Source: an uncultured Lachnospiraceae bacterium (GTDB lineage Bacteria; Bacillota; Clostridia; Lachnospirales; Lachnospiraceae). Taken from it: 64,000 bases of DNA. Of the stretch, positions 1 through 64,000 are shown piece by piece (positions within the stretch are counted from its first letter, which is position 1; each line of letters opens with the position of its first letter). The notes below the pieces were generated by a model. That model saw nothing but the letters and a program-made list of their open reading frames with translations. It made no database searches and was not told the origin of the DNA. The stretch is taken from assembly GCA_964402925.1 (NCBI GenBank), contig CAYOED010000006.1, positions 1,953-65,952 of the forward strand. The letters are read 5' to 3'. Both the position numbers and the translations under genes were made by a program.

Positions 1-245
1 TATGCTACCCCTTTTCGGTCTGCACCTATGTATTGCGTCATGACGGCAATCATTCCGGATGAAATAATGGAAAACATAATGATAAAGATTCCAATATATG
101 TATTTGCCGTTCCCACTGCACCTACCGCCTGATCTCCAACCGAAGACAGCATCATGGTATCTACCATGCCTGCCAACATGTGAAATAAAACTTCCAGACA
201 GATTGGAATGAAAAGTTGCCTTAGCGTTTTTCTTTCGCCCTCCAT
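1..245 (-). CDS. MATE family efflux transporter, N-terminal fragment (gene runs off the window edge)
   Basis: Minus-strand ATG at 243-245. My translation is MEGERKTLRQLFIPICLEVLFHMLAGMVDTMMLSSVGDQAVG..., open to position 1. This is typical of a MatE N-terminus. Confidence 0.7.
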   Translation of the reverse strand, partial: MEGERKTLRQLFIPICLEVLFHMLAGMVDTMMLSSVGDQAVGAVGTANTYIGIFIIMFSIISSGMIAVMTQYIGADRKGVA

Positions 246-432
246 GGATCATATTCCTCCATAATTTTATCTATATTGGCATTATACTATTTTTTCTTTT
301 CCAATTCTTATAAAATACGCTTATTTTGCTAACACAAAACTATTATTAAGATTGCCTTAAAATTACTCTCCCAACTCAACGGCTATTTTGCAGCACAATC
401 ACCCCAAATTTTTTAATCAATTGATAAATCTC

Positions 433-490
433 TTGACAAGCATATATCGCAGTGCTATGCTTACTATATCGCAGTTCGATATATCGCAGT
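433..490 (+). promoter_or_regulatory. padR promoter with three direct-repeat operator candidates
   Basis: TTGACA 433-438, 17-nt spacer, TATGCT 456-461. TATATCGCAGT is repeated perfectly at 443-453, 465-475 and 480-490. Confidence 0.55.
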
Positions 491-509
491 ACTGAGTAGG
501 GGTAACGTA

Positions 510-824
510 ATGGATAGACATATCAGAAAAGTATATGTACCAATGACTGAAACAAGTTTCTACATTTTACTGTGCCTGAGAGAAGAGGCACACGGATACA
601 ACATTGTTAAAAAAACAGAAAGTTTAACACATGGAGAAATAAAAATCAGTCCCGGAACATTATATGGAAGCTTGTCTAAAATGGAAAAGGACGGTCTTAT
701 TAAATTTATCAGAGAAGAAGAAAAACGTAAAATATATTGCATTACAGAACTCGGAACACAGGTGCTCGACCTGGAAATGAAGCGAATTGAACGGTTATAC
801 AAAAGTATGCAGGAGGCAAAATAA
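510..824 (+). CDS. PadR family transcriptional regulator
   Basis: 104-aa winged-helix protein (YILLCL...HGYNI...ISPGTLYGSLSKMEKDGLI). This length and these motifs are typical of PadR. Confidence 0.85.
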   Translation: MDRHIRKVYVPMTETSFYILLCLREEAHGYNIVKKTESLTHGEIKISPGTLYGSLSKMEKDGLIKFIREEEKRKIYCITELGTQVLDLEMKRIERLYKSMQEAK

Positions 825-825
825 T

Positions 826-1374
826 ATGAGGGATACCAAAACGGAATTAAAATTATTCACAATTCCAGAGTGGAAGAAAGAAGAGATTTATCTTAGGGAA
901 CAGCATAAAAATGGTTGGGAATTTGTAAAAGTGGATTTTATTGGTTTGTATCATTTTAAAAAATGCGACCCTAAAGATGTTATCTATCAGCTAGACTATA
1001 ACCCTGAAAGTGTCAAACAAAAAGAGGAATACGTTCAAATGTTCCGCGATTGCGGCTGGGAATATCTGCAAAATTATGTGGGGTACAGTTATTTCCGCAA
1101 AGCAGCTTCTGATATGGACGGAGAAGAAGAAATATTCTGTGATGACACCTCCAGACTGGATGTGATGAAACAAGTTTTTAAACAACGAATGCTGCCTCTT
1201 TTATGTATTTTCCTTTTGATTATTATTCCAGAGGTTCTCTTGCGGAGCCAAATTGATACGCCTGCAAACCACGTTCTTATGGTTATATTTGGTATAATGT
1301 TTGGTCTATATCTTGTATTGCTTATAAAATTTGCCATTCAATTCTGGAAATACTTTGATTCAATTCATAAATAA
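826..1374 (+). CDS. DUF2812-like membrane protein (common PadR partner)
   Basis: The ORF track starts at 787. The internal ATG at 826 (MRDTKTELKLF) sits just after the padR stop. Two C-terminal hydrophobic helices are present. Confidence 0.65.
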   Translation: MRDTKTELKLFTIPEWKKEEIYLREQHKNGWEFVKVDFIGLYHFKKCDPKDVIYQLDYNPESVKQKEEYVQMFRDCGWEYLQNYVGYSYFRKAASDMDGEEEIFCDDTSRLDVMKQVFKQRMLPLLCIFLLIIIPEVLLRSQIDTPANHVLMVIFGIMFGLYLVLLIKFAIQFWKYFDSIHK

Positions 1375-1450
1375 ACGGCAAAAAGATTCATTATTTTAAG
1401 CAAGCAGCTTTTCGGAATTTGGGACCATCTGCAAAACTTTTATTTTTTAT

Positions 1451-1479
1451 TTGACAACTATCCATCAGTCGATTATAAT
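1451..1479 (+). promoter_or_regulatory. sigma-A type promoter for the tyrS leader
   Basis: TTGACA 1451-1456, exact 17-nt spacer, TATAAT 1474-1479. Confidence 0.7.
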
Positions 1480-1539
1480 TACAACTAATTTCATACAAGT
1501 GATTGAATTTAAAAGCAATGATAAGAAGAAGTAGCATAA

Positions 1540-1790
1540 AGTGAAACATACAGAAAGCAGCCGGTTGATGAGAGGCGCATGAGAAGCTATATGTGAATAC
1601 ATCTTTGAGCTTCGCACCAAATAATCCAGTGATTTAGTAGGCTGCGACGGTTCCTGCATCCGTTAACATGCTAGAGTATAAGCCCAGACGGGTCGTACTC
1701 GAAAAGGTAAGCAGCGTGAGCTGTTTATGAACATTAGGTGGTATCACGAGATTTGACTCTCGTCCTATTGAAGGACGGGAGTTTTTTTTA
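1540..1790 (+). promoter_or_regulatory. T-box leader (tyrosine specifier) with intrinsic terminator
   Basis: Candidate specifier GAA-UAC-A, with UAC at 1598-1600. T-box-like sequence AUUAGGUGGUAUCACGAG at about 1733-1750. Terminator stem 1756-1765/1773-1782 followed by a T8 run. It lies directly upstream of tyrS. Confidence 0.8.
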
Positions 1791-1804
1791 GGAGGAAAAA
1801 TGAA

Positions 1805-3037
1805 ATGACAGCTAATGAAACTATTTTAAGCCGGGAAGTCAACCGTCAGATGCACATTATCTTAAAGGGCGCCGCACAGCTTATCGGAGAAGAAGATTTA
1901 AGAGCAAAAATAGAACGCTCGATCCGAACAGATAAGCCCCTCATCGTCAAGCTGGGGCTCGATCCCAGCGCTCCGGACATTCACTTAGGTCACGCAGTAG
2001 TTCTTCGCAAATTGAAGCAACTACAGGATTTAGGACACCATATCGTAATCATCATCGGCGACTTTACCGGACGCATCGGTGACCCAACCGGAAAATCAAA
2101 GGGACGCAAAGCTCTTTCCGGCAGCGAAATTCTGATCAATGCACAGACCTACCAGGAACAGGTTTTCCGCGTGCTCGACAAGGATAAAACAGAAGTCCGC
2201 TATAACGGAGAATGGCTGGAACTTTTAAATATGGAGGAAATACTAAAACTTGCCGCCAGTACTACCGTTGCCAGAATGCTGGAGCGGGATGATTTCCAGA
2301 ACCGCTACTCCCACAATATCCCTATCGGTCTGCATGAATTCTTTTACCCTCTCATGCAGGCTTACGATTCCGTTGCCATAAAAGCAGATATTGAACTTGG
2401 CGGCACCGACCAGACCTTCAACATCCTAATGGGACGCTCCCTTCAGAAATCCTTAAATCAAGAACCCCAGGCAGCACTCTTCATGCCCATATTAGAAGGA
2501 CTTGACGGCATGGAGAAAATGAGCAAAAGCCTTGGAAATTACATTGGCGTACAGGAAGAGGCAAATGTCATGTTCAAAAAAATCATGGAAGTCCCTGACT
2601 CTCTCATCATCAGATACTTTGAACTGGCAACCGACATTTTGCCGGATGAACTGGATAAAATAAAAGCCTCCCTTGATAACGGCTGCAATCCCAAAGACTG
2701 CAAACTGCTTCTGGCACGCACCATCACCGCCTTATACCACACCCCTGACGAAACCGCTGCCGCCGAAGAATTTTTTCACCAGGCATTTACCAATAAGGGA
2801 ATACCAGAAGAAGTTCCCACACTTCCCATCCTCTCCAGAAAAGACAGTCTGCTGCAAGCAGTTCCGTTTCTTGTGCAAAACGGCTTTACGGCAAGCAGCA
2901 ATGAATTCCGCCGCCTGCTCACCCAGGGCGGCATCTCCTTAAACGGAGAGAAAATTACCTCTCTGGATACCTCTATCGTCAGTGGTGATGTGCTGAAAAT
3001 TGGGAAAAAGAAGTTTGTCAAGTTCGTCTCTGCATAA
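1805..3037 (+). CDS. tyrS: tyrosine--tRNA ligase
   Basis: Class I signatures HLGH (DIHLGHAV) and KMSKS are present, plus a C-terminal S4-like domain. AGGAGG lies 10 nt upstream. Confidence 0.95.
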   Translation: MTANETILSREVNRQMHIILKGAAQLIGEEDLRAKIERSIRTDKPLIVKLGLDPSAPDIHLGHAVVLRKLKQLQDLGHHIVIIIGDFTGRIGDPTGKSKGRKALSGSEILINAQTYQEQVFRVLDKDKTEVRYNGEWLELLNMEEILKLAASTTVARMLERDDFQNRYSHNIPIGLHEFFYPLMQAYDSVAIKADIELGGTDQTFNILMGRSLQKSLNQEPQAALFMPILEGLDGMEKMSKSLGNYIGVQEEANVMFKKIMEVPDSLIIRYFELATDILPDELDKIKASLDNGCNPKDCKLLLARTITALYHTPDETAAAEEFFHQAFTNKGIPEEVPTLPILSRKDSLLQAVPFLVQNGFTASSNEFRRLLTQGGISLNGEKITSLDTSIVSGDVLKIGKKKFVKFVSA

Positions 3038-3085
3038 AGTATCATCCTTTATCTTTAAAAATTTATTAGTTTTACAGCTATTGAG

Positions 3086-3135
3086 TTGATTTCGCATTGC
3101 AAATTGCATATACTGTAAGTGCAATGAAATGCGAA
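3086..3135 (+). promoter_or_regulatory. candidate promoter/operator of the toxin-antitoxin operon
   Basis: TTGATT 3086-3091, 17 nt, TATACT 3109-3114. An imperfect inverted repeat TTCGCATTGCA / TGCAATGAAATGCGAA flanks the -10. Confidence 0.4.
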
Positions 3136-3148
3136 AGGAGTTGACACT

Positions 3149-3424
3149 ATGGCAAATACCACCAATTTCAGCGTCCGCATGGACAGCGATATAAAAAAAC
3201 AGTGCGAAACACTTTACGGAGAATTGGGAATGAATCTTACTACCGCAATCAATGTGTTTCTGCGCCAGTCCCTCCGTGTCGGCGGCTTTCCCTTTGAAGT
3301 CAAACTGGAACAGCCCAACAAAGAAACAATTGCCGCCATGTTGGAAGCAGAGCGTATCGCACATGATCCTAACGTAAAGCGCTACTCTGATGTAGAAGAA
3401 GCGCTACGGGAGTTAAAACAATGA
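3149..3424 (+). CDS. type II antitoxin, RelB/DinJ family
   Basis: 91-aa ribbon-helix-helix type N-terminus (FSVRMDSDIKKQCETLYGELGMNLTTAINVFLRQ). It overlaps the toxin gene by 4 nt. Confidence 0.85.
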   Translation: MANTTNFSVRMDSDIKKQCETLYGELGMNLTTAINVFLRQSLRVGGFPFEVKLEQPNKETIAAMLEAERIAHDPNVKRYSDVEEALRELKQ

Positions 3425-3702
3425 ATCGCGATATTATTTGGACAACACAGTTTAAAAAGGACTATAAGCTGGCACTAAAACGTCATCTGAATATTGAACT
3501 GCTGGACGATATAATCCGGGCACTGTCGCGTGGAGAAACGCTGCCAGAAAAGTACAAAGATCATCCATTATCCGGCGATTGGATCGGACACAGGGAATGT
3601 CATATTCAGCCGGATTGGCTGCTGATCTACCGCGTTGAAAATGATATATTAGTTCTGACCTTAGCCCGCACTGGAACACACAGTGACTTATTCAGCAAAT
3701 GA
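3421..3702 (+). CDS. type II toxin, YafQ/RelE family mRNA interferase
   Basis: 93 aa with FKKDYKL...LSG.W.G.RECHI.PDWLLIY...GTHSDLF, characteristic of YafQ. Confidence 0.85.
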   Translation: MNRDIIWTTQFKKDYKLALKRHLNIELLDDIIRALSRGETLPEKYKDHPLSGDWIGHRECHIQPDWLLIYRVENDILVLTLARTGTHSDLFSK

Positions 3703-3776
3703 GATGCACTAATATGACGGTATTCTTATAGCAGCATCACATGTTTTGCGAATGATACGCAAAGGAGGAAAATAAA

Positions 3777-4958
3777 GTGTTTCAGTTATTACTAGCAATT
3801 ATCTATCTTGCATTTATCAGTCTGGGTCTGCCCGACTCCCTTTTAGGTTCGGCATGGCCCGTCATGTATCAGGAATTAAATGTTTCCGTTTCTTATGCCG
3901 GAGGCATTTCAATGATTATCGCTCTGGGAACAATCATCTCCAGTTTGCTGAGCGACCGCCTGACAAGAAAATTTGGGACAGGTCTGGTTACTGCCGTCAG
4001 TGTACTCATGACAGCCGCTGCTCTTTTCGGCTTTTCCTTAAGTCACTCCTTCCTATTGCTATGTATATGGGCGATTCCTTACGGTCTGGGTGCAGGAAGT
4101 GTGGATGCTTCCCTAAATAACTATGTAGCGCTCCACTATGCAAGCAGGCATATGAGCTGGTTGCACTGCATGTGGGGAATCGGCGCTTCCCTTGGACCAT
4201 ATATTATGGGATTTGCTCTGACAAATGGGCAGGGATGGAATATGGGCTATCGCTATATTGCCATTTTGCAAATTGTCCTGACCTGCGTTCTGCTGCTCAG
4301 CCTTCCGCTGTGGCAGAAGCGCACGCTTAAGGCTTCTGATACAGATTATGCCTCAGATACCGACAAACCGCTTTCCCTAGGCGCCATCCTGAAAATTCCC
4401 GGTGCAAAGGAAGTAATGATCACTTTCTTCTGCTACTGTGCTCTGGAGCAGACTGCCGGCTTATGGATCAGCAGTTATCTTGTCCTTCATAAAAATCTGC
4501 CTACCGAGACAGCTGCCTCCTTTGCCGGATGGTTCTTTATTGGAATCACGATTGGCAGGGCTTTAAGCGGCTTTCTCACTATGAAGCTGAATGATACACA
4601 AATGGTTCGTTTAGGACAAAGTATTATTTTGGCAGGCTGCCTTGTTTTGCTGCTGCCTTTGGGCAGTGAGATTTCTTTTGTCGGTCTGGTTTTGATCGGT
4701 CTGGGATGTGCACCCATCTATCCCTGCATCATCCACTCCACACCGGCACATTTCGGCGCAGATAAATCCCAGGCCATCATCGGAGTACAAATGGCCTTTG
4801 CCTATATCGGCACCTGCCTGATGCCTCCGCTGTTCGGTCTTATTGCAAACCATATCAGCATTACATTATTTCCGATATACCTATTATTAATCTTGATTTT
4901 AATGTTCATTATGCACGAAGCGTTACTGAAAAAATGCACAAATAGGGGGATTTTATGA
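3777..4958 (+). CDS. MFS transporter
   Basis: 393 aa, about 12 hydrophobic helices. GTG start 8 nt after AGGAGG. Confidence 0.8.
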   Translation: MFQLLLAIIYLAFISLGLPDSLLGSAWPVMYQELNVSVSYAGGISMIIALGTIISSLLSDRLTRKFGTGLVTAVSVLMTAAALFGFSLSHSFLLLCIWAIPYGLGAGSVDASLNNYVALHYASRHMSWLHCMWGIGASLGPYIMGFALTNGQGWNMGYRYIAILQIVLTCVLLLSLPLWQKRTLKASDTDYASDTDKPLSLGAILKIPGAKEVMITFFCYCALEQTAGLWISSYLVLHKNLPTETAASFAGWFFIGITIGRALSGFLTMKLNDTQMVRLGQSIILAGCLVLLLPLGSEISFVGLVLIGLGCAPIYPCIIHSTPAHFGADKSQAIIGVQMAFAYIGTCLMPPLFGLIANHISITLFPIYLLLILILMFIMHEALLKKCTNRGIL

Positions 4959-5866
4959 TCGACTTACATATGCACAGTTTCTATAGCGAAGATGGAGAGT
5001 TTTCACCTGCCGTTCTGGTAGAAAAATGCGCCGCACTGAATATGAAAAGAATGTCCATTACCGACCACAATTGTGTGCGGGCTAATTTCGAAGCTGAAAA
5101 TCTGGCAAACAAAAAGGGAATTGCATACATTCCAGGCATTGAGATTGACTGCGTTCATGAAAACAATGGCTTTCATATATTAGGATATGGAATCGATTAT
5201 CGCAGTGCGGATTTTGAAATGATTGAAAAAAATATCCGCTCCCAAAGCTTTGAAGCATCTCTCAAGATGCTTGAAAAGACACAGGCGCTCGGTTTTCATG
5301 TGACCGAAAATGATATGTGGAATCTATCTAAAAATTCCTATTGGTCTGAAACCTGGACCGGAGAAATGTTTGCAGAAACACTGCTTACCAATTCTGCATA
5401 TAAAGACCATCCCCTGCTTGCACCCTACCGCAGCGACGGAGCAAGAGGAGATAATCCTTATGTGAATTTTTACTGGGACTTTTATGCGCCGGGCAAGCCC
5501 TGCCACGCCGCAATGCACTATCCCCAAATGCAGGAAATCATTGACTTAATCCACAATAATCATGGTTTTGCTGTACTTGCCCATCCGGGTGTCAATTTAA
5601 AGGGCAAAGGGCATCTTCTCCCGGAAATCATACGCCTTGGAATTGACGGAATTGAGGCGTTCTCCAGCTATCATCTGCCTGATCAGGCTGCCGGATTTTG
5701 CACTGCGGCAGAGCAATATCAGCTCTTCATCACTTGCGGCAGCGATTTTCATGGAAAGACCAAACCAGCCATTGAGATTGGAAATCACGGCTGCACCATT
5801 TCCGATGAAAGTCTGCTACGCATTATTTATAGCGAAAAGTCCATACAAGAACAGGTACCAGAATAA
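4955..5866 (+). CDS. PHP domain phosphoesterase
   Basis: N-terminal IDLHMHSFYSEDG and downstream HP..., GSDFHG motifs of the PHP fold. ATGA overlap with the MFS stop. Confidence 0.8.
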   Translation: MIDLHMHSFYSEDGEFSPAVLVEKCAALNMKRMSITDHNCVRANFEAENLANKKGIAYIPGIEIDCVHENNGFHILGYGIDYRSADFEMIEKNIRSQSFEASLKMLEKTQALGFHVTENDMWNLSKNSYWSETWTGEMFAETLLTNSAYKDHPLLAPYRSDGARGDNPYVNFYWDFYAPGKPCHAAMHYPQMQEIIDLIHNNHGFAVLAHPGVNLKGKGHLLPEIIRLGIDGIEAFSSYHLPDQAAGFCTAAEQYQLFITCGSDFHGKTKPAIEIGNHGCTISDESLLRIIYSEKSIQEQVPE

Positions 5867-6662
5867 CCGCCGTGAGAAGGCACATCCACAGGCTCTGACC
5901 TGTCGGAACTCTGGTAAGTACAATAAACAGAACCAGCATGATGGCAAGCATACTGCCGGAAATAAACCTGTAAATTTTTCTCTTTCCCTGTGAAATGCTG
6001 CCATCTTCCACCATCTCGGGATGCGTCATAGTGCAATGTATAACCGCACCAAAACGCCCTATGACGCGCTCCGCCGTGTACTCTGTGCCGTCGATTTCAA
6101 AGACAGGATACATCCCTTCCTTTGTGATTACCAGATTCACCTCATTCTCATCTGCATATGCCAGAAGTGCGTCTGTAAATTCTCGGGGATTCATGACCAT
6201 GGTATCCGGTCTGAATGTAAAGGTCCGCATTGCTTCCTCTTTCTTCACCTGTTTATAATCATTTAAAATTGTCATGAAAATTCCTCCCTTCTTCTTCTCC
6301 ATCTCATCCATCTTAAGAAGCACCGCGTCTGCATCCAGCGTTTTAAATTCTTCATGACGCAAATCCCTACAGATGCTGATACACGACTCCAGTTCACTCT
6401 TCCTTTCCAGCAGACTGTCAAGATGCATTTGAATCGCCTGATCAAAAGGAGTTTCTTCATCCATAATCTTCCGAATATCTTCTATCGGCATATCCAGCTT
6501 TCGCAACACCTTAATAATCTGAAGCATTTTCACATCTTCCTGTGTATACTCCCGATAATTGTTCATTTCGTTTCTTGCCGGATGGACCAGTCCCTTTTTT
6601 TCATAGAAGCGAATATTCTGTTTGCTGATACCCGTCATGCTTTCCAGTTCATTGATATTCAC
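5823..6662 (-). CDS. MerR family transcriptional regulator with C-terminal membrane anchor
   Basis: MerR HTH (MTGISKQNIRFYEKKGLVHPARN..NYREY) followed by two C-terminal hydrophobic helices. Confidence 0.85.
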   Translation of the reverse strand: MNINELESMTGISKQNIRFYEKKGLVHPARNEMNNYREYTQEDVKMLQIIKVLRKLDMPIEDIRKIMDEETPFDQAIQMHLDSLLERKSELESCISICRDLRHEEFKTLDADAVLLKMDEMEKKKGGIFMTILNDYKQVKKEEAMRTFTFRPDTMVMNPREFTDALLAYADENEVNLVITKEGMYPVFEIDGTEYTAERVIGRFGAVIHCTMTHPEMVEDGSISQGKRKIYRFISGSMLAIMLVLFIVLTRVPTGQSLWMCLLTAVILVPVLVWTFRYK

Positions 6663-6692
6663 TGCAATATCCTCCTTGCTTCTTTTGAGTAG

Positions 6693-6723
6693 AGTATATG
6701 GGTTATAGTTGGTATAAGGTCAA
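6693..6723 (-). promoter_or_regulatory. MerR-type promoter with 19-bp spacer
   Basis: On the minus strand: TTGACC (6718-6723), 19-nt spacer containing the TTATA..TATAA dyad, TATACT (6693-6698). Confidence 0.6.
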
Positions 6724-6873
6724 GAAATATTTCATGTTTGATGCATTTTTCTTGCTGTTTATTTTATCATAATTATTGCCGTGAGTAATTATGATATTCC
6801 ACACCTAAAATTTATATTGCAATGCTGTTCTGCAGTTATAAACAAACGCCGCCACGCTTCGCGCACCAGCTTA

Positions 6874-6918
6874 TTGTAAATAAACAGAGAGAATCTTATT
6901 GAAAAAGGTTCTCTCTGT
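6874..6918 (-). terminator. intrinsic terminator after the 157-aa ORF
   Basis: 10-bp stem ACAGAGAGAA (6884-6893) / TTCTCTCTGT (6909-6918), followed on the minus strand by GTTTATTT. Confidence 0.65.
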
Positions 6919-6957
6919 CAATGATAGCTATTATGTTGCTGGTCAAGAATTAAATCC

Positions 6958-7431
6958 TTAACAAAATACAATGATTCTTGAAGGTGTTGTCTGAGGAGGA
7001 ATACTTCTGGTGGTGGCTGTATAATAAACCAGCAGGGTCTGATCCGCCGGATTACAGTTAAACCGTTGCCCGTTCGCAGTCCTAATGTTGGTATTTCCCG
7101 CAATATTTAACTGCAGTGAGCGATCTTCCGCCAGAAGATTCCGGTCAAAATAATTCAGCATCACCTGCTCGTTCCTGCCAATCACGGTAACGATCTGCGC
7201 ACGGTACTGAGGCGGAAAAATGAGAGGAATAGGTAGGGAAGCATCATAGAATGCCGCTATACGCATTCCCATCCGGATTTGTATATCATCAATCACCTGT
7301 GTCTGTGCATTTACTACAAAGTTCGCAATTCCATCATCCGTACGCAAAGACACCATTTGACTGCAACAGTCATTTCCTCTTGCAATATTAAATACCGTAC
7401 CTATTACTGGAACAAAATCTGTGTATGCCAT
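6958..7431 (-). CDS. hypothetical protein (157 aa)
   Basis: Intact ORF 18 nt downstream of the DUF255 gene stop, with an AAAGGT Shine-Dalgarno-like site. No motif that I recognise. Confidence 0.55.
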   Translation of the reverse strand: MAYTDFVPVIGTVFNIARGNDCCSQMVSLRTDDGIANFVVNAQTQVIDDIQIRMGMRIAAFYDASLPIPLIFPPQYRAQIVTVIGRNEQVMLNYFDRNLLAEDRSLQLNIAGNTNIRTANGQRFNCNPADQTLLVYYTATTRSIPPQTTPSRIIVFC

Positions 7432-7449
7432 AAAACTACCTTTTTTTAT

Positions 7450-9408
7450 TTAAAATACTCCTTTTTCAGGAAAATGTTCCTGATTTATAGGCGGAAGGCA
7501 AGTGTGGTCCTTACAGATATAATAAGTTGTTTTCCCGTTTAGTAGTTTATACTCTTCCGTCTCATGCGCAAGAAGATTTACATCTGCATAAAGGGGCAGT
7601 TTTTTCCTGACCTCTTCTTCCTCCTCTCCTGCTGCCAAAATCACAGTGATTTTAGCAGGGGGATTTAAGTAAAACAGCTGGGCAGTCAGAAACATCCCAT
7701 GCCCTGTGGGATAGGCTTTTGCCTCACCGGATAAAAAAGCCAGCTGTTCCTTTGCCAGATGCTCATAATCCTCATTCCCTAAAATCTGGAAAAGCCTGAC
7801 AAAACAATATGCCATGACAGAATTTCCACTAGGAAGCGCACCGTCATAAGTTTCCTTGGGTTTTATAATCAGACTGTCGTTTCCCTCCCCATATAGAAAA
7901 TATCCGCTGCCCTTCTCATCGGCAAACTGCTCCTTTGCCTCTTCACAGATCTGCTGTGCACGTTCTATATAGGCAGATTCTCCGGTTGCCTCGTACAAAC
8001 TGATAAGCGCCGCTGTATAATAAGCATATTCATCCAGAAATCCCTTAACAAAACGTATATGATTTCTAAAACTTACATAAAGAGTGTTCCCATATGCAAG
8101 ACTCTTTTCAATAAACTGCTGTGCCCTCTTTGCCGCCAAAAGATACTCTTCTTTCCCCGTCACGCGGTAAAGTACCGATAACGCCCAGATCATCAGCGCA
8201 TTCCATGAGGTCAGGATCTTATCGTCCAAGTGCAGCTTAAAATGAGATTTGCGATACTCATACATAAGCTCCTTTTCCCCTTCAAAGTCATCCGGAATTT
8301 CATTTCCATTCAAGAGATTTGGAATATTCCTGCCTTCAAAATTTCCCCGCTGCGTTATCCCGAAATGTTGGCAAAGCCGCTTTCCCCTCTCTTCCCCCAA
8401 AAGCCTGCACACTTCCTCATATCTCCACGTATAAAATCTGCCTTCTTCCCCTTCACTGTCTGCGTCCTGCGCAGAATAAAACGCTCCCTCGCTGTCAGTC
8501 AGATCACGGAAAACATAGGCGGCAGTCTTTTCCGCTGTATCTAAAAAAATTTCATTCCCCGAAACCTTATAAGCTGCCGAATATGCTATGATCAACAGTG
8601 CATTATCATACAGCATTTTTTCAAAATGCGGGAGAAAAAAATACTTATCTGTGGAATATCTGGAAAATCCAAAACCAATGTGGTCAAAAATCCCGCCTCT
8701 GCGCATCTTTTCAAGCGTAACCTCCACCTGCTTAAAAACATCCTTTTTATCATTTATCTGTGCATAAAGGGTTAAAAACAGTAGATTGTGAGGTGTCGGA
8801 AACTTCGGTGCATTTCCGAATCCGCCATATTTTTTATCAAAGTTTTCCGAAAAGATCCCTACTGCCTTCTCCGGCATCCCGCTGTCGATATGTTCACAAA
8901 CTCCTTCATCCTCCGTACTAATATGTGCAAGGATGCGTTCCGCGGACTGCAGCAGTTCCTCCTTATCCCTCTTCCATTTATCTGCAATCACAAGCAGCAG
9001 ATCATGCATCCCCGCCATGCCCCGGCTGGATATGGGCGGAAAATAAGTTCCTGCAAAAAATGGCTTCTGTTCCGGCGTCATGAAAATACTCATAGGCCAT
9101 CCGCCATTTCCCGTCAGAGCCTGACAAACGGACATATACACACTATCAATATCGGGACGCTCCTCCCTGTCCACCTTGACCGACACAAAGTAGCGATTGA
9201 GGATATCTGCGATTTCCATATTTTCAAAACTCTCCTGCTCCATCACATGGCACCAATGACAGGTACTATATCCAATACTCAAAAAAACAGGTTTATCTTC
9301 CCGCTTTGCCTTTTCAAAAGCTTCTTCTCCCCATGGATACCAGTCCACAGGATTTTCAGCATGCTGTAACAGATAGGGGCTGCTCTGATCTTTTAAATGA
9401 TTGCTCAT
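7450..9408 (-). CDS. thioredoxin-domain protein, DUF255/YyaL family
   Basis: The N-terminus ([36 protein letters not shown]) is the DUF255 thioredoxin-fold signature. A long alpha/alpha-toroid-like C-terminal part follows. Confidence 0.85.
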
Positions 9409-9493
9409 AAATACCTTCCTTTCTTATCACTTGTATTTTGCGCAATCATCTATAATTTATACCGCCTTCTCCTTTTACGGAAGCAGACTTATC

Positions 9494-10042
9494 TTATAAT
9501 TCTTCCATCATCATCTCAAGCAGCATAATATGATATTCTTCATCTTTTATGATTCTTCCAAGCACTGCATTGACACAAGAATCATTGATCATATTCATAT
9601 GCATCTGATACTGATTGATTGCTGCCCTCTCCGCTTCTATATCTGCAAGCAGCATTTTTCTGGTATTTTCAGGAATCGTCAGATATTCCGGTGTCCACAT
9701 CCGCGCTCTTCCATTCTGCTGCCTTGCTGCGAAATCAACCGTTCCGCCCAGCAGATAAATCAGTTCACCCAATTTCTGCAAGTGCATCATCTCTGCCATG
9801 GCAATTCCTAGGAGCGCCTTTGCCATCGCACATCTATCACATGACAGACGACTTTCATTATTGATATACTGAGTTGTTGCAGATAACTCTGACACGGCAC
9901 CGCAGTAGTCATTGCTTAATAGATTTGCATATGCCTGATTCCTGCCAGTAACCTTAATCGGCGGGTATGGTAAATCCACCATAATCGGCTTTACCCCTGA
10001 AAAACTGCAGGTGTTAATGAGAGTATTTGCTCTTTCTTCCAT
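9494..10042 (-). CDS. ferritin-like / Mn-catalase (CotJC-like) family protein
   Basis: Di-metal ExxH-type helices (AMAEMMHLQKLGE, IKDEEYHIMLLE). The start is ambiguous: TTG 10057, ATG 10048, ATG 10042. I chose 10042 for its Shine-Dalgarno spacing. Confidence 0.6.
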   Translation of the reverse strand: MEERANTLINTCSFSGVKPIMVDLPYPPIKVTGRNQAYANLLSNDYCGAVSELSATTQYINNESRLSCDRCAMAKALLGIAMAEMMHLQKLGELIYLLGGTVDFAARQQNGRARMWTPEYLTIPENTRKMLLADIEAERAAINQYQMHMNMINDSCVNAVLGRIIKDEEYHIMLLEMMMEEL

Positions 10043-10162
10043 TTTCATTTTCTCCAATATACAATCTTCTATAGATAGTATATTAGAACTTTAATCATAA
10101 TGTGCCTTCTCTTTCGTCCTCATTTTTTGTATTGGCGTTACCTTAAATTTCCAGAGTAAAGA

Positions 10163-11134
10163 TTAAAGGCTCTCCATCGCCTTCAAAAACAAGTTCCTGA
10201 TAGCATCCCTTGGATAATTCCCAAGCCCTGCCACTTTATCCTGACGTATGAACCCGCCTGCCATAGCAGCATGTCCTCCTCCGTTCCCCAAATCAAGCAA
10301 TGCCTGATGAAGCAGGTTGCCTGCATGAATCTTTGGGTCCTCTGAGCGAACCGACAGCTTTATCCCATCCTCTCTATAAGAAAACACCACTGCCACTTCC
10401 ACTTCAACCAAAGCCAGAATAAAGTCCGCAAGAATTGCAATCAATGCATCCGGGCAGGAAAACGGGATGCAGGAAAAACCTGTCTTGTCGTACAGCTCAA
10501 TGCTTTCGATAGCGGCACCATATGCTCTCAAATCATCAAATTCCATATTATTGCGTTCCAGTCGTGCCAGCTTCTCATGGTCACAGAAAGGAAACAAAAA
10601 CCGGAACATCTCAATATCCAGCTCTGTCACGCCTCGTGAAAATTGCAGAGTGTCCATCTTTATACCATAAAGCAATGCTGTCGCTGTATCTTGATCCGGT
10701 TCATGCCCCATTTTAACATAATATTCCGCAATCAATGTAGCGCAGGCGCCGGTAATCCGGATATCCTGATATTTATACTCCATTGGAACAAAGGTAGGAT
10801 GATGGTCGATACATGCCACTTCATCTCCCACAAAATCCGTAACATTCCCACCGTGCTTCTGTGTGTCCACACATATGATATAGTCATCCTCTTTCATCTC
10901 CTGAAGCAGATCTGCATATGGATATATCTGCATCTGAAATGCATCCAGTAGTTTTGAAGCGCTCAGCTTGTCTATCCTGCCATCATAGCAAAGTTTTGAC
11001 TCCACACCATAAGCTTCCAGCAGTTTCTTCAACCCATATGCGGAAGAAATGGCATCCGGGTCTGGAAAGTTATGCGTCTGTATATAAACCCTGTGCCCCT
11101 GGCATAGCTTAACAAGTTCCATGAAATCACTCAT
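10163..11134 (-). CDS. DHH family phosphoesterase (NrnA-like)
   Basis: HNFPDPDAISS, the DHH motif (ACIDHHP) and a C-terminal GGGH (DHHA1) motif. Confidence 0.85.
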   Translation of the reverse strand: MSDFMELVKLCQGHRVYIQTHNFPDPDAISSAYGLKKLLEAYGVESKLCYDGRIDKLSASKLLDAFQMQIYPYADLLQEMKEDDYIICVDTQKHGGNVTDFVGDEVACIDHHPTFVPMEYKYQDIRITGACATLIAEYYVKMGHEPDQDTATALLYGIKMDTLQFSRGVTELDIEMFRFLFPFCDHEKLARLERNNMEFDDLRAYGAAIESIELYDKTGFSCIPFSCPDALIAILADFILALVEVEVAVVFSYREDGIKLSVRSEDPKIHAGNLLHQALLDLGNGGGHAAMAGGFIRQDKVAGLGNYPRDAIRNLFLKAMESL

Positions 11135-11280
11135 TTTTATTTCTCCTATCGTATATTCTGCAATAAAAGCAGATTTTCAGAAGAATCTACCAAACTTTTA
11201 CCGTAATTGTTCCTGTTTGAATCCTATCATAATTTTTCATTTTCTACAATCTTCATTTTCTGGAAACATGGCACTACGCG

Positions 11281-12780
11281 TTACTCCTCTGCCGGCTGAT
11301 AATCCCGGCGAATCAACCCAGACATCGGTATCGTCAATGAACCGCTGTCTCCATAACGGATAATCAACTCCTGCTCCGCATCCTTCCATATAAAACCGCT
11401 GGAATGATCACAAAAGTCCGACCGCCCCGCTCCAACCAGATAAGTATCTTCATCAAATACATAGATCCATCCCTCATAATAAGTTCCCTTATTGTACGCT
11501 GCCATTTCTTCATCAAAAACTTCCATATACCGAAGCATGTACTTTTTCCCGGTGGTCTTATCCCTTATTTCCTTCTCCCAGATAAAGTCCTCATCATAGA
11601 TCCTCCAGATATCATCAATCCGCTCTTTGTATTCTTCATACATATACTTATAATCGCAAATCATTTCTCTCTTTCCTTGATCATACCGGACGATTTCCAC
11701 CTGCACACCCATCTCAGGTGAACCTATATGGTTAAATAGCTTTATCAGTTCATAATCCATCTCACCTTCCCACTGATAAGTAAATGCGGATCCACTGATT
11801 GCTGAACCATGAGACGTCATATACAGTCTTCTCGTCTCATCGTCCACACTATACGTACAATAATAATCCAATTCTTCGTCCAGCTTCACAAACACTCTTT
11901 TTGAAGGACTAAAAACATAATGACTGGCAGTGCCTCCGTTCGCCCCATAAAAATATCTTACCGTAAGTTCTAAATAACCATCTGCATTGAAATCCTCAAA
12001 TACAAACGGAGATTCATATCCATATGTGGATGTCACCTGCAATTCTTGTATAAGTTCTTCTCCCTTTTCATCATAAATCTCTACCTGATAAATATAAGGC
12101 GTTGACTCGCCTGGTTCACCCCTTCCTATTATTTTTGCCTGAAGCTGAATTTTTTCTCCCCCGCCCAAGTCTCTGATATAAAAATAATTGCTTTTAAGGT
12201 TATCCAGCAGCATGATATTCCCATCCGTTTCCTGATGCCATAAAAAAAGAGGTTCATAATCATAATCCAACTTATGTCTCACAGCACTGTCCAAATTAGG
12301 ACTCTCATCTGCTTCCTTCTGACTTGCGACCTCGCAATAATATCCCTTCCAAAGGAAAAATCCTCGAACCTCATCCGGCGTTTCCACCACATAAAAAACC
12401 TGATTACATATACCTTCCTTATAATCCCCAAATTTATATTCGCTCAACGGATAACTTATCATCCCACACATATCAGGATACCTGTCCTGAAAATAAGAAA
12501 ACGCTTCTTCTCCCGTGGTATATCCCGGATAATCCCCCGCCGGATGCAAAATCACTTCCTGCGCATACGGGAACAGTTTTTCATAGATTTCAATAGTGTC
12601 TTCCATTAACGCCAACACACTATGTATGCCTGTCCTTTCACATATTCTACCCGCACTCCTGAAATACTCTCCCTGTTTAACCACTGCCGATTCATTCTGG
12701 TTAAAACCTGCCATTCCCCAGATTATACCTCCCATGATCAACAACACTCCTAAAAAGATGAAACTCTTTAATCTTTTCAT
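11281..12780 (-). CDS. membrane-anchored hypothetical protein
   Basis: Start moved to the ATG at 12780 (MKRLKSFIFLGVLLIMGG), 6 nt after GGAGA. It has a single N-terminal TM helix. One FG-GAP-like DFNADGYLEL segment is present. Confidence 0.6.
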   Translation of the reverse strand: MKRLKSFIFLGVLLIMGGIIWGMAGFNQNESAVVKQGEYFRSAGRICERTGIHSVLALMEDTIEIYEKLFPYAQEVILHPAGDYPGYTTGEEAFSYFQDRYPDMCGMISYPLSEYKFGDYKEGICNQVFYVVETPDEVRGFFLWKGYYCEVASQKEADESPNLDSAVRHKLDYDYEPLFLWHQETDGNIMLLDNLKSNYFYIRDLGGGEKIQLQAKIIGRGEPGESTPYIYQVEIYDEKGEELIQELQVTSTYGYESPFVFEDFNADGYLELTVRYFYGANGGTASHYVFSPSKRVFVKLDEELDYYCTYSVDDETRRLYMTSHGSAISGSAFTYQWEGEMDYELIKLFNHIGSPEMGVQVEIVRYDQGKREMICDYKYMYEEYKERIDDIWRIYDEDFIWEKEIRDKTTGKKYMLRYMEVFDEEMAAYNKGTYYEGWIYVFDEDTYLVGAGRSDFCDHSSGFIWKDAEQELIIRYGDSGSLTIPMSGLIRRDYQPAEE

Positions 12781-12840
12781 AACAATCTCCATCTTAATGC
12801 CACAAAATCAAATAACACTGCTATTCTACTCCTTCCATGC

Positions 12841-12875
12841 ATCATAATTGCATCCTTTTTGTATCATAATTGCAT
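12841..12875 (-). promoter_or_regulatory. two perfect 13-bp direct repeats with 22-bp period
   Basis: ATCATAATTGCAT at 12841-12853 and 12863-12875. The proximal copy overlaps the -35 position of a TAGAAT -10 (plus-strand 12823-12828). Confidence 0.4.
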
Positions 12876-12885
12876 AATACGGTCT

Positions 12886-13223
12886 GACCCAATGTCATTT
12901 ATAGAAGGGACCGCAGCTGCGGGGCAGATATCTCACTTCATCTGGCTGGACAAAAGTCTATGGCGGAGCCTTATGGAAAGCGATTAGAAGGACTTAACAG
13001 CCCATCCATTGCCCAGCAATCGACGGACAGGACGTCCGTCGAAGGCGTAACTTGACCCATGGATGGGTCAATACGCCGTTTGCGTCCGGTGCCAATTTCT
13101 GAACAAGGGCTGTTTAGTCCTTCTTATCGCTGTACATAGGATTCGCCATAGACTTTTGTCCAGCCAGATGAAGCGGGATATCTGCCCAGCGGCTGTGGTC
13201 CCTTCTATAAATGACATTGGGTC
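12886..13223. repeat. 338-bp long-hairpin (palindromic) intergenic element, family A copy 1
   Basis: About 117-bp arms, roughly 90 percent complementary, around a unique centre of about 104 bp. The core at 12969-13084 recurs at 58513-58628 and 58979-59093. Confidence 0.85.
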
Positions 13224-13234
13224 CAATCTCAACC

Positions 13235-15343
13235 TTACTCTATCACCTCCAATTGTCTGCACATACTTTTTATTGTATGGCGGTAAACTAGGTAGTACAC
13301 TCCCGCAAGTGCAATCAGTATAAAGAAGCACACCGCCATTCCCCCAATCTCGCTGCCCGTCCATTTTCCGTCATTTCCAAACATGAGCAGCGCATAAAGC
13401 AGATACATAATACTCATCCCCACCATAGAAGGAATCTTGAACACCGGTTCTGCCTGCCCCTTGATTTCTCTGATCAAGAAAGCCGGCGAAGCGCCAAGTT
13501 TTTTTAAATCATCAAAGACATAGCGGTTGTTGAGGGCAATGGTCATACAGCGCGTATAAGTGATAATCATTGCTGCCAGAGAACAGATGATGGCGATGAA
13601 CAAAAACATCATAAAATACACTGAAAAGGTTCTTAGAAAATCCATCTGATCCAGCATCCGGCTTTTAGGCATATAAGTCCAGTACATCCGAAAATCACTT
13701 TCATCCGGTCTTGAAAAACTAATTTTTGTCATTCTATCTGTATCTCCCCAATAGACCTCCCCCTGCTGTTCTTTGTAATACTTTGTCACCCTGTCATAAT
13801 ATACTGGCAGCTCACACTCCGGACCAAAAGCAGAAACCAATGTATAGAAGAAGTCTTCCGCAAATGCATAGCTATCCTCTCCGTCTATGTTGAAGAATGC
13901 AGTGCAGCCCATCCAATCGGGAGTAAGTCCCTGTGCAATGCTTTCATAATCTGTATTATTAAGCACATAATACCCTATCTGATCCACCAGAAAACCATAA
14001 TGGACATATCCCGCAAAGGTTACAGGAAGGCTTTCAAAAGTAACCATATTAGTGAGATCAGCAGCACCCGAATTTAAATAGTACAATCCTGTCTCATCCG
14101 CATTGGAAACAGCAAGGTAACTCCCCTGTTCCACTGAAATTTCTTCTCCGGTAAGCATTTCATAAGAATCTTCAGAAAGAAATCTACCCTCTTCCAAAAG
14201 AGGAACATACTCATAGTGAAAGTTCCTGCCTTCATCTTCTACCTCTGTAGTGCCGCCCATTGCAAGCGACAGATAGGGCACATTTTTAAAGTCCATAATT
14301 TTAAGATTGTACTTTGCAGCAAGAGCGGAGACCTCTTTCTCTCCCGGAACCGTCTGATCCGCACGGTAAAGGTAATAAAAATCATAAGGACGCTCCTTGA
14401 TTTCCATTATTCTTCCCACCCCCATCATAGGAAGATAAAAAATAGCAAAGACACCTCCTGCAATCAGCACCGTGCTTACAAGCAGATTATTTACGGTTTG
14501 CTTTCCCTGAAACTTCATCATACTTCTGGCAATCAGATTTTTGTATGACTGCTTTCTGTGAAAGTTCCAGCCATGCACCACCGTATGAAGCATGATCATA
14601 TAAAGACCAAGAAAACACGGGGCATAGAAAAGATTGATCCACTCGGGAGAGTAAGCACTGAAAAGCGCTTGATAAACTATGGGGGCTGTGTAACCTAAAA
14701 CAGAGCCTGTAAATACCATTAAAATTCCCACCGGACCACACCAGGTTCCCAACTCTCTCACAGGCTCATTTCTGTGCTCCTCATGCATTACTTCCATAAT
14801 ATTTGTCCGTCTCAGATACCGGTAAGCGTTCACACAAGAAAATGCCACTACAATTAAAAAAAGCAGCGCCGACAAATACAGACATTTAAAATCAAGCCTC
14901 AGTGCCATCTGTGTACTGTCCGTAATGAAAAGGCGAAAGCCGTTCCATAAAATCCAGACAAAAGGAAAACCTGCCAAAATGCCTGCAAAGGAAGATACGG
15001 AGCTTAAGAAAAGCACCTCCCGAAGCAGCCCGGGAAGAAGACGGCGGCCAGAAGCGCCAAGTGCCATAAGTGTTCCCAGCTGTTTTGCCTTCTTCCTAAA
15101 GAAAAGCCCGGAAGCATAAATTGTAAATACCACACATCCAAATAATGCCAGCACAAAAATAGCAACCATCTGTTTACGACTGTCTCCCCCTTCCGGCAGC
15201 ACCAAAAGCACGGTAGGCGAAAACATCATAGCAGAATAGGCAGTGATTAATAACAAAGAGACAAAATTACAGAACAGATAAAGCCCTGCCTGCTTCCTGT
15301 CCGCTTTTTGTAGTTTTTTCTCCAGACTTTTCAAGGTCATCAT
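13235..15343 (-). CDS. ABC transporter permease, FtsX family, BceB-like topology
   Basis: Ten predicted helices with a soluble domain of about 250 aa between helices 7 and 8. Start set to the ATG at 15343, 7 nt after GGAGGG. The track start at 15382 lies inside the ATPase gene. Confidence 0.8.
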   Translation of the reverse strand: MMTLKSLEKKLQKADRKQAGLYLFCNFVSLLLITAYSAMMFSPTVLLVLPEGGDSRKQMVAIFVLALFGCVVFTIYASGLFFRKKAKQLGTLMALGASGRRLLPGLLREVLFLSSVSSFAGILAGFPFVWILWNGFRLFITDSTQMALRLDFKCLYLSALLFLIVVAFSCVNAYRYLRRTNIMEVMHEEHRNEPVRELGTWCGPVGILMVFTGSVLGYTAPIVYQALFSAYSPEWINLFYAPCFLGLYMIMLHTVVHGWNFHRKQSYKNLIARSMMKFQGKQTVNNLLVSTVLIAGGVFAIFYLPMMGVGRIMEIKERPYDFYYLYRADQTVPGEKEVSALAAKYNLKIMDFKNVPYLSLAMGGTTEVEDEGRNFHYEYVPLLEEGRFLSEDSYEMLTGEEISVEQGSYLAVSNADETGLYYLNSGAADLTNMVTFESLPVTFAGYVHYGFLVDQIGYYVLNNTDYESIAQGLTPDWMGCTAFFNIDGEDSYAFAEDFFYTLVSAFGPECELPVYYDRVTKYYKEQQGEVYWGDTDRMTKISFSRPDESDFRMYWTYMPKSRMLDQMDFLRTFSVYFMMFLFIAIICSLAAMIITYTRCMTIALNNRYVFDDLKKLGASPAFLIREIKGQAEPVFKIPSMVGMSIMYLLYALLMFGNDGKWTGSEIGGMAVCFFILIALAGVYYLVYRHTIKSMCRQLEVIE

Positions 15344-15344
15344 T

Positions 15345-16136
15345 TCACATCCCTCCTGCAATCTCTTGATCTGATGCAACATCCATACTGCTCATTTTCC
15401 GGATAGCGTCAAGCAGACGATCCTGGAACTTAACTCTTTTTTCTTCCCTATGCCCCGGCGATGCCTTCAACGTGTCATAGACCACGCCGTCCTTAAGGAG
15501 AATGACCCTGTCACAAAAAGAAGCGGCAAAGCTGTCATGTGTCACCATGAATATAGAAGCACCCAATTTATTTCTGGCACTTTCAAAAGACTCAATGACC
15601 GCCCGGCTGGACTTGCTGTCCAGATTACCGGTAGGCTCGTCCGCAAGGATAAGAAGGGGCTGGTTAATCAGGCTCCTGGCTACCGCCGTTCTCTGTCTCT
15701 CTCCGCAGGAAACATCTACCGGATATTTTCCCGCAATATGGTCAATTCCGAAAAGAGACAATAACTGATCCGCAAGTTTTTCCGCTTCCCGGTCCACTTT
15801 ACCCTGAATGATTCTGGGAACCAGAATATTCTCCCTTATCGTCAATCCGTCGAGAAGCATGAAATCCTGGAATACAAAGCCAAGTTTTTCATTACGTATC
15901 TTTGCCAGAGCATTTTCATCAAGTCCTTTCAGCTCCTTTCCCCCTAAGGTGATGGTTCCCTGTTCAAAGGGAATATAGCAGGAAATGCAGTTGAGCAGCG
16001 TGCTCTTGCCGGACCCGGAAGGTCCCATAACTGCTACAAATTCCTGATTTGCGACGGACAAGTCAATTCCCTTAAGTACAGAATAAGACTTACTTCCGCT
16101 TTGATAAGATTTGTGAAGATTTTTTACATATAACAT
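15345..16136 (-). CDS. ABC transporter ATP-binding protein (BceA/MacB-like)
   Basis: Walker A GPSGSGKST, signature-like VSCGERQR, Walker B LILADEPT. Start ATG at 16136 (MLYVKNLHKSY) after GAGAGG. Confidence 0.9.
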   Translation of the reverse strand: MLYVKNLHKSYQSGSKSYSVLKGIDLSVANQEFVAVMGPSGSGKSTLLNCISCYIPFEQGTITLGGKELKGLDENALAKIRNEKLGFVFQDFMLLDGLTIRENILVPRIIQGKVDREAEKLADQLLSLFGIDHIAGKYPVDVSCGERQRTAVARSLINQPLLILADEPTGNLDSKSSRAVIESFESARNKLGASIFMVTHDSFAASFCDRVILLKDGVVYDTLKASPGHREEKRVKFQDRLLDAIRKMSSMDVASDQEIAGGM

Positions 16137-16401
16137 AGCGCACCTCTCTATCAATGAATTTAGTGTCAGTATATCAGAAAATAAAATCCACAAAATTCGG
16201 GATGTCATTTTAAGCAGCCCTCACGTAATCTTTGGAAAGTCGCTGCAAAACATGGAAAGTTTTGCAGGAATTTTGTAATCTTTAGCACGGGAAAAGTTCT
16301 TTGTCTGAAAGGGCAGGATTGTTTGAAGGGGAAAATGATGGTAAGATATTCTTATTAACGCAGTATGCCAGACGTGGTCTGCGATATTTAGGGGGATAAA
16401 A

Positions 16402-17130
16402 ATGCTTCGTATCGGAATATGTGATGATCAGACACAGGCACGTGATGCCCTGCGCTTCGGGCTGGAAAAAGTTCTGCGGGAAGAATCAGAACAGATTGTT
16501 TATGAATTCTCCACAGGTGCAAGTGCGGTGCGCTGGCTGAAAAAACATCCCGGGGAAATCGATCTGCTCTTTCTCGATGTGGAGATGGAAGGGATGAACG
16601 GAATGGAAGCCGCAGCACAAATCCGGGAATTTAACAAGGAAATATGTCTTGTGTTCGTGACAGGATATACAGATTATGTGTTCGATGGTTATAAGGTGAA
16701 TGCCCTTGATTACGTCATAAAGCCTGCCACCGCCGAAAGACTCTTGGACGTTTTAAAGCGGGTACGGGAACAGATCTCTGACGGGCATGATAAAACCTTT
16801 TCTTTTAAAAATCCGGAGGGGACCTATCGCCTTCCCCTGTCTGATATCTCCTATTTTTACAGTGACAAAAGAAAAGTAAATGTGGTCTGTACAAGCAGCG
16901 GGGAAGCCCATACCTACTCCTTTTATGGAAAACTGGATGAAGTAGCGGAACAACTCTGCGGCGCTTTTGTGCGGATTCATCAACGCTATCTGGTAAACCC
17001 GGTGCACGTAATGCGCATCGGCGGCGAAAACATCACCATAGATGGAGTCTGCCTTCCTATGAGCAGAGCGCTGAAAGAGGAGGCATCTGTTAAACTTGCC
17101 AAATCTATGCTGGAAGGAGAGGGACTATGA
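16402..17130 (+). CDS. LytR/AlgR (LytTR) family response regulator
   Basis: REC domain (IGICDD...LLFLDVEM) plus a C-terminal LytTR domain (FVRIHQRYLVN). Confidence 0.9.
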   Translation: MLRIGICDDQTQARDALRFGLEKVLREESEQIVYEFSTGASAVRWLKKHPGEIDLLFLDVEMEGMNGMEAAAQIREFNKEICLVFVTGYTDYVFDGYKVNALDYVIKPATAERLLDVLKRVREQISDGHDKTFSFKNPEGTYRLPLSDISYFYSDKRKVNVVCTSSGEAHTYSFYGKLDEVAEQLCGAFVRIHQRYLVNPVHVMRIGGENITIDGVCLPMSRALKEEASVKLAKSMLEGEGL

Positions 17131-18401
17131 GAATTTGGGAGTATATAAAAGGACTGCCTTCAGGCGCACTAGGTCTGATTGCGGCAGTCTTTATTTATCT
17201 ATCCTTATCCAGACTGATACGGATAAAAGAAAAATGGTGGTCCAGAGGGCTTCTGTTTGTTGGATGCTGGATAACCAGCTTTACCATCATTTATATTGGC
17301 GACTGGTTCAATCTGCCCTGCGCCATGGCATTTTTTCTGCTTGCCATGTGGATGACCTGTGAAGGATCCGGGCTCAAAAAAGTTACGCTGGGGCTGATGT
17401 TTGCCAGCACGATTTTTGCCTTTAACGGCTTATATGATAACTGCATTGGATTCGCCGCTCATTACAGCCAACACGATTCCTTTTATGATAATATGTATCT
17501 GGTTGGGCGGCTTATTTTTGCAGTATTTTTATATCTATCCATCCGGTTCCGAAAAACAGAATCCAATTTCGAACTTTCAGTTCCTTTATGGCGGCTGATG
17601 CTTTCACTCTCCCTCCCCCCGTTAGGAATCATGCTTTCCCTGATCCTGCTTCGAAGTCCCTGCCAGACGCTTGGAGCAACCGTCATTGCGGACGCGGCTT
17701 TATTTCTGGTAGTCATGCTGTCTTTTGCAGGACTTCTGCGCGCTCTGAGCGTTCTCGAAAGGCAACAGCGTTTAGAATGGGAAAGCGCGCTTGCTCTCCA
17801 GAATCAAAGCTACTATGAAGCCATGGAGGCACAGCAGTTTGAAGTCCGAAGGTTGCGGCACGACATGACCAACCATCTTCAGGCACTGCTGGCACTGCCG
17901 GAACAACAGAAAAATGACTATATTATGGGTATGCTGGATAATCCTGCTTTCGTACAGACTCTTTCCTGGTGCGGCGATCCGACCATCAATGCTGTACTTA
18001 CTGTGAAAGAAAATCTCATACGGCAAAAGGGCATCCATTTTTCTGTAAAGATAGATATTCCCCATGCACTTCCCTTTGAAAAAGCCGATATCTGTGCAAT
18101 TTTTGCCAATGCACTGGACAATGCGGTGGAAAATTGCATAAAACTTGATGAACCTCTGCGAAAAATACATCTGGAAGCAAAGATGGGAAAAGGCATTCTT
18201 GCTGTCAAAATTGAAAACACCTGCCCGGGCGCCTCTGTATCAAAAGGGCAGCTTCCAAAAACAACGAAAAAAGATACCAAAAACCATGGTATCGGCTTAA
18301 GAAGCATTCAAAAAACCGTAAATAAATATAACGGGAGTATAGAAATAAAACAGGAGAAGCAAAGCTTCATCCTGTTTTTGTACCTGCCAATGGAAATATA
18401 A
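17127..18401 (+). CDS. GHKL-domain sensor histidine kinase (AgrC/HPK10-like)
   Basis: About six N-terminal TM helices, H-box-like RRLRHDMTNHL, then N and G boxes (NALDNAVE, HGIGLRSI). 4-nt overlap with the regulator gene. Confidence 0.85.
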   Translation: MRIWEYIKGLPSGALGLIAAVFIYLSLSRLIRIKEKWWSRGLLFVGCWITSFTIIYIGDWFNLPCAMAFFLLAMWMTCEGSGLKKVTLGLMFASTIFAFNGLYDNCIGFAAHYSQHDSFYDNMYLVGRLIFAVFLYLSIRFRKTESNFELSVPLWRLMLSLSLPPLGIMLSLILLRSPCQTLGATVIADAALFLVVMLSFAGLLRALSVLERQQRLEWESALALQNQSYYEAMEAQQFEVRRLRHDMTNHLQALLALPEQQKNDYIMGMLDNPAFVQTLSWCGDPTINAVLTVKENLIRQKGIHFSVKIDIPHALPFEKADICAIFANALDNAVENCIKLDEPLRKIHLEAKMGKGILAVKIENTCPGASVSKGQLPKTTKKDTKNHGIGLRSIQKTVNKYNGSIEIKQEKQSFILFLYLPMEI

Positions 18402-18416
18402 TCTGTTTTAACCTCT

Positions 18417-21400
18417 TTATCTCTTTTTCGCCAACACTTCCCGAAGTGTTTTCTTGAACTGTTCAAATACAATAGGCTTGGACACATGAGCGTCCATTCC
18501 GGCATCCAGCGCCTCCCGGACGTCGTCCACAAAAGCGTTCGCAGACATGGCAATGATTGGAATCGTCTGTGCGAAAGGATGTTCACTGGCACGAATAGCC
18601 CTGGTTGCTTCATAACCATTCATGACCGGCATCTGTATATCCATCAAAATAAGATCATACTTATCAGCCGGAGCATTAACAAATGTTTCCACTGCTTTCT
18701 GTCCATTCTCTACAACATCGCATTCTGCTCCCAGTGTACCCAAAAGTTTCACCAATACCAGCTGATTGACATTTATATCGTCTACCACAAGGACATGTTT
18801 TCCAGCGACCAAATCCTTATCATTACTCTCCGGAATACTCTTTTGTTCTGTTCCCATCATTCTCTGGATTGCATCCTTAAAATTGCTCATAAAGAATGGT
18901 TTCTGCAGAAAATGTTCGATTCCAATCTCCAACGCTTCCTGTTCAATCTCTCCCCAGTCATAGGCAGTGAACAGCAAAATCGGTATTTTATCCAAATAAT
19001 TTTCCCGAAGCCGTCTGGCCGTAGTTATCCCGTCCAAATCGGGCATTTTCCAATCCATCAAAATCAAATCATAAGGATTCCCTGTTTCCCGTGCACTTCG
19101 GATCATTTCAATAGCCCGGACACCGTTAGTCGCATACTGCACTTCTACGCCTGTGTCGGTCATCTTTTTCACAATATCACAGCAAATATCCTCGTCATCG
19201 TCTGCAACAATCATACGTGCTACTTTATGCTTACGCCAGAATCTGGGATCGTCTTCCCTGTTCTGAATACGCAGCTCCAATTCCACTATAAAGGTACTTC
19301 CCTCTCCCAGTCTGCTCTCCACCTTAATTGACCCATTCATCATATCAACCAGGCTCTTCGTAATCGCCATGCCAAGACCGGTGCCCTGAGCCGCATTCAC
19401 TGTATCATTCTGCTCACGGCTGAAAGGCTCAAATATCATCTTCTGATATTCCTCACTCATTCCCTGACCATTGTCGCTGATGGTAAACCGAATACGGCTA
19501 TAACTTTCATCTACCTGAGGAAGTTCGTCCACCAACATCTTAATTGTACCGCCATCTTGTGTATATTTCACTGCATTTGATAAAATGTTAATCAGAATTT
19601 GGTTGATGCGCAGCTTATCTCCCAGCAGGTGCTCGTTGGTCAGGGACACAGTAGATATCTCAAACTTCTGCTCTTTTGCATTGGCTTGAGGACGGATAAT
19701 CGTATTCACTTCATCAATAATCTCCGCCAGATTCAATTCCGAGATATTCAGTACCGCACTGCCGCTTTCAATTTTATTCATGTCCAGCACATCGTTAATC
19801 AGCCCCAGCAAATGCTGGCTGGCGGCAGATATCTTCTGCGTATACTCCCGCACATGTTCCGGCTTGTCCGCCTCTTCCTGCAAAAGAGGGATAAATCCCA
19901 TAATCGCATTCATTGGAGTACGAATGTCATGACTGACGCTGCTTAAGAAGATACTCTTCGCTTTATTTGCCATTTGAGCCATATTCAGTGCCTCAGAAAG
20001 GGTGTTCTGAATTTGTTTCTCCTTAGTCCGGTCTGAAATGTAAACAACAACCTTTTTAATCCCCTGCACCAACACACAATATACGCTTTCTCGAAACCAT
20101 TTGCGCTCTCCGGTCTTTCGGTGAATCCGCTCGGTCTCCATCGGCTCCAGATACATTCCAGGTTGCAGTGCAAGCAGACCTTCATTGCCGAGTTCTCTTC
20201 CTGTAATGTATCTGGCATGACCAATCTGATTCACATCATCCATTATGGCCTTCCATGGGATGCCCAGCACACGTTCAATATTGGGGCTGACAAATTCAGC
20301 CTTTTCCCCTCCCTCATCAAGCATCATATAAACATCATCTATATTATCTGCAAAAAAAGTGGAGAACAGCTCGAACATCTGCTCTTGATACTTAATTTCC
20401 TGATTCTTTTTTTCCCACTTTTGTTCATCCTTTAATTTTTGTGCCGTAAAATCTAGCAGAAACCGTTGATAATACAGTTTACCGCTTTTCTCAATGAGCT
20501 TAATATTTCCTAAAATATGGATTTCCTTTCCATCCGCATGCCGCACGCGGTACTCCACATTAACGCTGTCCCCTATCTTTGTCAAGGATCTGATGCACTC
20601 CCGAAGCTTCTCCTTATCTTCATCCACAACAGTCTTGGCAATCAAGGCAAAGCCATCCGCAATCAATTCCTCCTGTGATTCATAGCCCAGAAGCCGGAGG
20701 GCAGCCTGATTAACACTAACGATTCGTCTTCCATCAATGCTATGGCACATCACACCGCAGTCCAGTGTAGAAAAAAGCATTTCCAGAGTCCGGTTTTTCT
20801 CAACAATTTCCTGCTCGTACCCCTGCTCTCTAGTCACATCCAATGCAATACCCACAGTTCCCATGACACTTCCGTCACAATCATACAGCGGAGATTTATA
20901 GGTAGTCAGCGTCCTTTTACCCTCACCCGTATGGATAAACTCTCTGCCCACATAGGTCTCTTTTTTTCGCATAACTTCCCGTTCCGACTCAGTGCATGTC
21001 GGATTGTCCTGCTCCACATCCCAGATGTAAGCGTGCCTTTGCCCCTGCACCTGCTCTCTTGTTTTATTGACCGCTTTACAGAAACTCTCGTTTACGATTT
21101 CATGAACGCCATCTTTGTCTTTGAACCAGATTAAATTCGGAGAACTGTTCATACTGATCTCCCTGAATTGCTCAGACTGCCAGAAATCTATTCTGAGTTT
21201 GTAGTCTTTCTGCCATTTCTGAAAGCGGAATCTGAGCTCCTTGTCTGATACAGGCATGATCCATATATCCTCAATTTCAGGCAGGTCATCCGGCAATGCC
21301 ATAACCTGCTCCCTGTCAGCAAGCAAAATCAGTTCAGCCTCTTTTTTCTTGTATGCGGTAAGGGTCCGCAGCATCTCCCCTGCATCCGCTCCCTGCAAAT

Positions 21401-21560
21401 TGACAAACAGCACATCTGCCTGTGCTGCCGTCTCTGCTTCCGCCTCATCGCTTTCCCAGAATGTGTGCACAAAATGCTCCAGCGGCGTAATCTCTTTTAT
21501 GGATTCAAATATGCCGTTTTGACCGCCAATAAGATAAAACCGAATCTGGCAATGATACAT
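18417..21560 (-). CDS. cytoplasmic hybrid sensor histidine kinase (pseudo-REC, PAS, HisKA, HATPase, 2x REC)
   Basis: H-box SSVSHDIRTPMNAI, GTGLGMAI, and two C-terminal receivers (ILMDWKMP, ILMDIQMP). I prefer the ATG at 21560 (MYHCQ), 7 nt after GGAGG. The track start is 21575. Confidence 0.9.
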   Translation of the reverse strand: MYHCQIRFYLIGGQNGIFESIKEITPLEHFVHTFWESDEAEAETAAQADVLFVNLQGADAGEMLRTLTAYKKKEAELILLADREQVMALPDDLPEIEDIWIMPVSDKELRFRFQKWQKDYKLRIDFWQSEQFREISMNSSPNLIWFKDKDGVHEIVNESFCKAVNKTREQVQGQRHAYIWDVEQDNPTCTESEREVMRKKETYVGREFIHTGEGKRTLTTYKSPLYDCDGSVMGTVGIALDVTREQGYEQEIVEKNRTLEMLFSTLDCGVMCHSIDGRRIVSVNQAALRLLGYESQEELIADGFALIAKTVVDEDKEKLRECIRSLTKIGDSVNVEYRVRHADGKEIHILGNIKLIEKSGKLYYQRFLLDFTAQKLKDEQKWEKKNQEIKYQEQMFELFSTFFADNIDDVYMMLDEGGEKAEFVSPNIERVLGIPWKAIMDDVNQIGHARYITGRELGNEGLLALQPGMYLEPMETERIHRKTGERKWFRESVYCVLVQGIKKVVVYISDRTKEKQIQNTLSEALNMAQMANKAKSIFLSSVSHDIRTPMNAIMGFIPLLQEEADKPEHVREYTQKISAASQHLLGLINDVLDMNKIESGSAVLNISELNLAEIIDEVNTIIRPQANAKEQKFEISTVSLTNEHLLGDKLRINQILINILSNAVKYTQDGGTIKMLVDELPQVDESYSRIRFTISDNGQGMSEEYQKMIFEPFSREQNDTVNAAQGTGLGMAITKSLVDMMNGSIKVESRLGEGSTFIVELELRIQNREDDPRFWRKHKVARMIVADDDEDICCDIVKKMTDTGVEVQYATNGVRAIEMIRSARETGNPYDLILMDWKMPDLDGITTARRLRENYLDKIPILLFTAYDWGEIEQEALEIGIEHFLQKPFFMSNFKDAIQRMMGTEQKSIPESNDKDLVAGKHVLVVDDINVNQLVLVKLLGTLGAECDVVENGQKAVETFVNAPADKYDLILMDIQMPVMNGYEATRAIRASEHPFAQTIPIIAMSANAFVDDVREALDAGMDAHVSKPIVFEQFKKTLREVLAKKR

Positions 21561-21575
21561 GATATTTCCTCCCAT

Positions 21576-22721
21576 TTAAGAACACTGTGCTTCCGGAAGA
21601 TCCTGATACAACTCAAAAAGCTTATCCTCCACAGCCAAAAAGCTATCCAACAAACGCGGATTGAAGACTCCGCATTGTCCGGTGCAAATCATCTCCAACA
21701 CCTGTTTTCTAGGAAAAGGAGGTTTATAAACCCGTTTACAGTTCAAAGCATCGTAGACATCCGCCAGTGAAACCACCTGTGCCCATGGAGAAATTTCCTC
21801 TCCCGCCAGCCTATCCGGATATCCCCTGCCATCCCAACGCTCATGATGGTGCCTTGCAATATCACATGCATAGTCATAAATCTCACTGCCGCGCAACTGA
21901 GGTATACTCTCAAGAATCGCCACGCCCTTTGTAGTATGACTCTGCATAATCGCATACTCCTTGGCGGTAAGCGGTCCGGGTTTTGTCAGCACAGCATCCG
22001 GAATCGTAATCTTCCCCACATCATGCATGACAGCTGCAAGGGCGATATTATCAATTTCTTTCTTTTCCATTCCTTCTCCAAAAACGGTATTCTCAAGTAT
22101 CAGCCTTGTAATTTCGCTGATACGCTGTACATGACCGCCCGACTCCTCATTCCGGAACTCGATGGCAGTCGCTAAAGCTTCAATCATTCCCTGATTGAGC
22201 TGGATAATCTTTTCCGCCTGCTCTAACAGCGCAATACTCTGGTTTTCCACCACGATACTCAGATGTTTACGCGCCTCGAACAGTTCAATAATAGCCCTCA
22301 CACGCTTAACTACTATATAGGACACCACAGGCTTACTGATGACATCCATAACTCCCAGTTCATATGCCTCCTTCACCACGTCCGCACTCCTGTCCGCCGT
22401 GATAAGGAACACCGGAATCTTTTCCAGCAGTTCCAATTCTTTGAGACGCCTTAGAACCTCAATACCGTTCATCCCCGGCATCATTACATCCAGAAGAATC
22501 GCACATAGTCGGTTGTCTGCTTGCAAGATCTGCTCCAGACCCGTCTGTCCGTCCTGCGCCTCTATGACCGTATAAAATGCTGAGAACAACTTTCCTAATA
22601 TCTTGCGGTTAACAGGGTCGTCATCCACAATCAGAATCCTATCAGCCACCGCATTATTTGTTAGGCATTTGGGTTTTGTTTCCATCCAAGTAACATCCTT
22701 TCTATAAGGCAATCTTTTCAT
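21576..22721 (-). CDS. response regulator with HD-GYP output domain
   Basis: REC (ILIVDDDPVN...ILLDVMMP) followed by HD (MHDVGK) and HHERWDGRGYP. The start could instead be the ATG at 22685. Confidence 0.9.
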   Translation of the reverse strand: MKRLPYRKDVTWMETKPKCLTNNAVADRILIVDDDPVNRKILGKLFSAFYTVIEAQDGQTGLEQILQADNRLCAILLDVMMPGMNGIEVLRRLKELELLEKIPVFLITADRSADVVKEAYELGVMDVISKPVVSYIVVKRVRAIIELFEARKHLSIVVENQSIALLEQAEKIIQLNQGMIEALATAIEFRNEESGGHVQRISEITRLILENTVFGEGMEKKEIDNIALAAVMHDVGKITIPDAVLTKPGPLTAKEYAIMQSHTTKGVAILESIPQLRGSEIYDYACDIARHHHERWDGRGYPDRLAGEEISPWAQVVSLADVYDALNCKRVYKPPFPRKQVLEMICTGQCGVFNPRLLDSFLAVEDKLFELYQDLPEAQCS

Positions 22722-22729
22722 TGTTCTAT

Positions 22730-23089
22730 CTAAATATTCATATTCCGTTTAATGCAATCCATAATCGATGCCTGAGTAGGGCATATCCGCTCATATTCCT
22801 CTTTAGCCTCTTTGGGCCGATTGGTACGCAAAAAATCCAACATCTTCATGTATCCCTCAAAAAGCGGAGTCATAGCCAGATTGCCGGTGAGCCCCTTTAA
22901 AATATGTACCCGCTCAATAAGCGTATCAAGACCTTCCGCATCAAAATCTGCCATTTCGATTGGATTATCGTTCACCGTGTCAATAAACATACCCAGCATC
23001 ATTTCATATAGAGGTTCATCATCCATCACGCGCTCCAATCCCTCATCCACATCTACACCTAGCGTTTTTAGTTCTTCAAACAAACTCAA
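22730..23089 (-). CDS. Hpt domain phosphotransfer protein
   Basis: ERVHILKGLTGNL is the Hpt H-x-x-K-G signature. The track starts at a GTG at 23107. A TTG at 23089 lies 6 nt after GGAGAGG. The true start is uncertain. Confidence 0.8.
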   Translation of the reverse strand: MSLFEELKTLGVDVDEGLERVMDDEPLYEMMLGMFIDTVNDNPIEMADFDAEGLDTLIERVHILKGLTGNLAMTPLFEGYMKMLDFLRTNRPKEAKEEYERICPTQASIMDCIKRNMNI

Positions 23090-26066
23090 AATTATCCTCT
23101 CCTTCACTCATCTTTTCTTGTTTCCGCTTGTCAAATACCTGCTGTATAGTGTCACTCATCTTATCTGGACGGACTGGCTTGGCAATATGCGCATCCATTC
23201 CTGACTCAAGGGCTCTACGAATATCATCCACAAAAGCGTTTGCCGTCATTGCAATGATTGGCAGTGTTTTTGCCGAAGGATGATTGCTGCTGCGAATCGC
23301 TCTCGTGGCTGCATATCCATCCAAAACAGGCATCTGTACATCCATAAGAATCAAATCAAAATCATCTGGCGCAGAGTCCATAAATTTATCCAAAGCTTCC
23401 TGTCCATTACATGCCACATCGCAGACTGCCCCCATTGAACTAAGGACCTTAGTCAAGACAAGCCGGTTTGCCTCAATATCATCTACAACAAGAATGTGTT
23501 TCCCCTTTACTACTATGCTGCCGCTTTCCGTCTTGACCTTCTTCCGGCTGCCCATAACCCGTCGGATTACTTCCTTGAAAGTCGTCACAAAGAAAGGCTT
23601 GGGCATGAAATGATTCACACCGATTTCCGCAGCCTCCTTCTCGATTTCTCCCCAATCATAAGCAGAAAATAGCAAGATTGGAATCTTTTCTGAATATTTT
23701 ATGCGAATCAGCCGTGCAGTTTCCAAACCATCCAGATTCGGCATCTTCCAGTCCAGAAGAACCAGATTGTAAGGGGAGCCTGTCTCACTGGCGGCACACA
23801 TCATTTGAACTGCACTTTCACCGTCAATGACATAATCCAAAACAATACCAGTCTTCTCCATGGCTTTGACAATGTTGAGGCAAATCTCCTCGTCATCGTC
23901 CACCACGAGCATTTTATTGATTCCATGTCTAATCCAGAACTTAGGGTCATCTTCCTTCTCGCTTATGTATAGTTCCAGTTCCACGGTAAACACACTGCCC
24001 TCGCCAGACTTGCTCTGTACCTGAATTGTTCCTCCCATCAAGTCTACTAGACTCTTGGTAATCGCCATTCCCAGACCTGTGCCCTGAATCTGGCGGATAA
24101 TCTCCGTATTTTCGCGGGTAAAGGGATCAAAAATTACCTTTAGGTATTCTTCGCTCATTCCTATGCCATTGTCGCTGACCGTAAACCGGATGCGGCTGTA
24201 GCTATCATCCACCTGGGGCAGTTCATCTAGCCGCATCTGGATATTCCCGCCTTCCGGCGTATACTTCACGGCATTGGACAATAGGTTGATTAAAATCTGG
24301 TTGATACGCGGCTTATCCGCCTGCAGATGCTCATGAACTACAGAGGATGAAAATATTTCAAAGTTCTGATTTTTCGCCCCCGCCTGCGGCCGGATAATCG
24401 CATTGATCTCGTCGACAATGTCGGCAAGATTTATCTCTGACAGATTCAGTGTCGCGCTCCCACTCTCAATCTTATTCATATCCAGCACGTCATTTATCAA
24501 TCCCAGCAAATGCTGGCTGGCAGCATCAATCCGCTGCGCATATTCCCGTACATGGGCAGGATTCTCCGCCTCATCCTGCAACAAAATGCCAAACCCAATG
24601 ATTGCGTTCATGGGGGTGCGGATATCGTGACTGACACTGCTTAGGAACGCACTTTTGGCATCATTTGCCACTTGTGCAATCTGCAGTGCCTCTGTCAGCG
24701 TATTCTGAACGGTGCGCTCCTTCGTCCGGTCAGAAATATAAATAATAATCTTGCATTCATTCTGTACCAGCGTGCAATAAACGCTAATTCTGAAATATTT
24801 ATGTTCGTCGGTCTTGGGATTGCACCATTCTTCCGACATCGGTCTAAGTGACATACCCGGTTCCAACCGGTACAGTTCGTCAAAGTCAAAGGCTTCACCA
24901 GATGAATATACAGCTCCTGAAAAGAACTTCGAGTCAATGATTATATTTTGTGCAGAGATGCCCAGAATCCTCTCTGCATTGGGACTTATATACTCTACTT
25001 GTTTCTCCGCTGCATCAATCATCATGTATATGTCGTCCGTATTATTTGCAAGGTATGTCGCAAAGATATCGAAAAGCTGCTCCTGATACGCAATCTCCAT
25101 ATCTTTTTCCTTGATATCCCTGTTAGTACGCCAGATTAAAAAGATAAATCCGCCACAAATGATCAATACGCCAAAAAGAAGTCCAACCGCCATCTGGGAA
25201 TTCAGCAGGATATCATCTGTCTCCGCTGTAATCGCGCTTTTGGGCACGATAGAAACCAGATACCACTCCTCCGCATTTTCCACCGGAGCATAGGTAAAGA
25301 AAAACTCTCCGCTGTTCCCGGAAAACATGATACTGCCTGCCTCCTCATTATTCAGCGCCTCTATAAAATCATCAATCTTTGTCTGCTCGTCATTATGCCC
25401 TTCCAATATGTCAAAAATATTATCGTAGAAGCGATCCCCCAACATGCCGACAGACCTTAAAAGAATATCCCCCTCACGGTTCACCACATAAGCAAACCCC
25501 TGATCATTATAAAAGGAAAGCGAAAAAGCCTCTGAAACCTTACTGCAACCATAGCTTTTCTGAACCAACCCGCGAACGCCATCGGCAAAAGTAAAACATT
25601 CATAGTAACCAAACATCATGTCGTCAGTGTACAACCCCGTATATGGATCCCGTGCACCACTTCCGGAAAATTCCTGATAAAACATCAGTTTCTCTTTTGC
25701 CATACGATACGTTTGATATGATTTATTATTATAAAACTGCCCTGTCTCCAGATTGATGACAGAGTAAACGGCATCCACCTCATCGAATGCATTCAGCCAC
25801 TGTCGAATAAACTCAATGTCCTTAGAATCACTTTGCTCAAAATACTTTGCAAAACTATGGAGCCGCTCCTTATCTCCTGAAATAAAATTGTCAAATGCCT
25901 GCTGCTGTTGCATCGTCACAGTTAAGACGTTATGAACAGCCTGCTCCATCAAATTCGTACGCAAAGATGAAACATAGTAAAGCCCTCCCCACAGTATGAT
26001 TCCCATACAGATAACTATCACCAGACTAAACCAGTATCTTTGCTTTTTTTGTCCTTTTTTTATCAT
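23076..26066 (-). CDS. membrane hybrid sensor histidine kinase (TM, extracytoplasmic domain, TM, PAS, HisKA, HATPase, 2x REC)
   Basis: TM helices near aa 12-32 and 290-312 bracket a sensor domain of about 260 aa. From the PAS region onward it is a paralogue of 18417-21560 (SSVSHDIRTPMNAI, GTGLGMAI). Confidence 0.9.
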   Translation of the reverse strand: MIKKGQKKQRYWFSLVIVICMGIILWGGLYYVSSLRTNLMEQAVHNVLTVTMQQQQAFDNFISGDKERLHSFAKYFEQSDSKDIEFIRQWLNAFDEVDAVYSVINLETGQFYNNKSYQTYRMAKEKLMFYQEFSGSGARDPYTGLYTDDMMFGYYECFTFADGVRGLVQKSYGCSKVSEAFSLSFYNDQGFAYVVNREGDILLRSVGMLGDRFYDNIFDILEGHNDEQTKIDDFIEALNNEEAGSIMFSGNSGEFFFTYAPVENAEEWYLVSIVPKSAITAETDDILLNSQMAVGLLFGVLIICGGFIFLIWRTNRDIKEKDMEIAYQEQLFDIFATYLANNTDDIYMMIDAAEKQVEYISPNAERILGISAQNIIIDSKFFSGAVYSSGEAFDFDELYRLEPGMSLRPMSEEWCNPKTDEHKYFRISVYCTLVQNECKIIIYISDRTKERTVQNTLTEALQIAQVANDAKSAFLSSVSHDIRTPMNAIIGFGILLQDEAENPAHVREYAQRIDAASQHLLGLINDVLDMNKIESGSATLNLSEINLADIVDEINAIIRPQAGAKNQNFEIFSSSVVHEHLQADKPRINQILINLLSNAVKYTPEGGNIQMRLDELPQVDDSYSRIRFTVSDNGIGMSEEYLKVIFDPFTRENTEIIRQIQGTGLGMAITKSLVDLMGGTIQVQSKSGEGSVFTVELELYISEKEDDPKFWIRHGINKMLVVDDDEEICLNIVKAMEKTGIVLDYVIDGESAVQMMCAASETGSPYNLVLLDWKMPNLDGLETARLIRIKYSEKIPILLFSAYDWGEIEKEAAEIGVNHFMPKPFFVTTFKEVIRRVMGSRKKVKTESGSIVVKGKHILVVDDIEANRLVLTKVLSSMGAVCDVACNGQEALDKFMDSAPDDFDLILMDVQMPVLDGYAATRAIRSSNHPSAKTLPIIAMTANAFVDDIRRALESGMDAHIAKPVRPDKMSDTIQQVFDKRKQEKMSEGEDNFEFV

Positions 26067-26220
26067 TCACTTCGCCTCTACATCCAAATCTGCGGGCAGA
26101 TTACTTTAGCATCCAAATATTTCTTTTTTAATATACTCCAAATGTTTAGTGAATACAAGAGACTTTTTCATAAAACCTTTCTTTTTGACAATCCACGAAC
26201 CTTATATATAAGCATAACAA

Positions 26221-26470
26221 AAGCCCCTTGAATGCAAGCATTCTGGGGCTTTCTATATGCATCTTTGTTCGCAGATAACTGCTTATCTCTTGGTGAACTG
26301 TCTGACGTTATCTGCAAACGCAAGAAGAACCTCGATTCCGCTTCGCTTCATCTCGGTCATTCTTGCGTTCCAATGAACAGAGAGATATAAAAACGCCCTG
26401 AAATGCAAGCATTCCATGGCGTTTCCATATCTCTCTGTTCGCAGATAACTGCTTATCTCTTTGAAAACTG
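26221..26470. repeat. about 80-bp direct duplication of the rpsI 3' end plus terminator
   Basis: 26221-26300 and 26391-26470 align over their whole length. Copy 2 contains the real rpsI stop (QFSKR*). Copy 1 retains QFTKR*. Confidence 0.8.
26386..26424 (-). terminator. rpsI intrinsic terminator
   Basis: Stem CGCC...GGCG with internal pairing (26394-26421), followed on the minus strand by TTTTT. Confidence 0.6.
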
Positions 26471-26848
26471 CGGTGCACGACGTGCAGCTTTGAGACCGTA
26501 TTTCTTTCTTTCTTTCATACGAGGATCTCTTGTTAAGAAACCTGCTTTTTTGAGAACCGGTCTGTAATCTGCATCTACCTGAAGCAGTGCTCTTGCAATG
26601 CCGTGTCTGATTGCACCAGCCTGACCTGTGTAACCACCGCCGTGAACGTTTACCAGTACATCATACTTATCAACGGTTTCTGTCGCAACCATAGGCTGAC
26701 GAACGATAACTTTCAGAGTCTCTAATCCAAAATATTCATCTATAGATCTTTTATTGATTACGATATCACCCTTGCCCGGTGTTAAATATACTCTGGCAAT
26801 TGATTTTTTCCTTCTACCTGTTCCGTAGAATCTTGCTGATTTAGCCAT
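26453..26848 (-). CDS. rpsI: 30S ribosomal protein S9
   Basis: [22 protein letters not shown]...APQFSKR, with the conserved uS9 C-terminus. Confidence 0.97.
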
Positions 26849-26873
26849 TTTAATCTTCTCCTTTCAGTCCCTC

Positions 26874-27302
26874 TTAAAATGTTAATACTTCGGGTTTCTG
26901 AGCCGCATGCTGGTGCTCAGGTCCTGCATATACATGAAGCTTTGTGTACATCTGTCTTCCTAAAGGTCCCTTGGGAAGCATACCCTTAACAGCAAGCTCA
27001 ACTACCTTCTCAGGCTTCTTAGCCATCATTTCACGTAAGGTGGTCTCTTTCATGCCGCCAACGTAATCTGAATGATGATAGTAAATCTTCTGGTCTAACT
27101 TTCTGCCTGTTACTTTTACTTTATCAGCATTTACAATAATTACAAAATCGCCTGTATCCATGTGAGGTGTAAAGATTGGTTTGTTCTTACCTCTTAAAAC
27201 TTTAGCCACTTCTGAAGCTAAACGTCCCAATGTCATATTTGCAGCGTCTACTACATACCATTTTCTTTCGATTGTAGCAGGACTAGCCATAAATGTTTTC
27301 AT
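26874..27302 (-). CDS. rplM: 50S ribosomal protein L13
   Basis: Start ATG at 27302 ([20 protein letters not shown]) after GGAGGA. The track extension to 27353 has no Shine-Dalgarno site. Confidence 0.96.
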
Positions 27303-27510
27303 GATAATCCTCCATTCTTGCTCAACACATAAGTTTCCCTGATGACTCTCCATGCACCAAGCGGATGTCCGGGCCGCCGGGATTATTTCAAATCATTTCA
27401 GGCATTCTATTTATAATGCTGACCTAGGGATGTGACAAGCCTTCCGACATAGATTGCATCAGTCAAACGCTTATCAGGTCAAGCATTAACAAACATTGCC
27501 ACATTGAATA

Positions 27511-27539
27511 ATTATATTATACGCCTCCGTGCGTGTCAA
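27511..27539 (-). promoter_or_regulatory. consensus promoter for rplM-rpsI
   Basis: On the minus strand: TTGACA (27534-27539), 17 nt, TATAAT (27511-27516), directly after the truA stop. Confidence 0.65.
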
Positions 27540-27547
27540 CAAAAAAT

Positions 27548-28285
27548 TTATAAAAATTCATATTTAATCAGTGTCAGCCCACATGCAGGTGCCGTGGGAC
27601 CTGCCGTCCTTCGATCTCTTGCCTCCAGAATCTCCTTCACATGCTCCGGTTCCATGTTTCCGCGGCCAGCCTCCATCAGTGTTCCCGCTATGATTCTTAC
27701 CATATTATAAAGGAAGCCATTGCCGCATACCCGTATGACAATTTCATCCTGCCCTCTTTCCACCGTCAACTGATAAATGGTTCTGACGGTAGACTCAACT
27801 ACCGCCGCTGCAGAACAAAAGCTTTTAAAATCATGCTCACCTATAAGATAAAGCGCCGCCTGCTTCATTCTTTCCACGTCAAGGGGTACATAAGTAAAAT
27901 GGGCATACAGTCTTTTGGTTGGCAACGGAAAACGGGCGTTCAAAATCCTATATTCATAGGTCTTGCGGCTGTCACAATGCCTCGGATGAAAATCCGATGC
28001 TACTTCCTCTGATTTCTGAATCCTGATATCTTCCGGCAGTCTCTGGTTCAACGCATAAGCAATCTTCTCTGCCGGAATACATGTGTCCGTGTCAAACACT
28101 GCTACATTACAAAGCGCATGGACGCCGGAGTCGGTCCTGCTTGCTCCGATGACCTGGATTTCTTCTTTCAGCAGCGCTCCCAGTGCGCGATTCAGTTCTC
28201 CCTCGATCGTAGGCGCTCCCGGCTGAATCTGCCATCCATGATAGGCTGTGCCATCATAAGCCACTACAATTTTCACTCTTTTCAT
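27548..28285 (-). CDS. truA: tRNA pseudouridine(38-40) synthase
   Basis: MKRVKIVVAYDGTAYHGWQIQ...GASRTDSGVHA (catalytic Asp motif). ATGA overlap with the ecfT stop. Confidence 0.95.
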   Translation of the reverse strand: MKRVKIVVAYDGTAYHGWQIQPGAPTIEGELNRALGALLKEEIQVIGASRTDSGVHALCNVAVFDTDTCIPAEKIAYALNQRLPEDIRIQKSEEVASDFHPRHCDSRKTYEYRILNARFPLPTKRLYAHFTYVPLDVERMKQAALYLIGEHDFKSFCSAAAVVESTVRTIYQLTVERGQDEIVIRVCGNGFLYNMVRIIAGTLMEAGRGNMEPEHVKEILEARDRRTAGPTAPACGLTLIKYEFL

Positions 28286-29085
28286 AGCAATATCTTTCCA
28301 AATACCACGCAAAGTGCCAGATAACATACCACCGCACCATACGCGAGCCAGTCTCTTTTTTTATAAACCAGCGGTTTCATCTTCGTGCGGTGTTCCCCGC
28401 CTCTATAGCACCTTGCCTCCATTGCCATCGCCAAATCGTTGGCGCGTCTAAAGGCGGATATAAATAACGGCACCAATAAGGGCACCAGACTTTTTGCCTT
28501 CTTAATCAGATTCCCGCTCTCAAAATCAGCGCCTCTGGCAATCTGCGCTTTCATGATTTTATCTGTTTCTTCCAGCAAAATAGGAATAAAGCGCAGTGCA
28601 ATGGACATCATCATGGAAATCTCATGTACCGGAACCTTAAGCTTTTTCAAAGGGCCAAGCAGACTTTCCATGCCATCCGTCAGATTATTGGGGGTGGTTG
28701 TCAGAGTCATCACAGACGAACCCATAATCAGAAAGACAAGGCGGATTGCCATAAATGCCGCCAGCCTGATTCCCTCCCAGGTAATCCGTAACTTCCAAAA
28801 CGCCACTGCAGTTTCTCCCGGCGTTAAGAATAAGTTAAATACTACCGCTATGATCAGCAGGAATATGATCGATTTCATTCCTCTGACCATGAACTTAACC
28901 GGCACCTTTGACAATTTGATAATCAATGCCAGAAAAAGCCCGGCTATAATATATCCAATAAAATTATCTACGATAAAGAGGGAAATAATATAGAAGATGG
29001 TAGTCACCAGCTTGACTCTTGGGTCCAGTCTGTGTATGAGCGAATCTGTCTGATAATATTGTCCCAGTGTAATATCTCTTAACAT
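28282..29085 (-). CDS. ecfT: energy-coupling factor transporter transmembrane protein EcfT
   Basis: Polytopic 267-aa protein with the conserved ARG / RRA coupling helices (IARGADFE, FRRANDL). It follows the two ecfA genes. Confidence 0.9.
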   Translation of the reverse strand: MLRDITLGQYYQTDSLIHRLDPRVKLVTTIFYIISLFIVDNFIGYIIAGLFLALIIKLSKVPVKFMVRGMKSIIFLLIIAVVFNLFLTPGETAVAFWKLRITWEGIRLAAFMAIRLVFLIMGSSVMTLTTTPNNLTDGMESLLGPLKKLKVPVHEISMMMSIALRFIPILLEETDKIMKAQIARGADFESGNLIKKAKSLVPLLVPLFISAFRRANDLAMAMEARCYRGGEHRTKMKPLVYKKRDWLAYGAVVCYLALCVVFGKILL

Positions 29086-29162
29086 GTTTCCTCACTTCTT
29101 TACTGTTTAATAACTACTACCTGATTTTTACACACCAGCATTTAAGATTTTCTATTCCGGTT

Positions 29163-30011
29163 CTATCGATTCAGTGCACGCAGGATTGCCGTCTTCGCTT
29201 CCTCAATCGTGGTGATATCCGTGTCCACATTCAACCCGCTTTTTTTAAGCGCCTGCATGATATAAGTTACCTGCGGCGCTGCCAGACCAACTTCTTCCAG
29301 TTCTTTATAGTGACGGAACACCTCTTTCGGTTCATTGTCAAACATGACCTGTCCCTTATTCATTACAATGATTCTGTCCACATACTTTGCCACATCTTCC
29401 ATGCTGTGTGAAACCAGAATAACGGTCATCCCTGTCTCTTCCCGAAGCTTTGCAATCTGATCTAAAATCTCATCCCGCCCTTTGGGATCAAGACCTGCTG
29501 TGGGCTCATCTAAAATCAGCACTTCCGGCTTCATGGCAAGCACGCCTGCAATCGCTACTCTCCGCTTTTGTCCTCCGGAAAGGTCAAAGGGAGATTGATA
29601 AAAATATTCATCCGCAAGACCGACCTGCTTTAATGCTGCGTATGCCCGCAGTTCTGTTTCCTTCTTGTCCAGTCCCAGGTTTTTCGGACCAAAACACACA
29701 TCCGAAAACACATCGATCTCAAACAGCTGATGTTCCGGATATTGAAAAACAAGTCCCACCTTGCTGCGCAGTTCTTTCCTATTATAATCGCTGTCGTGAA
29801 TATCAGCGCCATTATAATACACATTTCCGCTTGAAGGCGCCAGCAATCCATTCAGGTGCTGTACCAATGTCGATTTGCCGGAACCGGTATGTCCAATCAG
29901 TCCAATAAACTGTCCGTCAGGTATGCTGAGATTGACATCCTTAAGCGCCGCATGTTCCATGGCGGTTCCCGCTTCATATATATAATTCACATGATCCAAA
30001 ATAATAGACAT
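29163..30011 (-). CDS. ecfA2: ECF transporter ATPase EcfA2
   Basis: Walker A GHTGSGKST, LSGGQKRRVAIA, ILDEPTAGLD. Second ATPase of the conserved pair. Confidence 0.9.
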   Translation of the reverse strand: MSIILDHVNYIYEAGTAMEHAALKDVNLSIPDGQFIGLIGHTGSGKSTLVQHLNGLLAPSSGNVYYNGADIHDSDYNRKELRSKVGLVFQYPEHQLFEIDVFSDVCFGPKNLGLDKKETELRAYAALKQVGLADEYFYQSPFDLSGGQKRRVAIAGVLAMKPEVLILDEPTAGLDPKGRDEILDQIAKLREETGMTVILVSHSMEDVAKYVDRIIVMNKGQVMFDNEPKEVFRHYKELEEVGLAAPQVTYIMQALKKSGLNVDTDITTIEEAKTAILRALNR

Positions 30012-30050
30012 TTTTCCTCATTCCCTATATCATGTATTCACAGCATTCTG

Positions 30051-30914
30051 TTATTTCGTCCGCTGTCTGTCAAGCCCTAATGCAGCCACAAGTTCCTCAC
30101 AGGTCAGAATCCCCTTTGGAATGGCAACACCGCTTTTGCGCAGTTCATGGGCAAGCAGTGTGACCTGCGGAACGTCCAGCCGCAGCGATTTCAATTTCTC
30201 CACCTGACTGAATATTTCTCTGGGGGTTCCCTCCATGGCAACCTTCCCCTTGTCCATGACAAAAACCTTGTTTGCATGAATGATTTCTTCCATATAATGT
30301 GTAATTAAAATCACCGTGATTTCTTCCACATCATTCAAGGCTCTTGCTGCACGGATGACCTCTTTTCGCCCATTAGGATCCAGCATTGCCGTAGGTTCGT
30401 CCAGCACAATACATTTGGGATGCATGGCAATAACACCTGCAATAGAAACTCTCTGCTTTTGCCCGCCGGAGAGCTTATTGGGCGAATGCTTACGGAACTC
30501 GTACATCCCCACTGCCTTGAGACTTTCCTTCACCCTCTCCCAGATTTCCTCCGTGGGGACGCCAAGATTCTCCGGTCCAAACCCAACATCTTCCTCCACC
30601 ACCTGCCCTATGATCTGATTGTCAGGATTTTGGAATACCATACCGGCCCTCTGCCTGACATCCCATAAGTTTGCCTCATCGGAAGTGTCCTTTCCATCTA
30701 CCCACACAGTGCCTTCTGTTGGATAAAGAATCGCATTGATATGCTTGGCGAGGGTCGATTTCCCGGAACCGTTATGCCCCAGGATTGCAACGAAGTCCCC
30801 CTGCTTTACATCAAGGGTCACCTCATCCACCGCGCGGGTAATTCCTTCCACGTTGCCCTCTTCATCTCGTCTTATATATTCAAATACCAAATCCTTGGTT
30901 TCTATGATTCCCAT
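30051..30914 (-). CDS. ecfA1: ECF transporter ATPase EcfA1
   Basis: Walker [32 protein letters not shown]. Confidence 0.9.
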
Positions 30915-31059
30915 ACTATTTCCTTTTTTATCCCTTTTACAGATTCTAAGACCCGTCCTATATTTTACAAGATATTGTTTTCATTTGCAATAGATTGTGT
31001 TTTATCGTATGATAAATAATAGTAGTTAAGATTATTTTTCATATGTTGACCAGAGTGAC

Positions 31060-31197
31060 GCTCTGAGAGGATAAATAATCCAACGTCGCCGCGCTCCCGC
31101 TCTACAAAAACACAGCAGACACTAGGCTCGTGAGAAACCTCGCCAAGTGCTGGTGTTTTTGTAAGGGCTCCTTATGGATTATTTATCCTCTCAGAGC
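31060..31197. repeat. 138-bp nested-hairpin element, family B copy 1
   Basis: Perfect 22-bp outer stem 31060-31081 / 31176-31197. Inner stem 31103-31118 / 31149-31163. Confidence 0.85.
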
Positions 31198-31264
31198 TGT
31201 GCATTGGCTACCTAGTGAAAAATAGCGAGCATTACGTTATTTTGCAGGCTAACCGATAACGTAG

Positions 31265-31398
31265 CACAGGACAGGTAAATATACCATAAGGAGTCCCTAT
31301 AAAAACGTCAGTGCTTAGCGAAGTCTTTTTGAGCTTAGCACTGCTACGTTTTTATGGAGCGGGAGCGCGACGACGTTGGTATATTTACCTGCCCTGTG
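31265..31398. repeat. 134-bp nested-hairpin element, family B copy 2 (inverted relative to copy 1)
   Basis: 22-bp outer stem 31265-31286 / 31377-31398 with one mismatch. It shares the unpaired segments AACGTCG(C/T)CGCGCTCCCGCTC and AGGG(C/A)TCCTTA with copy 1. Confidence 0.85.
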
Positions 31399-31453
31399 CG
31401 GACTACTGTCAACTCTATGAAAATCAACCAATTAAGCATCAAAGGAGTTTATT

Positions 31454-32392
31454 ATGGATAAATGGATAAAGCCAGTACTGTTCCTGGTTTTTATGATTTT
31501 AGCTTGTTCTGTGCTTGGCAGGGTTCTTACGAGTGGTGAAACGCTTTCGGAGTATGCTGAGCAGAATCCGGAACTTGCTTATGCGGCGCCGGAACAGACT
31601 GATGGGTCTTCTGCTTCTTTGGCAGATATGCCGACAGCGTCCCCGCAGCCGGCGCCTTCGCCAACGCCTTCCGCTATACCTGTTCCTGAATTTTCACCAT
31701 TAGCGGAAGAGTCGGATGAAAGTGTTCATTACGAGGAGGGATTTTTTTATCAGCCTTTGACGGATGTCGTCACAGCACGGATTACCGGACTCTCTTATCC
31801 AGTTTCTGATGCGATTGCGCCTGCATTGTCACTGCAGGCAACCAATGTGGTTCCTGATGGTACTGCTCTGGCAGTGTCTTATGATGATTTGCGTTACTTA
31901 AATGTACTGTACTATGATTTCGATGGAACTGTACAGGTTGGTGAAATGATCTGTAATAAGGGAATTGCTCAGGATCTGGTGGAAATCTTTTATGAACTCT
32001 ATTTGAATGAGTATCAGATTGAAAAGATAAGGCTGGTTGATGAGTACGGAGGCGATGACACGGCTTCTATGCTGGATAATAATACCTCCTGCTTTAATTA
32101 CCGGGTGGTTGACGGCACCGACAGTCTGTCAAAGCATGCGCTTGGCTGTGCCATTGATATAAATCCTTTTTATAACCCTTATATTGTCTTTAACAAAGAC
32201 GGAAGCGGTGAAACTTACATCTCACCAAAAGGCAGTGAAATCTATGCTGACCGCTCCAAGGATTTTCCTTATAAAATCGACGAATCCGATCTTTGTTACC
32301 AATTATTTAAAGAACACGGCTTTACCTGGGGAGGAAACTGGAATTCCTGCAAGGATTACCAGCACTTCCAGAAAGTCGTAAATATTGCATAA
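31454..32392 (+). CDS. M15 family metallopeptidase (D-Ala-D-Ala carboxypeptidase-like), membrane anchored
   Basis: N-terminal TM helix and Pro/Ser-rich linker. C-terminal HALGCAIDINP and GFTWGGNW...DYQHF zinc-site motifs of peptidase M15. Confidence 0.8.
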   Translation: MDKWIKPVLFLVFMILACSVLGRVLTSGETLSEYAEQNPELAYAAPEQTDGSSASLADMPTASPQPAPSPTPSAIPVPEFSPLAEESDESVHYEEGFFYQPLTDVVTARITGLSYPVSDAIAPALSLQATNVVPDGTALAVSYDDLRYLNVLYYDFDGTVQVGEMICNKGIAQDLVEIFYELYLNEYQIEKIRLVDEYGGDDTASMLDNNTSCFNYRVVDGTDSLSKHALGCAIDINPFYNPYIVFNKDGSGETYISPKGSEIYADRSKDFPYKIDESDLCYQLFKEHGFTWGGNWNSCKDYQHFQKVVNIA

Positions 32393-32422
32393 AAAACCCC
32401 GCATTCTCATGCGGGGTTCCTA
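32391..32422. terminator. bidirectional intrinsic terminator (end of alpha operon / end of M15 gene)
   Basis: Stem CCCCGCAT 32397-32404 / ATGCGGGG 32409-32416, loop TCTC. A6 on the left (T6 on the minus strand) and a T-rich tract on the right. Confidence 0.8.
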
Positions 32423-32432
32423 TCTTTATTGA

Positions 32433-32969
32433 TTAAACTAACTCAAGCACTACTTCCATAGCGCCGTCGCCCTTACGCTGACCAATCTTGATGATTCTTG
32501 TGTAACCACCGTTACGGCTTGCATATTTAGGACCATATTCATCAAATAATTTGGCAACAAGGTCTACTTCCTTTGTGCCTTTCTTTCTTCCTGCTCTTGT
32601 TGCAGGAACTTCTGTCACAGGATATAAAACCTTAAGCATCTGATGTCTTGCGTGCAGTCTGGAAGGAAGATCCTTCTTGATTTCCTTATCAACTGTCTCA
32701 AATTTGGTGACTTTCTTTCCGTCAACCACTTCTTTTACTCTCTTTCCGTCTTTGTCCTTTACAGGAACCTTGGCGGAAACGGTAACTGTCTCGTAATTGT
32801 CTTTTTCTTTAACAGCAAGTGCGATAAGTCCGTCAACGATCTTCTGAACTTCCTTTGCTCTCGCCTGTGTGGTAACGATTTTGCCCTTATAAATAAGACC
32901 TGTTACCTGATTTCTAAGTAATGCTTTTCTCTGGTCTGATCTTTTTCCCAGTTTTCTGTATTTTGCCAT
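32433..32969 (-). CDS. rplQ: 50S ribosomal protein L17 (expanded, 178 aa)
   Basis: Start ATG at 32969 ([20 protein letters not shown]) after AAAGGAG. Conserved C-terminus [17 protein letters not shown]. Confidence 0.95.
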
Positions 32970-33140
32970 CTTTTTGGCTCCTTTCTCAATGGGTCTAAAG
33001 CCCTTCATGGTACATCCGGCCACGCTCTTTGGACTTACTTACCGAATGCAGTTACATTCCATTTATGAGAACGCACCGCGAACTCTTTGGATTTACCGCT
33101 ATGCGCATCACAACACATATAAATAAAAATTAAAACAGAA

Positions 33141-34100
33141 TTAAACTTCATCGCTTGGATTAAGCTGTAATCCTAATTCTTTCAGTTTAGCTAAAACCTC
33201 TTCCAATGACTTGCGGCCTAAGTTACGAACCTTCATCATATCTTCTGAGGTCTTGTTTGTTAATTCTTCAACCGTATTGATGCCGGCTCTCTTTAAGCAG
33301 TTGTAGGAACGGACTGACAACTCTAACTCGTCAATGCTCATTTCCAGCACTTTTTCCTTTTCATCTTCTTCTTTTTCTACCATGACCTCTGCAGTCTTGG
33401 CATTTTCAGACAAGTCGATGAAAAGACCTAAATGTTCGCTGAGTACTTTTGCAGCTAAGCTGACCGCCTCATCAGGTACCAGTGTTCCGTTTGTATAAAC
33501 ATCAAGCGTCAGTTTATCGTAATCTGTAATCTGTCCGACACGTGTATTTTCAACGGTTACATTAACTCTCTCAACAGGTGTATAGATAGAATCAATTGCA
33601 ATCACGCCAATTGGAAGTTCATCGCTCTTATTCCTATCTGCGCTTACATAACCTCTTCCCTTTGTGATTGTAAGTTCCATGTACAACTTGGTATTCTTGC
33701 CGTTCAAAGTCGCAATCGTAAGTTCAGGATTGAGTATTTCAATATCCTGATCACACTGAATATCTGAAGCCTTGACTACTCCCTCCCCTTCATACTCAAT
33801 GTATGCGGTTTTGGGCTCGTTTGTATCGCTGTTGTTTCTAATTGCAAGGCTCTTGATGTTCATGATAATTTCAGTTACATCCTCCTTGACTCCTTCAATG
33901 GAACTGAACTCATGAAGCACGCCTTCAATCTTGACCTGGCTTACAGCAGCACCAGGAAGTGAAGAGAGCATAATTCTTCTAAGTGAATTACCAAGTGTGA
34001 TACCGTAACCTCTTTCCAAAGGTTCTACGACAAATCTGCCATACTTTTCATCCTCAGAGATTTCTGCTACCTCAATATTTGGTCTTTCAAAATCAAACAT
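33141..34100 (-). CDS. rpoA: DNA-directed RNA polymerase subunit alpha
   Basis: 319 aa with [20 protein letters not shown] and the C-terminal domain [15 protein letters not shown]. Confidence 0.97.
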
Positions 34101-34179
34101 TGCAAATACCCTCCTTTACGAACAATATAGATACGCTTAGACAGCGCATAACGCTGCCTAAAGCATCTTTTATAAGGTT

Positions 34180-34773
34180 TTATTTAGAATATAATTCGAC
34201 GATAAGCATCTCATTTACAGGAACGTCAATCATTTCTCTTGTAGGAAGGTTCTTAACAGTTCCCTTCAATGCTTCCTGGTCCACATCAATCCATTCAGGA
34301 ACCAGTCTTCCTGCTGTTACTTCAAGGATATCTTTGTATCTCTGTAAGGATTTGGATTTTTCTCTGATTTCAATAACATCCCCTGCTTTAATTAAATAAG
34401 AAGGGATATTAACCTGCTTTCCATTTACCAGTACATGCTTATGACCAACTACCTGTCTGGCCTCTCTTCTTGTTCTTGCAAATCCCATTCTGAACACTAC
34501 ACTGTCAAGTCTGCGTTCAAGCATGATCATAAGATTTTCACCAGTCATGCCTTTCATTCTGTCAGCCTTTTCGTAGTAGTTTCTGAAAGGTTTCTCAAGC
34601 ACACCGTAGATGAATTTAGCTTTCTGCTTCTCGCGGAGCTGAAGACCATATTCACTTACTTTCTTGCCTGCTCTTGCATTTGTTCTGTTAGATTTTTTGT
34701 CATATCCTAAAAATACAGGATCAAGACCAAGTGATCTACATCTCTTTAATACCGGAACTCTGTTTACTGCCAT
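34180..34773 (-). CDS. rpsD: 30S ribosomal protein S4
   Basis: Start ATG at 34773 ([16 protein letters not shown]) after AGGAGG. S4 domain [12 protein letters not shown]. Confidence 0.96.
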
Positions 34774-34845
34774 TTTTATTTTCCTCCTGTTATTGTTTAC
34801 AGCGCCCTTAGCGCCTTCTTCCAACTATTTTTATTGACTATGATA

Positions 34846-35244
34846 CTATACGCGGCGGCGCTTAGGCGGACGGCATCCATTATGAGGAACAGGTGTCACG
34901 TCTCTGATACTTGTTACTTCCAGTCCGCATGCAGAAAGCGCACGGATTGCTGCTTCACGTCCTGAACCAGGTCCCTTTACCATAACGTCAACCGTCTTTA
35001 AACCATGAATCAGAGCAGCTTTAGTAGCTGTTTCAGCTGCCATCTGCGCTGCATATGGAGTAGATTTCCTTGAACCTCTAAAGCCAAGACCACCGGCACT
35101 TGCCCAGCTAAGAGCATTACCTTCGTTGTCTGTCAATGTAACAATTGTATTGTTAAAAGAAGACTGGATATGTGCCTGTCCATGTTCAACGTTTTTCTTG
35201 ACACGTTTTTTTGTCACTTTTTTCGTAACTTTTTTTGCTGCCAT
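34846..35244 (-). CDS. rpsK: 30S ribosomal protein S11
   Basis: [18 protein letters not shown]...[15 protein letters not shown]. Confidence 0.97.
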
Positions 35245-35337
35245 TTAAACTAACCTACTTTCTTTAAAATCATTGTGAATTGTTTCAAAACTACCTGTTT
35301 GTGACATCCGCACAAACCGAACCTCTCGCTACATAAA

Positions 35338-35706
35338 TTATTTCTTCTTATTAGCAACTGTTCTCTTAGGTCCTTTTCTTGTTCTTGCGTTTGTCTTTGT
35401 CTTCTGTCCACGTACAGGAAGACCTTTCCTGTGACGGATACCTCTGTAGCATCCAATTTCCTGAAGTCTCTTAATGTTCATGGCAACTTCTCTTCTCAAG
35501 TCACCTTCAACCATGTAACCAGCATCAATCACTTCACTGATTCTCTTAACTTCATCATCCGTCAGCTCTCTGACACGAGTATCAGGATTAACCTTTGCCT
35601 GTTCCAGAATCTTGTTAGAACTTGCTCTTCCAATTCCATAAACATAAGTCAATCCAATTTCTACACGTTTTTCTCTGGGTAAGTCAACACCTGCAATACG
35701 AGCCAT
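35338..35706 (-). CDS. rpsM: 30S ribosomal protein S13
   Basis: [26 protein letters not shown]. Confidence 0.97.
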
Positions 35707-35969
35707 TTACATTTCCTCCATTTTCTTTTGCGCATTCGCCATGCGCTGATACTAATTGATTGGGGCACTTTTAACCCAATCGGATTTCACCGATCTTACG
35801 CGAATACATTGCCTGCAGACTTTCTGCACGCAAAATTCATCACGAACCAAGAAGTAATCACTAAGGCTCCTTTGTACAATTATATAAATCAGTACAGCTT
35901 CGTTTCATGCTGCACTGCAGCCGCTTCATGATAATTGGACAAGAACCCTCCTGTTTTTAAAACAGCGGA

Positions 35970-36083
35970 TTATCCTTGTCTCTGTTTGTGCTTCGGATTC
36001 TCACAGATTACTCTGATACGTCCTTTTCTCTTGATGATTTTGCACTTTTCGCAAATCGGTTTTACTGATGATCTAACCTTCAT
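35970..36083 (-). CDS. rpmJ: 50S ribosomal protein L36
   Basis: Not in the ORF track because it is only 37 aa. My translation is [37 protein letters not shown], 6 nt after GGAGGG. Confidence 0.93.
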
Positions 36084-36152
36084 GTTAAACCCTCCTTTCA
36101 AAAAAGACCGTTTTACATTATAGCATGATATATTTCCAAATGCAAGCACTTT

Positions 36153-36371
36153 CTATTTATCTCTCCAAATAATACGTCCTTTGCTGAGATCATAGGGGGA
36201 TAATTCCAAAGTAACTTTATCTCCGGGAAGAATACGGATAAAATTCTGTCTTAACTTTCCGCTAATATGCGCCAATACCCGGTGTCCATTTTCAAGTTCT
36301 ACCTGGAACATGGTGTTGGGGAGTTTCTCTACTACAGTTCCTTCAATCTCAATTACATCAGCTTTTGACAT
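36153..36371 (-). CDS. infA: translation initiation factor IF-1
   Basis: [30 protein letters not shown]... Confidence 0.97.
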
Positions 36372-36401
36372 GCGTTACCTCCTTAACATACAGGTATCTT
36401 A

Positions 36402-36671
36402 CTATTTTTGATACCCTTCCTTCATTCTTACTTTAATAGCATACTTGATTTCTTCATTATATATGATATTATGATTTTTTATTTTTTCCAGCAAAACCTC
36501 ATCAAGGCCTGTCTTTACCAGCTGCAGATGTTTTTTCCGCTTCTTCTTGGGATGATCCAGTTTTCTGATATCCCCGTCCACCAGATAGGCAAAATCCCTA
36601 TCCTCACGAATAATGATATACATCTGCCCTTTATCGTGTCCTGCCTTGGATATGGCAAACATTCCTGTCAT
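36402..36671 (-). CDS. KOW-domain small RNA-binding protein
   Basis: MTGMFAISKAGHDKGQMYIII... from the ATG at 36671, 5 nt after GGAGG. It sits between map and infA. The track start at 36785 overlaps map. Confidence 0.6.
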   Translation of the reverse strand: MTGMFAISKAGHDKGQMYIIIREDRDFAYLVDGDIRKLDHPKKKRKKHLQLVKTGLDEVLLEKIKNHNIIYNEEIKYAIKVRMKEGYQK

Positions 36672-36696
36672 ACTTTCCTCCATTTTGCAGCAGACT

Positions 36697-37461
36697 TTAG
36701 GCTCCTTCCGGCAAAAGCGTAAGGATTTCCGGCTCTCCATCCGTGATGAGCACCGTATTTTCATAATGTGCCGAAAGGGATCCATCCTCCGTTACAACCG
36801 TCCAGTCATCATCCAGCCATTCCACGTAACAACTGCCCATATTGATCATCGGCTCTATCGCCAATGTCATCCCGGCACGAAGCTTAATTCCTCTGCGCCA
36901 CTGTCTGAAGTTGGGTATCTGGGGTTCTTCATGAAGACTTGTGCCGATTCCATGTCCCACCAGATCCCTTACGATTCCATAACCGAACCTACTGCAATAC
37001 GCGTCAATGGCATTTGATATATCGTGCAGATGACAGCCTGCTCTGGCATATTTGATTCCTTCAAAAAAACTCTGTCTGGTAACCTCAATCAGTTTTGCTG
37101 CCTGTGCACTCACCTTTCCTACCGGATAGGTACGTGCCGCATCAGAATGATACCCTTTATAGATAAGTCCCGCATCCAGACTGACGATGTCGCCTTCCAT
37201 AAGGATTCTCTCTTTGGATGGAATGCCATGAACCACTTCGTCATTCACAGAAACACATATGGATGCCGGATAGCCATTATAGTTCAGGAAATTAGGTACG
37301 CATCCATAGCTGCGGATCAGTTTTTCCCCTAAAGCGTCAATTTCCCAAGTGGATATTCCCGGTTTTATTGCTTCTCCAAGTTCTGCGTGGACCTTAGCAA
37401 GAATTCTGCAAGATTCACGCATAAGCTCAATTTCTCTTTCCGATTTAATCGTTACAGCCAT
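36697..37461 (-). CDS. map: type I methionine aminopeptidase
   Basis: 254 aa with metal ligands in VVHGIP, DIVSLDAG, GHGIG, EPMI. Confidence 0.95.
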   Translation of the reverse strand: MAVTIKSEREIELMRESCRILAKVHAELGEAIKPGISTWEIDALGEKLIRSYGCVPNFLNYNGYPASICVSVNDEVVHGIPSKERILMEGDIVSLDAGLIYKGYHSDAARTYPVGKVSAQAAKLIEVTRQSFFEGIKYARAGCHLHDISNAIDAYCSRFGYGIVRDLVGHGIGTSLHEEPQIPNFRQWRRGIKLRAGMTLAIEPMINMGSCYVEWLDDDWTVVTEDGSLSAHYENTVLITDGEPEILTLLPEGA

Positions 37462-37477
37462 TTGAGATCCTTGCCTT

Positions 37478-38119
37478 TCAACCTAAAATAGACTCGATTG
37501 CTGAAAATACATCTTTCATGTCTACCGTTCCGTCTACGGTCTTTAAAATGCCCTTGGCACTGTAAAATTCAATCAATGGCTGGGTCTGCTTGTGATATAC
37601 ATCCAGGCGGTTTCCAACTGTTTCCGGCTTATCATCATCACGAAGAACCAGTTCCTTTCCGCAAGTATCACAGATACCTTCTTTTTTCGGCGGAATATGT
37701 TCTATATGATAAGTAGCGCCGCAGCTTAAGCAGGCACGTCTGCCACCCATTCTTCTGATAATGTTTTCATCCGGCACGTCTACATTGATTGCATAATCAA
37801 TTTTATCATTTATCTCAGATAGCGCCTTGTCAAGAACCTGCGCCTGAGGAATCGTTCTTGGAAATCCGTCCAGCACATATCCATTCTTACAGTCATCCTG
37901 TGCGACTCTGTCAAGAAGAATCTTCACAGTCAACTCATCAGGTACCAAAAGTCCCTGATCCATGTACTTTTTTGCCTCCATTCCAAGTTCAGTACCGTTT
38001 TTGATATTGGCTCTGAAAATATCGCCTGTGGAAATATGAGGAACATTATATTTATCCGCAATCATTTTTGCCTGTGTGCCTTTGCCTGCACCAGGCGCAC
38101 CTAACATAATTATTTTCAT
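37478..38119 (-). CDS. adk: adenylate kinase
   Basis: Start ATG at 38119 (MKIIMLGAPGAGKGTQ). Zn lid CxxC...CDTC. Confidence 0.96.
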   Translation of the reverse strand: MKIIMLGAPGAGKGTQAKMIADKYNVPHISTGDIFRANIKNGTELGMEAKKYMDQGLLVPDELTVKILLDRVAQDDCKNGYVLDGFPRTIPQAQVLDKALSEINDKIDYAINVDVPDENIIRRMGGRRACLSCGATYHIEHIPPKKEGICDTCGKELVLRDDDKPETVGNRLDVYHKQTQPLIEFYSAKGILKTVDGTVDMKDVFSAIESILG

Positions 38120-38238
38120 TATTATACGATAACCTTTCACAATTTTCTCTCATGCTAATATAGAGGCAAAAGAAAAGCTGTGCTTTACGCGTCCAAACTT
38201 TTCTTTAACCTCTAATTTATTTAATACCAAATGACTCT

Positions 38239-39552
38239 CTAGTCATTTAAAAAACCTTTGTAATTACGTACCAACATCTGTGATTCAATCTGCTTGATTG
38301 TCTCGAGAAGCACGCTGACAATAATAATCAGACTGGTTCCTCCGAAAGAAACCGATGCGCCGAATATACCATTAAACAAAAACGGAACAATGCACACAAT
38401 CGTAAGACCTACTGCACCTATGAAGATAATGTAATTCAAAATTTTCGTCAAATATTCACTAGTAGGCTTGCCCGGTCTGATTCCCGGAATAAATCCACCC
38501 TGCTTTTTCATGTTCTCTGCAATCTCTATTGGATTGAACGTAATAGAAGTATAAAAATAAGCAAAGAAGATAACCAATGCAATATATACAACCAGCCCGA
38601 TGGAATAAACAGGTTCTGAAGGTTTACACCAGTTACCAGAATTTAATCCTCGCAGAATCTGTCCCCACACACCGCCTCCATTATATTTTAAAAAGCTGCT
38701 GACAATGATTGGCAGCTGCATCAGAGATGATGCAAAAATAATGGGAATAACACCGGCAGTGTTAATTTTTAAAGGAATGGAAGAGGTCTGACCTCCTACC
38801 ATTTTTCTTCCCTGGACTTTTTTAGCATACTGAACCGGAATTTTGCGGACACCATCATTTAAGATTATAACCATGACGATCATTGCCAGAATAATGGCTA
38901 AAATAATAATTGCCGCTACCGCTCCCACTGCAATTGCCTTGCCGAATACGAACTGTTCAAACAACTGCTTAATGTCCTGAGGAATTCTGGAAATAATATT
39001 GATAATCAGAACAATAGAAATACCATTTCCTACGCCCTTCTCCGTAATCCGCTCACCTACCCACATAAGGAATGCACTGCCGGCGGTAAGCGCCGTAATG
39101 ACAGTGATTACGCTGAGCACATTCTTATCCTTGAGCATGTTTCCATTCCAAAATGCAATTGCCATTGCAGAAGCTTCAATCAGTGCAAGTGCCACCGTCA
39201 CATAACGGGTAATGGAAGCAATCTTCTTTCTCCCATCTTCGCCTTCCTTCTGCATTTCTTCCAACTTCGGAATTGCAATCGTGAGCAGCTGCATAATAAT
39301 GGATGAGGTAATATATGGCGTAATATTCAAAGCCAGAATGGACATTTTTTCAAATGATCCGCCTGTAAATGCATTGAAAAAGCTGAAATCCTCTCCCATA
39401 TTATTATTGAACCAGTTTGAAAACTCCTCTATTTTTACACCCGGCACAGGCAGCTGTGATCCAAGACGAATCACAACCAGCATGCCTAATGTAAATAATA
39501 GCTTATTTCTAATCTCTTTGATTTTTAAAGCGTTTTTTAAGGTTGTAAACAT
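38239..39552 (-). CDS. secY: preprotein translocase subunit SecY
   Basis: 437-aa polytopic protein at the conserved position between rplO and adk. Confidence 0.96.
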   Translation of the reverse strand: MFTTLKNALKIKEIRNKLLFTLGMLVVIRLGSQLPVPGVKIEEFSNWFNNNMGEDFSFFNAFTGGSFEKMSILALNITPYITSSIIMQLLTIAIPKLEEMQKEGEDGRKKIASITRYVTVALALIEASAMAIAFWNGNMLKDKNVLSVITVITALTAGSAFLMWVGERITEKGVGNGISIVLIINIISRIPQDIKQLFEQFVFGKAIAVGAVAAIIILAIILAMIVMVIILNDGVRKIPVQYAKKVQGRKMVGGQTSSIPLKINTAGVIPIIFASSLMQLPIIVSSFLKYNGGGVWGQILRGLNSGNWCKPSEPVYSIGLVVYIALVIFFAYFYTSITFNPIEIAENMKKQGGFIPGIRPGKPTSEYLTKILNYIIFIGAVGLTIVCIVPFLFNGIFGASVSFGGTSLIIIVSVLLETIKQIESQMLVRNYKGFLND

Positions 39553-39553
39553 A

Positions 39554-40003
39554 TTACATCACCTCTGCAGTTCCACCAGCAGCTTCAATTTTTTCTTTTG
39601 CGGATGCACTGAAAGCATTTGCCTTTACTGTAAGCTTCTTGGTAATTTCTCCGTTTCCGAGGATCTTAACGCCATCCTTAGGATTTTTAACGATGCCGCT
39701 CTCCATTAATGCTTCTACGTCTACTACAGCGCCGTCTTCAAATCTGTCGTTCAATACAGCTAAATTGATACCAACGATTTCCTTTGAACTTGGGCAGGTA
39801 AAGCCTCTCTTAGGAATTCTTCTGTATAAAGGCATCTGACCACCTTCAAAGCCCGGTCTGGGTGCTCCTGAACGAGCCTTCTGACCCTTGTGTCCTTTAC
39901 CGGCTGTCTTGCCATTTCCTGAACCGTGTCCACGACCTCTTCTAAAATTATCACTATGCTTAGAACCTTCAGCAGGTCTTAAATTTGATAATTCAATACT
40001 CAA
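39554..40003 (-). CDS. rplO: 50S ribosomal protein L15
   Basis: The track starts at a GTG abutting the Shine-Dalgarno site. A TTG at 40003 lies 8 nt after AAGGAGG and gives (M)[13 protein letters not shown], the usual L15 N-terminus. Confidence 0.93.
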
Positions 40004-40025
40004 TGCTGACACCTCCTTATCTTTA

Positions 40026-40214
40026 TTAAACTTCTTCTACTTTAACTAAATGCCTGATCTGCTGAATCTGACCTCTTGTAGCTGCATTATCGGGCAGTAC
40101 AATTGATTTATTCAGCTTTCTAAGTCCCATAGAATTAACGGTAGCTTTATGCTTGGGAACTGCTCCGATAGGAGACTTTACTAAAGTGATCTTCAACATT
40201 TTCTGCTCTGCCAT
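40026..40214 (-). CDS. rpmD: 50S ribosomal protein L30
   Basis: [27 protein letters not shown]. Confidence 0.95.
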
Positions 40215-40228
40215 CTTATCGTTCCCTC

Positions 40229-40738
40229 CTATGCCATAATTTCTTCTACAGATTTTCCACGCTTCTTAGCTACTTCCTCAGGTGTCTTAAGCGCATTTAA
40301 ACCTGCAATCGTTGCAAGTACAACATTCTGCTTATTGTTGGATCCTAATGATTTTGTACGGATATTTTTGATACCTGCAAGTTCACAGACAACACGGGCA
40401 GGACCACCAGCGATGATACCTGTACCTTCGGGAGCCTTCTTTAAAAGAACGGAAGCGGAACCGAATTTCCCTGTAAAATCATGTGTAATACTCTTATTGT
40501 CATCAATTGCTACAGAAACCATGTTTTTGATAGCATCCTCTTTACCTTTACGGATTGCCTCGGGAATTTCTGTTGCCTTACCAAGACCAGCGCCTACATG
40601 ACCATTCATGTCTCCAACTACTACCAGGGCTGTAAAACGCATGTTACGACCGCCCTTAACAACCTTGGTTACTCGCTTGATGGAAACTACTTTTTCTGTT
40701 AACTCCATGCCGCTGACATCGATAATTGTATGTCTCAT
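40229..40738 (-). CDS. rpsE: 30S ribosomal protein S5
   Basis: [29 protein letters not shown]. Confidence 0.97.
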
Positions 40739-40755
40739 GTTAAGTTTCTCCCTTC

Positions 40756-41124
40756 CTAGAATTTAAGACCAGCTTCTCTGGCTGCATCAGCTAATGCTGC
40801 AATCTTCCCCTGGTATATAAAGCCGCCTCTATCAAAGACTACGGTATCAATACCTTTTTCAATTGCTCTCTTGGCAATAACTGTTCCCAAATATGCTGCT
40901 GCATCAACGTTATTGGTTTTTTCCAGCTGTGCTTTTACTTCTTTTTCAACAGTAGAAGCTGCAACTAAAGTATTTCCAACTGTATCGTCAATAATTTGAG
41001 CATACATATGATTATTGCTTCTGAATACTGCAAGACGAGGTCTTTCAGCTGTACCGCTAAAACGGTTACGTATTTTCATGTGCTTTTTAACACGAACTTT
41101 TTGTCTTGACTCTTTACTAACCAT
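40756..41124 (-). CDS. rplR: 50S ribosomal protein L18
   Basis: [20 protein letters not shown]...[21 protein letters not shown]. Confidence 0.97.
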
Positions 41125-41141
41125 CTTTACACTCTCCTTAT

Positions 41142-41684
41142 CTATTTCTTACCAGTCTTACCAACTTTACGTCTGATTGTTTCATCAGCATACTTGATAC
41201 CTTTACCCTTGTAAGGCTCCGGTCTTCTCTTATCTCTGATTTCAGCTGCGAATTGGCCAACTTTTTCTTTGTCAATACCCTTAACGATAATGATGTTCTG
41301 ACCTTCAAGTACTGTCTCAATACCTTCAGGGTCAATCATCTCAACAGGGTGAGAATATCCTAAAGATAAGGTTAACTTGTTGCCGGATTTGGCTGCTCTG
41401 TAACCAACACCATTTACTTCCAGTTTCTTCTCATATCCGTTCGTAACACCTACAACCATATTGTTGATCAGGGTTCTAGTAAGACCATGTAAAGACTTCA
41501 TTTTCTTTAAATCATTAGGTCTGGAAACAATCACCTCTGTTCCTTCTACCTTGATTTCCATTTCAGCCGGAAGCACTCTTTCCAGTGTTCCTTTAGGACC
41601 TTTTACAGTCACTTTGTTATTTTCTGCAATCTCTACAGTAACGCCTGCAGGAATCGCGATTGGCATTCTTCCTATACGTGACAT
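41142..41684 (-). CDS. rplF: 50S ribosomal protein L6
   Basis: [17 protein letters not shown]...GYSHPV... Confidence 0.97.
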
Positions 41685-41748
41685 GCCCGTACCTCCTATA
41701 ATATTTGTTATAACTTAATAGTTTCAAACTCGAAAACTGCCGGCGTGC

Positions 41749-42150
41749 TTACCATACGTAAGCGAGCACTTCGCCGCCTACCTGAAGTTCTCTTGCCTTC
41801 TTATCGGTTACAACTCCCTGGTTCGTGGAAATGATTGCAATTCCAAGTCCGCCAAGTACTCTGGGGAGTTCTTCCTTACCGGCGTAGATACGAAGACCCG
41901 GCTTGGAAATTCTCTTTAATCCATTGATAATCTTATCGTTCCTGTCTGCACCATACTTCAAAGTGATGCGGATTGTCTTGAAGCTTCCTTCATCAATCAG
42001 ATCATATTTCTTAATATAGCCTTCTTCCAGAAGAATATCTGCAATAGCCAGTTTCATTTTGGAAGAGGGAACATCTACTGTATCATGTTTTGCAGTATTT
42101 GCATTACGGATTCTTGTAAGCATATCTGCAATAGGATCACTCATTGTCAT
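41749..42150 (-). CDS. rpsH: 30S ribosomal protein S8
   Basis: [18 protein letters not shown]...GGEVLAYVW. Confidence 0.97.
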
Positions 42151-42181
42151 TTTATTTCCTCCTATATGAATTTCAATAAAC

Positions 42182-42367
42182 CTACCAACTAGCTTTCTTT
42201 ACACCGGGGATCTGACCCTTGTAAGCTAATTCACGGAAGCAAATTCTGCAGATTCCGTATTTTCTAAGAACAGCGTGCGGACGTCCACAAACTCTGCAGC
42301 GGGTATACGCTCTGGTGGAGAATTTCGGTTTGCGCTGCTGTTTAATCTTCATTGATGTTTTAGCCAT
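42182..42367 (-). CDS. rpsN: 30S ribosomal protein S14 type Z (zinc-binding)
   Basis: 61 aa with [23 protein letters not shown] (CxxC...CxxC). Confidence 0.96.
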
Positions 42368-42381
42368 GAATTTACCTCCTT

Positions 42382-42921
42382 CTATTTAGCAAATGGCATA
42401 TTAAACAATCTTAATAATTCACGTGCTTCTTCATCTGTCTTTGCTGTTGTGACAAAGATGACATCCATTCCTCTTACTTTATCTACCTTATCGTATTCAA
42501 TTTCAGGGAAGATAAGCTGCTCTTTGATACCAAGTGAGTAATTACCTCTTCCATCAAATGAGTTAGGGTTCACACCCCTGAAGTCACGCACACGGGGCAA
42601 TGCAAGATTTACGAGACGATCCAGAAAATCATACATCTTCTCCCCACGTAAGGTAACTTTACATCCGATTGCCATACCTTCTCTGATCTTGAAGTTAGCA
42701 ACGGACTTTTTAGCTTTTGTAAGTACAGCCTTCTGACCTGCGATTGTCTCAAGGTCCTTCACAGCAGATTCCAATACTTTCGCATTGTCTTTTGCTTCGC
42801 CAACACCCATGTTGATAACAATCTTGTCAAGCTTCGGTACTTCCATAACATTCTTATATCCGAACTTTTTGATCATAGCATCTACGATCTCGTCATTATA
42901 CATCGTTTTAAGTCTGCTCAC
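42382..42921 (-). CDS. rplE: 50S ribosomal protein L5
   Basis: GTG start giving (M)[12 protein letters not shown]..., 9 nt after AGGAGA. Confidence 0.96.
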
Positions 42922-42945
42922 GCTTCCAGTTCTCCTTTCCTAGAA

Positions 42946-43257
42946 TTAATCAATCACTTCGCCTGTTGATTTTGCAAAACGTACTTTCTTGTCGTTTTCA
43001 AATTTGAAACCAACTCTTGTTGTCTGTCCCTTGTGGACATACATTACGTTTGAGATATCAATGGGCGCTTCTTTTTGAATAATTCCGCCATTCTGGTTCG
43101 CTGCTGAAGGTTTTGTATGTTTTGTAACCATGTTGGCGCCCTCTACGATAACCTTGTGGTTTTTAGCGTCAACAGACATTACCTTTCCTTCTGTTCCTTT
43201 ATCTTTGCCGGCGATTACTTTAACGGTATCGCCTTTTTTAATTTTTAAAGTTGCCAT
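42946..43257 (-). CDS. rplX: 50S ribosomal protein L24
   Basis: Start ATG at 43257 (MATLKIKKGDTVKVIAGKDKG) after GGAGG. Confidence 0.96.
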   Translation of the reverse strand: MATLKIKKGDTVKVIAGKDKGTEGKVMSVDAKNHKVIVEGANMVTKHTKPSAANQNGGIIQKEAPIDISNVMYVHKGQTTRVGFKFENDKKVRFAKSTGEVID

Positions 43258-43269
43258 GCTACGCACCTC

Positions 43270-43638
43270 CTATAATACTTCCGGAGCCAGAGAGACAATC
43301 TTCATGAACTGTTTTTCACGAAGTTCTCTTGCTACCGGTCCAAAAATACGTGTTCCTCTGGGAGTCTTATCATCTTTAATGATAACAGCAGCATTTTCAT
43401 CAAATTTAATATAAGAACCATCTTTACGACGTGCGCCCTTAACGGTACGGACAACAACAGCCTTTACGACATCACCTTTTTTTACAACGCCGCCTGGTGT
43501 TGCATCTTTAACCGTAGCAACAATCACATCACCGATACTTGCATATCTTCTTGTGGATCCACCCATTACTCTGATGCAAAGGATTTCTTTTGCACCTGTA
43601 TTGTCAGCGACTTTCAGTCTGCTTTCCTGTTGAATCAT
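43270..43638 (-). CDS. rplN: 50S ribosomal protein L14
   Basis: [24 protein letters not shown]. Confidence 0.98.
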
Positions 43639-43662
43639 GCCAATTCTCCTTCCAAAATATTC

Positions 43663-43920
43663 CTATTTAGCTTTTTCTACGATTTCTACAAGTCTCCATC
43701 TCTTATCTTTGGATAAAGGTCTTGTTTCCATCACTTTAACGGTATCACCGATGCCGCACTCGTTGTTTTCGTCATGCGCTTTTAACTTGTAAGTATTCTT
43801 AACGACTTTTTTGTAAAGCGGATGTTTCACATGTTCTTCGATTGCAACAACGATTGTTTTATCCATTTTATCACTGATAACTTTACCGGTACGTGTTTTT
43901 CTTAAATTTCTTTCTGCCAC
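43663..43920 (-). CDS. rpsQ: 30S ribosomal protein S17
   Basis: [22 protein letters not shown]...[11 protein letters not shown]. Confidence 0.96.
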
Positions 43921-43970
43921 GACTTTTTGTCTCCTTTCTTCGACATTCCTGCAACTTGATCTTTAAGGTC

Positions 43971-44177
43971 TTATGCCTCTTTCTGTTTCTGTGTAATCAC
44001 TGTCTGAATTCTTGCGATATTTCTTCTGACTTCTTTAATTCTTGCGGTATTATCCAGCTGATTCGTTGCATTCTGGAATCTCAAATTGAAAAGTTCTTTC
44101 TTAGCTGCCACTAAATCCTCAGCCAGCGCTGCAGCTGATTTTGCCTGTAAATCTTCTACATACTTGTTAGTTTTCAT
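43971..44177 (-). CDS. rpmC: 50S ribosomal protein L29
   Basis: Internal ATG at 44177 ([14 protein letters not shown]...[13 protein letters not shown]). The upstream part of the track ORF overlaps rplP. Confidence 0.94.
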
Positions 44178-44604
44178 TTGATGCACCACCTTCCAAGTCT
44201 GCCTTAGAAACGATCTTGCATTTGCAAGGAAGCTTATGTGTTGCAAGACGCAACGCTTCTTTAGCGATTTCTTCGGAAACTCCTGCGATTTCAAACATAA
44301 CACGTCCGGGTTTAACAACTGCTACCCAGTACTCCAGTGTACCTTTACCGGAACCCATACGTGTTTCTGCGGGTTTTGCTGTTACTGGTTTGTCAGGGAA
44401 AATCTTGATCCAGACTTTACCGCCACGCTTGATATAACGAGTCATAGCGACACGGGCTGCTTCAATCTGGTTTGATTTAATCCAACATGGCTCTAATGCA
44501 ACAATACCGTATTCACCGTAAGTAATTGTGTTGCCGCGAGTTGCTTTTCCTCTCATGGTGCCACGGAACTGTTTACGACGTTTAACTCTTTTAGGCATTA
44601 ACAT
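44167..44604 (-). CDS. rplP: 50S ribosomal protein L16
   Basis: [21 protein letters not shown]. The start overlaps the rpsC stop by 1 nt. Confidence 0.97.
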
Positions 44605-45275
44605 TATTTATCGCTCCCTTCCTGCACTGTCTTTTCTTCATTCTTCTTGGTAGGAAGTACTTCACCCTTGTAGATCCATACTTTTACACCTACTTTACCA
44701 TAGGTTGTATCAGCTTCAGCGAATCCATATTCGATATCAGCACGGAGTGTCTGAAGAGGAATCGTACCTTCGCTGTAGAACTCTGTACGAGCCATATCCG
44801 CACCGCCAAGACGTCCGGAAACAGATGTCTTGATACCGAGTGCGCCTGCTTTCATGGTTCTTCCCATGCAGGACTTCATAGCACGTCTGAAGGAAACACG
44901 ATTTTCAAGCTGCTGTGCGATATTTTCTGCAACAAGCTGTGCATCCTTGTCAGGTCTCTTGATTTCTTTAATGTCTACCAGTACTTTCTTTCCTGTCATC
45001 TTGGAAAGTTCTTTCTTGGTCACTTCGATTTCAGCACCGCCCTTACCGATTACGACACCGGGCTTAGCTGTATAAATGATAACTTTTACTCTGTCGGAAG
45101 CTCTTTCGATTTCAATCTTGGAAACTCCGGCACTGTATAATTTCTTTTTCAGGAATTTTCTGATGTCATAGTCTTCTACAAGAAAATCAGAAAAATCTGC
45201 TTCTGCGTACCATTTAGAATCCCAATCCTTAATAATACCGACTCTTAAGCCGTGAGGATTAACTTTCTGTCCCAT
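44604..45275 (-). CDS. rpsC: 30S ribosomal protein S3
   Basis: [24 protein letters not shown]. Confidence 0.98.
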
Positions 45276-45290
45276 AAAATTTCTCTCCTC

Positions 45291-45695
45291 CTATCTTTCA
45301 TCCAGCACAATTGTAATGTGGCTCATTCTCTTTTCGATTCTGTAAGCTCTTCCCTGTGCTCTCGGTCTTACTCTTTTCATTGTAGGTCCTTTGTTTGCAT
45401 AACATTCTGCAACGTAAAGGTGCTCCGGATTCGGATACTTTGTAGGGTCCTGGCTGTACAAATATTCAGCATTTGCACGGGCAGACTCTAATAATTTCTT
45501 GATGATGCTGGAAGCATATCTGGGATTGTATTCAAGAATACCCAGTGCAGTTTCCACATCTTTGCCTCTGATGGCATCTAATACGAAACATGCTTTCTGA
45601 ACAGACACTCTTGCGTAAGATAACTTAGCTGAAGGTCTTGTATCTTTCTGCGCATTTCTCTCTCTTTTAATTTGGGATCTATGTCCTTTTGCCAT
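45291..45695 (-). CDS. rplV: 50S ribosomal protein L22
   Basis: YARVSVQKACFVLDAIRGK...GPTMKRVRPRAQGRAYRIEKRMSHITIVL. Confidence 0.96.
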   Translation of the reverse strand: MAKGHRSQIKRERNAQKDTRPSAKLSYARVSVQKACFVLDAIRGKDVETALGILEYNPRYASSIIKKLLESARANAEYLYSQDPTKYPNPEHLYVAECYANKGPTMKRVRPRAQGRAYRIEKRMSHITIVLDER

Positions 45696-45706
45696 GATGA
45701 AACCTC

Positions 45707-45988
45707 CTATCTTACTTTAGACTTCTTTTCGTCTTTTCCGTGTCCTCTATAAGTTCTGGTTGCAACAAATTCACCTAATTTATGTCCAACCATATCCTCT
45801 GTCACATATACAGGCACATGTTTTCTTCCGTCATGCACTGCAAATGTGTGTCCCACAAAAGAGGGGAAGATTGTGGAACGACGGGACCAGGTCTTAATAA
45901 CCTGCTTCTGTCCTGCTGCATTCATTGCATCTACTTTTTTAAGCAGACTTGCATCTGCAAAAGGTCCTTTTTTCAGTGATCTAGCCAT
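45707..45988 (-). CDS. rpsS: 30S ribosomal protein S19
   Basis: [12 protein letters not shown]...[30 protein letters not shown]. Confidence 0.98.
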
Positions 45989-46007
45989 TTTCTTCTCTCC
46001 TCCTTAA

Positions 46008-46850
46008 TTATTTGATGGCTCTGCCGTCTCTTCTTCTTACGATCAACTTATTAGAAGCTTTTTTCTTCTTACGCGTCTTAAGTCCGAGAGCAGGCTTGCC
46101 CCAAGGTGTGCAGGGACCGGGACGTCCGATACCGGTCTTTCCTTCACCACCGCCGTGAGGATGGTCGTTCGGGTTCATAACAGAACCACGTACTGTAGGG
46201 CGGATACCCATATGGCGCTTACGTCCTGCTTTACCAATCTTAATCAGGCTGTGATCAACATTACCTACAACACCAACTGTTGCACGGCAGTTAATCGGCA
46301 CCATTCTCATTTCGCCTGAAGGAAGACGAAGTGTTGCATATTTTCCTTCTTTTGCCATCAACTGCGCACTGTTTCCAGCGGAACGTACCAGCTGACCGCC
46401 CTTACCGGGATATAATTCAACGTTGTGTACCTGTGTACCAACGGGAATTGCTGCTAAAGGAAGGCAATTGCCGATTCTCACTTCGGCTTCGGATCCGTTC
46501 ATGACCTTCATGCCGTCTTTTAATCCTTCGGGAGCAATGATATATGCCTTTTCCCCGTCTGCATAACAGATTAGTGCAATGTTTGCAGTTCTGTTAGGAT
46601 CATATTCGATTCCGATTACTGTTGCAGGAATTCCATCCTTATTTCTCTTGAAATCTACAATTCTGTATTTTCTCTTGGAACCGCCTCCGCGGTGTCTTAC
46701 TGTGATTTTACCCTGATTATTACGACCTGAATTCTTCTTCAATGAAGTAACAAGTGATTTCTCCGGTGTTGTCTTTGTGATTTCCGAGAAATCAGAACCG
46801 GTCATATTTCTTCTGGAAGGTGTATATGGGTTATATGTCTTAATTCCCAT
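46008..46850 (-). CDS. rplB: 50S ribosomal protein L2
   Basis: Start ATG at 46850 ([14 protein letters not shown]) after AAAGGAG. Conserved [12 protein letters not shown]. Confidence 0.97.
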
Positions 46851-46911
46851 GACTCTTTCTCCTTTCAAGTCCCATTTCATATCGCACTTTTTTGTGCATA
46901 GTTTCTATCTT

Positions 46912-47211
46912 TTAGAGCCCAGCAAAAATTTCAATTTCCTTGCTGTCTTCTGTCAGCCACACGATTGCCTTTTTGGTCTTTGCAGTCTTACCGTATGTCA
47001 TGCCGCGTCTTTTGGTCTTTCCATCCATGTTCATGGTGTTGACCTTGGCAACCTTTGTTCCTTCGAACATCTTTTCAACTGCTTCTTTGATCATCGTCTT
47101 ATTTGCTTCGGGATGAACCAAAAAAGTATATTTCTTTTCGCTCATACCAGCCATACTCTTTTCAGTAATAACCGGTTTAAGGATTACGTCATAATATTGA
47201 ATTGCTGCCAT
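46912..47211 (-). CDS. rplW: 50S ribosomal protein L23
   Basis: [14 protein letters not shown]...[20 protein letters not shown]. Confidence 0.96.
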
Positions 47212-47831
47212 TATGCATACACCTCCTCAATCTTCGCTACGGCATCCTTGGTGAGAACCAGTGTGTCACCTTTAAGGATATCGTAAACATTCATTGTGTT
47301 AACCTGTGCTGTATCAACAGTGGGAAGGTTTCTTGCAGATAAAACAATTTTTTCATCAGCGTCAGCGATTACAACCAGTGCCTTGTTTACTTTCAGATTG
47401 TCCATCACTGCTTTGAACTTCTTGGTCTTGATTTCATCAAACTTAAGTTCATCTACTACGATCAGCTTTCCATCCTGTACTCTGCTTGTGAGAACGGATT
47501 TAAGCGCTGCTCTCTTTTCTTTCTTATTTAATTTGAATGAATAGTCTCTTGGAACGGGTGCAAATACAACACCGCCGCCTTTCCACTGGGGAGCTCTTGT
47601 TGAACCCTGTCTTGCGTGACCGGTTCCTTTCTGTCTCCAAGGTTTTCTACCGCCGCCGGAAACTTCAGAACGTGTTTTTGCCTTCTGTGTTCCCTGACGC
47701 TTATTAGCAAGATGCTGCACAACTGCCATGTGTACCAGGTGTTCGTTAACTGAAACCCCGAATACCGCATCGTTTAATTCCATTGTGCCGACTTCTTTGC
47801 CTTCCATATTATAAACAGATACGTTTGCCAT
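47211..47831 (-). CDS. rplD: 50S ribosomal protein L4
   Basis: [30 protein letters not shown]. Confidence 0.97.
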
Positions 47832-47859
47832 CTGAATGGTCCTCCTTTCATCAATCAGC

Positions 47860-48543
47860 TTAAGCCATAGCCTTAACAGTTTCTTTGATTGTAACTAAGG
47901 CTTTCTTCGGTCCGGGTACTGCACCCTTTACAAGAAGCAAATTCTTTTCAGCATCTACTCTTACAACTTCAAGGTTCTGCACTGTAACCTTCACGCAGCC
48001 CATGTGGCCAGGCATTCCTTTGCCCTTAAATACACGGCTCGGTGAAGAGCAGGCGCCATTGGAACCTTGATGACGATGGAATTTGGAACCATGCGCCATG
48101 GGACCTCTGTGCTGACCGTGTCTCTTGATTGCGCCCTGGAATCCTTTACCTTTGGAAATCGCAGATGCATCAATCTTATCGCCAGCCTCAAACATATCCA
48201 CTTTGATTTCACTTCCAAGTGTATATTCCTCGGCATTATCAAACTTGAACTCTCTGACATATCTCTTGCAGGAAACACCTGCCTTATCGAAATGCCCCTT
48301 CAGAGCCTTGTTAACGCCATGTCTGTGAATGACTTCTTTCTTTCCGCTCTTGTCCTTGTTTACAATTCTTTCCTTCTTGTCAACAAAGCCAACCTGTACT
48401 GCGCTGTAACCATCATTTTCAACTGTCTTGATCTGTGTTACCACACAGGGTCCAGCCTGAAGTACAGTTACAGGAATCAAGCTGCCATCCTCACCAAAAA
48501 TCTGAGTCATTCCGATTTTGGTAGCTAAAATACCTTTTTTCAT
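47860..48543 (-). CDS. rplC: 50S ribosomal protein L3
   Basis: [16 protein letters not shown]...[12 protein letters not shown]. Confidence 0.97.
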
Positions 48544-48605
48544 TTCTTTACCTCCATTTGCTTCTACAGCGGGCCTCTATCGGGCCATTCTAGTGTAATG
48601 GTTTC

Positions 48606-48923
48606 TTACTTGTTTTTCATCTTGATATCAATATACACACCGGCAGGCATCTCTAATCTCTGCAGAGCATCTACCGTCTTAGGTGTAGGTGTGATGATAT
48701 CGATCAGTCTCTTGTGAGTTCTCTGTTCGAACTGTTCTCTGGAATCTTTGTACTTGTGAACCGCTCTTAAGATTGTAACAACTTCCTTCTTAGTGGGAAG
48801 GGGTACCGGTCCGCTTACCTGTGATCCATTCTTCTTGACTGTTTCGATGATTTTTTTGGCAGATGCATCAACCAGCTGATGATCATAAGCCTTGAGTGTG
48901 ATTCTCATTACTTGACTTGCCAT
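48606..48923 (-). CDS. rpsJ: 30S ribosomal protein S10
   Basis: [14 protein letters not shown]...SGPVPLPT...[17 protein letters not shown]. Confidence 0.97.
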
Positions 48924-49233
48924 AAAAAAAGTCGCCTCCTTTTCGCACTTTTAAATGAATTAAGTACGACAAGCGGTGACTGTACACTCTCCCGTGCGTG
49001 TCCTGCCTCTCTTTAAAGTTAAGCACAGATTTCTCTGCGCACTTTAAGGGGCACGCTTAACGCCCGTGTTTCTGTCTTATTCGACAGACGATATGTTTGT
49101 ACAGTGACTTGCCGTCAGGTTCTTAGGTCTGGCAGTTGCCAGCCTCTTGACATTCGCTCCACGGAAAACCTGCAGTGCCTTTCGGCAAAGCAGCAACCTC
49201 ACGCTTCATCGCTATCATGCCACAGCAATTGAT

Positions 49234-49262
49234 AGTATACATGATGTTTTCGAATCATGCAA
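49234..49262 (-). promoter_or_regulatory. S10 operon promoter
   Basis: On the minus strand: TTGCAT (49257-49262), 17 nt, TATACT (49234-49239). An A-rich UP-like tract precedes it (minus-strand complement of 49268-49290). Confidence 0.6.
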
Positions 49263-49296
49263 GGGGTTTTTGAAATTTTTTTTGATGTTTTGAAAT

Positions 49297-49390
49297 GAGC
49301 GGGGGGATGGGGTTCAGATAGGGGGAGGGACGTGAGAGGATTTGGGGCGGGGAGGCGGGGCGTTAGGGGCAAAGCGCAACTCCCCCGCTC
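49297..49390 (+). other. G-run-rich tract closed by a 9-bp inverted repeat
   Basis: Eight runs of 3 or more G between 49301 and 49369 on the plus strand. They are flanked by GAGCGGGGG (49297-49305) and CCCCCGCTC (49382-49390). Confidence 0.8.
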
Positions 49391-49394
49391 TCAC

Positions 49395-50945
49395 CTACTC
49401 CTCATCGAAGTTGATTTTCTTCTGTAGGACATCCTCAAACTCCTCTATCATTTCAGCAGAGGGCGCAGGTGTTACCAAGCTTACGATTATAATAGCCAAT
49501 ACGCTTACTGCAAATCCTACTGCCAATGAGTAAAGTCCCGTAAAGCTTCCCAAAGTCTGTCCCTGAACAAGGGGGATGTAATCCCATATGATTACAGTGA
49601 GGGCTCCTGATGCGATACCTGCAACTGCTCCAGAGAAGTTGGTGCGTTTCCAGTAAAGGGAAAGAAGCACTGTGGGACCAAAAGCAGCTCCAAGACCTGC
49701 CCACGCATTAGATACAAGTCCCATGATAGAACTGTTGGGATCAAGAGCAATCAGATATGCAAGAACCGCAATGACAAGTACGGTAATACGGCTGATTCTG
49801 AACACTGTCTTTTCAGATGCATCTTTCTTGATAATTCCTTTGAATATATCCTCCGCCACGCTGGATGCACTGACAAGAAGCTGTGAATCCGCCGTGGACA
49901 TGATCGCGGCCAGAATACCGCACAGGAAAATTCCCGCGATAATCGGAAGTCTTACATCTTCCGTAAATAGTTTGATGATCATGTTGATAAATACCTTTTC
50001 TTCTTCTCCGCCGGTAAGAACGGTAGGATAAAGGTAAGCACGTCCTACCACACCGATCACCCAGGCAAGCACCAAAGAAAGGAATACCCAGACGATAGCA
50101 ATCCCTTTGGATTTATTTAACTCTTTTTCATTCTTAACTGCCATAAAGCGTACCAGAATATGAGGCATACCGCAATAGCCCAGTCCCCATGCAAGCCCTG
50201 ATATAATATCTACTGCACGGTAGGTTTCACCGCCATTGCTGAATAAGCTTAAGAAAGCCTGCGAACCGCCGGCTACGCCGCTCATTTCTATATTAGAAAG
50301 GACACTGCCAGCACCAATAATGCCAAGTGCCACAAGCGGAACTGCCAAAAGTGCTACAAGCATGAGCGTTCCCTGAATAAAATCGGTAGTACACACTGCC
50401 ATGAATCCGCCCAGGAACGTATAGACCAATATGACGATTGCTCCAATGGTCAGGGCAATCTTATAATCCACACCAAATACCGAATTGAACAATTTGCCGC
50501 CTGCTGCCAGCGCTGACGCTGTATATACCAGGAAAAATATTACGATTGTTATCGATGAAATAAAAAGCAGAATTCTCTTTTTATCATGAAATCTGTTTTC
50601 AAAGTAGGTCGGAAGGGTCAGCGCGTTATTTGCGCGGATCGTATATCTGCGAAGACGTCCCGCAATAAAAAGCCAGTTGAACACCGTTCCTATAAACAGT
50701 CCGATTGCAATCCATGCCTGTCCTGTTCCTAACGCATAAATAGAACCCGGAAGTCCCATCAGAAGCCATCCGCTCATATCCGAAGCCTGTGCAGATAAAG
50801 CTGCCACCCATCCACCAAGCTTTCTGCCACCGAGGAAATAATCCTCCGTACTGCTATTTTTCTTTGCATACATTGCCCCTACTCCAACCATGAGCAGGAG
50901 ATAAAGGGCAAATGCAACAATAATCCATCCTATTGAATCACTCAT
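49395..50945 (-). CDS. putP: sodium:proline symporter
   Basis: Start ATG at 50945 (MSDSIGWIIVAF) after GGAGGA. SSF-family sequence (YFLGGRKLGGWVAALSAQASDMSGWLLMGLPG). Confidence 0.9.
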   Translation of the reverse strand: MSDSIGWIIVAFALYLLLMVGVGAMYAKKNSSTEDYFLGGRKLGGWVAALSAQASDMSGWLLMGLPGSIYALGTGQAWIAIGLFIGTVFNWLFIAGRLRRYTIRANNALTLPTYFENRFHDKKRILLFISSITIVIFFLVYTASALAAGGKLFNSVFGVDYKIALTIGAIVILVYTFLGGFMAVCTTDFIQGTLMLVALLAVPLVALGIIGAGSVLSNIEMSGVAGGSQAFLSLFSNGGETYRAVDIISGLAWGLGYCGMPHILVRFMAVKNEKELNKSKGIAIVWVFLSLVLAWVIGVVGRAYLYPTVLTGGEEEKVFINMIIKLFTEDVRLPIIAGIFLCGILAAIMSTADSQLLVSASSVAEDIFKGIIKKDASEKTVFRISRITVLVIAVLAYLIALDPNSSIMGLVSNAWAGLGAAFGPTVLLSLYWKRTNFSGAVAGIASGALTVIIWDYIPLVQGQTLGSFTGLYSLAVGFAVSVLAIIIVSLVTPAPSAEMIEEFEDVLQKKINFDEE

Positions 50946-51116
50946 TTTTCTCCTCCGTTCCAATGCGCATTTCCATTCTCTTTGCTCTGCTGCTTAGCGC
51001 ATTTCTTATATACTATATATGAGCAGCCCTTATCAGTCAACCCAAAATTTGCCACGACACTGTATAGCCAAAAACAAATGCATCATACCAAGATACATCT
51101 TCCTATAAAATCAGGA

Positions 51117-51138
51117 AAGGGTGTAGATTCACACCCTT
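51117..51138. terminator. hairpin at the 3' end of the GGDEF gene
   Basis: Stem AAGGGTGT 51117-51124 / ACACCCTT 51131-51138. T6 on the plus side and a weaker T-rich tract on the minus side. Confidence 0.45.
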
Positions 51139-51145
51139 CCCTTTT

Positions 51146-54100
51146 TTAATCTGAATATTTCACATCTCCCTTTGTGGAGTGCTTAATCATATAAAGCACC
51201 TCGTCCGCTTTCGAGATTGTTTCTGCAATCTCATCATCACTCGTAATCCCTCTCATGGCTGCTATTCCAATGGAACAGGACAATTCTTTTTCCTCGGGAA
51301 TGACCACCTCTTTTTCTTCCATCTCTGCAATGATATCCGCAAATCCCTTTCTTTCTCTAATTGTATTAAGGATACTCCTTCCAATCGCCAATGCCCTTTC
51401 CTTATCCACAAATTTTAGGCTGATTAAGAATTCATCGCCGCCATATCTGGCTGCAAATCCGCTATTCCCTGATACCTGGCGCAGAATTTCCGCCACCTCT
51501 TTTAAGATCCGGTCCCCTGCCGCATGCCCAAAGGTGTCATTGTAATATTTAAAATTATCCAGATCTATATAGAGGAACGTAATATCCTGTGTTACGCGCC
51601 TTTCTACCCATCCTTTGATTGTCTGGTAAAAACCCTCCCTGTTGTACAGAGCCGTCAGATAATCCGTAATTGCTGCTCTTTCCAGACTGCTGTTAATACA
51701 TCTGATTTGTTCTTCATTTTCCAGTTTTCCCACTGAATTCTGGAACTGCAAAAGTACCAGATTAAAAAATTCCATATCACTTTCATCCAGCATAAACTTC
51801 GTTCGAGGCGCATTCCAGTTATCCTTCATCATAATATACATAATAAAAACACTGTTTAATTTTTCGTCAGTATAATAAGGAAGGCATACCATGGAGCAGA
51901 TCTGCGTGATTCCAAATAACGAAATAATGCGATTGTACTCCATGTGATTCTTTTTTAATTTGGAGGTGACAAAACCGGAGCGATGAACAGAAAAATATCT
52001 GGTGATTTTCTCAATATCCGCCGCGCCCAAAGCCACCTGTTTTGTATCAAAACAGATATCCGGCTGTCCATCTTTATACCGGATATAAATCATGGAATCA
52101 ATACTGAAACTCAGCATAAATGAATTAAGTGCGTTTTGAACCAGATCAGTAAAGTTCTTTCCTGAAATATCAATCATTTTCTGCCAGGCTAAAACAAATT
52201 TCATCTGTTTTTTCAATGCCGCATAATCTTTAATAATTCCGGCCTGCTTTGTTGCCATCTGTATTTTCTGCAGCGTAATACCTGAAAGTTCCACCGCCTT
52301 TTTGTGATTCTGTTCATACTTCGTTCCCCGGCGCGCCGCTTCCAACATGCACCGCTTTTCGGAAACGCCGCACTGTTTTACATACCGGAGTCCTCTTTCA
52401 ATCACCGCCTCTGCTTCCTCGTATCTTCCAACCTTTTTTAACATTTCCGCAAGAGTAATCTCATATTGCACCATACTGAAAAATTGATATCCCGTGCTTC
52501 TTTCCACATAGATTCTTGCACTCTCCATATAAGCAAGCGCTTCTTCATATCTGCCCTTATCGCTGTCCATAAGTGCGCTGACATAATAATATAGAAAAAG
52601 ATCATCATCACATGACGTATATGACGAGTCAAGCTTTCTGTTTTGAATCTTTTCCTCTATTGGACGGCTTAAAATATGCCCTAAAAACTGAAGTGCATTA
52701 TCCAGATAAATCCGTGTGTCATACTTTCTTCCAAGCCGGTAAGAACAAAGCGCAAGAAGACCAAATATCTTTGAGATATTGCAGACTCGCAGATCATTCA
52801 AATGAAGTATATTAATAATTTTCAGACAACTTAACAGATAATTATATGCCGTCTCATTCTCACCTGCAAGCATACAGTTAATCGCCATGTTATACAGCGT
52901 TTCTCCTATATAATCCACTTTGTTCAGCTGAAAATAAATGGCAATTGCCTTATTATAATAACCGTTCGCCTCCTCATACTGCTCAGCGGCACAGCAATTG
53001 TAGCCCAGCCCATTATAAATATCCGCAAGCTTAAACGGATCCTTATCCCCCACTATCTCCATGGATTTATAGTAATAATGGTTGGTTACATGAAACAAAC
53101 CAAACAATGACGAAAGCATAATATTTTTTCGGTACGCAATAAGCAGAAGATTTTCGTTGCCATGCTTCCGTGCAATCTCTATTCCTTTTTTAAAATGGAC
53201 AAGAACCGATTCGTCCCTTTTACTTTCACCAATAAGCCTGACATCATTATCATATGCAAAAACGTATGTGTATGCCAGATGGTTTTCGTACCCATATCGC
53301 TTCGCCTGTTCAAAAAATTCCGGCGAAACATCAATATCTGTAGAACAAAAGAAAATATTATGCCAACCTGACATCCTGACCATCACTTCCAGAAGACTTG
53401 CCAGAAACTGATGATATCCGCTCAAATTCTTCCCTGCTACTTCCCTGCAGACGTCCGCACATTCCTTTGCCGTATTAAGATTGCCGCTGTACATCTGTAT
53501 CTGTCCAAACAAATAGTAATACCAGAATCTCTTTTCCACAGACTTATCTTTACTCGAAAGGAGATGGATATTATCACATAAGAGCATCGCTCTTGGCATA
53601 TCGGAATAGAGTGAAAGCAGAGCATAAAGCATATAGAATTTAAAGACACTATCCTCATCGACAGAAAGTCTTTCTACTTCAATTTTATGGTAAACAAAAG
53701 CCAGATAATATTGCGCCTGTTCATAGTCCAACAGATAATACATATTGTGCAGCTGTATCAGATACTCTTCAATGGCGCTGTTCTCAAAACAAAAACAACT
53801 GTTTTCCTCTTCGACTTTAATTTCATCTCCTCCGCCGTTTACAACGTAATTATGATCCTCCAGCTTTTCCATCCAGCTCTCCCATGACTCCGCCACATGC
53901 GGCAGCTGGGAATGAAGTTCATTAAAGGCGCCATACACAAAAATGTTTCCATCCTCTTGCTCCATCAATTTCTGCAAAAGCAATACTGTGGATTTGGATG
54001 CAATATTCAAATTATCCAGCAGAAAAAGCATAGGATATTTTCTGGACAATCTTGTAAGTACATCAGCCATTGATTTCAGCATCTGCTGTTTTTCATAATC

Positions 54101-54472
54101 AATCTCATCCGGCAGGATTTCTTCCCTTCTACTATACACCAAGTCGCTTACTATATTTTCAAAAATGGATTTCTGCAATGAATAAACAGAAAATTGTGCA
54201 ATGAATTCCTCCGGAGTTTTATCGTTCTCGTAGGTTTCGTAAAGAAATCTGATCACGTCTATGAACGGTTCAAAGGCGCCTATCATCTTAGATGCGTCAA
54301 AGCGTTTAAAAAACACACAGAAATCAGGATGCTTTACTTTTGCTGTTTCTGCATCCTCATTTGTAATCGCAAACGTATTATAATGCTTTACAATCGTAAA
54401 TCGATTCCCCCGTGTTTCTCCTGTAAGGTTTCCCATCATCGGCGCAATATATGTTTCGTAATAAATCCCCAT
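51146..54472 (-). CDS. large TPR-containing diguanylate cyclase (GGDEF)
   Basis: Start ATG at 54472, 9 nt after AGGAGG. C-terminal GGDEF domain (DYLTALYNREGF...RYGGDEFLISL). The long helical-repeat middle region looks TPR-like. Confidence 0.85.
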   Translation of the reverse strand: MGIYYETYIAPMMGNLTGETRGNRFTIVKHYNTFAITNEDAETAKVKHPDFCVFFKRFDASKMIGAFEPFIDVIRFLYETYENDKTPEEFIAQFSVYSLQKSIFENIVSDLVYSRREEILPDEIDYEKQQMLKSMADVLTRLSRKYPMLFLLDNLNIASKSTVLLLQKLMEQEDGNIFVYGAFNELHSQLPHVAESWESWMEKLEDHNYVVNGGGDEIKVEEENSCFCFENSAIEEYLIQLHNMYYLLDYEQAQYYLAFVYHKIEVERLSVDEDSVFKFYMLYALLSLYSDMPRAMLLCDNIHLLSSKDKSVEKRFWYYYLFGQIQMYSGNLNTAKECADVCREVAGKNLSGYHQFLASLLEVMVRMSGWHNIFFCSTDIDVSPEFFEQAKRYGYENHLAYTYVFAYDNDVRLIGESKRDESVLVHFKKGIEIARKHGNENLLLIAYRKNIMLSSLFGLFHVTNHYYYKSMEIVGDKDPFKLADIYNGLGYNCCAAEQYEEANGYYNKAIAIYFQLNKVDYIGETLYNMAINCMLAGENETAYNYLLSCLKIINILHLNDLRVCNISKIFGLLALCSYRLGRKYDTRIYLDNALQFLGHILSRPIEEKIQNRKLDSSYTSCDDDLFLYYYVSALMDSDKGRYEEALAYMESARIYVERSTGYQFFSMVQYEITLAEMLKKVGRYEEAEAVIERGLRYVKQCGVSEKRCMLEAARRGTKYEQNHKKAVELSGITLQKIQMATKQAGIIKDYAALKKQMKFVLAWQKMIDISGKNFTDLVQNALNSFMLSFSIDSMIYIRYKDGQPDICFDTKQVALGAADIEKITRYFSVHRSGFVTSKLKKNHMEYNRIISLFGITQICSMVCLPYYTDEKLNSVFIMYIMMKDNWNAPRTKFMLDESDMEFFNLVLLQFQNSVGKLENEEQIRCINSSLERAAITDYLTALYNREGFYQTIKGWVERRVTQDITFLYIDLDNFKYYNDTFGHAAGDRILKEVAEILRQVSGNSGFAARYGGDEFLISLKFVDKERALAIGRSILNTIRERKGFADIIAEMEEKEVVIPEEKELSCSIGIAAMRGITSDDEIAETISKADEVLYMIKHSTKGDVKYSD

Positions 54473-54680
54473 GAAGCAGTACCTCCTGTCAGACAAACTT
54501 CCCCCTCTGCCAGCCTGCCATCCATAAATATCATATCACGAAAATGCACGGAATACTATAACAAATTGCTTTTATCTTTAGCCCAAAAGCATTTTTGCTC
54601 ATTTGAGCAAATTGACACTTTTATGGTTTTCAACGTATAATAATTATCATCAATCAACTTAAGAAAAAGGAGAATTTCAC

Positions 54681-55922
54681 ATGCCCAAAGTCACACCTTT
54701 TCAAAGCATCAGACCCATACCCGAACTGGCTTCCCGGATAGCTGCTCTTCCCTATGACGTCTATAATCGCAGGGAAGCATTATCGGAGATACAAAAGGAA
54801 CCTCTTTCCTTTTTAAAAATAGACAGAGCTGAAACCCAGTTTCCTGACGACGTGGACACCTATGATTCCAAAGTATACACAAAAGCAAGAGAACTTCTGG
54901 ACGCCATGATTTCAGAAGGTTCCTTTATAACAGAAGATGCGCCCTGCTACTATCTGTATGAACTGACCATGGATGACCGTTCCCAGACCGGCATTGTTGC
55001 CTGTTCGGATCTGGACGATTATCAGAACCAGTTGATCAAAAAACATGAGAATACCAGAGAGGACAAAGAACTTGACCGTATCCGGCATGTGGATGTGACA
55101 GATGCACATACCGGTCCCATTTTTCTGGTATACCGCTCTGTACAGGAAATCAACGATATTGTTACCCTTTGCAAAAAGGGATCTGCCCTCTACGATTTTA
55201 CATCCTCTGACAACATCACCCACCGGGTATGGTGCATTTCAGACCAAGCGATAATTACAAAACTACAGGAAATCTTTGCACAGATCCCCTGTACCTACAT
55301 AGCTGACGGTCATCACCGCTGTGCTTCCGCAGTAAAAGTGGGACTGAACCGTCGGAAGGCACACCCCGATTATACCGGTAAGGAAGAGTTCAACCGCTTT
55401 CTTTCCGTGCTTTTCCCAGACGATCAGCTTTATATCATGCCCTACAACCGGGTGGTAAAGGACTTAAACGGACGATCAAAGGAAGACTTTTTATCCGCTG
55501 TGGAAGCTGCCGGATTTTCAGTGGAATATAAAGGAGACGAACAAGTTTCTCCTGACAAAAAGGGGTGTTTCGGCATGTATCTTTCCGACGGCTGGTACCT
55601 GCTTACCGCCAGAGAGTCACTTTTATCTTCTGACCCGGTAAAGGGACTGGATGTTTCCATTCTGCAGGATAACCTCCTTGGTCCCCTGCTGAACATAAAT
55701 GATCCCAGGACAGATAAACGGATTGATTTTGTCGGCGGTATCCGCGGACTGAATGAACTGGAACGCCGGGTTTCCTCCGATATGACCGTAGCCTTTTCCA
55801 TGTATGCCACATCCATATCTGAGTTGCTTTCCGTAGCAGATACCGGTCTTCTCATGCCGCCCAAGTCAACCTGGTTCGAGCCAAAACTGCGGAGCGGATT
55901 ATTCATACATCGCTTATCCTAA
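54681..55922 (+). CDS. DUF1015 family protein
   Basis: 413 aa, with PFQSIRP...ALPYDVY...ADGHHR, typical of DUF1015. Confidence 0.8.
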   Translation: MPKVTPFQSIRPIPELASRIAALPYDVYNRREALSEIQKEPLSFLKIDRAETQFPDDVDTYDSKVYTKARELLDAMISEGSFITEDAPCYYLYELTMDDRSQTGIVACSDLDDYQNQLIKKHENTREDKELDRIRHVDVTDAHTGPIFLVYRSVQEINDIVTLCKKGSALYDFTSSDNITHRVWCISDQAIITKLQEIFAQIPCTYIADGHHRCASAVKVGLNRRKAHPDYTGKEEFNRFLSVLFPDDQLYIMPYNRVVKDLNGRSKEDFLSAVEAAGFSVEYKGDEQVSPDKKGCFGMYLSDGWYLLTARESLLSSDPVKGLDVSILQDNLLGPLLNINDPRTDKRIDFVGGIRGLNELERRVSSDMTVAFSMYATSISELLSVADTGLLMPPKSTWFEPKLRSGLFIHRLS

Positions 55923-55941
55923 AGTCAGATTTATTGTAGTA

Positions 55942-55983
55942 AAAGGCTGCTCACAACCTTCCTTTGTGTTGGGAGCAGCCTTT
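55942..55983. terminator. bidirectional terminator between DUF1015 and proB
   Basis: 11-bp stem AAAGGCTGCTC 55942-55952 / GAGCAGCCTTT 55973-55983, with A/T runs on both flanks. Confidence 0.7.
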
Positions 55984-56014
55984 ATCGAACTACAAGAATG
56001 GCTTACAAAATGAG

Positions 56015-56827
56015 TCATCCATTGCTTGATGCTTTAAATAAGGTACCTACTTCTTTTCCTTCTAAAATCCTGCTGATATTCACCACATCATCTCCATTGG
56101 CAATTACCATATCGACCCCTATCGCACCGGCAATTTCTGCCGCTGCAATCTTCGTCGCCATACCGCCCGTTCCAAAGGTCGTATCTGCTCCCTTTGCCAT
56201 GGCATACAATCTGTCATCTATTCTTTCTACACAATCAATAAACTCAGCTTTCTCATTATTTCTCGGATCATCTGTGTAAAGCCCGTCTATATCAGATAAA
56301 AGAATCAGCAGATCTGCTTGTACCAACTCTGCCACAGTTGCAGACAAAGTGTCATTGTCCCCAAAATTCTCATCCTGAATCTGGTCTGTGGAAACTGTAT
56401 CATTTTCATTTACAATCGGAATGACGCCCATGTTCAGCAGTTCCAAAAAAGTATTTTCTGCATTTTGTCTGCTGATTTCATTGGTCATAGTCCTTTTGGT
56501 AATCAAAATCTGGGCAATCGTCTGATTATACTCCGCAAATAATTTTTGATAAATCATCATCAGCCTTGCCTGTCCCACTGCCGCACATGCCTGCTTTTGA
56601 GAAAGCCGGCTGGGCTTTACCTTGATACCAAGCGCCTTCCTGCCCGCGCCGATAGCGCCTGATGAGACAAGCACAATTTCTTTATTCTGATTTTTAATAT
56701 CCGTCAGAACCCTTGCCAGTTTTTCCATTTTAAGCAGATTTAAATGTCCTGTATCTACGTGCGTAATCGTGGAAGTACCTATTTTTACCACAATACGCTT
56801 TTTATCTTTCAAAAACTCCCTGTTCAT
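56015..56827 (-). CDS. proB: glutamate 5-kinase (short form, no PUA domain)
   Basis: Start ATG at 56827 (MNREFLKDKKRIVVKIGTSTIT). Also VSSGAIGAG and IPIVNENDTV. The track GTG at 56848 is less likely. Confidence 0.92.
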   Translation of the reverse strand: MNREFLKDKKRIVVKIGTSTITHVDTGHLNLLKMEKLARVLTDIKNQNKEIVLVSSGAIGAGRKALGIKVKPSRLSQKQACAAVGQARLMMIYQKLFAEYNQTIAQILITKRTMTNEISRQNAENTFLELLNMGVIPIVNENDTVSTDQIQDENFGDNDTLSATVAELVQADLLILLSDIDGLYTDDPRNNEKAEFIDCVERIDDRLYAMAKGADTTFGTGGMATKIAAAEIAGAIGVDMVIANGDDVVNISRILEGKEVGTLFKASSNG

Positions 56828-56919
56828 TCTGTTATGTTCCTTCCTCACATCGTTACCATTTGACCTTCGCCTTCATTCTTCCCATCATACCATGATTGGT
56901 TGAAATTTCAATGGGTAAT

Positions 56920-58350
56920 TCATATAAATGGCAGATTCATATGTTCAAGAAACCGTTCCTTAAATGAATCCTCATCCGCCAGTTCCACATGTACAAAACG
57001 ACAGCTTTCCTCTTCCGAACTCTGCAATGCCTTTTCCGAAAGCAATGCCATTGCCGCCCCGGTTCCCGCCAAATTGCCTGCCTGCACCATTTTTTCTCTG
57101 GGAACGTCTGGGAATAGACCAATTGCAATACCGCTTTCAATGCTGATATAACATCCAAACGCTCCTGCCAGGTAAATTTTGTCAAGTTCATCCGCCTTTA
57201 TACCTGCTCTTTCAAGCAGGATCTCCATGCCTGATCTGATTGCACTGACTGACAACTGCAGCGCACGCACATCATCAGCCAGAATATAAACCGGATGCGA
57301 CTTGTCTGTAAGCAGAAACTTTCTCGTATCATCCATGGTTTCAATTCTCTTACATATCCTCTCCGGCACCCCCGCTTCCTTCGCTTCCTTTGCGCTCCGC
57401 ATATATCCGGTTTGGTCAAGAACACCAATACGATAAAGCTGCGCCAGACCATCCACCAGACCGGAGCCGCAGATACCCAGCGGATTTCCCCCTCCAATCA
57501 CCCTGCACACAATATCCTGCATGGGAAATCTTCCGCTTATGGAAACCATATCGACAGCGCCTGCTGCCGCCCGCATCCCCTGACTCACAGCACCGCCCTC
57601 CAATGCCGGACCCGCCGCTGCGGAACAGGCATATCTTTTCCCCCCGCACAAGAGAAGGATTTCTCCGTTAGTTCCAATATCCACCGCCAGTACTTTATTC
57701 CCCTGCGTCTTCCAGTTTACATAACTATTCACCGCCAACGCATCTGCTCCCACATAACCGCCTATAGGAGGCAAAATAATTACATCAGTATCCTTTAGGA
57801 ATTGAAATCCAAGCTGCTCCCCTTTCCTATAAAAGGTTTCTTTATAATCAGGCATAAAGGGTGCCCGGAACAAGCCCTCCGGTCTAATCCCCACCAGAAT
57901 TTCACACATGGCTGTGTTCCCTACGATGGTGACTTTCTGCACTTTCTTTCTGACAATATTCTCGGTATACTCCTGCTTAGAAAGTCGTCCCATCATACCG
58001 GCTGCCATCTCATCCAGCTTCCCGACCACCAGTTCCTGCATCTTTTCAAGTTTGTCAAGGCTCTCCATCGCCGCCTGTATCCTGCTGATGACATCTGCCC
58101 CAAAAGCTGCCTGCGGATTCGCACCGGTCTCCGCATCCAAAAGACTCCCTTCCTTTAAGTTCCATAGCATTCCCGCCAACGTGGTCGTTCCCACATCAAA
58201 AGAAATGCCCAGCCCTTCGCCTGGGTCTGTTGCAAATCCCTCTGGGAACTGCACCCTGATCTGCTTATTTGTATTCAGTTTCTGGAAAATTCCGCATCCG
58301 TTACAACTGATTCGCTTACATCCCGGACATTTATTTACTCTGTTTTCCAT
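56920..58350 (-). CDS. ASKHA-fold ATPase, DUF4445 (RACo C-terminal-like) protein
   Basis: FDVGTTTLAGMLW, AVDIGTNGEI and GSGL motifs of an actin-like ATPase. N-terminal CPGCKRISCNGC cluster. Confidence 0.75.
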   Translation of the reverse strand: MENRVNKCPGCKRISCNGCGIFQKLNTNKQIRVQFPEGFATDPGEGLGISFDVGTTTLAGMLWNLKEGSLLDAETGANPQAAFGADVISRIQAAMESLDKLEKMQELVVGKLDEMAAGMMGRLSKQEYTENIVRKKVQKVTIVGNTAMCEILVGIRPEGLFRAPFMPDYKETFYRKGEQLGFQFLKDTDVIILPPIGGYVGADALAVNSYVNWKTQGNKVLAVDIGTNGEILLLCGGKRYACSAAAGPALEGGAVSQGMRAAAGAVDMVSISGRFPMQDIVCRVIGGGNPLGICGSGLVDGLAQLYRIGVLDQTGYMRSAKEAKEAGVPERICKRIETMDDTRKFLLTDKSHPVYILADDVRALQLSVSAIRSGMEILLERAGIKADELDKIYLAGAFGCYISIESGIAIGLFPDVPREKMVQAGNLAGTGAAMALLSEKALQSSEEESCRFVHVELADEDSFKERFLEHMNLPFI

Positions 58351-58392
58351 AAATAGTCTCCTGTTCAGCTTGGGGTTATCTTAGTATCTAGG

Positions 58393-58689
58393 GGCGTGTG
58401 GGTGGAGCGGGGATGGGGGAGGCGGTTGCCGGAACGGCATTGTATCTATCACAAACCTATGTACAGCGGTAAGAGAGGCTAGGTATCCCTATGACAGGCG
58501 CATCATGGAGGACGCAAACGGCGTATTGGTCCATCCATGGACCAAGTTACGCCTTTGGCGGACTTCCTGTCCGCCAATTGCTGGATTTTCAAAGGGATAC
58601 CAAGTCTCTCTAACCGCTTCCCATAAGGTCCGTGATAGATACAATGCCGTTCCGGCAACCGCCTCCCCCATCCCCGCTCCACCCACACG
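58393..58689. repeat. 297-bp long-hairpin element, family A copy 2 (inverted orientation)
   Basis: Perfect 59-bp arms 58393-58451 / 58631-58689, continuing imperfectly inward. The core at 58513-58628 is the reverse complement of the 12969-13084 core. Confidence 0.9.
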
Positions 58690-58895
58690 CTTCTCAGACG
58701 TAAAGCTATGCCTAACCTAAATTTTTTCTTGTCTGTCCTTACTCGGAGGCATCCTAGAGCTATTACGCTATTTATAAAAGAATACCACAAAATCCTTGCT
58801 TTTTTAACCAGATTTCTCTATTATCTAAAACAGAAGAATGAATGAGTGCATTAGGGCACTAGAAAATGGAGCGTCATTAGCATAGGCGCGTGAGA

Positions 58896-59115
58896 AGATA
58901 CAGTCAGGTCAAGGCAGGCGAGGGTGCACGGAACAGTAGACTGCTTCTAAGCTGCCCCTGCAATGCGTCTGTCTCAGACCTTATGGGAAGCGGTTAGAAG
59001 GACTTGGCATCCCATTAAATATCCAGCAATCGGCGGACAGGACGTCCGCCGAAGGCGTAACTTGGTCCATGGATGAACCAATACGCCGTTTGCCTGCCTT
59101 GACCTGAATGTATCC
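58896..59115. repeat. family A copy 3 (truncated) bounded by its own 16-23 bp inverted repeat
   Basis: TCAGGTCAAGGCAGGC 58904-58919 / GCCTGCCTTGACCTGA 59092-59107. The core at 58979-59093 matches copies 1 and 2. Confidence 0.85.
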
Positions 59116-59150
59116 CCCAAATACCATCATAATGAGCGAAAGGAAATTTT

Positions 59151-60011
59151 ATGTGGATAGCAGATAATTGGAAAGATTATGAAGTGATAGATACCTCCTG
59201 CGGTGAAAAGCTGGAGCGTTGGGGAAAGTATATCCTCCTTCGTCCCGACCCGCAGGTCATATGGAATACCAGTAAAGAAGCAAAAGAATGGAATCGTCTT
59301 AACGGTCATTATCACCGCAGTGCCAAGGGCGGCGGCGAATGGGAATTTTTTCAGCTTCCCAATGAATGGAGCATCAACTACCGTGAGCTCACCTTCCATT
59401 TGAAGCCTTTCAGTTTTAAGCATACAGGTCTTTTCCCCGAGCAGGCCGTGAACTGGGATTGGTTTTCACAGATTATCAAAAATGCCAATCGTCCTGTTAA
59501 GGTTCTGAATTTATTTGCCTATACAGGAGGGGCTACACTGGCTGCTGCGAAAGCCGGTGCAAGCGTCACTCATGTGGATGCATCCAAGGGAATGGTCACC
59601 TGGGCAAAGGAAAACGCTGCCGCTTCCGGTCTTTCTGATGCCCCCATACGTTGGCTGGTGGATGACTGCGTCAAATTCGTAGAGCGGGAAATCCGCCGCG
59701 GCAATACCTATGACGGCATTATCATGGATCCTCCCTCTTACGGAAGAGGACCCAAAGGGGAAATCTGGAAAATCGAGGACAGTGTCTATCCTTTTATCGA
59801 ACTGACCACCAAGCTGCTTAGTAAAGATTCCCTGTTCTTCCTCATTAATTCCTACACAACAGGCTTGCAGCCTGCCGTCCTTACCTACATGCTAAATACC
59901 ACAGTCGTCAAAAAGTTGGGCGGGCAGGTGGCTTCCTCGGAAATTGGTCTTCCCGTAAGCAGCAACGGTCTGATTCTTCCCTGCGGTGCTTCCGGGCGAT
60001 GGACTCACTGA
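59151..60011 (+). CDS. class I SAM-dependent methyltransferase (RlmI/RlmK-like catalytic domain)
   Basis: VLNLFAYTGGATLAAAKAGA (motif I) and IIMDPPSYGRG (motif IV). G+C is normal for this window. Confidence 0.75.
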   Translation: MWIADNWKDYEVIDTSCGEKLERWGKYILLRPDPQVIWNTSKEAKEWNRLNGHYHRSAKGGGEWEFFQLPNEWSINYRELTFHLKPFSFKHTGLFPEQAVNWDWFSQIIKNANRPVKVLNLFAYTGGATLAAAKAGASVTHVDASKGMVTWAKENAAASGLSDAPIRWLVDDCVKFVEREIRRGNTYDGIIMDPPSYGRGPKGEIWKIEDSVYPFIELTTKLLSKDSLFFLINSYTTGLQPAVLTYMLNTTVVKKLGGQVASSEIGLPVSSNGLILPCGASGRWTH

Positions 60012-60158
60012 CAGCACAATACCTATGAATATTACTAGATAAATTGAAAAGAAACCGTTTAATAAAAACTTGCGATGCGAAAAAAAGGTAAATACTTTTT
60101 TATTTGTGATTGTCTTTTTCTCTCTTTCTCTTTATAATAAAGTACAGAGGGTCTTATC

Positions 60159-63038
60159 ATGGAACATTTTACTGTTTTAAACTACCAAGGAAGTAAAAAC
60201 AGCCTAAGTAGCTTTATAAAAAAAAATATAGAGCCATATATACAAGATGGCAAAGCATTTTTTGACATTTTTTCAGGTTCTGCTGCTGTCAGTAATATTT
60301 TTAGAGATAATTATCAAGTTTTTGCGAATGATGCTGAACTCTATGCCTCTATAATAGCTGATGCTGTGCTAAATCAAGCAAATATAGATTCATCTTCTGC
60401 CTTGCTTCAATCTCTGGAAACAGAATATGCTGCTACTATTAAGGTGCAGGCAAAACCAATTTTAAATTTTATAAGCCATGAACAGCAAGCATTAAATGAT
60501 GAAAATTATGAGAAGTTAATCTCTCTTTATAAATCTTATCCAACCGTTTGGAACAATCAATATTCAGAAATAACCAGATGCACATTAAATGTTAATAATC
60601 TCAAAAAACTTAATGATTTTTATTTATTTACAACATATTATGCAACTAATTACTATGGCATTATTCAAGCACTTGATATTGATTGTCTCATCAAAATAAT
60701 TAATTTAAGCTTTGCACGTTATAAGAATACTTTGCTTGCTTGTTTATTTTACGCAATGAAAGAAACAGTTTTTTCAAAAGATGGCCATATGGCTCAACCA
60801 CTTAGTCTTGAAAAAAATCAAAACCGTCTCTTTTCTCAACGTAAAAAAAATATATATGAATTATTTATCAAAAAATTTAAAGAATACCTATCCGTTCCAC
60901 TTTCTAAATTTTCTGGAAAGAACGCTGTATTTAATTCTAATTTTGAAGAATTGTTAGACGAAACATTTTTTTCTAATATAGGATTAGTTTATGCAGACCC
61001 ACCATATACAGACATGCAATACTCTAGATACTATCATCTGCTAAATGTAGCCGCCAAATATGAGTATCCTGCATTAACCATGACCAAAAACGGATATACC
61101 AAGGGCTTATATACCGAAGGGCGTTATCAATCAAAATTAAGCCAACGTGGTTCAGCAAAACAATCATTGGAAAACCTAATTAGCTTTTGTTCACGCACAC
61201 GTACCAACCTCGCTATCAGCTACGCATATCCTCAAAATAGAGAACAGCAAGCCACAGATAGATATACAATCTCCATTGATGAATTGATTGAACTTGCTCA
61301 AAAACATTATACCAATGCTCGAGTCAATATAGCAGTTCAAACCTATAACCATGCCAACCATAGAAACAGCGAACAAAAAAAAGTTCTGGAATATTTAATC
61401 CTATGTGGTGATAAAAATTTGAATCAAGTTAATATAGATTCTCTAAAAAGAACTTTAGGCAACTTATCTCCAAGCAAAAATAACCCTATGTACAACTCTC
61501 ACATGTATTGGTCGCAAAAAGCTTTTAATATCTGTGATGCCTTAATTGATTCATTATCCAATAAAGGGAATATTGTTTTTGACCCTTTTCTCGGCTCTGG
61601 AGTAACAATACTAGAAGCCATTAAAACAGATTTATCTCGCTGCGCTATTGGTTGTGATATTAATGATATGCCGTTATTTATTTCAAAATTATTATTATCA
61701 GTTAATGCCACACCAACTATAAAGAAAGAGCTTGAACATTTTATACTTGAACTCAAAACTTTGGATCATTATTACGAAACCACTTGCCCCATATGCAAGA
61801 AAACAGGTACCATATCAAAAGTAATTTTCGACAAACCAGAAAGAACCGGTTCTGAAATTAAAATAAAAGCAATCAATTATACCTGTGAGTGTACAAGAAA
61901 AGGCATTAAATCCGCAGACGGAAATGACTATTTAAAAATGAATACTATACGGGCATTGAAAAACATCACCAACACTGATTTATTACACAACTCAAAAATT
62001 GCAGTAACTGAGAATGATGATATCAAAAACATATTTACCGGGCGCAACTTATCTGTACTAGATGAAATACTGACCATCATTAGCAAATATGAGAAAAGTT
62101 ATCAGAATATTCTAAAATATATCCTGATGTCGGTATTACATCTTTGCAAGATAACTGACAAACACTCAAATTCACAGTGGCCATTGTGGATACCGAAAAC
62201 CGATTGCGTTGAAAAAAACATTTTAGACGTTTATACTAAAAAAATTAAAAAATTTTACAATGTTATCCCTTTTATGAAAGAAAACTACAGTAATTCCGAA
62301 ATAGTTGAATCGTATGTTGATCTTTCTCCTGGTAAATGCTTACTAATGCAAAAGGGGAGCCAATTAATAACCGAGCAAGACATACCAAATAATGGCGTTG
62401 ATTTAATCATTACAGATCCCCCGTATTTGGAACAAGTCTTATATTCCGAATACATGCAGTTATATAAACCTTTTTTAAATCTGGATTACAACTTAGACGA
62501 CGAAATAATTGTATCTTCGGCACCTTCACGCAATAAGGACAAATGCAGCTATTTTGAATTGTTGGAACAAGTTTTTCATATGTGTTCAAACAAGTTAAAG
62601 CTTAACCATTTTTTATGTTTATATTTTCATGATAGCAGTTTAAATGTATGGGATAAATTAATTACTATTTTAGAAAGAAATTGCTTTAGATTTATTACTC
62701 AGATACACGTTGATAAGACAGTCACTTTAAAAAATATTATCAGTCCGAAAAAATCATTAAACGGTGACTCCATACTTATTTTTTCCAAAAGCGACTCTCC
62801 CATTGAACATAATGCCGAAGAAGATGTCTCTGAAATCGAACATAATATTATTAGGCAAGCAAAGTTTATGGTGAAGTCAAACGGCTCTTTATCCACTCCC
62901 GAATTATACGATAACGGGCTTATGGAAATTTTAATTCAAAATGGTTGGTTATCGAAACTCTCAAATAAATATTCTTCATTAGTTGATATTTTTGAAAAAC
63001 ATTTAACTTGGGACACCTCTACAGCTAAATGGAAATGA
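60159..63038 (+). CDS. fused double DNA methyltransferase (Dam-like D12 module plus permuted N4/N6 module)
   Basis: Module 1 has YQGSK..FFDIFSGSAAV (aa 35-44) and VYADPPY (aa 280-283). Module 2 has FDPFLGSGVT (aa 474-) and IITDPPY (aa 753-756), with a CxxC...CxC segment between them. Confidence 0.8.
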   Translation: MEHFTVLNYQGSKNSLSSFIKKNIEPYIQDGKAFFDIFSGSAAVSNIFRDNYQVFANDAELYASIIADAVLNQANIDSSSALLQSLETEYAATIKVQAKPILNFISHEQQALNDENYEKLISLYKSYPTVWNNQYSEITRCTLNVNNLKKLNDFYLFTTYYATNYYGIIQALDIDCLIKIINLSFARYKNTLLACLFYAMKETVFSKDGHMAQPLSLEKNQNRLFSQRKKNIYELFIKKFKEYLSVPLSKFSGKNAVFNSNFEELLDETFFSNIGLVYADPPYTDMQYSRYYHLLNVAAKYEYPALTMTKNGYTKGLYTEGRYQSKLSQRGSAKQSLENLISFCSRTRTNLAISYAYPQNREQQATDRYTISIDELIELAQKHYTNARVNIAVQTYNHANHRNSEQKKVLEYLILCGDKNLNQVNIDSLKRTLGNLSPSKNNPMYNSHMYWSQKAFNICDALIDSLSNKGNIVFDPFLGSGVTILEAIKTDLSRCAIGCDINDMPLFISKLLLSVNATPTIKKELEHFILELKTLDHYYETTCPICKKTGTISKVIFDKPERTGSEIKIKAINYTCECTRKGIKSADGNDYLKMNTIRALKNITNTDLLHNSKIAVTENDDIKNIFTGRNLSVLDEILTIISKYEKSYQNILKYILMSVLHLCKITDKHSNSQWPLWIPKTDCVEKNILDVYTKKIKKFYNVIPFMKENYSNSEIVESYVDLSPGKCLLMQKGSQLITEQDIPNNGVDLIITDPPYLEQVLYSEYMQLYKPFLNLDYNLDDEIIVSSAPSRNKDKCSYFELLEQVFHMCSNKLKLNHFLCLYFHDSSLNVWDKLITILERNCFRFITQIHVDKTVTLKNIISPKKSLNGDSILIFSKSDSPIEHNAEEDVSEIEHNIIRQAKFMVKSNGSLSTPELYDNGLMEILIQNGWLSKLSNKYSSLVDIFEKHLTWDTSTAKWK

Positions 63039-63049
63039 CGCCCTATAAC

Positions 63050-63078
63050 AAAAATGCGAGGTTCATCCTCGCATTTTT
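63050..63078. terminator. bidirectional terminator between methyltransferase and nuclease genes
   Basis: Stem GCGAGG 63056-63061 / CCTCGC 63067-63072, loop TTCAT. AAAAAT on the left and ATTTTT on the right. Confidence 0.75.
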
Positions 63079-63080
63079 GC

Positions 63081-63962
63081 TTATATTTCCTGAATTCCAT
63101 TATAATACTCCCCAGGAAAATGTTTGTTAAGACGTTGCATCAAATTTTTCCCATCAACGATTTCAACTTCTAAATCAACTGCAACTTTTCTACCATCTTT
63201 AGTATATCCGGAAGTTGTTACACAAACCGCATGATCCAACCCTCTTCTCATCCTTTCAGCATATAACCGCTGTATAGGATCCGATCCAACATTTGATGCC
63301 CAGCGTTTGCATTGAAATATATAGTGTAATATTCTACCTTGCTGACGCTTAGACGCAACAATATCAACTCCTAAATCACCTGCTCCCCCCATCTTGACAA
63401 CATTTTCATAGCCTTCTTCCTTCAATAATTTTTGAACCAAGATTTCAAATTCTGTGCCACTTAATGTTGATATGTCAACTGCGTTTTCATTTGGTTTACT
63501 AATATCCTTTCGTTCGACATAATACGGTCCATCTTTCTCACAGTAATTTGCTATCAGTTTTTCAATATCTCTTTGATGACTTTCATCTTCTAAAATCTGT
63601 GTAATAGTTTTTGGATTACCATCACACAATGCATTCACGAGTTCAAAATAGACATCTTCTAATATAAATTTCCCTTTACTATTTAATAACTGCCTGACAA
63701 AAACAGGCATCAAATCTAATAATTTGAAATATAAATCCGTTGTATCCTCAATATCTAAATACAATTGATTATTATCAATCTGTATACAACCGGCATCTAC
63801 CTTAAAATATCGTTCCAGCAATGCCTTTATGTGCAAGATATCTTCCTCACTTGCCCTGTATAAATATTTTGATTTCAAATCATTGCAAATTAACGTTACT
63901 GCACTTGTTAATGTCACATACTCTTTTGTATGAGTCAAGTATGAATAAACTTTTTTCACCAT
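63081..63962 (-). CDS. restriction endonuclease-like protein with C-terminal Mrr-type (PD-(D/E)xK) catalytic domain
   Basis: C-terminal GTEFEILVQKLLKEEGYENV..GGAGDLGVDIVA...IFQCKRW...VCVTTSGYT matches the Mrr_cat pattern. The ATG at 63962 overlaps the upstream gene's TGA by 1 nt. Confidence 0.75.
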   Translation of the reverse strand: MVKKVYSYLTHTKEYVTLTSAVTLICNDLKSKYLYRASEEDILHIKALLERYFKVDAGCIQIDNNQLYLDIEDTTDLYFKLLDLMPVFVRQLLNSKGKFILEDVYFELVNALCDGNPKTITQILEDESHQRDIEKLIANYCEKDGPYYVERKDISKPNENAVDISTLSGTEFEILVQKLLKEEGYENVVKMGGAGDLGVDIVASKRQQGRILHYIFQCKRWASNVGSDPIQRLYAERMRRGLDHAVCVTTSGYTKDGRKVAVDLEVEIVDGKNLMQRLNKHFPGEYYNGIQEI

Positions 63963-64000
63963 CAAAAACTCGTAGTTTTCATTCCCAATATACCAATATG
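63962..64000 (-). CDS. 3' end of an unidentified gene translationally coupled to the nuclease gene
   Basis: A frame open from the window edge reads ...HIGILGMKTTSF then TGA (63962-63964), which shares one base with the nuclease ATG. Confidence 0.4.
   Translation of the reverse strand, partial: HIGILGMKTTSF

Follow-up and report, generated by a model that had tools for sequence, protein, structure and literature searches.

Copies of the TwoAYGGAY RNA Motif at the Tips of Long Hairpin Repeats in a Lachnospiraceae Genome

The three related repeats found in our window (the whole 64-kb stretch of DNA analyzed here) can be assigned almost beyond doubt to a known family, the TwoAYGGAY RNA (RF01731, clan CL00106). 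As an overall explanation, we lean, with some reserve, towards TwoAYGGAY being the RNA-acting apex of a dispersed long-hairpin repeat. The core finding is already known, as this is the rediscovery of a catalogued RNA motif and no new class; our additions are incremental and descriptive, namely the extent of the closing stem, the spread of the element as a unit, the bias of its genomic context, its head-to-head pairs, the U:U boxes of its closing stem, and its decay by microhomology deletion, none of which were found in the searchable literature on TwoAYGGAY.

Family Identity and Structure of the Core

We scanned the whole window with Rfam 15, in which the gathering score of RF01731 is 43 bits. 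TwoAYGGAY matched all three repeats above this score:

12972-13138, + strand: copy 1, 112.8 bits, model positions 1-168
58458-58625, − strand: copy 2, 108.1 bits, model positions 1-168
59025-59093, + strand: copy 3, 46.1 bits, model positions 44-113 only

A permissive scan (E up to 1) returned neither an additional copy nor a competing family at the three sites. The initial annotation had proposed a structured-RNA family with two covarying hairpins and had itself counted a match of the core to a known Rfam family against its proposal; the two hairpins hold, but the family is not new, since RF01731 matches every copy.

TwoAYGGAY was first described by Weinberg et al. (2010, Genome Biol 11:R31) in human gut metagenomes, Clostridiales, and gamma-proteobacteria, and was scored by them as “probably an RNA, not cis-regulatory, not a riboswitch”; a closing stem, P1, that is “often very large (e.g., 24 base pairs)” is already part of the discoverers’ account. 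CsrA binding has been proposed for it, both loops matching the CsrA site (Gardner and Eldai 2014, PMC4333381), and Rfam places it in the Csr/Rsm-binding clan CL00106 (PMC5753348). A full-text literature search found no experimental work on the motif. In the supplementary alignment of PMC2864571, the gamma-proteobacterial TwoAYGGAY of Psychromonas ingrahamii (NC_008709) is also multi-copy in one genome, its copies being followed by another short repeated sequence, GUAACACGCCGUCAGGGCGGAAGACCAACAA...

With this family, our repeats share the full-model match of copies 1 and 2 (108–113 bits), two terminal hairpins with AYGGAY-type loops, a closing P1, and the taxon (Clostridiales, gut). They differ from it in that the loop of hairpin 1 reads A-GGA-Y, one base shorter than the consensus AUGGAU, in that the closing helix runs far past the Rfam model (about 100–220 bp in total), and in that the entire hairpin behaves as a dispersed repeat. 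The loop of hairpin 2 is AUGGAU in all three copies and that of hairpin 1 is AGGAC or AGGAA, the one-base-shorter version being common to most of the 107 Lachnospiraceae cores described below; P1 is present in copies 1 and 2 (32–37 bp, plus a 65–86 bp extension) and is lacking in copy 3, where its 3′ strand is deleted.

The three cores, of about 115 nt each (12969-13084, + strand; 58513-58628, − strand; 58979-59093, + strand), align without indels from CCAGCAAT through CGTTTGC, throughout their length and at the coordinates initially annotated. In copies 1 and 3, the hairpins lie as follows:

13020-13042, + strand: copy 1 hairpin 1, loop AGGAC (from the sequence and the Rfam alignment)
13044-13077, + strand: copy 1 hairpin 2, loop AUGGAU (from the sequence and the Rfam alignment)
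59030-59052, + strand: copy 3 hairpin 1 (from the sequence, Rfam, and the core pattern)
59054-59087, + strand: copy 3 hairpin 2, with one C:A mismatch (from the sequence, Rfam, and the core pattern)

Hairpin 1 reads TCGACGGAC-AGGAC-GTCCGTCGA in copy 1, TTGGCGGAC-AGGAA-GTCCGCCAA in copy 2, and TCGGCGGAC-AGGAC-GTCCGCCGA in copy 3; re-reading the three copies, we agree that all the stem changes are matched on the opposite side. The outer stem of hairpin 2 is GGCGTA/TACGCC in all copies, and the inner one differs between copy 1 (TTGACCC/GGGTCAA) and copy 2 (TTGGTCC/GGACCAA), a double compensatory change as previously noted; the single mismatch reported for copy 3 (TTGGTCC/GAACCAA) is a C:A. The loops read C-A-GGA-Y-G and C-AU-GGA-Y-G, with a C-G pair closing each.

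Three sequences cannot prove covariation; we, therefore, examined the pairing in 107 distinct cores taken from other genomes. A core-based pattern has three matches in the window (exactly the three cores) and none in 100 shuffles, and a degenerate core pattern was used to scan a species-representative genome collection, where it found at least 114 loci, nearly all in Lachnospiraceae, with about five chance matches; the resulting alignment, A3, contains 107 distinct cores from other Lachnospiraceae genomes. As the pattern constrained just the loops and two C-G pairs, the remaining stem positions constitute a fair test; GGA was required by the pattern, and its conservation in the fetched loci, therefore, cannot count as separate evidence. 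RNAalifold predicted 36 pairs, 32 of which have changed on both sides. Standard pairs occupy 95.8% of the cells, versus 68.8% in column shuffles and 34–45% in controls with slid partners, and the covariation score of 0.711 (0.199 in shuffles) was reached by none of 500 shuffles, so that the covariation first read from three copies holds in the larger alignment.

P1 carries two conserved boxes, arranged as UUAG-N6-CUUA, on either strand, which face each other and result in two U:U mismatches; the two columns concerned, 38 and 176, hold a T in 102 and 104 of the 107 sequences, respectively. The pair tables of the same cores give 55 G:U against 31 A:C pairs on the sense strand, an excess that mildly favors a functional sense strand in the modeled core.

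Long Closing Stems and the Decay of Copy 3

Beyond the 32–37 bp of P1, copies 1 and 2 have very long closing stems that were absent from the initial annotation:

12886-13223, + strand: copy 1, full long-hairpin element of 338 nt; outer arms 12886-12971 and 13138-13223, core 12972-13138
58394-58690, − strand: copy 2, full long-hairpin element of 297 nt; outer arms 58394-58458 and 58626-58690, core 58458-58625

The inverted repeat of copy 1 is 86 nt long with 92% complementarity; the element folds at −247 kcal/mol (z = −24) and ends 11 nt past the stop codon of an FtsX-type ABC permease gene on the opposite strand. That of copy 2 is 65 nt long with 97% complementarity, both mismatches being G:U on the minus strand; this element folds at −241 kcal/mol (z = −23.7) and lies 43 nt upstream of the start of the RACo/ASKHA gene, on the same strand. 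Among the matches listed, about 110 elements are non-coding and 220–540 nt long, with the core closed by 50–190 paired bases (10–20% mismatches) in almost all of them. The architecture is, from the tip outward, two GGA-loop hairpins, P1 with its two UUAG/CUUA boxes, and an imperfect inverted repeat of 50–190 bp.

Of 1605 arm mismatches in the elements among the matches listed, 265 are G:U on the sense strand and 244 on the antisense strand; the arms thus lack a strand bias and offer no indication that one RNA strand is under selection. We rejected the idea that arms are generally hypervariable: in orthologous pairs they change about as fast as the flanks, and the arms of copy 3 orthologues are 93–94% unchanged. 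Only the mid-arm of copy 2 is unusual. When 58394-58690 is compared with its orthologues (L123:2132-2474 and L125:2150-2456; L numbers are our labels for the fetched loci), about half of the bases differ among the three over some 25 nt, and the changes are mirrored in the partner arm (16 compensated and 3 other changes between the window and L123), next to copy 3 orthologues whose arms barely change. This mirrored divergence may have arisen through gene conversion, with paralogues as donors, or by template switching inside the hairpin.

Copy 3 has a different layout:

58897-59114, + strand: copy 3, internally deleted element of 218 nt, 36 nt upstream of the start of the SAM-methyltransferase gene, same strand
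58897-58919, + strand: outermost 5′ arm, pairing with 59092-59114 over 23 nt with 1 mismatch
58920-58981, + strand: orphaned inner long arm, 5′ strand, 3′ partner deleted (alignments A2 and A4)
58982-59013, + strand: orphaned P1 5′ strand, 3′ partner deleted (alignments A2 and A4)
59090-59093, + strand: deletion junction TTGC, where 119 nt of L058 are missing
59092-59114, + strand: outermost 3′ arm, partner of 58897-58919

The methyltransferase protein of the window is present on other public contigs, and L058, which has a near-identical gene (99% amino-acid identity), carries a full-length copy 3 that reads ...CCAATACGCCGT, then TTGCGTCC...(3′ P1 strand and inner 3′ arm)...GCACCC, then TTGCCTGCCTTGACCTG. 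At the junction, ...CCGT TTGCGTCC...GCACCC TTGCCTGCC... in L058 is opposed to ...CCGT TTGCCTGCC... in the window, L115, and L116; exactly 119 nt are thus absent from the window and from these two other samples of the same species, the gap being flanked by TTGC. In three orthologues, L058, L121, and L125, the original stem, about 117 bp long, has remained intact. We are highly confident that copy 3 is a former full element, from which a 119-nt deletion between TTGC repeats took the 3′ P1 strand and the inner 3′ arm. The initial annotation rightly saw that the right inner arm is missing and that an inverted repeat is present, but this repeat is no separate feature of copy 3: because of the internal deletion, what looked like its own repeat is the outermost end of the original stem.

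Copies 2 and 3 fill most of the divergent region between the two genes, as had been stated (they take up 515 bp of the 800 bp that separate the start codons). The divergent methyltransferase–RACo gene pair is syntenic in relatives, with the following elements:

Window and L115 (RACo identity 100% and 98%): RACo-side element full; methyltransferase-side element with the 119-nt deletion
L121 (RACo identity 96%): methyltransferase-side element only, full length
L123 and L124 (RACo identity 90%): RACo-side element only
L125 (RACo identity 78%): both elements full

In the alignment, each absence of an element is a deletion between short direct repeats (GCTGA[AG]CAG in L121, CTCATT in L123), with some flanking DNA removed too; microhomology deletion has thus cost some sister lineages copy 2 and others copy 3. 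Given these repeated losses and the broken copy 3, any cis role at this locus is, therefore, dispensable.

The following block lies between the two elements:

58762-58850, no strand assigned: conserved spacer block between copies 2 and 3, putative divergent promoter region

Hardly any position of this roughly 90-nt block varies among the window, L058, L115, L121, L123, and L125, the one-element lineages included. On its plus strand, TTGCTT (58796-58801) and TATTAT (58819-58824) are separated by a 17-nt spacer; the consensus promoter scan did not list this pair. We infer that the block is probably a pair of back-to-back promoters, which would, therefore, place both elements in sense in 5′ leaders.

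Samples of the same species differ in the DNA directly downstream of the methyltransferase gene (60159-63038 in the window; L115:3352-4845; L116:1775-3268): the window and L117 have a 959-aa fused DNA methylase (D12-class plus N6_N4), and L115 and L116 have an Abi_2 gene and a DUF2752 gene there. This region looks like a small variable defense islet.

Dispersal and Genomic Context

The elements recur in their entirety, with their arms, at loci unrelated to each other, both within one genome and between genomes; among the matches listed, 52 element pairs have similar arms within unrelated flanks. In three subfamily alignments, homology extends right up to the termini of the elements, with conservation dropping from the core outward. 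Copy numbers reach at least 5–8 per genome or MAG overall. Of the fetched genome loci, those of Mgla_MAG_49-bin_1 are most closely related to the window; at least eight copies occur in this MAG, and at least seven in RGIG4043. A single MAG, JAZLJD01, holds five copies whose arms are 88–97% similar and whose termini, GGGGACGGGGGTTTCTG..., are shared; termini are common within subfamilies (GGGGACGGGGGTTTCTG... in this one MAG, CCCAATGTCATTT... in the copy 1 type) and not across the family. A dispersed repeat unit is, in our opinion, the probable nature of the element, and since whole elements occur at unrelated intergenic sites, they would have spread as units, in a MITE-like manner. The “mobile element” that the initial annotation offered as an alternative thus receives some backing. 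We rejected the possibility that arms are copied from the local target, as they are homologous between copies at unrelated sites.

Within the JAZLJD01 subfamily (L035, L068, L090, L108; shared termini GGGGACGGGGGTTTCTGNCACATTAAAGCGCTAAAG), arm length varies through matched indels on both arms, resulting in elements of 330–536 nt. The termini of this subfamily are, we presume, reminiscent of Tn3-family inverted repeats; no 5-bp duplication was seen, and the termini were unmatched in plasmids and JGI metagenomes. Two short-read contigs, L058 (at its end) and L118 (2590-2719), stop inside TwoAYGGAY elements; long inverted repeats, therefore, break assemblies and bias MAG copy counts downward.

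The machinery behind such a spread was looked for in several ways. No consistent target-site duplication occurs at the element boundaries in the three subfamily alignments. A phage or plasmid origin found no support, as neither a blastn search for the core in phages and plasmids nor a pattern scan across viral contigs yielded a match. The blocks of about 8 kb holding the elements contain no transposase, reverse transcriptase, or other recurrent protein; the 672 neighboring ORFs, once clustered, gave generic families only (ABC transporter, HTH, histidine kinase, AraC), and no cognate autonomous element with the same ends was present in the fetched 8-kb blocks, plasmids, or JGI metagenomes. No clean empty site was found, the absences seen being microhomology deletions that also remove flanking DNA; for copy 1, the exact permease protein has no record elsewhere, and no empty site is definable, synteny downstream of the permease gene not being kept in relatives.

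Bacterial MITEs and palindromic repeats (Correia/NEMIS, ERIC, RUP, BOX) are short, non-coding, multi-copy, and intergenic; they form long hairpins when transcribed, often lie by gene ends, and decay by deletion. The TwoAYGGAY elements resemble them in all these respects; here, however, the center is conserved and the arms are variable, and, unlike for MITEs, no target-site duplication was seen and neither a cognate transposase nor matching IS ends were found. In REP/REPIN elements, mobilized by RAYT transposases, the arms (REP units) are conserved and the loop is variable. Both kinds of elements are hairpin-forming, highly repeated, and intergenic, and occur as inverted doublets, and REPINs are thought to move as folded single strands; in contrast, our elements have a conserved center and variable arms, and no RAYT gene was seen near any copy.

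A second, unrelated hairpin of about 370 nt (31045-31410; −180.6 kcal/mol, z = −14.6, without Rfam match) lies in a 540-nt gap of the window, upstream of the ORF starting at 31454 (+ strand). Homologues of parts of this hairpin are found in L024, L075, and L009, where the stretch concerned (6836-7083) abuts a TwoAYGGAY element, which suggests that long palindromic repeats of more than one family exist in these genomes.

The genomic context of the elements among the matches listed was derived from crude ORF calls, on which all the following figures rest. Gene stops lie within 30 nt of an element end in 36 cases and gene starts in 8 (29 versus 6 after de-duplication); 26 of the 36 stops face the 3′ end of the element, which is then antisense to the gene, and the other 10 its 5′ end. 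Where the two neighboring genes are co-directional, antisense elements outnumber sense ones (35 versus 16, p = 0.011; 27 versus 11, p = 0.014 after collapsing orthologous loci), so that many copies would not be made in sense from host transcripts. The whole gap between some convergent genes is filled by an element, leaving 5 and 6 nt in L077 and 6 and 8 nt in L104. T-runs at the 3′ ends are as frequent as in the control window (8/103 in both), and for this reason we rejected a role as intrinsic terminator. Head-to-head pairs, whose 5′ ends face each other across 85–250 nt, recur at unrelated sites and were seen at eight loci in all (window, L008, L026, L058, L067, L069, L082, L101), with no tail-to-tail or close tandem pairs among the matches listed. 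No motility or carbon-metabolism theme emerged from the neighboring genes.

In L108 (3600-5900), two inverted copies flank the gene of a 473-aa secreted protein without Pfam hit, each copy adjoining the same terminator-like sequence (CCGGCATCTTCGGATGCCGG then a T-run) in opposite relative orientation. The window also contains two ordinary known elements, a T-box leader (1509-1770, + strand, 106 bits) and an S10-Clostridia ribosomal protein leader (49136-49217, − strand, 69 bits), which are consistent with a Clostridia genome.

Rival Readings and Possible Function of the Apex

The main rival to the RNA reading is a selfish hairpin element without host RNA function. Its apex, with two hairpins of identical loops and the dyad-symmetric UUAG/CUUA boxes and their U:U mismatches, would be a cis structure recognized, as folded single-stranded DNA or RNA, by an enzyme that copies or moves the element; apex conservation and covariation would then reflect that only intact masters propagate, with no cellular role. 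A need for the apex in cis during propagation would explain that the center, and not the ends, is conserved, with a decrease outward that is the opposite of TIR-defined MITEs. Multi-copy dispersal with the arms, the apparent recent burst in one MAG (GGGGACGGGGGTTTCTG... termini), arms without strand bias, conserved stem mismatches of a kind typical of protein recognition of a folded strand, copies lost without visible consequence, and the choice of “safe” spots by stop codons all point the same way. Nevertheless, neither a transposase, a reverse transcriptase, nor a recurrent protein was seen in the 8-kb blocks, the boundaries show no target-site duplication and no clean empty site, the phage, plasmid, and viral collections gave no matches, and the excess of G:U over A:C on the sense strand of the core fits RNA better, even if G:T is tolerated in DNA hairpins too. 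We consider this account of the element, and of its conserved apex, possible and somewhat doubtful.

A structural repeat of the REP/ERIC/Correia kind, in which a hairpin after stop codons stabilizes or terminates the upstream mRNA or insulates operons and the apex is incidental, would agree with the excess of stops over starts near the element ends, with the wholly filled convergent gaps of L077 and L104, and with the extreme folding energies. It, however, leaves the conservation and covariation of the apex loops without explanation; T-runs are not enriched, and copies 2 and 3, upstream of start codons, do not fit. Such a role accounts for the stop-codon positions and not for the conserved apex, and we judge it improbable.

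More improbable still is that copies 2 and 3 serve the RACo and methyltransferase genes as dedicated cis-regulatory leaders of a riboswitch-like or protein-responsive type. They lie in sense, 36–43 nt upstream of the starts and downstream of a promoter-like block, and the pair already exists in L125, the most distant syntenic relative; yet each of the two is missing or broken in one sister lineage or another with the genes intact, and these losses make a dedicated leader function unlikely. Moreover, copy 1 and most other copies lie in unrelated contexts, often antisense and after stops, and the motif was scored as neither cis-regulatory nor a riboswitch by Weinberg et al. Finally, chance similarity or a purely local duplication without structural meaning, as the adjacent and inverted position of copies 2 and 3 (134 nt at 88%) could suggest, has practically no probability left, as copy 1 is 45 kb away, the core pattern is never found in shuffles, and the idea is already refuted by the Rfam match, by more than 100 further copies in other genomes, and by the covariation of 107 cores.

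Coming back to the reading that we prefer, TwoAYGGAY as the RNA-acting apex of a dispersed long-hairpin repeat, its function may be pictured as follows. Copies 2 and 3, downstream of the putative divergent promoter block, would be transcribed in the sense 5′ leaders of the RACo and methyltransferase genes. The RNA of the apex would present two GGA loops about 31 nt apart, which would most plausibly bind a dimeric RNA-binding protein; CsrA, proposed in the literature, is the only concrete candidate. Its effect could be titration or local control, and the long stem could serve as a clamp or as a processing stalk.

As in CsrB/CsrC and RsmX/RsmY/RsmZ, the GGA of our elements (two per element) sit in hairpin loops closed by C-G pairs, at a two-site spacing that one CsrA dimer could bridge, and the Rfam clan CL00106 includes TwoAYGGAY. 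The number of predicted sites is nonetheless two per RNA here, in contrast to 13–22 in CsrB/CsrC (PMC6546359), and the known sponges are single-copy genes, whereas TwoAYGGAY is a dispersed palindromic repeat for which CsrA binding is a candidate property only. A search limited to the 64-kb window and the fetched loci showed no csrA-like ORF, a result confined to these stretches. We consider binding of a CsrA-type protein a tentative proposal for the RNA function, with chances well short of even. The CsrA antagonist known from Firmicutes, FliW, is a protein and not an sRNA.

A bolder combination, to which we give a rather low probability, would make TwoAYGGAY not a free-standing sRNA gene but the conserved “handle” of a previously undescribed hairpin mobile repeat, with a conserved center and variable arms, spreading via a folded single-stranded intermediate and scattering candidate sites for a dimeric protein, possibly CsrA, into the 5′ and 3′ UTRs of Lachnospiraceae genes.

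TwoAYGGAY has been an “orphan” motif since 2010, and the context gathered here narrows its functional options: it caps very long hairpins, spreads with them as a unit, sits near stop codons or in leaders, forms head-to-head pairs, and can be lost harmlessly. If the CsrA idea is true, Firmicutes would have their first RNA that antagonizes CsrA or serves as its target module, and it would be carried by a repeat element in abundant gut bacteria.

Follow-up and report, generated by a model that had tools for sequence, protein, structure and literature searches.

A low-G+C restriction-modification cassette, probably of the Type IIC/IIS BtgZI design, in the genome of an uncultured Lachnospiraceae bacterium

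BtgZI of Bacillus thermoglucosidasius is a Type IIC/IIS restriction enzyme with the specificity GCGATG 10/14. The review of Pingoud et al. describes it as an N-terminal α-class methyltransferase followed by a C-terminal variant of the PD-(D/E)xK nuclease in which Q stands in place of E, and places it in Type IIC, among the combined enzymes (PMC4081073). A single sentence of that review covers this architecture, and companion genes are unmentioned there (PMC4081073). No structure of the BtgZI design has been solved, and the PDB contains no relative of it by sequence. Three other groups of enzymes are relevant here. FokI carries a separate C-terminal cleavage domain and is accompanied by M.FokI, a two-module methylase for its asymmetric site; it reads DNA by helix-turn-helix-type domains and not by a methyltransferase module. 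Type IIG enzymes such as Eco57I, BpuSI and BspLU11III are bifunctional restriction-modification polypeptides, with one or more separate methyltransferases. The Mrr and MspJI nucleases (Type IV) are modification-dependent, have SRA-like or winged-helix readers, and lack a linked methylase.

The window analysed here is a stretch of 64,000 nucleotides from an uncultured Lachnospiraceae bacterium. We interpret its last 4 kb, with a probability of about 80%, as part of a foreign three-gene restriction-modification cassette of approximately 6.2 kb, of the Type IIC/IIS BtgZI design and located in a defence hotspot. The features inside the window are as follows.

60012..64000, no strand: low-G+C island, the part inside the window (from G+C and a homology break)
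60110..60138, + strand: promoter-like site TTGTCT-17-TATAAT for the methylase gene (consensus scan, 10 of 12)
60159..63038, + strand: gene for a 959-aa two-domain DNA methyltransferase (Pfam, PADLOC, homologues, AlphaFold2)
60264..61007, + strand: methylase module 1, motif I D36-I-F-S-G40 (60264-60278) and motif IV D280-P-P-Y283 (60996-61007)
61581..62426, + strand: methylase module 2, starting with motif I D475-P-F-L-G-S-G481 (61581-61601)
61785-61886, + strand: module 2 cysteine cluster C543, C546, C576
62415-62426, + strand: module 2 motif IV D753-P-P-Y756
63049..63079, no strand: bidirectional intrinsic-terminator-like hairpin, 13-bp stem, between the convergent genes
63081..64000, - strand: 3' part of the methyltransferase-nuclease fusion gene, aa 490-794 plus stop, frame open to the window edge
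63135..63470, - strand: Mrr-type PD-(D/E)xK nuclease domain, aa 666-777 (PF04471 Mrr_cat, E 5e-24)
63444-63446, 63363-63377 and 63306-63314, - strand: nuclease catalytic candidates E674, D697 with D701, and Q718-C-K720
63486..64000, - strand: helical middle domain of the fusion, aa about 490-660 (AlphaFold2 helices, pLDDT mostly 70-94)

The G+C content falls from 0.47-0.52 at 58-60 kb to 0.26-0.38 past about 60.0 kb, and is 0.321 across 60012-64000 against 0.432 across 1-60011. The minimum among windows of equal size elsewhere is not below 0.395 (sd 0.0175). A preliminary description of this DNA had reported the sharp drop, which is confirmed here, and its four hand counts (35, 17, 11 and 20 per 60-nt line) are all exact. 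The island runs past the end of the window. A contig, L001, is 100% identical to the window over 13,842 nt (window 50159-64000), and because the identity holds over 13.8 kb it is a valid extension. Across and beyond the window edge, contigs L001 to L003 contain an open reading frame of 794 aa, one of 158 aa with a helix-turn-helix (HTH), and then the host DUF2752 gene. The complete island is about 6.2 kb long and has three genes, ending at a window-equivalent position of approximately 66,270 (L001 about 9859-16120), and the stretch inside the window is its leftmost two-thirds. The multi-gene system suggested to continue beyond 64 kb is not a large one: the cassette ends about 2.3 kb later, after one more small gene.

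The left homology break, taken against an AbiD allele of the locus (L004), is at about 60017, directly 3' of the stop codon plus CAGCA, and is within 5 nt of the border originally placed at 60012. The right break in L001 falls within the 3' end of the DUF2752 gene. The cassette is flanked by two convergent host genes, encoding a 286-aa RlmI-like methyltransferase and the DUF2752 protein. No integrase is found in the window, in agreement with the preliminary description, nor in the next 2.8 kb.

The cassette has a G+C of 0.33, compared to 0.49 in its flanks. Strains of the same species, whose flanks are 98% identical, carry AbiD at the site instead (PADLOC E 1.4e-65), while related species have a gap of 17 nt or 275 nt, or a membrane-protein gene of normal G+C. 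Because the site holds AbiD in same-species strains and is empty in relatives, it is a defence hotspot, and the cassette is foreign, horizontally acquired DNA in a location that varies between strains. The earlier proposal of a horizontally acquired restriction-modification island is supported. The condition that would have refuted it, an island kept at normal composition throughout the relatives, does not hold: their site is empty or has other cargo. The locus is a clean example of a three-state defence hotspot (restriction-modification, AbiD, empty), set between two conserved host genes and without an integrase. As a bacterial defence island the cassette is of an ordinary type, and nothing in it should surprise a specialist; its BtgZI-like design is rare and barely studied.

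The 959-aa methylase consists of two methyltransferase modules. Module 1 (aa 1 to about 420) is D12/Dam-like and α-class, and module 2 (aa about 421-880) has the order motif I, zinc-ribbon/target recognition domain (TRD), motif IV, with a helical tail after it. Pfam identifies PF02086 (D12 class) at aa 9-304 and PF01555 (N6_N4) at aa 363-503, and PADLOC identifies MTase_II (PDLC03319) at aa 448-922. The AlphaFold2 model has a pLDDT of 84.5, and its Foldseek matches are tandem-methyltransferase proteins, CcrM, CamA and TTHA0409. Full-length homologues have 958-997 residues and identities of 49-98%. The two complete motif sets recognised in the preliminary description are indeed present and are invariant in an alignment of 22 homologues with identities down to 49% (D36-F38-G40 and D280PPY283 in module 1, D475PFxGSG481 and D753PPY756 in module 2). 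A methyltransferase with intact catalytic motifs is one feature of a Type II restriction-modification system.

The gene has an AGAGGG ribosome-binding site a few bases 5' of its ATG at 60159. The promoter-like site is a consensus match only, such sites being no commoner in this region than in shuffled sequence. The bidirectional terminator already proposed between the convergent genes is supported as a prediction: the hairpin has a folding energy of -21.7 kcal/mol on one strand and -21.6 kcal/mol on the other (z -7.7 and -5.4), none of 200 shuffles folds as well, and there is a U-run 3' of the stem on both strands.

The preliminary description saw the visible end of the second gene as a complete Mrr nuclease gene of 293 aa, joined through a TGATG overlap to a gene preceding it. 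The frame has no stop codon from 63965 to the window end, and it forms the final 305 codons of a single 794-aa open reading frame in contigs that are 100% identical to the window (L001 12923-15307, with the start at window-equivalent 65465). The 13-codon frame taken for the upstream gene gives no open reading frame of at least 80 aa in the extended sequence. Since the frame is open to the edge and continuous in identical contigs, the small stand-alone gene is an artefact of the window edge.

The 794-aa protein is a fusion of a methyltransferase to a nuclease. It matches PF01555 in its N-terminal part and PF04471 in its C-terminal part, and the corresponding PADLOC matches are MTase_II (PDLC03319, aa 38-558) and mREase_IV (aa 664-778). 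In the methyltransferase module, motif I (aa 62-68) and motif IV (aa 344-347) are separated by about 270 residues that include a Cys4 cluster. The order motif I, TRD, motif IV is that of the α-class, and in the AlphaFold2 model (pLDDT 80) the TRD insertion leaves and returns to one Rossmann fold. This module (aa 10-458) has 24% identity to module 2 of the methylase (E 2e-24), of which it is, on sequence grounds, a paralogue. Its similarity to its own partner methylase is 0.234, and to the partners at other loci 0.232; nothing in this comparison indicates that the fusion and its partner would read the same sequence.

The middle domain has no match to a Pfam family, and its mean pairwise identity within the family is only 0.20-0.27, compared to 0.36-0.42 in the other domains. 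The extreme N-terminus (aa 1-35) is similarly poorly conserved (0.17) and was left out of the domain comparison. In the nuclease domain, 20 family members with identities down to 25% all share E674, D697, D701, Q718 and K720. In Foldseek the model has FokI (E 7e-5) as its best PDB match, followed by MspJI (E 2.6e-4).

These observations locate the fusion among the systems described above. With BtgZI, compared here through its published description, it shares the domain order, the α-class motifs and the D...Q718-x-K720 signature. Neither the homologue records nor the literature name any homologue of the fusion as BtgZI, the literature giving the architecture alone. FokI is similar in its structure and in the arrangement of a two-module methylase alongside a nuclease with a separate cleavage domain, but has D...D-T-K as its nuclease motif; in M.FokI both modules are D12-class, whereas in the 959-aa methylase only module 1 is. 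With the Type IIG systems the cassette shares the pairing of a combined restriction-modification polypeptide with a separate methylase, but the reversed domain order, the D(P/F)PY motif and the α-class topology, in which the TRD separates motifs I and IV, do not fit a Type IIG enzyme (Eco57I- or MmeI-like). The Type IV nucleases have a homologous nuclease domain (PF04471, D...QxK), but the fusion to a methyltransferase module and the strict linkage to a methylase gene do not fit a Type IV Mrr-like stand-alone nuclease.

We propose that the 959-aa methylase modifies both of the different strands of an asymmetric site, like M.FokI. The methyltransferase module of the fusion is most likely the site reader, and may also methylate one strand. 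The tethered nuclease would then most likely cut on one side at a fixed distance, once joined by a second nuclease domain in the manner of FokI. A reader module with a nuclease tethered in this way would have the BtgZI design of a Type IIC/IIS enzyme, and the earlier suggestion of a Type IIS-like system is supported.

Another possibility is that the 794-aa protein acts purely as a Type IIS endonuclease, in which a dead methyltransferase-like module only recognises DNA and the 959-aa methylase gives all of the protection. The two modules of the methylase would suffice for both strands, and the model of the fusion is poor in loops beside the catalytic motifs (such as aa 348-357). Motif IV is DFPY in the fusion and in relatives of at least 74% identity, while DPPY is the consensus of the wider family, so that retention of methyl transfer by this fusion is uncertain. 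However, D62, P63, G66, D344, P346 and Y347 are invariant or nearly so in 20 full-length members with identities down to 25%, as are the cysteines C129, C130, C171 and C174. Such conservation of the motifs would hardly be expected unless SAM binding or base flipping were under selection, and BtgZI itself is classed as a combined enzyme (Pingoud et al., PMC4081073). We consider a dead module a minority reading, at around one chance in five.

The third gene, beyond the window, encodes a 158-aa protein with two HTH matches. It overlaps the 794-aa gene by 4 nt (ATGA), about 1.3 kb past the window, which couples the two genes in translation, and has two 31-nt direct repeats 5' of it, which are 84% identical and spaced by 32 nt. 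A similar repeat, ...AAATAGTAC, occurs in some divergent loci only. The protein is bigger than classical controller (C) proteins. It is probably a controller, delaying expression of the nuclease; the grounds for this are three, namely the gene position, the overlap and the one repeat pair.

Full-length members of the fusion family are found in the representative genomes of at least 58 species. Over 100 homologues, each about 794 aa long, align end to end, and about 25 of the listed 50%-identity clusters are full-length. In contigs taken from one genome per species, the two-domain methylase adjoins the full-length fusion homologue in 52 of 58 cases, the other six being contig-truncated or split hits. 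This linkage of a nuclease gene to a methyltransferase across lineages is a second feature of Type II systems. Among the hosts are Firmicutes, Gammaproteobacteria, Actinobacteria and Spirochaetes. The pairs are convergent in 33 cases, collinear in 17 and divergent in two, and a homologue of the HTH protein was undetected in seven of the convergent loci and all of the collinear ones. Given a published architecture and this many genomes, the term unusual, applied to the module in the preliminary description, is only mildly appropriate.

The cassette thus belongs to a known but poorly characterised kind of restriction-modification system. Somewhat short of even odds, in our view, is the stronger claim that the 794-aa family is a distinct class of combined restriction-modification enzyme, so far lacking a solved structure and having an α-class reader, a zinc-ribbon TRD, a FokI-like tethered Mrr nuclease and a constant two-module methylase. 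If so, its recognition sequences may differ from that of BtgZI, possibly providing new Type IIS cutters with 4-nt 5' overhangs, and it could be a test case for three methyltransferase modules sharing one asymmetric site. The family in any case supplies many members in which new Type IIS specificities may be sought. Automated annotation splits the system into a 'Type II methyltransferase' and a 'Type IV methyl-directed restriction enzyme' or 'DUF2034', and NCBIfam has no model for the fusion. Reading the fusion together with its obligate partner methylase, as a single restriction-modification unit, puts right an annotation error that is systematic in gut Firmicutes.

Type II restriction-modification systems are able to act as addiction modules, and the cassette might chiefly serve as a selfish element of this type or in epigenetic regulation, and not in defence against phage. 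It does move among unrelated contexts, being found on conjugative-element-like DNA in Enterococcus and on a chromid in C. butyricum. Against this, the AbiD abortive-infection gene at the same site in sister strains, and GmrSD adjoining the cassette in C. tyrobutyricum, indicate a defence-island setting, and we regard the proposal as improbable, while noting that addiction and defence are compatible with each other.

Very improbable is a small stand-alone 293-aa Mrr-family nuclease, Type IV-like and modification-dependent, with an unseen upstream operon gene and an independent methyltransferase nearby. The final 294 codons do match PF04471 Mrr_cat and PADLOC mREase_IV / PDC-S02, and a TGA/ATG overlap is present at 63960-63964, but the continuous reading frame and the end-to-end homologues speak against it, there is no gene on record for a 293-aa product, and a methyl-dependent nuclease tied to an active methylase would damage its own host. 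Least probable of all is a larger system of the BREX, DISARM or MADS type reaching well past 64 kb, suggested by a partial PADLOC match of the methylase to PglXI (E 1e-23) and weak matches of the fusion to mad2 (PADLOC) and DUF1156_antiphage (NCBIfam), since these PADLOC matches are limited to the methyltransferase core, the extension reaches the host DUF2752 gene after the HTH gene, and only the methylase and fusion, with or without the HTH gene, are conserved across the 58 genomes, in otherwise unrelated neighbourhoods.

It is worth adding that the two hairpin elements which the preliminary description noted just upstream of the island, at 58.4-59.1 kb, are present, but lie outside it, and both are copies of the Rfam motif TwoAYGGAY.

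The G+C content falls abruptly close to 60.0 kb. In sliding windows it is 0.47–0.52 at 58–60 kb and 0.26–0.38 from ~60.0 kb to the end of the window, with values of 0.38–0.49 over the rest of the window. Taken as a whole, positions 60012–64000 have a G+C content of 0.321 compared with 0.432 elsewhere, and the lowest value in any other window of equal size is at least 0.395. The break is thus as sharp as the preliminary description had claimed, and the four 60-nt counts made there by hand were all exact on recount. At third codon positions both genes of the island have a G+C content of 0.27, compared with 0.53 for the adjoining 286-aa gene, which encodes an RlmI-like methyltransferase. Milder dips are found at 51500–54500 (0.36–0.39) and 1–2000 (0.376), the window mean being 0.43.

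Features of the low-G+C region (L001 is a public contig carrying the same cassette)
60159–63038, plus strand: methylase ORF, 959 aa, from ORF search
63049–63079, both strands: hairpin with a 13-bp stem; for each strand ΔG is ~−21.7 kcal/mol, with z-scores of −7.7 and −5.4
L001 12923–15307, minus strand: 794-aa ORF (the fusion)
Upstream of the 794-aa gene, with an ATGA overlap: 158-aa ORF
L001 15907–15969 (window equivalent ~66065–66127): two 31-nt direct repeats, 84% identical, 32 nt apart

The methylase matches PF02086 (D12-class N6-adenine methyltransferase, residues 9–304) and PF01555 (N6_N4 methyltransferase) in Pfam. In an alignment of the protein with 21 homologues, at identities down to 49%, both of its motif sets are invariant: D36-x-F38-x-G40 with D280-P-P-Y283, and D475-P-F-x-G-S-G481 with D753-P-P-Y756. 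A cysteine cluster (C543, C546 and C576) lies between the D475 and D753 motifs. The AlphaFold2 model (pLDDT 84.5) has two Rossmann-type domains, and its neighbours in the PDB are tandem-methyltransferase proteins together with the DNA N6/N4 methyltransferases CcrM, CamA and TTHA0409. The invariance of both sets and the two modelled domains confirm the earlier claim of two complete methyltransferase motif sets. The hairpin just downstream of the gene is flanked by U-runs in both directions, and from its sequence it may fairly be read as a bidirectional terminator, as was originally proposed.

The nuclease gene requires correction. It had been described as a stand-alone 293-aa Mrr gene starting at 63965/63962 (the start also given by the ORF tool) and coupled to an upstream gene by a TGATG overlap. 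However, the Mrr frame has no stop codon between that start and base 64000. Three public contigs (L001 to L003) encode the exact 959-aa protein, and L001 matches window positions 50159–64000 at 100% identity, with zero mismatches over 13,842 nt, so that it shows how the sequence goes on past the window edge. On that contig the Mrr frame runs on in the upstream direction to form the single 794-aa ORF, a stretch which contains no other ORF of at least 80 aa. Because the frame is open at the window edge and the ORF is continuous beyond it, the window holds only codons 490–794, which are the 3' part of the fusion gene. The model of a separate 293-aa gene is thereby rejected, and what had looked like a TGATG overlap is a TGA that occurs by chance in another frame. 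No record was returned when the 293-aa product was looked up exactly, which is consistent with this frame not being a gene.

The fusion matches PF01555 in its N-terminal part and PF04471 (Mrr_cat) at residues 666–777. Its methyltransferase module is related to the second module of the methylase: the PADLOC MTase_II model PDLC03319 covers residues 38–558 of the fusion and 448–922 of the methylase, and direct alignment of methylase residues 423–853 with fusion residues 10–458 gives 24% identity (E 2e-24). Conservation was assessed in 20 full-length relatives, at identities down to 25%. The residues of motif I (D62, P63, G66), four cysteines (C129, C130, C171, C174), motif IV (D344, P346, Y347) and the nuclease (E674, D697, D701, Q718, K720) are all invariant or nearly so. 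Motif IV reads DFPY in the fusion and in relatives of at least 74% identity, the family consensus being DPPY. Motif I precedes motif IV by ~270 residues, which is the alpha-class order. The middle domain (residues ~490–660) has no family match. The most variable internal segment is residues 491–560, and the extreme N-terminus (residues 1–35) is equally poorly conserved; a search for a hypervariable target recognition domain (TRD) by region-wise conservation found only modest differences. Searches of PDB sequences with the fusion and with the methylase gave no matches for either. The best structural matches in the PDB to the AlphaFold2 model of the fusion (pLDDT 80.1, pTM 0.75) are FokI (E 7e-5) and MspJI (E 2.6e-4).

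The 158-aa ORF contains two helix-turn-helix (HTH) matches, Phage_CI_repr at residues 10–72 and HTH_3 at residues 113–151. The direct repeats lie ~130–190 nt upstream of it, and CATTTG...CAAATAG is present in both. Tandem '...AAATAGTAC' repeats resembling them are found 5' of the HTH gene in L027, L028, L034, L036 and L046; across the homologous loci searched, a conserved operator ahead of this gene is suggested in five or six, and is absent or undetected in most. Beyond the repeats host DNA begins again, with the terminator and 3' end of a gene for a DUF2752 protein. The cassette therefore consists of three genes in ~6.2 kb and contains no integrase; it is not a large multi-gene unit reaching well past 64 kb (a multi-gene system continuing beyond that point had been one of the options considered). 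A reading as BREX, DISARM or MADS was rejected from the gene content.

Full-length members of the fusion family are numerous. Searches gave 42 matches at E 1e-30 or better and 361 at 1e-10 or better, and for around 25 of the listed 50%-identity clusters the alignment takes in practically all of the 794 aa. When each species was represented by a single genome, 58 full-length fusion homologues were found. A two-domain methylase adjoins 52 of them, in every case with a D12-like half and a half resembling module 2, the remaining six being at contig ends or split matches. At 33 loci (42–85% identity) the two genes are convergent, usually with an HTH gene; these are mostly from Firmicutes, with Gilliamella and Aggregatibacter also represented. 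At 17 loci (26–30% identity) the methylase is followed by the fusion on the same strand, in hosts that include Photorhabdus (L055/L067), Cryobacterium (L066), Spirochaetia and Peptococcaceae. No HTH gene is detectable in this distant collinear clade (L055–L074), and its regulatory layout therefore differs. The surroundings of the loci are otherwise unrelated. In Clostridium tyrobutyricum (L006 4803–6521) the pair is in a defence cluster, where its neighbours include a Type IV gene (GmrSD_N) and a regulator of the WYL/HTH type, with phage-like replication genes on the other side; in Enterococcus dongliensis it has a conjugation/IS context, and in Pseudobacteroides it lies between toxin genes. 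Homologues are also carried by Petralouisia muris and Leuconostoc mesenteroides, and the Pseudobacteroides carrier is P. cellulosolvens DSM 2933. That the linkage has been kept over such an evolutionary distance is strong evidence that the methylase and the fusion form a functional unit.

The system is seldom met in collections of plasmids and phages, being found in two copies of an 882-kb C. butyricum replicon and in one phage record; nothing indicates that plasmids or phages are its usual carriers. The phage record (MT836948.1) is a 'Bacteriophage sp.' contig of 8.2 kb from human faeces that lacks annotation; the full-length fusion homologue encoded on it is 83% identical, and the contig may in fact be a piece of bacterial DNA that was mis-binned. 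The co-evolution test gave 0.234 for the fusion methyltransferase module against its own partner's module 2 and 0.232 against those of other loci, with the own partner scattered in rank among 20, and has no bearing either way on shared specificity.

The fusion fits neither of two established classes. Its domain order and methyltransferase class set it apart from classical Type IIG, and the methyltransferase module joined to the nuclease, together with the linked methylase gene, sets it apart from Type IV enzymes of the Mrr kind. Pingoud et al. (2014; PMC4081073) describe most Type IIC enzymes as an N-terminal nuclease with a gamma-class methyltransferase; both of the architectural features described there for BtgZI are present in the fusion, a likeness in described architecture. 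The literature found in a search on the sequence, partners, structure or gene of BtgZI consisted of cloning-tool mentions and one review sentence, no source database names a fusion homologue BtgZI, and a literature search for the two Pfam domains together gave nothing relevant. Ten diverse family representatives carry only generic names ('restriction endonuclease', 'DNA modification methylase/HJR/Mrr/RecB family endonuclease'). The cassette is a new member of an already known but scarcely characterised kind of restriction-modification system, and is useful for annotation and enzyme discovery rather than surprising. The preliminary description was largely right: a horizontally acquired, Type IIS-like system stands in kind, and it is the nuclease gene model and the extent that needed revision.

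The sequences establish which domains are present, that their motifs are conserved, that two of the modules are paralogous and that the genes are linked; the mechanism proposed here is inferred. With its two unlike modules, the methylase would be suited to protecting both strands of an asymmetric site, which differ in sequence, by analogy with M.FokI and with what is known of Type IIS systems (PMC12707154). The methyltransferase module of the fusion, with its Zn-ribbon TRD, would locate the same or an overlapping site, probably flipping the target base and possibly methylating it. The Mrr-type nuclease would then be held at a fixed reach from the site, and two such domains would have to pair for both strands to be cut. 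The putative controller is the HTH protein, which is coupled in translation to the fusion.

The insertion site was analysed using strains in which the flanks are 98% identical to the window and a different gene takes the place of the cassette:

L004 1775–2782 and L005 3352–4359: AbiD gene, 335 aa (Pfam Abi_2; PADLOC E 1.4e-65; G+C 0.37)

Compared with this allele, homology breaks on the left 5 nt past the stop of the 286-aa gene (window ~60017) and resumes on the right within the last ~20 codons of DUF2752. Flank loci in related species were found in metagenomes with a degenerate pattern, an exact 27-mer scan having found nothing. There the two convergent genes are again found, and between them lies a gap of 17 nt (L130) or 275 nt (L121), or a gene of normal G+C content for a Q/N/Y-rich membrane protein. 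The site, occupied by restriction-modification genes, AbiD, other cargo or nothing, is therefore a strain-variable defence hotspot, and since no integrase is present, the cassettes are presumably exchanged by recombination in the flanks. The gap protein (L101, L106, L115, L131 and others) has 134–354 aa. Its N-terminal part is a long low-complexity stretch rich in Q, N, Y and G, and the membrane segment at its C-terminus is conserved (...EEPVKISEWVL...MIPCVNIIMMFVWAFSSTEKKSKSNFFKAYL...).

The two hairpin elements noted earlier lie outside the island, in the 800 nt that separate the 286-aa methyltransferase gene from a RACo-like gene, and are matches to the TwoAYGGAY RNA (Rfam RF01731):

58458–58625, minus strand: full-length match, 108 bits (gathering score 43)
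59025–59093, plus strand: partial match, 46 bits, model positions 44–113

The full-length match is overlapped by a long imperfect palindrome (58394–58690), which matches its own reverse complement at ~80% over ~300 nt and is also present in L005.

What the first reader, a model, noticed from the sequence alone, without database searches (positions are those of the whole stretch)
60159..63038. Single polypeptide with two differently built amino-methyltransferase modules
Module 1 (aa 1 to about 430) is Dam-like (D12 class). It has LNYQGSK, FFDIFSGSAAV, ANDAEL and VYADPPY at aa 280-283.

Module 2 (aa about 440-959) contains the two halves of the N4/N6 (ParB-associated type) methylase fold in swapped order. 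The H..W..K...FDPFLGSGVT half (aa about 458-500) comes first. Then follow about 250 aa including a CPICKK...CEC zinc-ribbon-like segment. Last comes the DLIITDPPY half (aa 753-756), with the downstream hydrophobic core.

Fusions of two methyltransferase domains are known from Type IIS systems such as M.FokI, where each domain modifies one strand of an asymmetric site. Here the two modules belong to different families, and one appears circularly permuted.
Basis: partly seen in the sequence, partly recalled or inferred. Interest (0 to 1): 0.65.

Follow-up and report, generated by a model that had tools for sequence, protein, structure and literature searches.

The report
Fused double adenine methylase, restriction system
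This 959-residue protein is two complete DNA adenine methyltransferases joined in one chain, the protective half of a three-gene restriction-modification island built like the commercial enzyme BtgZI; that is a known kind of system, and the apparent domain permutation is a normal trait of a large family.

Summary
Each half folds on its own as a complete seven-stranded methyltransferase (pLDDT 88.7 and 87.5).

Module 1 is Dam-like. Module 2 is "permuted" only relative to Pfam's beta-class model. Its real order is motif I, then a zinc-ribbon insert after strand 2, then DPPY. That is the same alpha-type order as module 1. It is shared by about 2000 cluster representatives, including stand-alone enzymes and DUF1156/PglXI-type methylases.

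The fusion is not an artefact. More than 120 clusters at 49-98% identity are about 960 aa long. A sister clade carries the same two modules as two adjacent genes, broken exactly at the module boundary.

The convergent neighbour, cut by the window end, is a 794-aa protein. Its N-terminus is a paralogue of module 2 (25% identity over 449 aa, motif IV DFPY). Its C-terminus is an Mrr-type nuclease (D...QxK). An HTH controller gene lies upstream. This matches the published architecture of BtgZI.

Verdict: a new member of a known kind, a two-strand Type IIS/IIC modification enzyme. Interest is low to moderate.

The parts
60110..60138 (+). Promoter-like site (TTGTCT-17-TATAAT) about 20 nt upstream of the methylase start. 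The low-GC island begins near 60012.
   Evidence: This is a consensus scan only, and 18 such sites were found against 15.6 expected, so it is weak. GC falls from about 0.50 to about 0.31 at 60000.
60159..63038 (+). M gene: a 959-aa fused double N6-adenine DNA methyltransferase.
   Evidence: Intact ORF. Pfam D12 and N6_N4_Mtase hits. At least 120 full-length homologue clusters.
60159..61412 (+). Module 1 (aa 1-418): Dam-like (D12, alpha-class) m6A methyltransferase. Motif X LNYQGSK, motif I DIFSGSA, helical insert aa 61-250, DPPY aa 280-283, strands 5-7 aa 350-416.
   Evidence: PF02086 at E 1.8e-15. AlphaFold pLDDT 88.7, pTM 0.89. The best Foldseek PDB matches are E. coli Dam and DpnM over about 420 columns, probability 1.0. 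The split-form M1 genes end at the residues aligned to aa 417-419.
61413..63038 (+). Linker plus module 2 (aa 419-959): alpha-order m6A methyltransferase related in sequence to N6_N4 methylases. Motif X-I HMYWSQK...FDPFLGSG (aa 448-481), insert after strand 2 with a Cys4-type ribbon (aa 543-578), DPPY aa 753-756, C-terminal helical bundle aa 890-948.
   Evidence: PADLOC MTase_II PDLC03319 covers aa 448-922 against 2-460 of 503 model positions, and PglXI scores E 1e-23. AlphaFold pLDDT 87.5, pTM 0.87 with the strand order given. Motifs invariant in 51 sequences.
63049..63079 (.). 13-bp stem-loop between the convergent M and R genes, probably a bidirectional terminator.
   Evidence: Terminator scan and sequence.
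63081..64000 (-). 3' part (aa 490-794) of the 794-aa R gene, which runs off the window end. The full gene is L001:12923-15307. Full protein: an N-terminal module-2 paralogue (motif I YDPFMGAGSF, Cys ribbon, motif IV TDFPY), a linker, and a C-terminal Mrr-type nuclease.
   Evidence: The window is identical to L001 over 13842 nt, and the frame stays open to the window end. Pfam Mrr_cat E 5e-24 plus N6_N4_Mtase E 1.7e-11. PDLC03319 covers aa 38-558. BLASTP against module 2 gives 25% identity over 449 aa, E 2e-24.
63135..63470 (-). Mrr_cat nuclease domain of R (aa 666-777), with GDLGVD...QCKRW. This is the PD-(D/E)XK variant with Q in place of E.
   Evidence: Pfam. The motifs are conserved in 14 of the 15 R homologues compared; the 15th, the frame-broken L018 copy, could not be scored. 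Translation.

Best explanation
The ORF encodes the modification enzyme of a three-gene Type II restriction-modification island: M to the right, then R and C on the opposite strand. The island is of the Type IIS/IIC kind and is built like BtgZI.

The protein consists of two independent, complete N6-adenine methyltransferases joined by a short linker.
- Module 1 is a Dam-like (D12) enzyme.
- Module 2 belongs to a large family related in sequence to N6_N4 methylases. Its order is motif I, then a zinc-ribbon-bearing recognition insert after strand 2, then DPPY.

Inferred, not shown: each module methylates the adenine of one strand of a short asymmetric site. Together they protect host DNA from the neighbouring 794-aa endonuclease.

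That endonuclease reads the same site through an N-terminal paralogue of module 2. SAM-binding residues are kept there and motif IV is DFPY. It cuts nearby with a C-terminal Mrr-type (D...QxK) nuclease domain. A 158-aa tandem-HTH protein encoded just upstream of R probably times R expression.

The fusion is simply a read-through of two adjacent genes. Related loci keep them separate.
For: Shown:
- Both modules score above the Pfam cut-offs. Both fold alone into complete seven-stranded methyltransferase domains.
- Module 1 matches the Dam and DpnM structures.
- Motifs I and IV of both modules are invariant in 51 homologues.
- The M-R pair is linked in all 14 related species loci and in a C. butyricum plasmid, and the C gene is present in most of them. 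In most loci M and R are convergent. The NJ trees for M2 and R are congruent.
- R is a module-2 paralogue plus Mrr_cat. Its motif I, its strand-2 acidic residue, its TD(F/P)PY motif and its D...QCK nuclease motif are all conserved.
- Split two-gene forms break at the module boundary.
- The island has low GC and a terminator hairpin between the convergent genes.

From the literature:
[quoted passage not shown] Type IIS systems such as AlwI use two MTases joined in one chain, one per strand (PMC4081073).
Against: - No methylation or cleavage data exist for this family, so the recognition site and the strand assignment are unknown.
- The Mrr_cat domain is best known from methyl-dependent Type IV enzymes, and PADLOC also matched mREase_IV models.
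- GCGATG is not avoided in the window (19 observed, 18.3 expected), so nothing supports BtgZI's own specificity here.
- If R also methylates one strand, one M module might seem redundant. Eco57I-type systems show the same redundancy.
Confidence: 0.8

Rival explanations
1. Only one module of M is catalytically active. The other serves as a DNA-binding or targeting domain, so the protein is functionally a single methyltransferase.
For: No direct activity data exist. In the window copy, module 1 motif I reads FSGSA rather than FxGxG. Inactive MTase-like readers are plausible, given that R itself carries a DFPY variant.
Against: Motif I, motif IV (DPPY) and flanking residues are invariant or near-invariant in both modules across 49-98% identity. 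Both modules exist as separate genes in a sister clade, annotated independently as methylases. Both fold as complete domains.
Confidence: 0.1
2. The neighbour is a methyl-dependent Type IV (Mrr-like) endonuclease unrelated in function to M, and M is an orphan or regulatory methylase that merely sits beside it in a defence island.
For: Mrr_cat is the catalytic domain of Mrr. PADLOC mREase_IV models match it at E 2e-10. Some loci lie among other defence genes, for example a DUF262-like gene in L014.
Against: M and R are linked, and usually also C, in every locus examined across families from Lachnospiraceae to Enterococcus and Halonatronum, and their trees are congruent. R carries a paralogue of M's own module 2, including its recognition insert. 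A methyl-dependent nuclease that reads the site its partner methylates would be suicidal. The published BtgZI architecture is identical, and BtgZI cuts unmodified DNA (PMC4081073).
Confidence: 0.07
3. The central part of the protein (DPPY at aa 280 through FDPFLGSG at aa 474-481) is one beta-class N6_N4 domain. The N-terminal motif I and the C-terminal DPPY would then be leftovers of, or partners in, a domain-swapped arrangement.
For: Pfam aligns PF01555 positions 88-213 to aa 363-503, across the module boundary. In homologue P0265 it aligns positions 1-216 to aa 299-622 as a single stretch.
Against: After its DPPY, module 1 has its own strands 5-7 (aa 350-416). Module 2 has its own strands 1-7. 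Both are modelled at pTM 0.87-0.89 when folded alone. Natural split forms cut between aa 417 and about 425, which would bisect such a domain. The Pfam stretch is explained by the IV...I order that any head-to-tail pair of alpha-order modules creates.
Confidence: 0.03

Closest known systems
BtgZI restriction-modification system (Type IIC/IIS, GCGATG 10/14), as described in Pingoud, Wilson and Wende 2014 (PMC4081073)
   Same: The partner endonuclease here has the published BtgZI layout. It has an N-terminal alpha-order amino-methyltransferase module and a C-terminal PD-(D/E)XK variant with Q in place of E (GDxGVD...QCK). A separate modification enzyme accompanies it.
   Different: The recognition site is unknown. 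Motif IV of R is DFPY in 13 of 15 homologues. The hosts are anaerobic gut Firmicutes, not a thermophilic Bacillus.
Fused two-domain Type IIS methyltransferases (M.AlwI as described in PMC4081073; M.FokI, named in the finding and recalled from general knowledge)
   Same: Two complete amino-MTase domains sit in one polypeptide next to a restriction enzyme. The presumed logic is one domain per strand of an asymmetric site.
   Different: Here the two modules come from different sequence families (D12 and the module-2 family), not two D12 copies. From my own knowledge, not checked here, M.FokI is two D12 domains. Fused and split versions coexist within one family.
DUF1156 / PglXI (BrxXI, BREX type 3) methyltransferases
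   Same: These share the linear order and the insert position with module 2: the H-x-(Y/W)-W motif, DPFxGSG, strand 2, a Cys-rich TRD insert, then (D)PP(Y/F/H). PADLOC PglXI scores E 1e-23. Published description: "TRD insert ... after core strand-2".
   Different: Module 2 has no Pfam DUF1156 hit and no BREX genes nearby. Its insert is shorter (about 225 aa against about 400 aa). Identity is only 22-35%.
E. coli Dam / DpnM (D12 class)
   Same: Module 1 has the same motifs, the same order and the same fold.
   Different: Module 1 has an all-helical insert of about 190 aa and is 418 aa long, against about 280 aa for Dam. Nothing suggests that it targets GATC.
Eco57I-type Type IIG systems
   Same: A restriction enzyme that itself carries a methyltransferase module is accompanied by a separate methylase able to protect both strands (PMC4081073).
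   Different: In Eco57I-type enzymes the nuclease is N-terminal and the MTase is gamma-class. Here the MTase-like module is N-terminal and alpha-order, and the nuclease is a C-terminal Mrr type.

Membership tests
D12-class (alpha) N6-adenine DNA methyltransferases (Dam, DpnM): module 1 | Match to PF02086 above the curated cut-off | tested here: met
   57.8 bits against a cut-off of 22, aa 9-304.
D12-class (alpha) N6-adenine DNA methyltransferases (Dam, DpnM): module 1 | Order motif I, then TRD, then motif IV (DPPY), with a complete Rossmann-like fold resembling Dam | tested here: met
   AlphaFold strand order. Foldseek top hits are Dam (4rtn and others) and DpnM (2dpm), probability 1.0, TM (target) 0.44-0.53.
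D12-class (alpha) N6-adenine DNA methyltransferases (Dam, DpnM): module 1 | N6-adenine methylation activity | not testable with these tools
   Needs methylome or enzyme assays.
Beta-class N6_N4 methyltransferases (PF01555; M.PvuII, M.RsrI, CcrM): module 2 | Sequence match to PF01555 | tested here: met
   64.8 bits against a cut-off of 26.7, but the matched profile positions are 88-213 only (motif X-I side). PDB sequence hits to MboIIA and DpnA fall at motif I only.
Beta-class N6_N4 methyltransferases (PF01555; M.PvuII, M.RsrI, CcrM): module 2 | Linear order motif IV, then TRD, then motif I (definition in PMC7544214) | tested here: not met
   Motif I is at aa 474-481 and DPPY at aa 753-756. The model shows strands 1-2, insert, strands 3-7. 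Module 2 is therefore not a beta-class member.
DUF1156 / PglXI-type alpha-order methyltransferases: module 2 | Motif X-I at the N-terminus, TRD insert after core strand 2, DPPY downstream | tested here: met
   There are colinear tblastn matches to 700-840-aa HKWWARR proteins.
DUF1156 / PglXI-type alpha-order methyltransferases: module 2 | DUF1156 N-terminal domain, or BREX / BREX-related gene neighbourhood | tested here: not met
   No PF06634 hit in the window protein. The NCBIfam DUF1156_antiphage score is 16.7 against a cut-off of 1000. The neighbours are R and C only.
Fused two-MTase modification enzymes of Type IIS systems (M.AlwI / M.FokI kind) | Two complete MTase domains in one chain | tested here: met
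Fused two-MTase modification enzymes of Type IIS systems (M.AlwI / M.FokI kind) | Each domain methylates one strand of an asymmetric site cut by the partner enzyme | not testable with these tools
   Inferred from context only.
BtgZI-like Type IIC endonucleases: neighbour R | N-terminal alpha-class MTase module | tested here: met
   Motif I is at about aa 60 and TDFPY at aa 343-347. The module is colinear with module 2 and with PDLC03319.
BtgZI-like Type IIC endonucleases: neighbour R | C-terminal PD-(D/E)XK variant with Q replacing E | tested here: met
   Mrr_cat E 5e-24. GDLGVD...QCKRW is conserved in 14 of the 15 homologues compared; the frame-broken L018 copy could not be scored.
BtgZI-like Type IIC endonucleases: neighbour R | Sequence homology to R.BtgZI, and cleavage at a fixed offset from an asymmetric site | not testable with these tools
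   The BtgZI sequence is not in the accessible collections. No Parageobacillus hit appeared among the 240 listed homologues.

The most novel reading that the evidence does not exclude
The restriction enzyme finds its site with a methyltransferase paralogue that has been turned into a pure reader. The DFPY module would bind SAM and flip the target adenine, as module 2 of M does, but would no longer methylate. Cleavage by the Mrr domain would be licensed only when the flipped base is unmethylated.

Under this reading, R and M specificity are matched because both descend from one ancestral module with its recognition insert. That would be a general route by which Type IIS enzymes arise from their own methylases.
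Probability: 0.2. Interest if true: 0.55.

Novelty: new member of a known kind. Interest (0 to 1): 0.28.

Why it matters
For the finding as given, little changes. It is a normal two-strand modification enzyme, and the "permutation" reflects how the Pfam model is laid out rather than an event in this protein.

Three points have practical value:
- The family is very common in gut and lactic Firmicutes: Lachnospiraceae, Megamonas, Enterococcus, Streptococcus suis, Lactobacillus, Clostridium. It is probably a barrier to transformation there, yet databases annotate it only generically.
- The module-2 family has no close solved structure and no dedicated Pfam model. Automatic domain calls therefore place a spurious beta-class domain across the junction of two modules.
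- The paralogy between R and module 2, and the natural fused and split pairs, offer a clean system for studying two things: how a restriction enzyme and its methylase keep the same specificity, and what fusion contributes.

Tried and rejected
- Frameshift or assembly artefact: rejected by conservation of the 960-aa form and by identity of the window to an independent contig.
- A central beta-class domain spanning the junction: rejected by the two stand-alone AlphaFold models and by the split forms.
- Foldseek of module 2 against the PDB gave only weak, generic class I methyltransferase hits. The best was TTHA0409 at E 6e-4, with TaqI, CamA and TrmM also listed. There is no informative structural relative for the insert.
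- PDB sequence searches of M and R gave only motif I matches.
- I tried to connect R to BtgZI by sequence. Three homologue searches and a plasmid tblastn listed no Parageobacillus protein. Literature searches for BtgZI or GCGATG found only the 2014 review.
- Site avoidance as a clue to specificity: GCGATG occurs 19 times against 18.3 expected, and no convincing asymmetric 5- or 6-mer is depleted. The window is too short for this test.
- Co-variation between the recognition inserts of module 2 and R within loci: same-locus identity is 22.4% and cross-locus identity 23.3%, so there is no signal.
- Bujnicki 2002 on methyltransferase permutations is not held in the paper library.
- A general methylome literature search gave nothing specific to this family.
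Full report
**Observation**

The ORF 60159..63038 (+) is intact and encodes 959 aa.

Pfam places MethyltransfD12 on aa 9-304 (57.8 bits, cut-off 22). It also reports N6_N4_Mtase (64.8 bits, cut-off 26.7) with its best stretch on aa 363-503, matching profile positions 88-213 of 221. Weak generic methyltransferase hits surround the second DPPY at aa 738-790.

The protein is not a frameshift artefact. A search of 5.8 billion proteins lists 120 clusters (296 pass E<=1e-5) at 49-98% identity. Nearly all are 958-992 aa, and they come from many independent contigs and from isolates. The isolates include Pseudobacteroides cellulosolvens, Caproicibacterium, Clostridium tyrobutyricum, C. sporogenes and Enterococcus dongliensis. 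The window from 50159 to 64000 is identical to an independently assembled contig, L001.

**Are both modules complete, and how are they built?**

I modelled each half separately, using 51-sequence alignments.

Module 1 (aa 1-435) gave pLDDT 88.7 and pTM 0.89. Its elements, in protein numbering, are:
- strand 1, aa 33-36 (motif I)
- strand 2, aa 54-57
- an all-helical insert, aa 61-250
- strand 3, aa 256-258
- strand 4, aa 274-279, followed by DPPY at aa 280-283
- strands 5-7, at aa 350-358, 389-398 and 407-416

Its best PDB matches are E. coli Dam and DpnM over about 420 alignment columns (probability 1.0).

Module 2 (aa 436-959) gave pLDDT 87.5 and pTM 0.87. Its elements, numbered within the module (residue 1 is aa 436), are:
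- strand 1, 37-40 (FDPF)
- strand 2, 60-64
- an insert from 68 to about 290, containing two long helices, a four-stranded ribbon at 105-149 that carries the Cys pairs, and further helices
- strand 3, 291-295
- strand 4, 312-317, followed by DPPY at 318-321
- strands 5-7, at 378-388, 408-415 and 436-442
- a helical C-terminal bundle

Both halves are therefore self-contained seven-stranded methyltransferases. Both have the order motif I, TRD, motif IV. That is the alpha-class order as defined in PMC7544214.

The catalytic motifs of both modules are invariant or nearly invariant across the 51 sequences. In the window copy, module 1 motif I reads FSGSA, where some homologues have FSGSG. Of the four ribbon cysteines, three are invariant. 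The fourth is present either as C-x-C or as C-x-x-C.

**The "permutation"**

Module 2 looks swapped only against PF01555, which models beta-class enzymes (order IV, TRD, I). The arrangement is a family trait, not an event in this protein.
- A PADLOC model of stand-alone Type II methylases (PDLC03319, 503 positions) aligns end to end with aa 448-922. The BREX type 3 methylase model PglXI matches at E 1e-23.
- An exhaustive HMMER scan of 1.84 billion representatives finds 1986 relatives at E<=1e-3, 654 at E<=1e-10 and 126 at E<=1e-30. Most of the best 150 are stand-alone proteins of 500-580 aa covering the whole module.
- More distant relatives from many phyla are 700-840 aa. They carry the HKWWARR signature (a weak Pfam DUF1156 hit), then DPFMGSG, then a Cys-rich insert of about 400 aa, then DPPF.

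The Pfam stretch that crosses the module boundary is explained by the IV...I order that any head-to-tail pair of alpha-order modules creates. This applies to aa 363-503 here and to aa 299-622 in homologue P0265. The separate models and the natural split forms exclude a real central beta-class domain.

**Context**

The gene sits at the start of a low-GC island. GC falls from about 0.50 to about 0.31 at 60000.

The convergent ORF that the window shows as 294 aa is truncated by the window end. On L001 it is 794 aa. It is not merely an Mrr nuclease.
- Residues 38-558 match the same PDLC03319 model as module 2.
- BLASTP against module 2 gives 25% identity over 449 colinear residues, E 2e-24. The alignment includes motif I (YDPFMGAGSF), the YETTC...C / CPxC ribbon, and motif IV.
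- Motif IV is TDFPYTDQVPYLE in 13 of 15 homologues and TDPPY in the other two.
- Motif I and the acidic residue after strand 2 ((E/D)(L/I)DNYT) are conserved in all 15 homologues. The nuclease motifs GDxGVD...QCKRW are conserved in 14; the frame-broken L018 copy could not be scored.
- Mrr_cat covers aa 666-777 at E 5e-24.

Upstream of R, overlapping its start, lies a 158-aa protein with two HTH-like segments. A 13-bp hairpin separates the convergent stops.

Linked M and R genes recur, in most loci convergent and usually with the C gene, in Pseudobacteroides, in all 14 related loci recovered from a species-level genome collection, and on a Clostridium butyricum megaplasmid. The genome loci include Lachnospiraceae, Christensenella, Acutalibacteraceae, Alkalibacterium, Erysipelotrichaceae, Ruminococcaceae, Halonatronum and Gastranaerophilales.

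NJ trees of module 2 and of R are broadly congruent. R homologues of about 795 aa are widespread. They occur in Megamonas, Enterococcus, Streptococcus suis, Ligilactobacillus, Lactobacillus, Parvimonas and Clostridium.

**Fused versus split**

In five species loci (L008, L009, L010, L015, L019) and in C. butyricum pCFSA3989, the two modules are separate genes that overlap, abut or lie a few nucleotides apart. In the C. butyricum record they are annotated "DNA adenine methylase" (430 aa) and "DNA methyltransferase" (541 aa).

The first gene ends at ...EYLI(I/L)C(K/N/R)..., which aligns with aa 412-419 of the window protein. The second begins within the segment that forms the linker in the fused form.

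The split forms cluster together in the trees. D12 plus module-2 fusions also occur at only 28-32% identity to this one (P0263, P0265, P0278). The module is also found fused to a canonical beta-class domain (P0266), to a C5 methylase (P0386) and to Mrr_cat (P0280). The module is therefore a common building block, and fusion to a second methylase is recurrent.

**Comparison with the literature**

Pingoud, Wilson and Wende (PMC4081073) state that BtgZI (GCGATG 10/14) differs from other Type IIC enzymes. [quoted passage not shown] R here has exactly the BtgZI layout, and M has the AlwI logic. I could not obtain the BtgZI sequence, so homology to it remains untested. Nothing indicates the same specificity either: GCGATG occurs 19 times against 18.3 expected.

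**Mechanism**

Shown:
- There are two complete, conserved m6A-type catalytic modules.
- The genes are tightly co-inherited with a nuclease that carries a paralogous module and SAM-binding residues.
- There is a controller-like HTH gene.

Inferred:
- Each M module methylates one strand of an asymmetric site.
- R binds the unmethylated site through its methyltransferase-like module and cuts at a distance with the Mrr-type domain.
- The HTH protein delays R expression when the island enters a new host.

Identity between R and module 2 is about the same in the insert (22%) as in the catalytic core (26-28%), and there is no within-locus excess. The duplication therefore predates the radiation of this family, and I saw no evidence of recent exchange. 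Whether R's DFPY pocket still transfers methyl groups is open.

**Verdict**

The two-module reading is correct. The "differently built, circularly permuted" reading is a misreading of the Pfam layout.

This is a new member of a known kind: a fused two-strand modification enzyme of a BtgZI-like Type IIS/IIC system. Interest is low to moderate (0.28). It comes mainly from three things: the paralogy between R and module 2, the natural fused and split pairs, and the lack of structures or dedicated models for a very common family.

Noticed in passing
window 63081-64000 (-); full gene L001:12923-15307: The ORF listed as 294 aa with a TTG start is an artefact of the window end. The real gene is 794 aa, and its N-terminal 560 aa are a methyltransferase-like paralogue of module 2 with motif IV DFPY.
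   Followed up: yes
L001:15304-15780 (-) and L001:15907-15969 (outside the window, about 66065-66127 in window numbering): The controller-like protein has two HTH-like segments in one 158-aa chain (aa 10-72 and 113-151). About 130-190 nt upstream of its start lies a tandem direct repeat of 31-32 nt (84% identical, ...GTGCCAAATAGTC...). This could be an operator for a single-chain tandem-HTH regulator, in place of the usual palindromic C-box. Comparable repeats were not evident in L004, L006 or L016.
   Followed up: partly
L004:13756-14727 (-) and L009:4223-5236 (-): Two of the related loci carry an extra protein of about 320-340 aa (36% identical to each other). It has an internal duplication of a PvuII-like nuclease motif (weak Pfam Endonuc-PvuII hit, E 7e-4). 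In one locus it lies upstream of C, in the other downstream of R. It could be an accessory or second nuclease. It is absent from the window's island.
   Followed up: partly
L018:3140-8581 (Halonatronum saccharophilum): In this genome R lies upstream of M on the same strand, and both R and module 1 are broken across reading frames. This is probably a decaying copy of the system, or sequencing errors.
   Followed up: no
window 1-60011: CCWGG is strongly under-represented outside the island (52 observed, 106 expected from a maximal-order Markov model, z -5.2). This hints at a CCWGG-specific restriction system elsewhere in this host, past or present.
   Followed up: no
window aa 363-503 of the M protein (nt 61245-61667); homologue P0265 aa 299-622: Pfam's beta-class N6_N4_Mtase model aligns across the junction of the two modules, because DPPY of module 1 is followed by motif I of module 2. 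Automatic annotation will therefore report a domain that does not exist as a folding unit.
   Followed up: yes
L014:8579-10909 (-); L086 (C. butyricum pCFSA3989) 1-5229: Some copies of the system sit among other mobile or defence genes. In L014 a 776-aa DUF262-like (GmrSD-type motif) gene lies between M and R. In C. butyricum the system lies beside phage-like genes (DNA polymerase, DUF2815, DUF2800, ImmA/IrrE).
   Followed up: no
window 60071-60076: A single GCGATG (the BtgZI site) lies in the 147-nt spacer just upstream of the M promoter-like site. It is probably chance, given 20 such sites in the window.
   Followed up: partly
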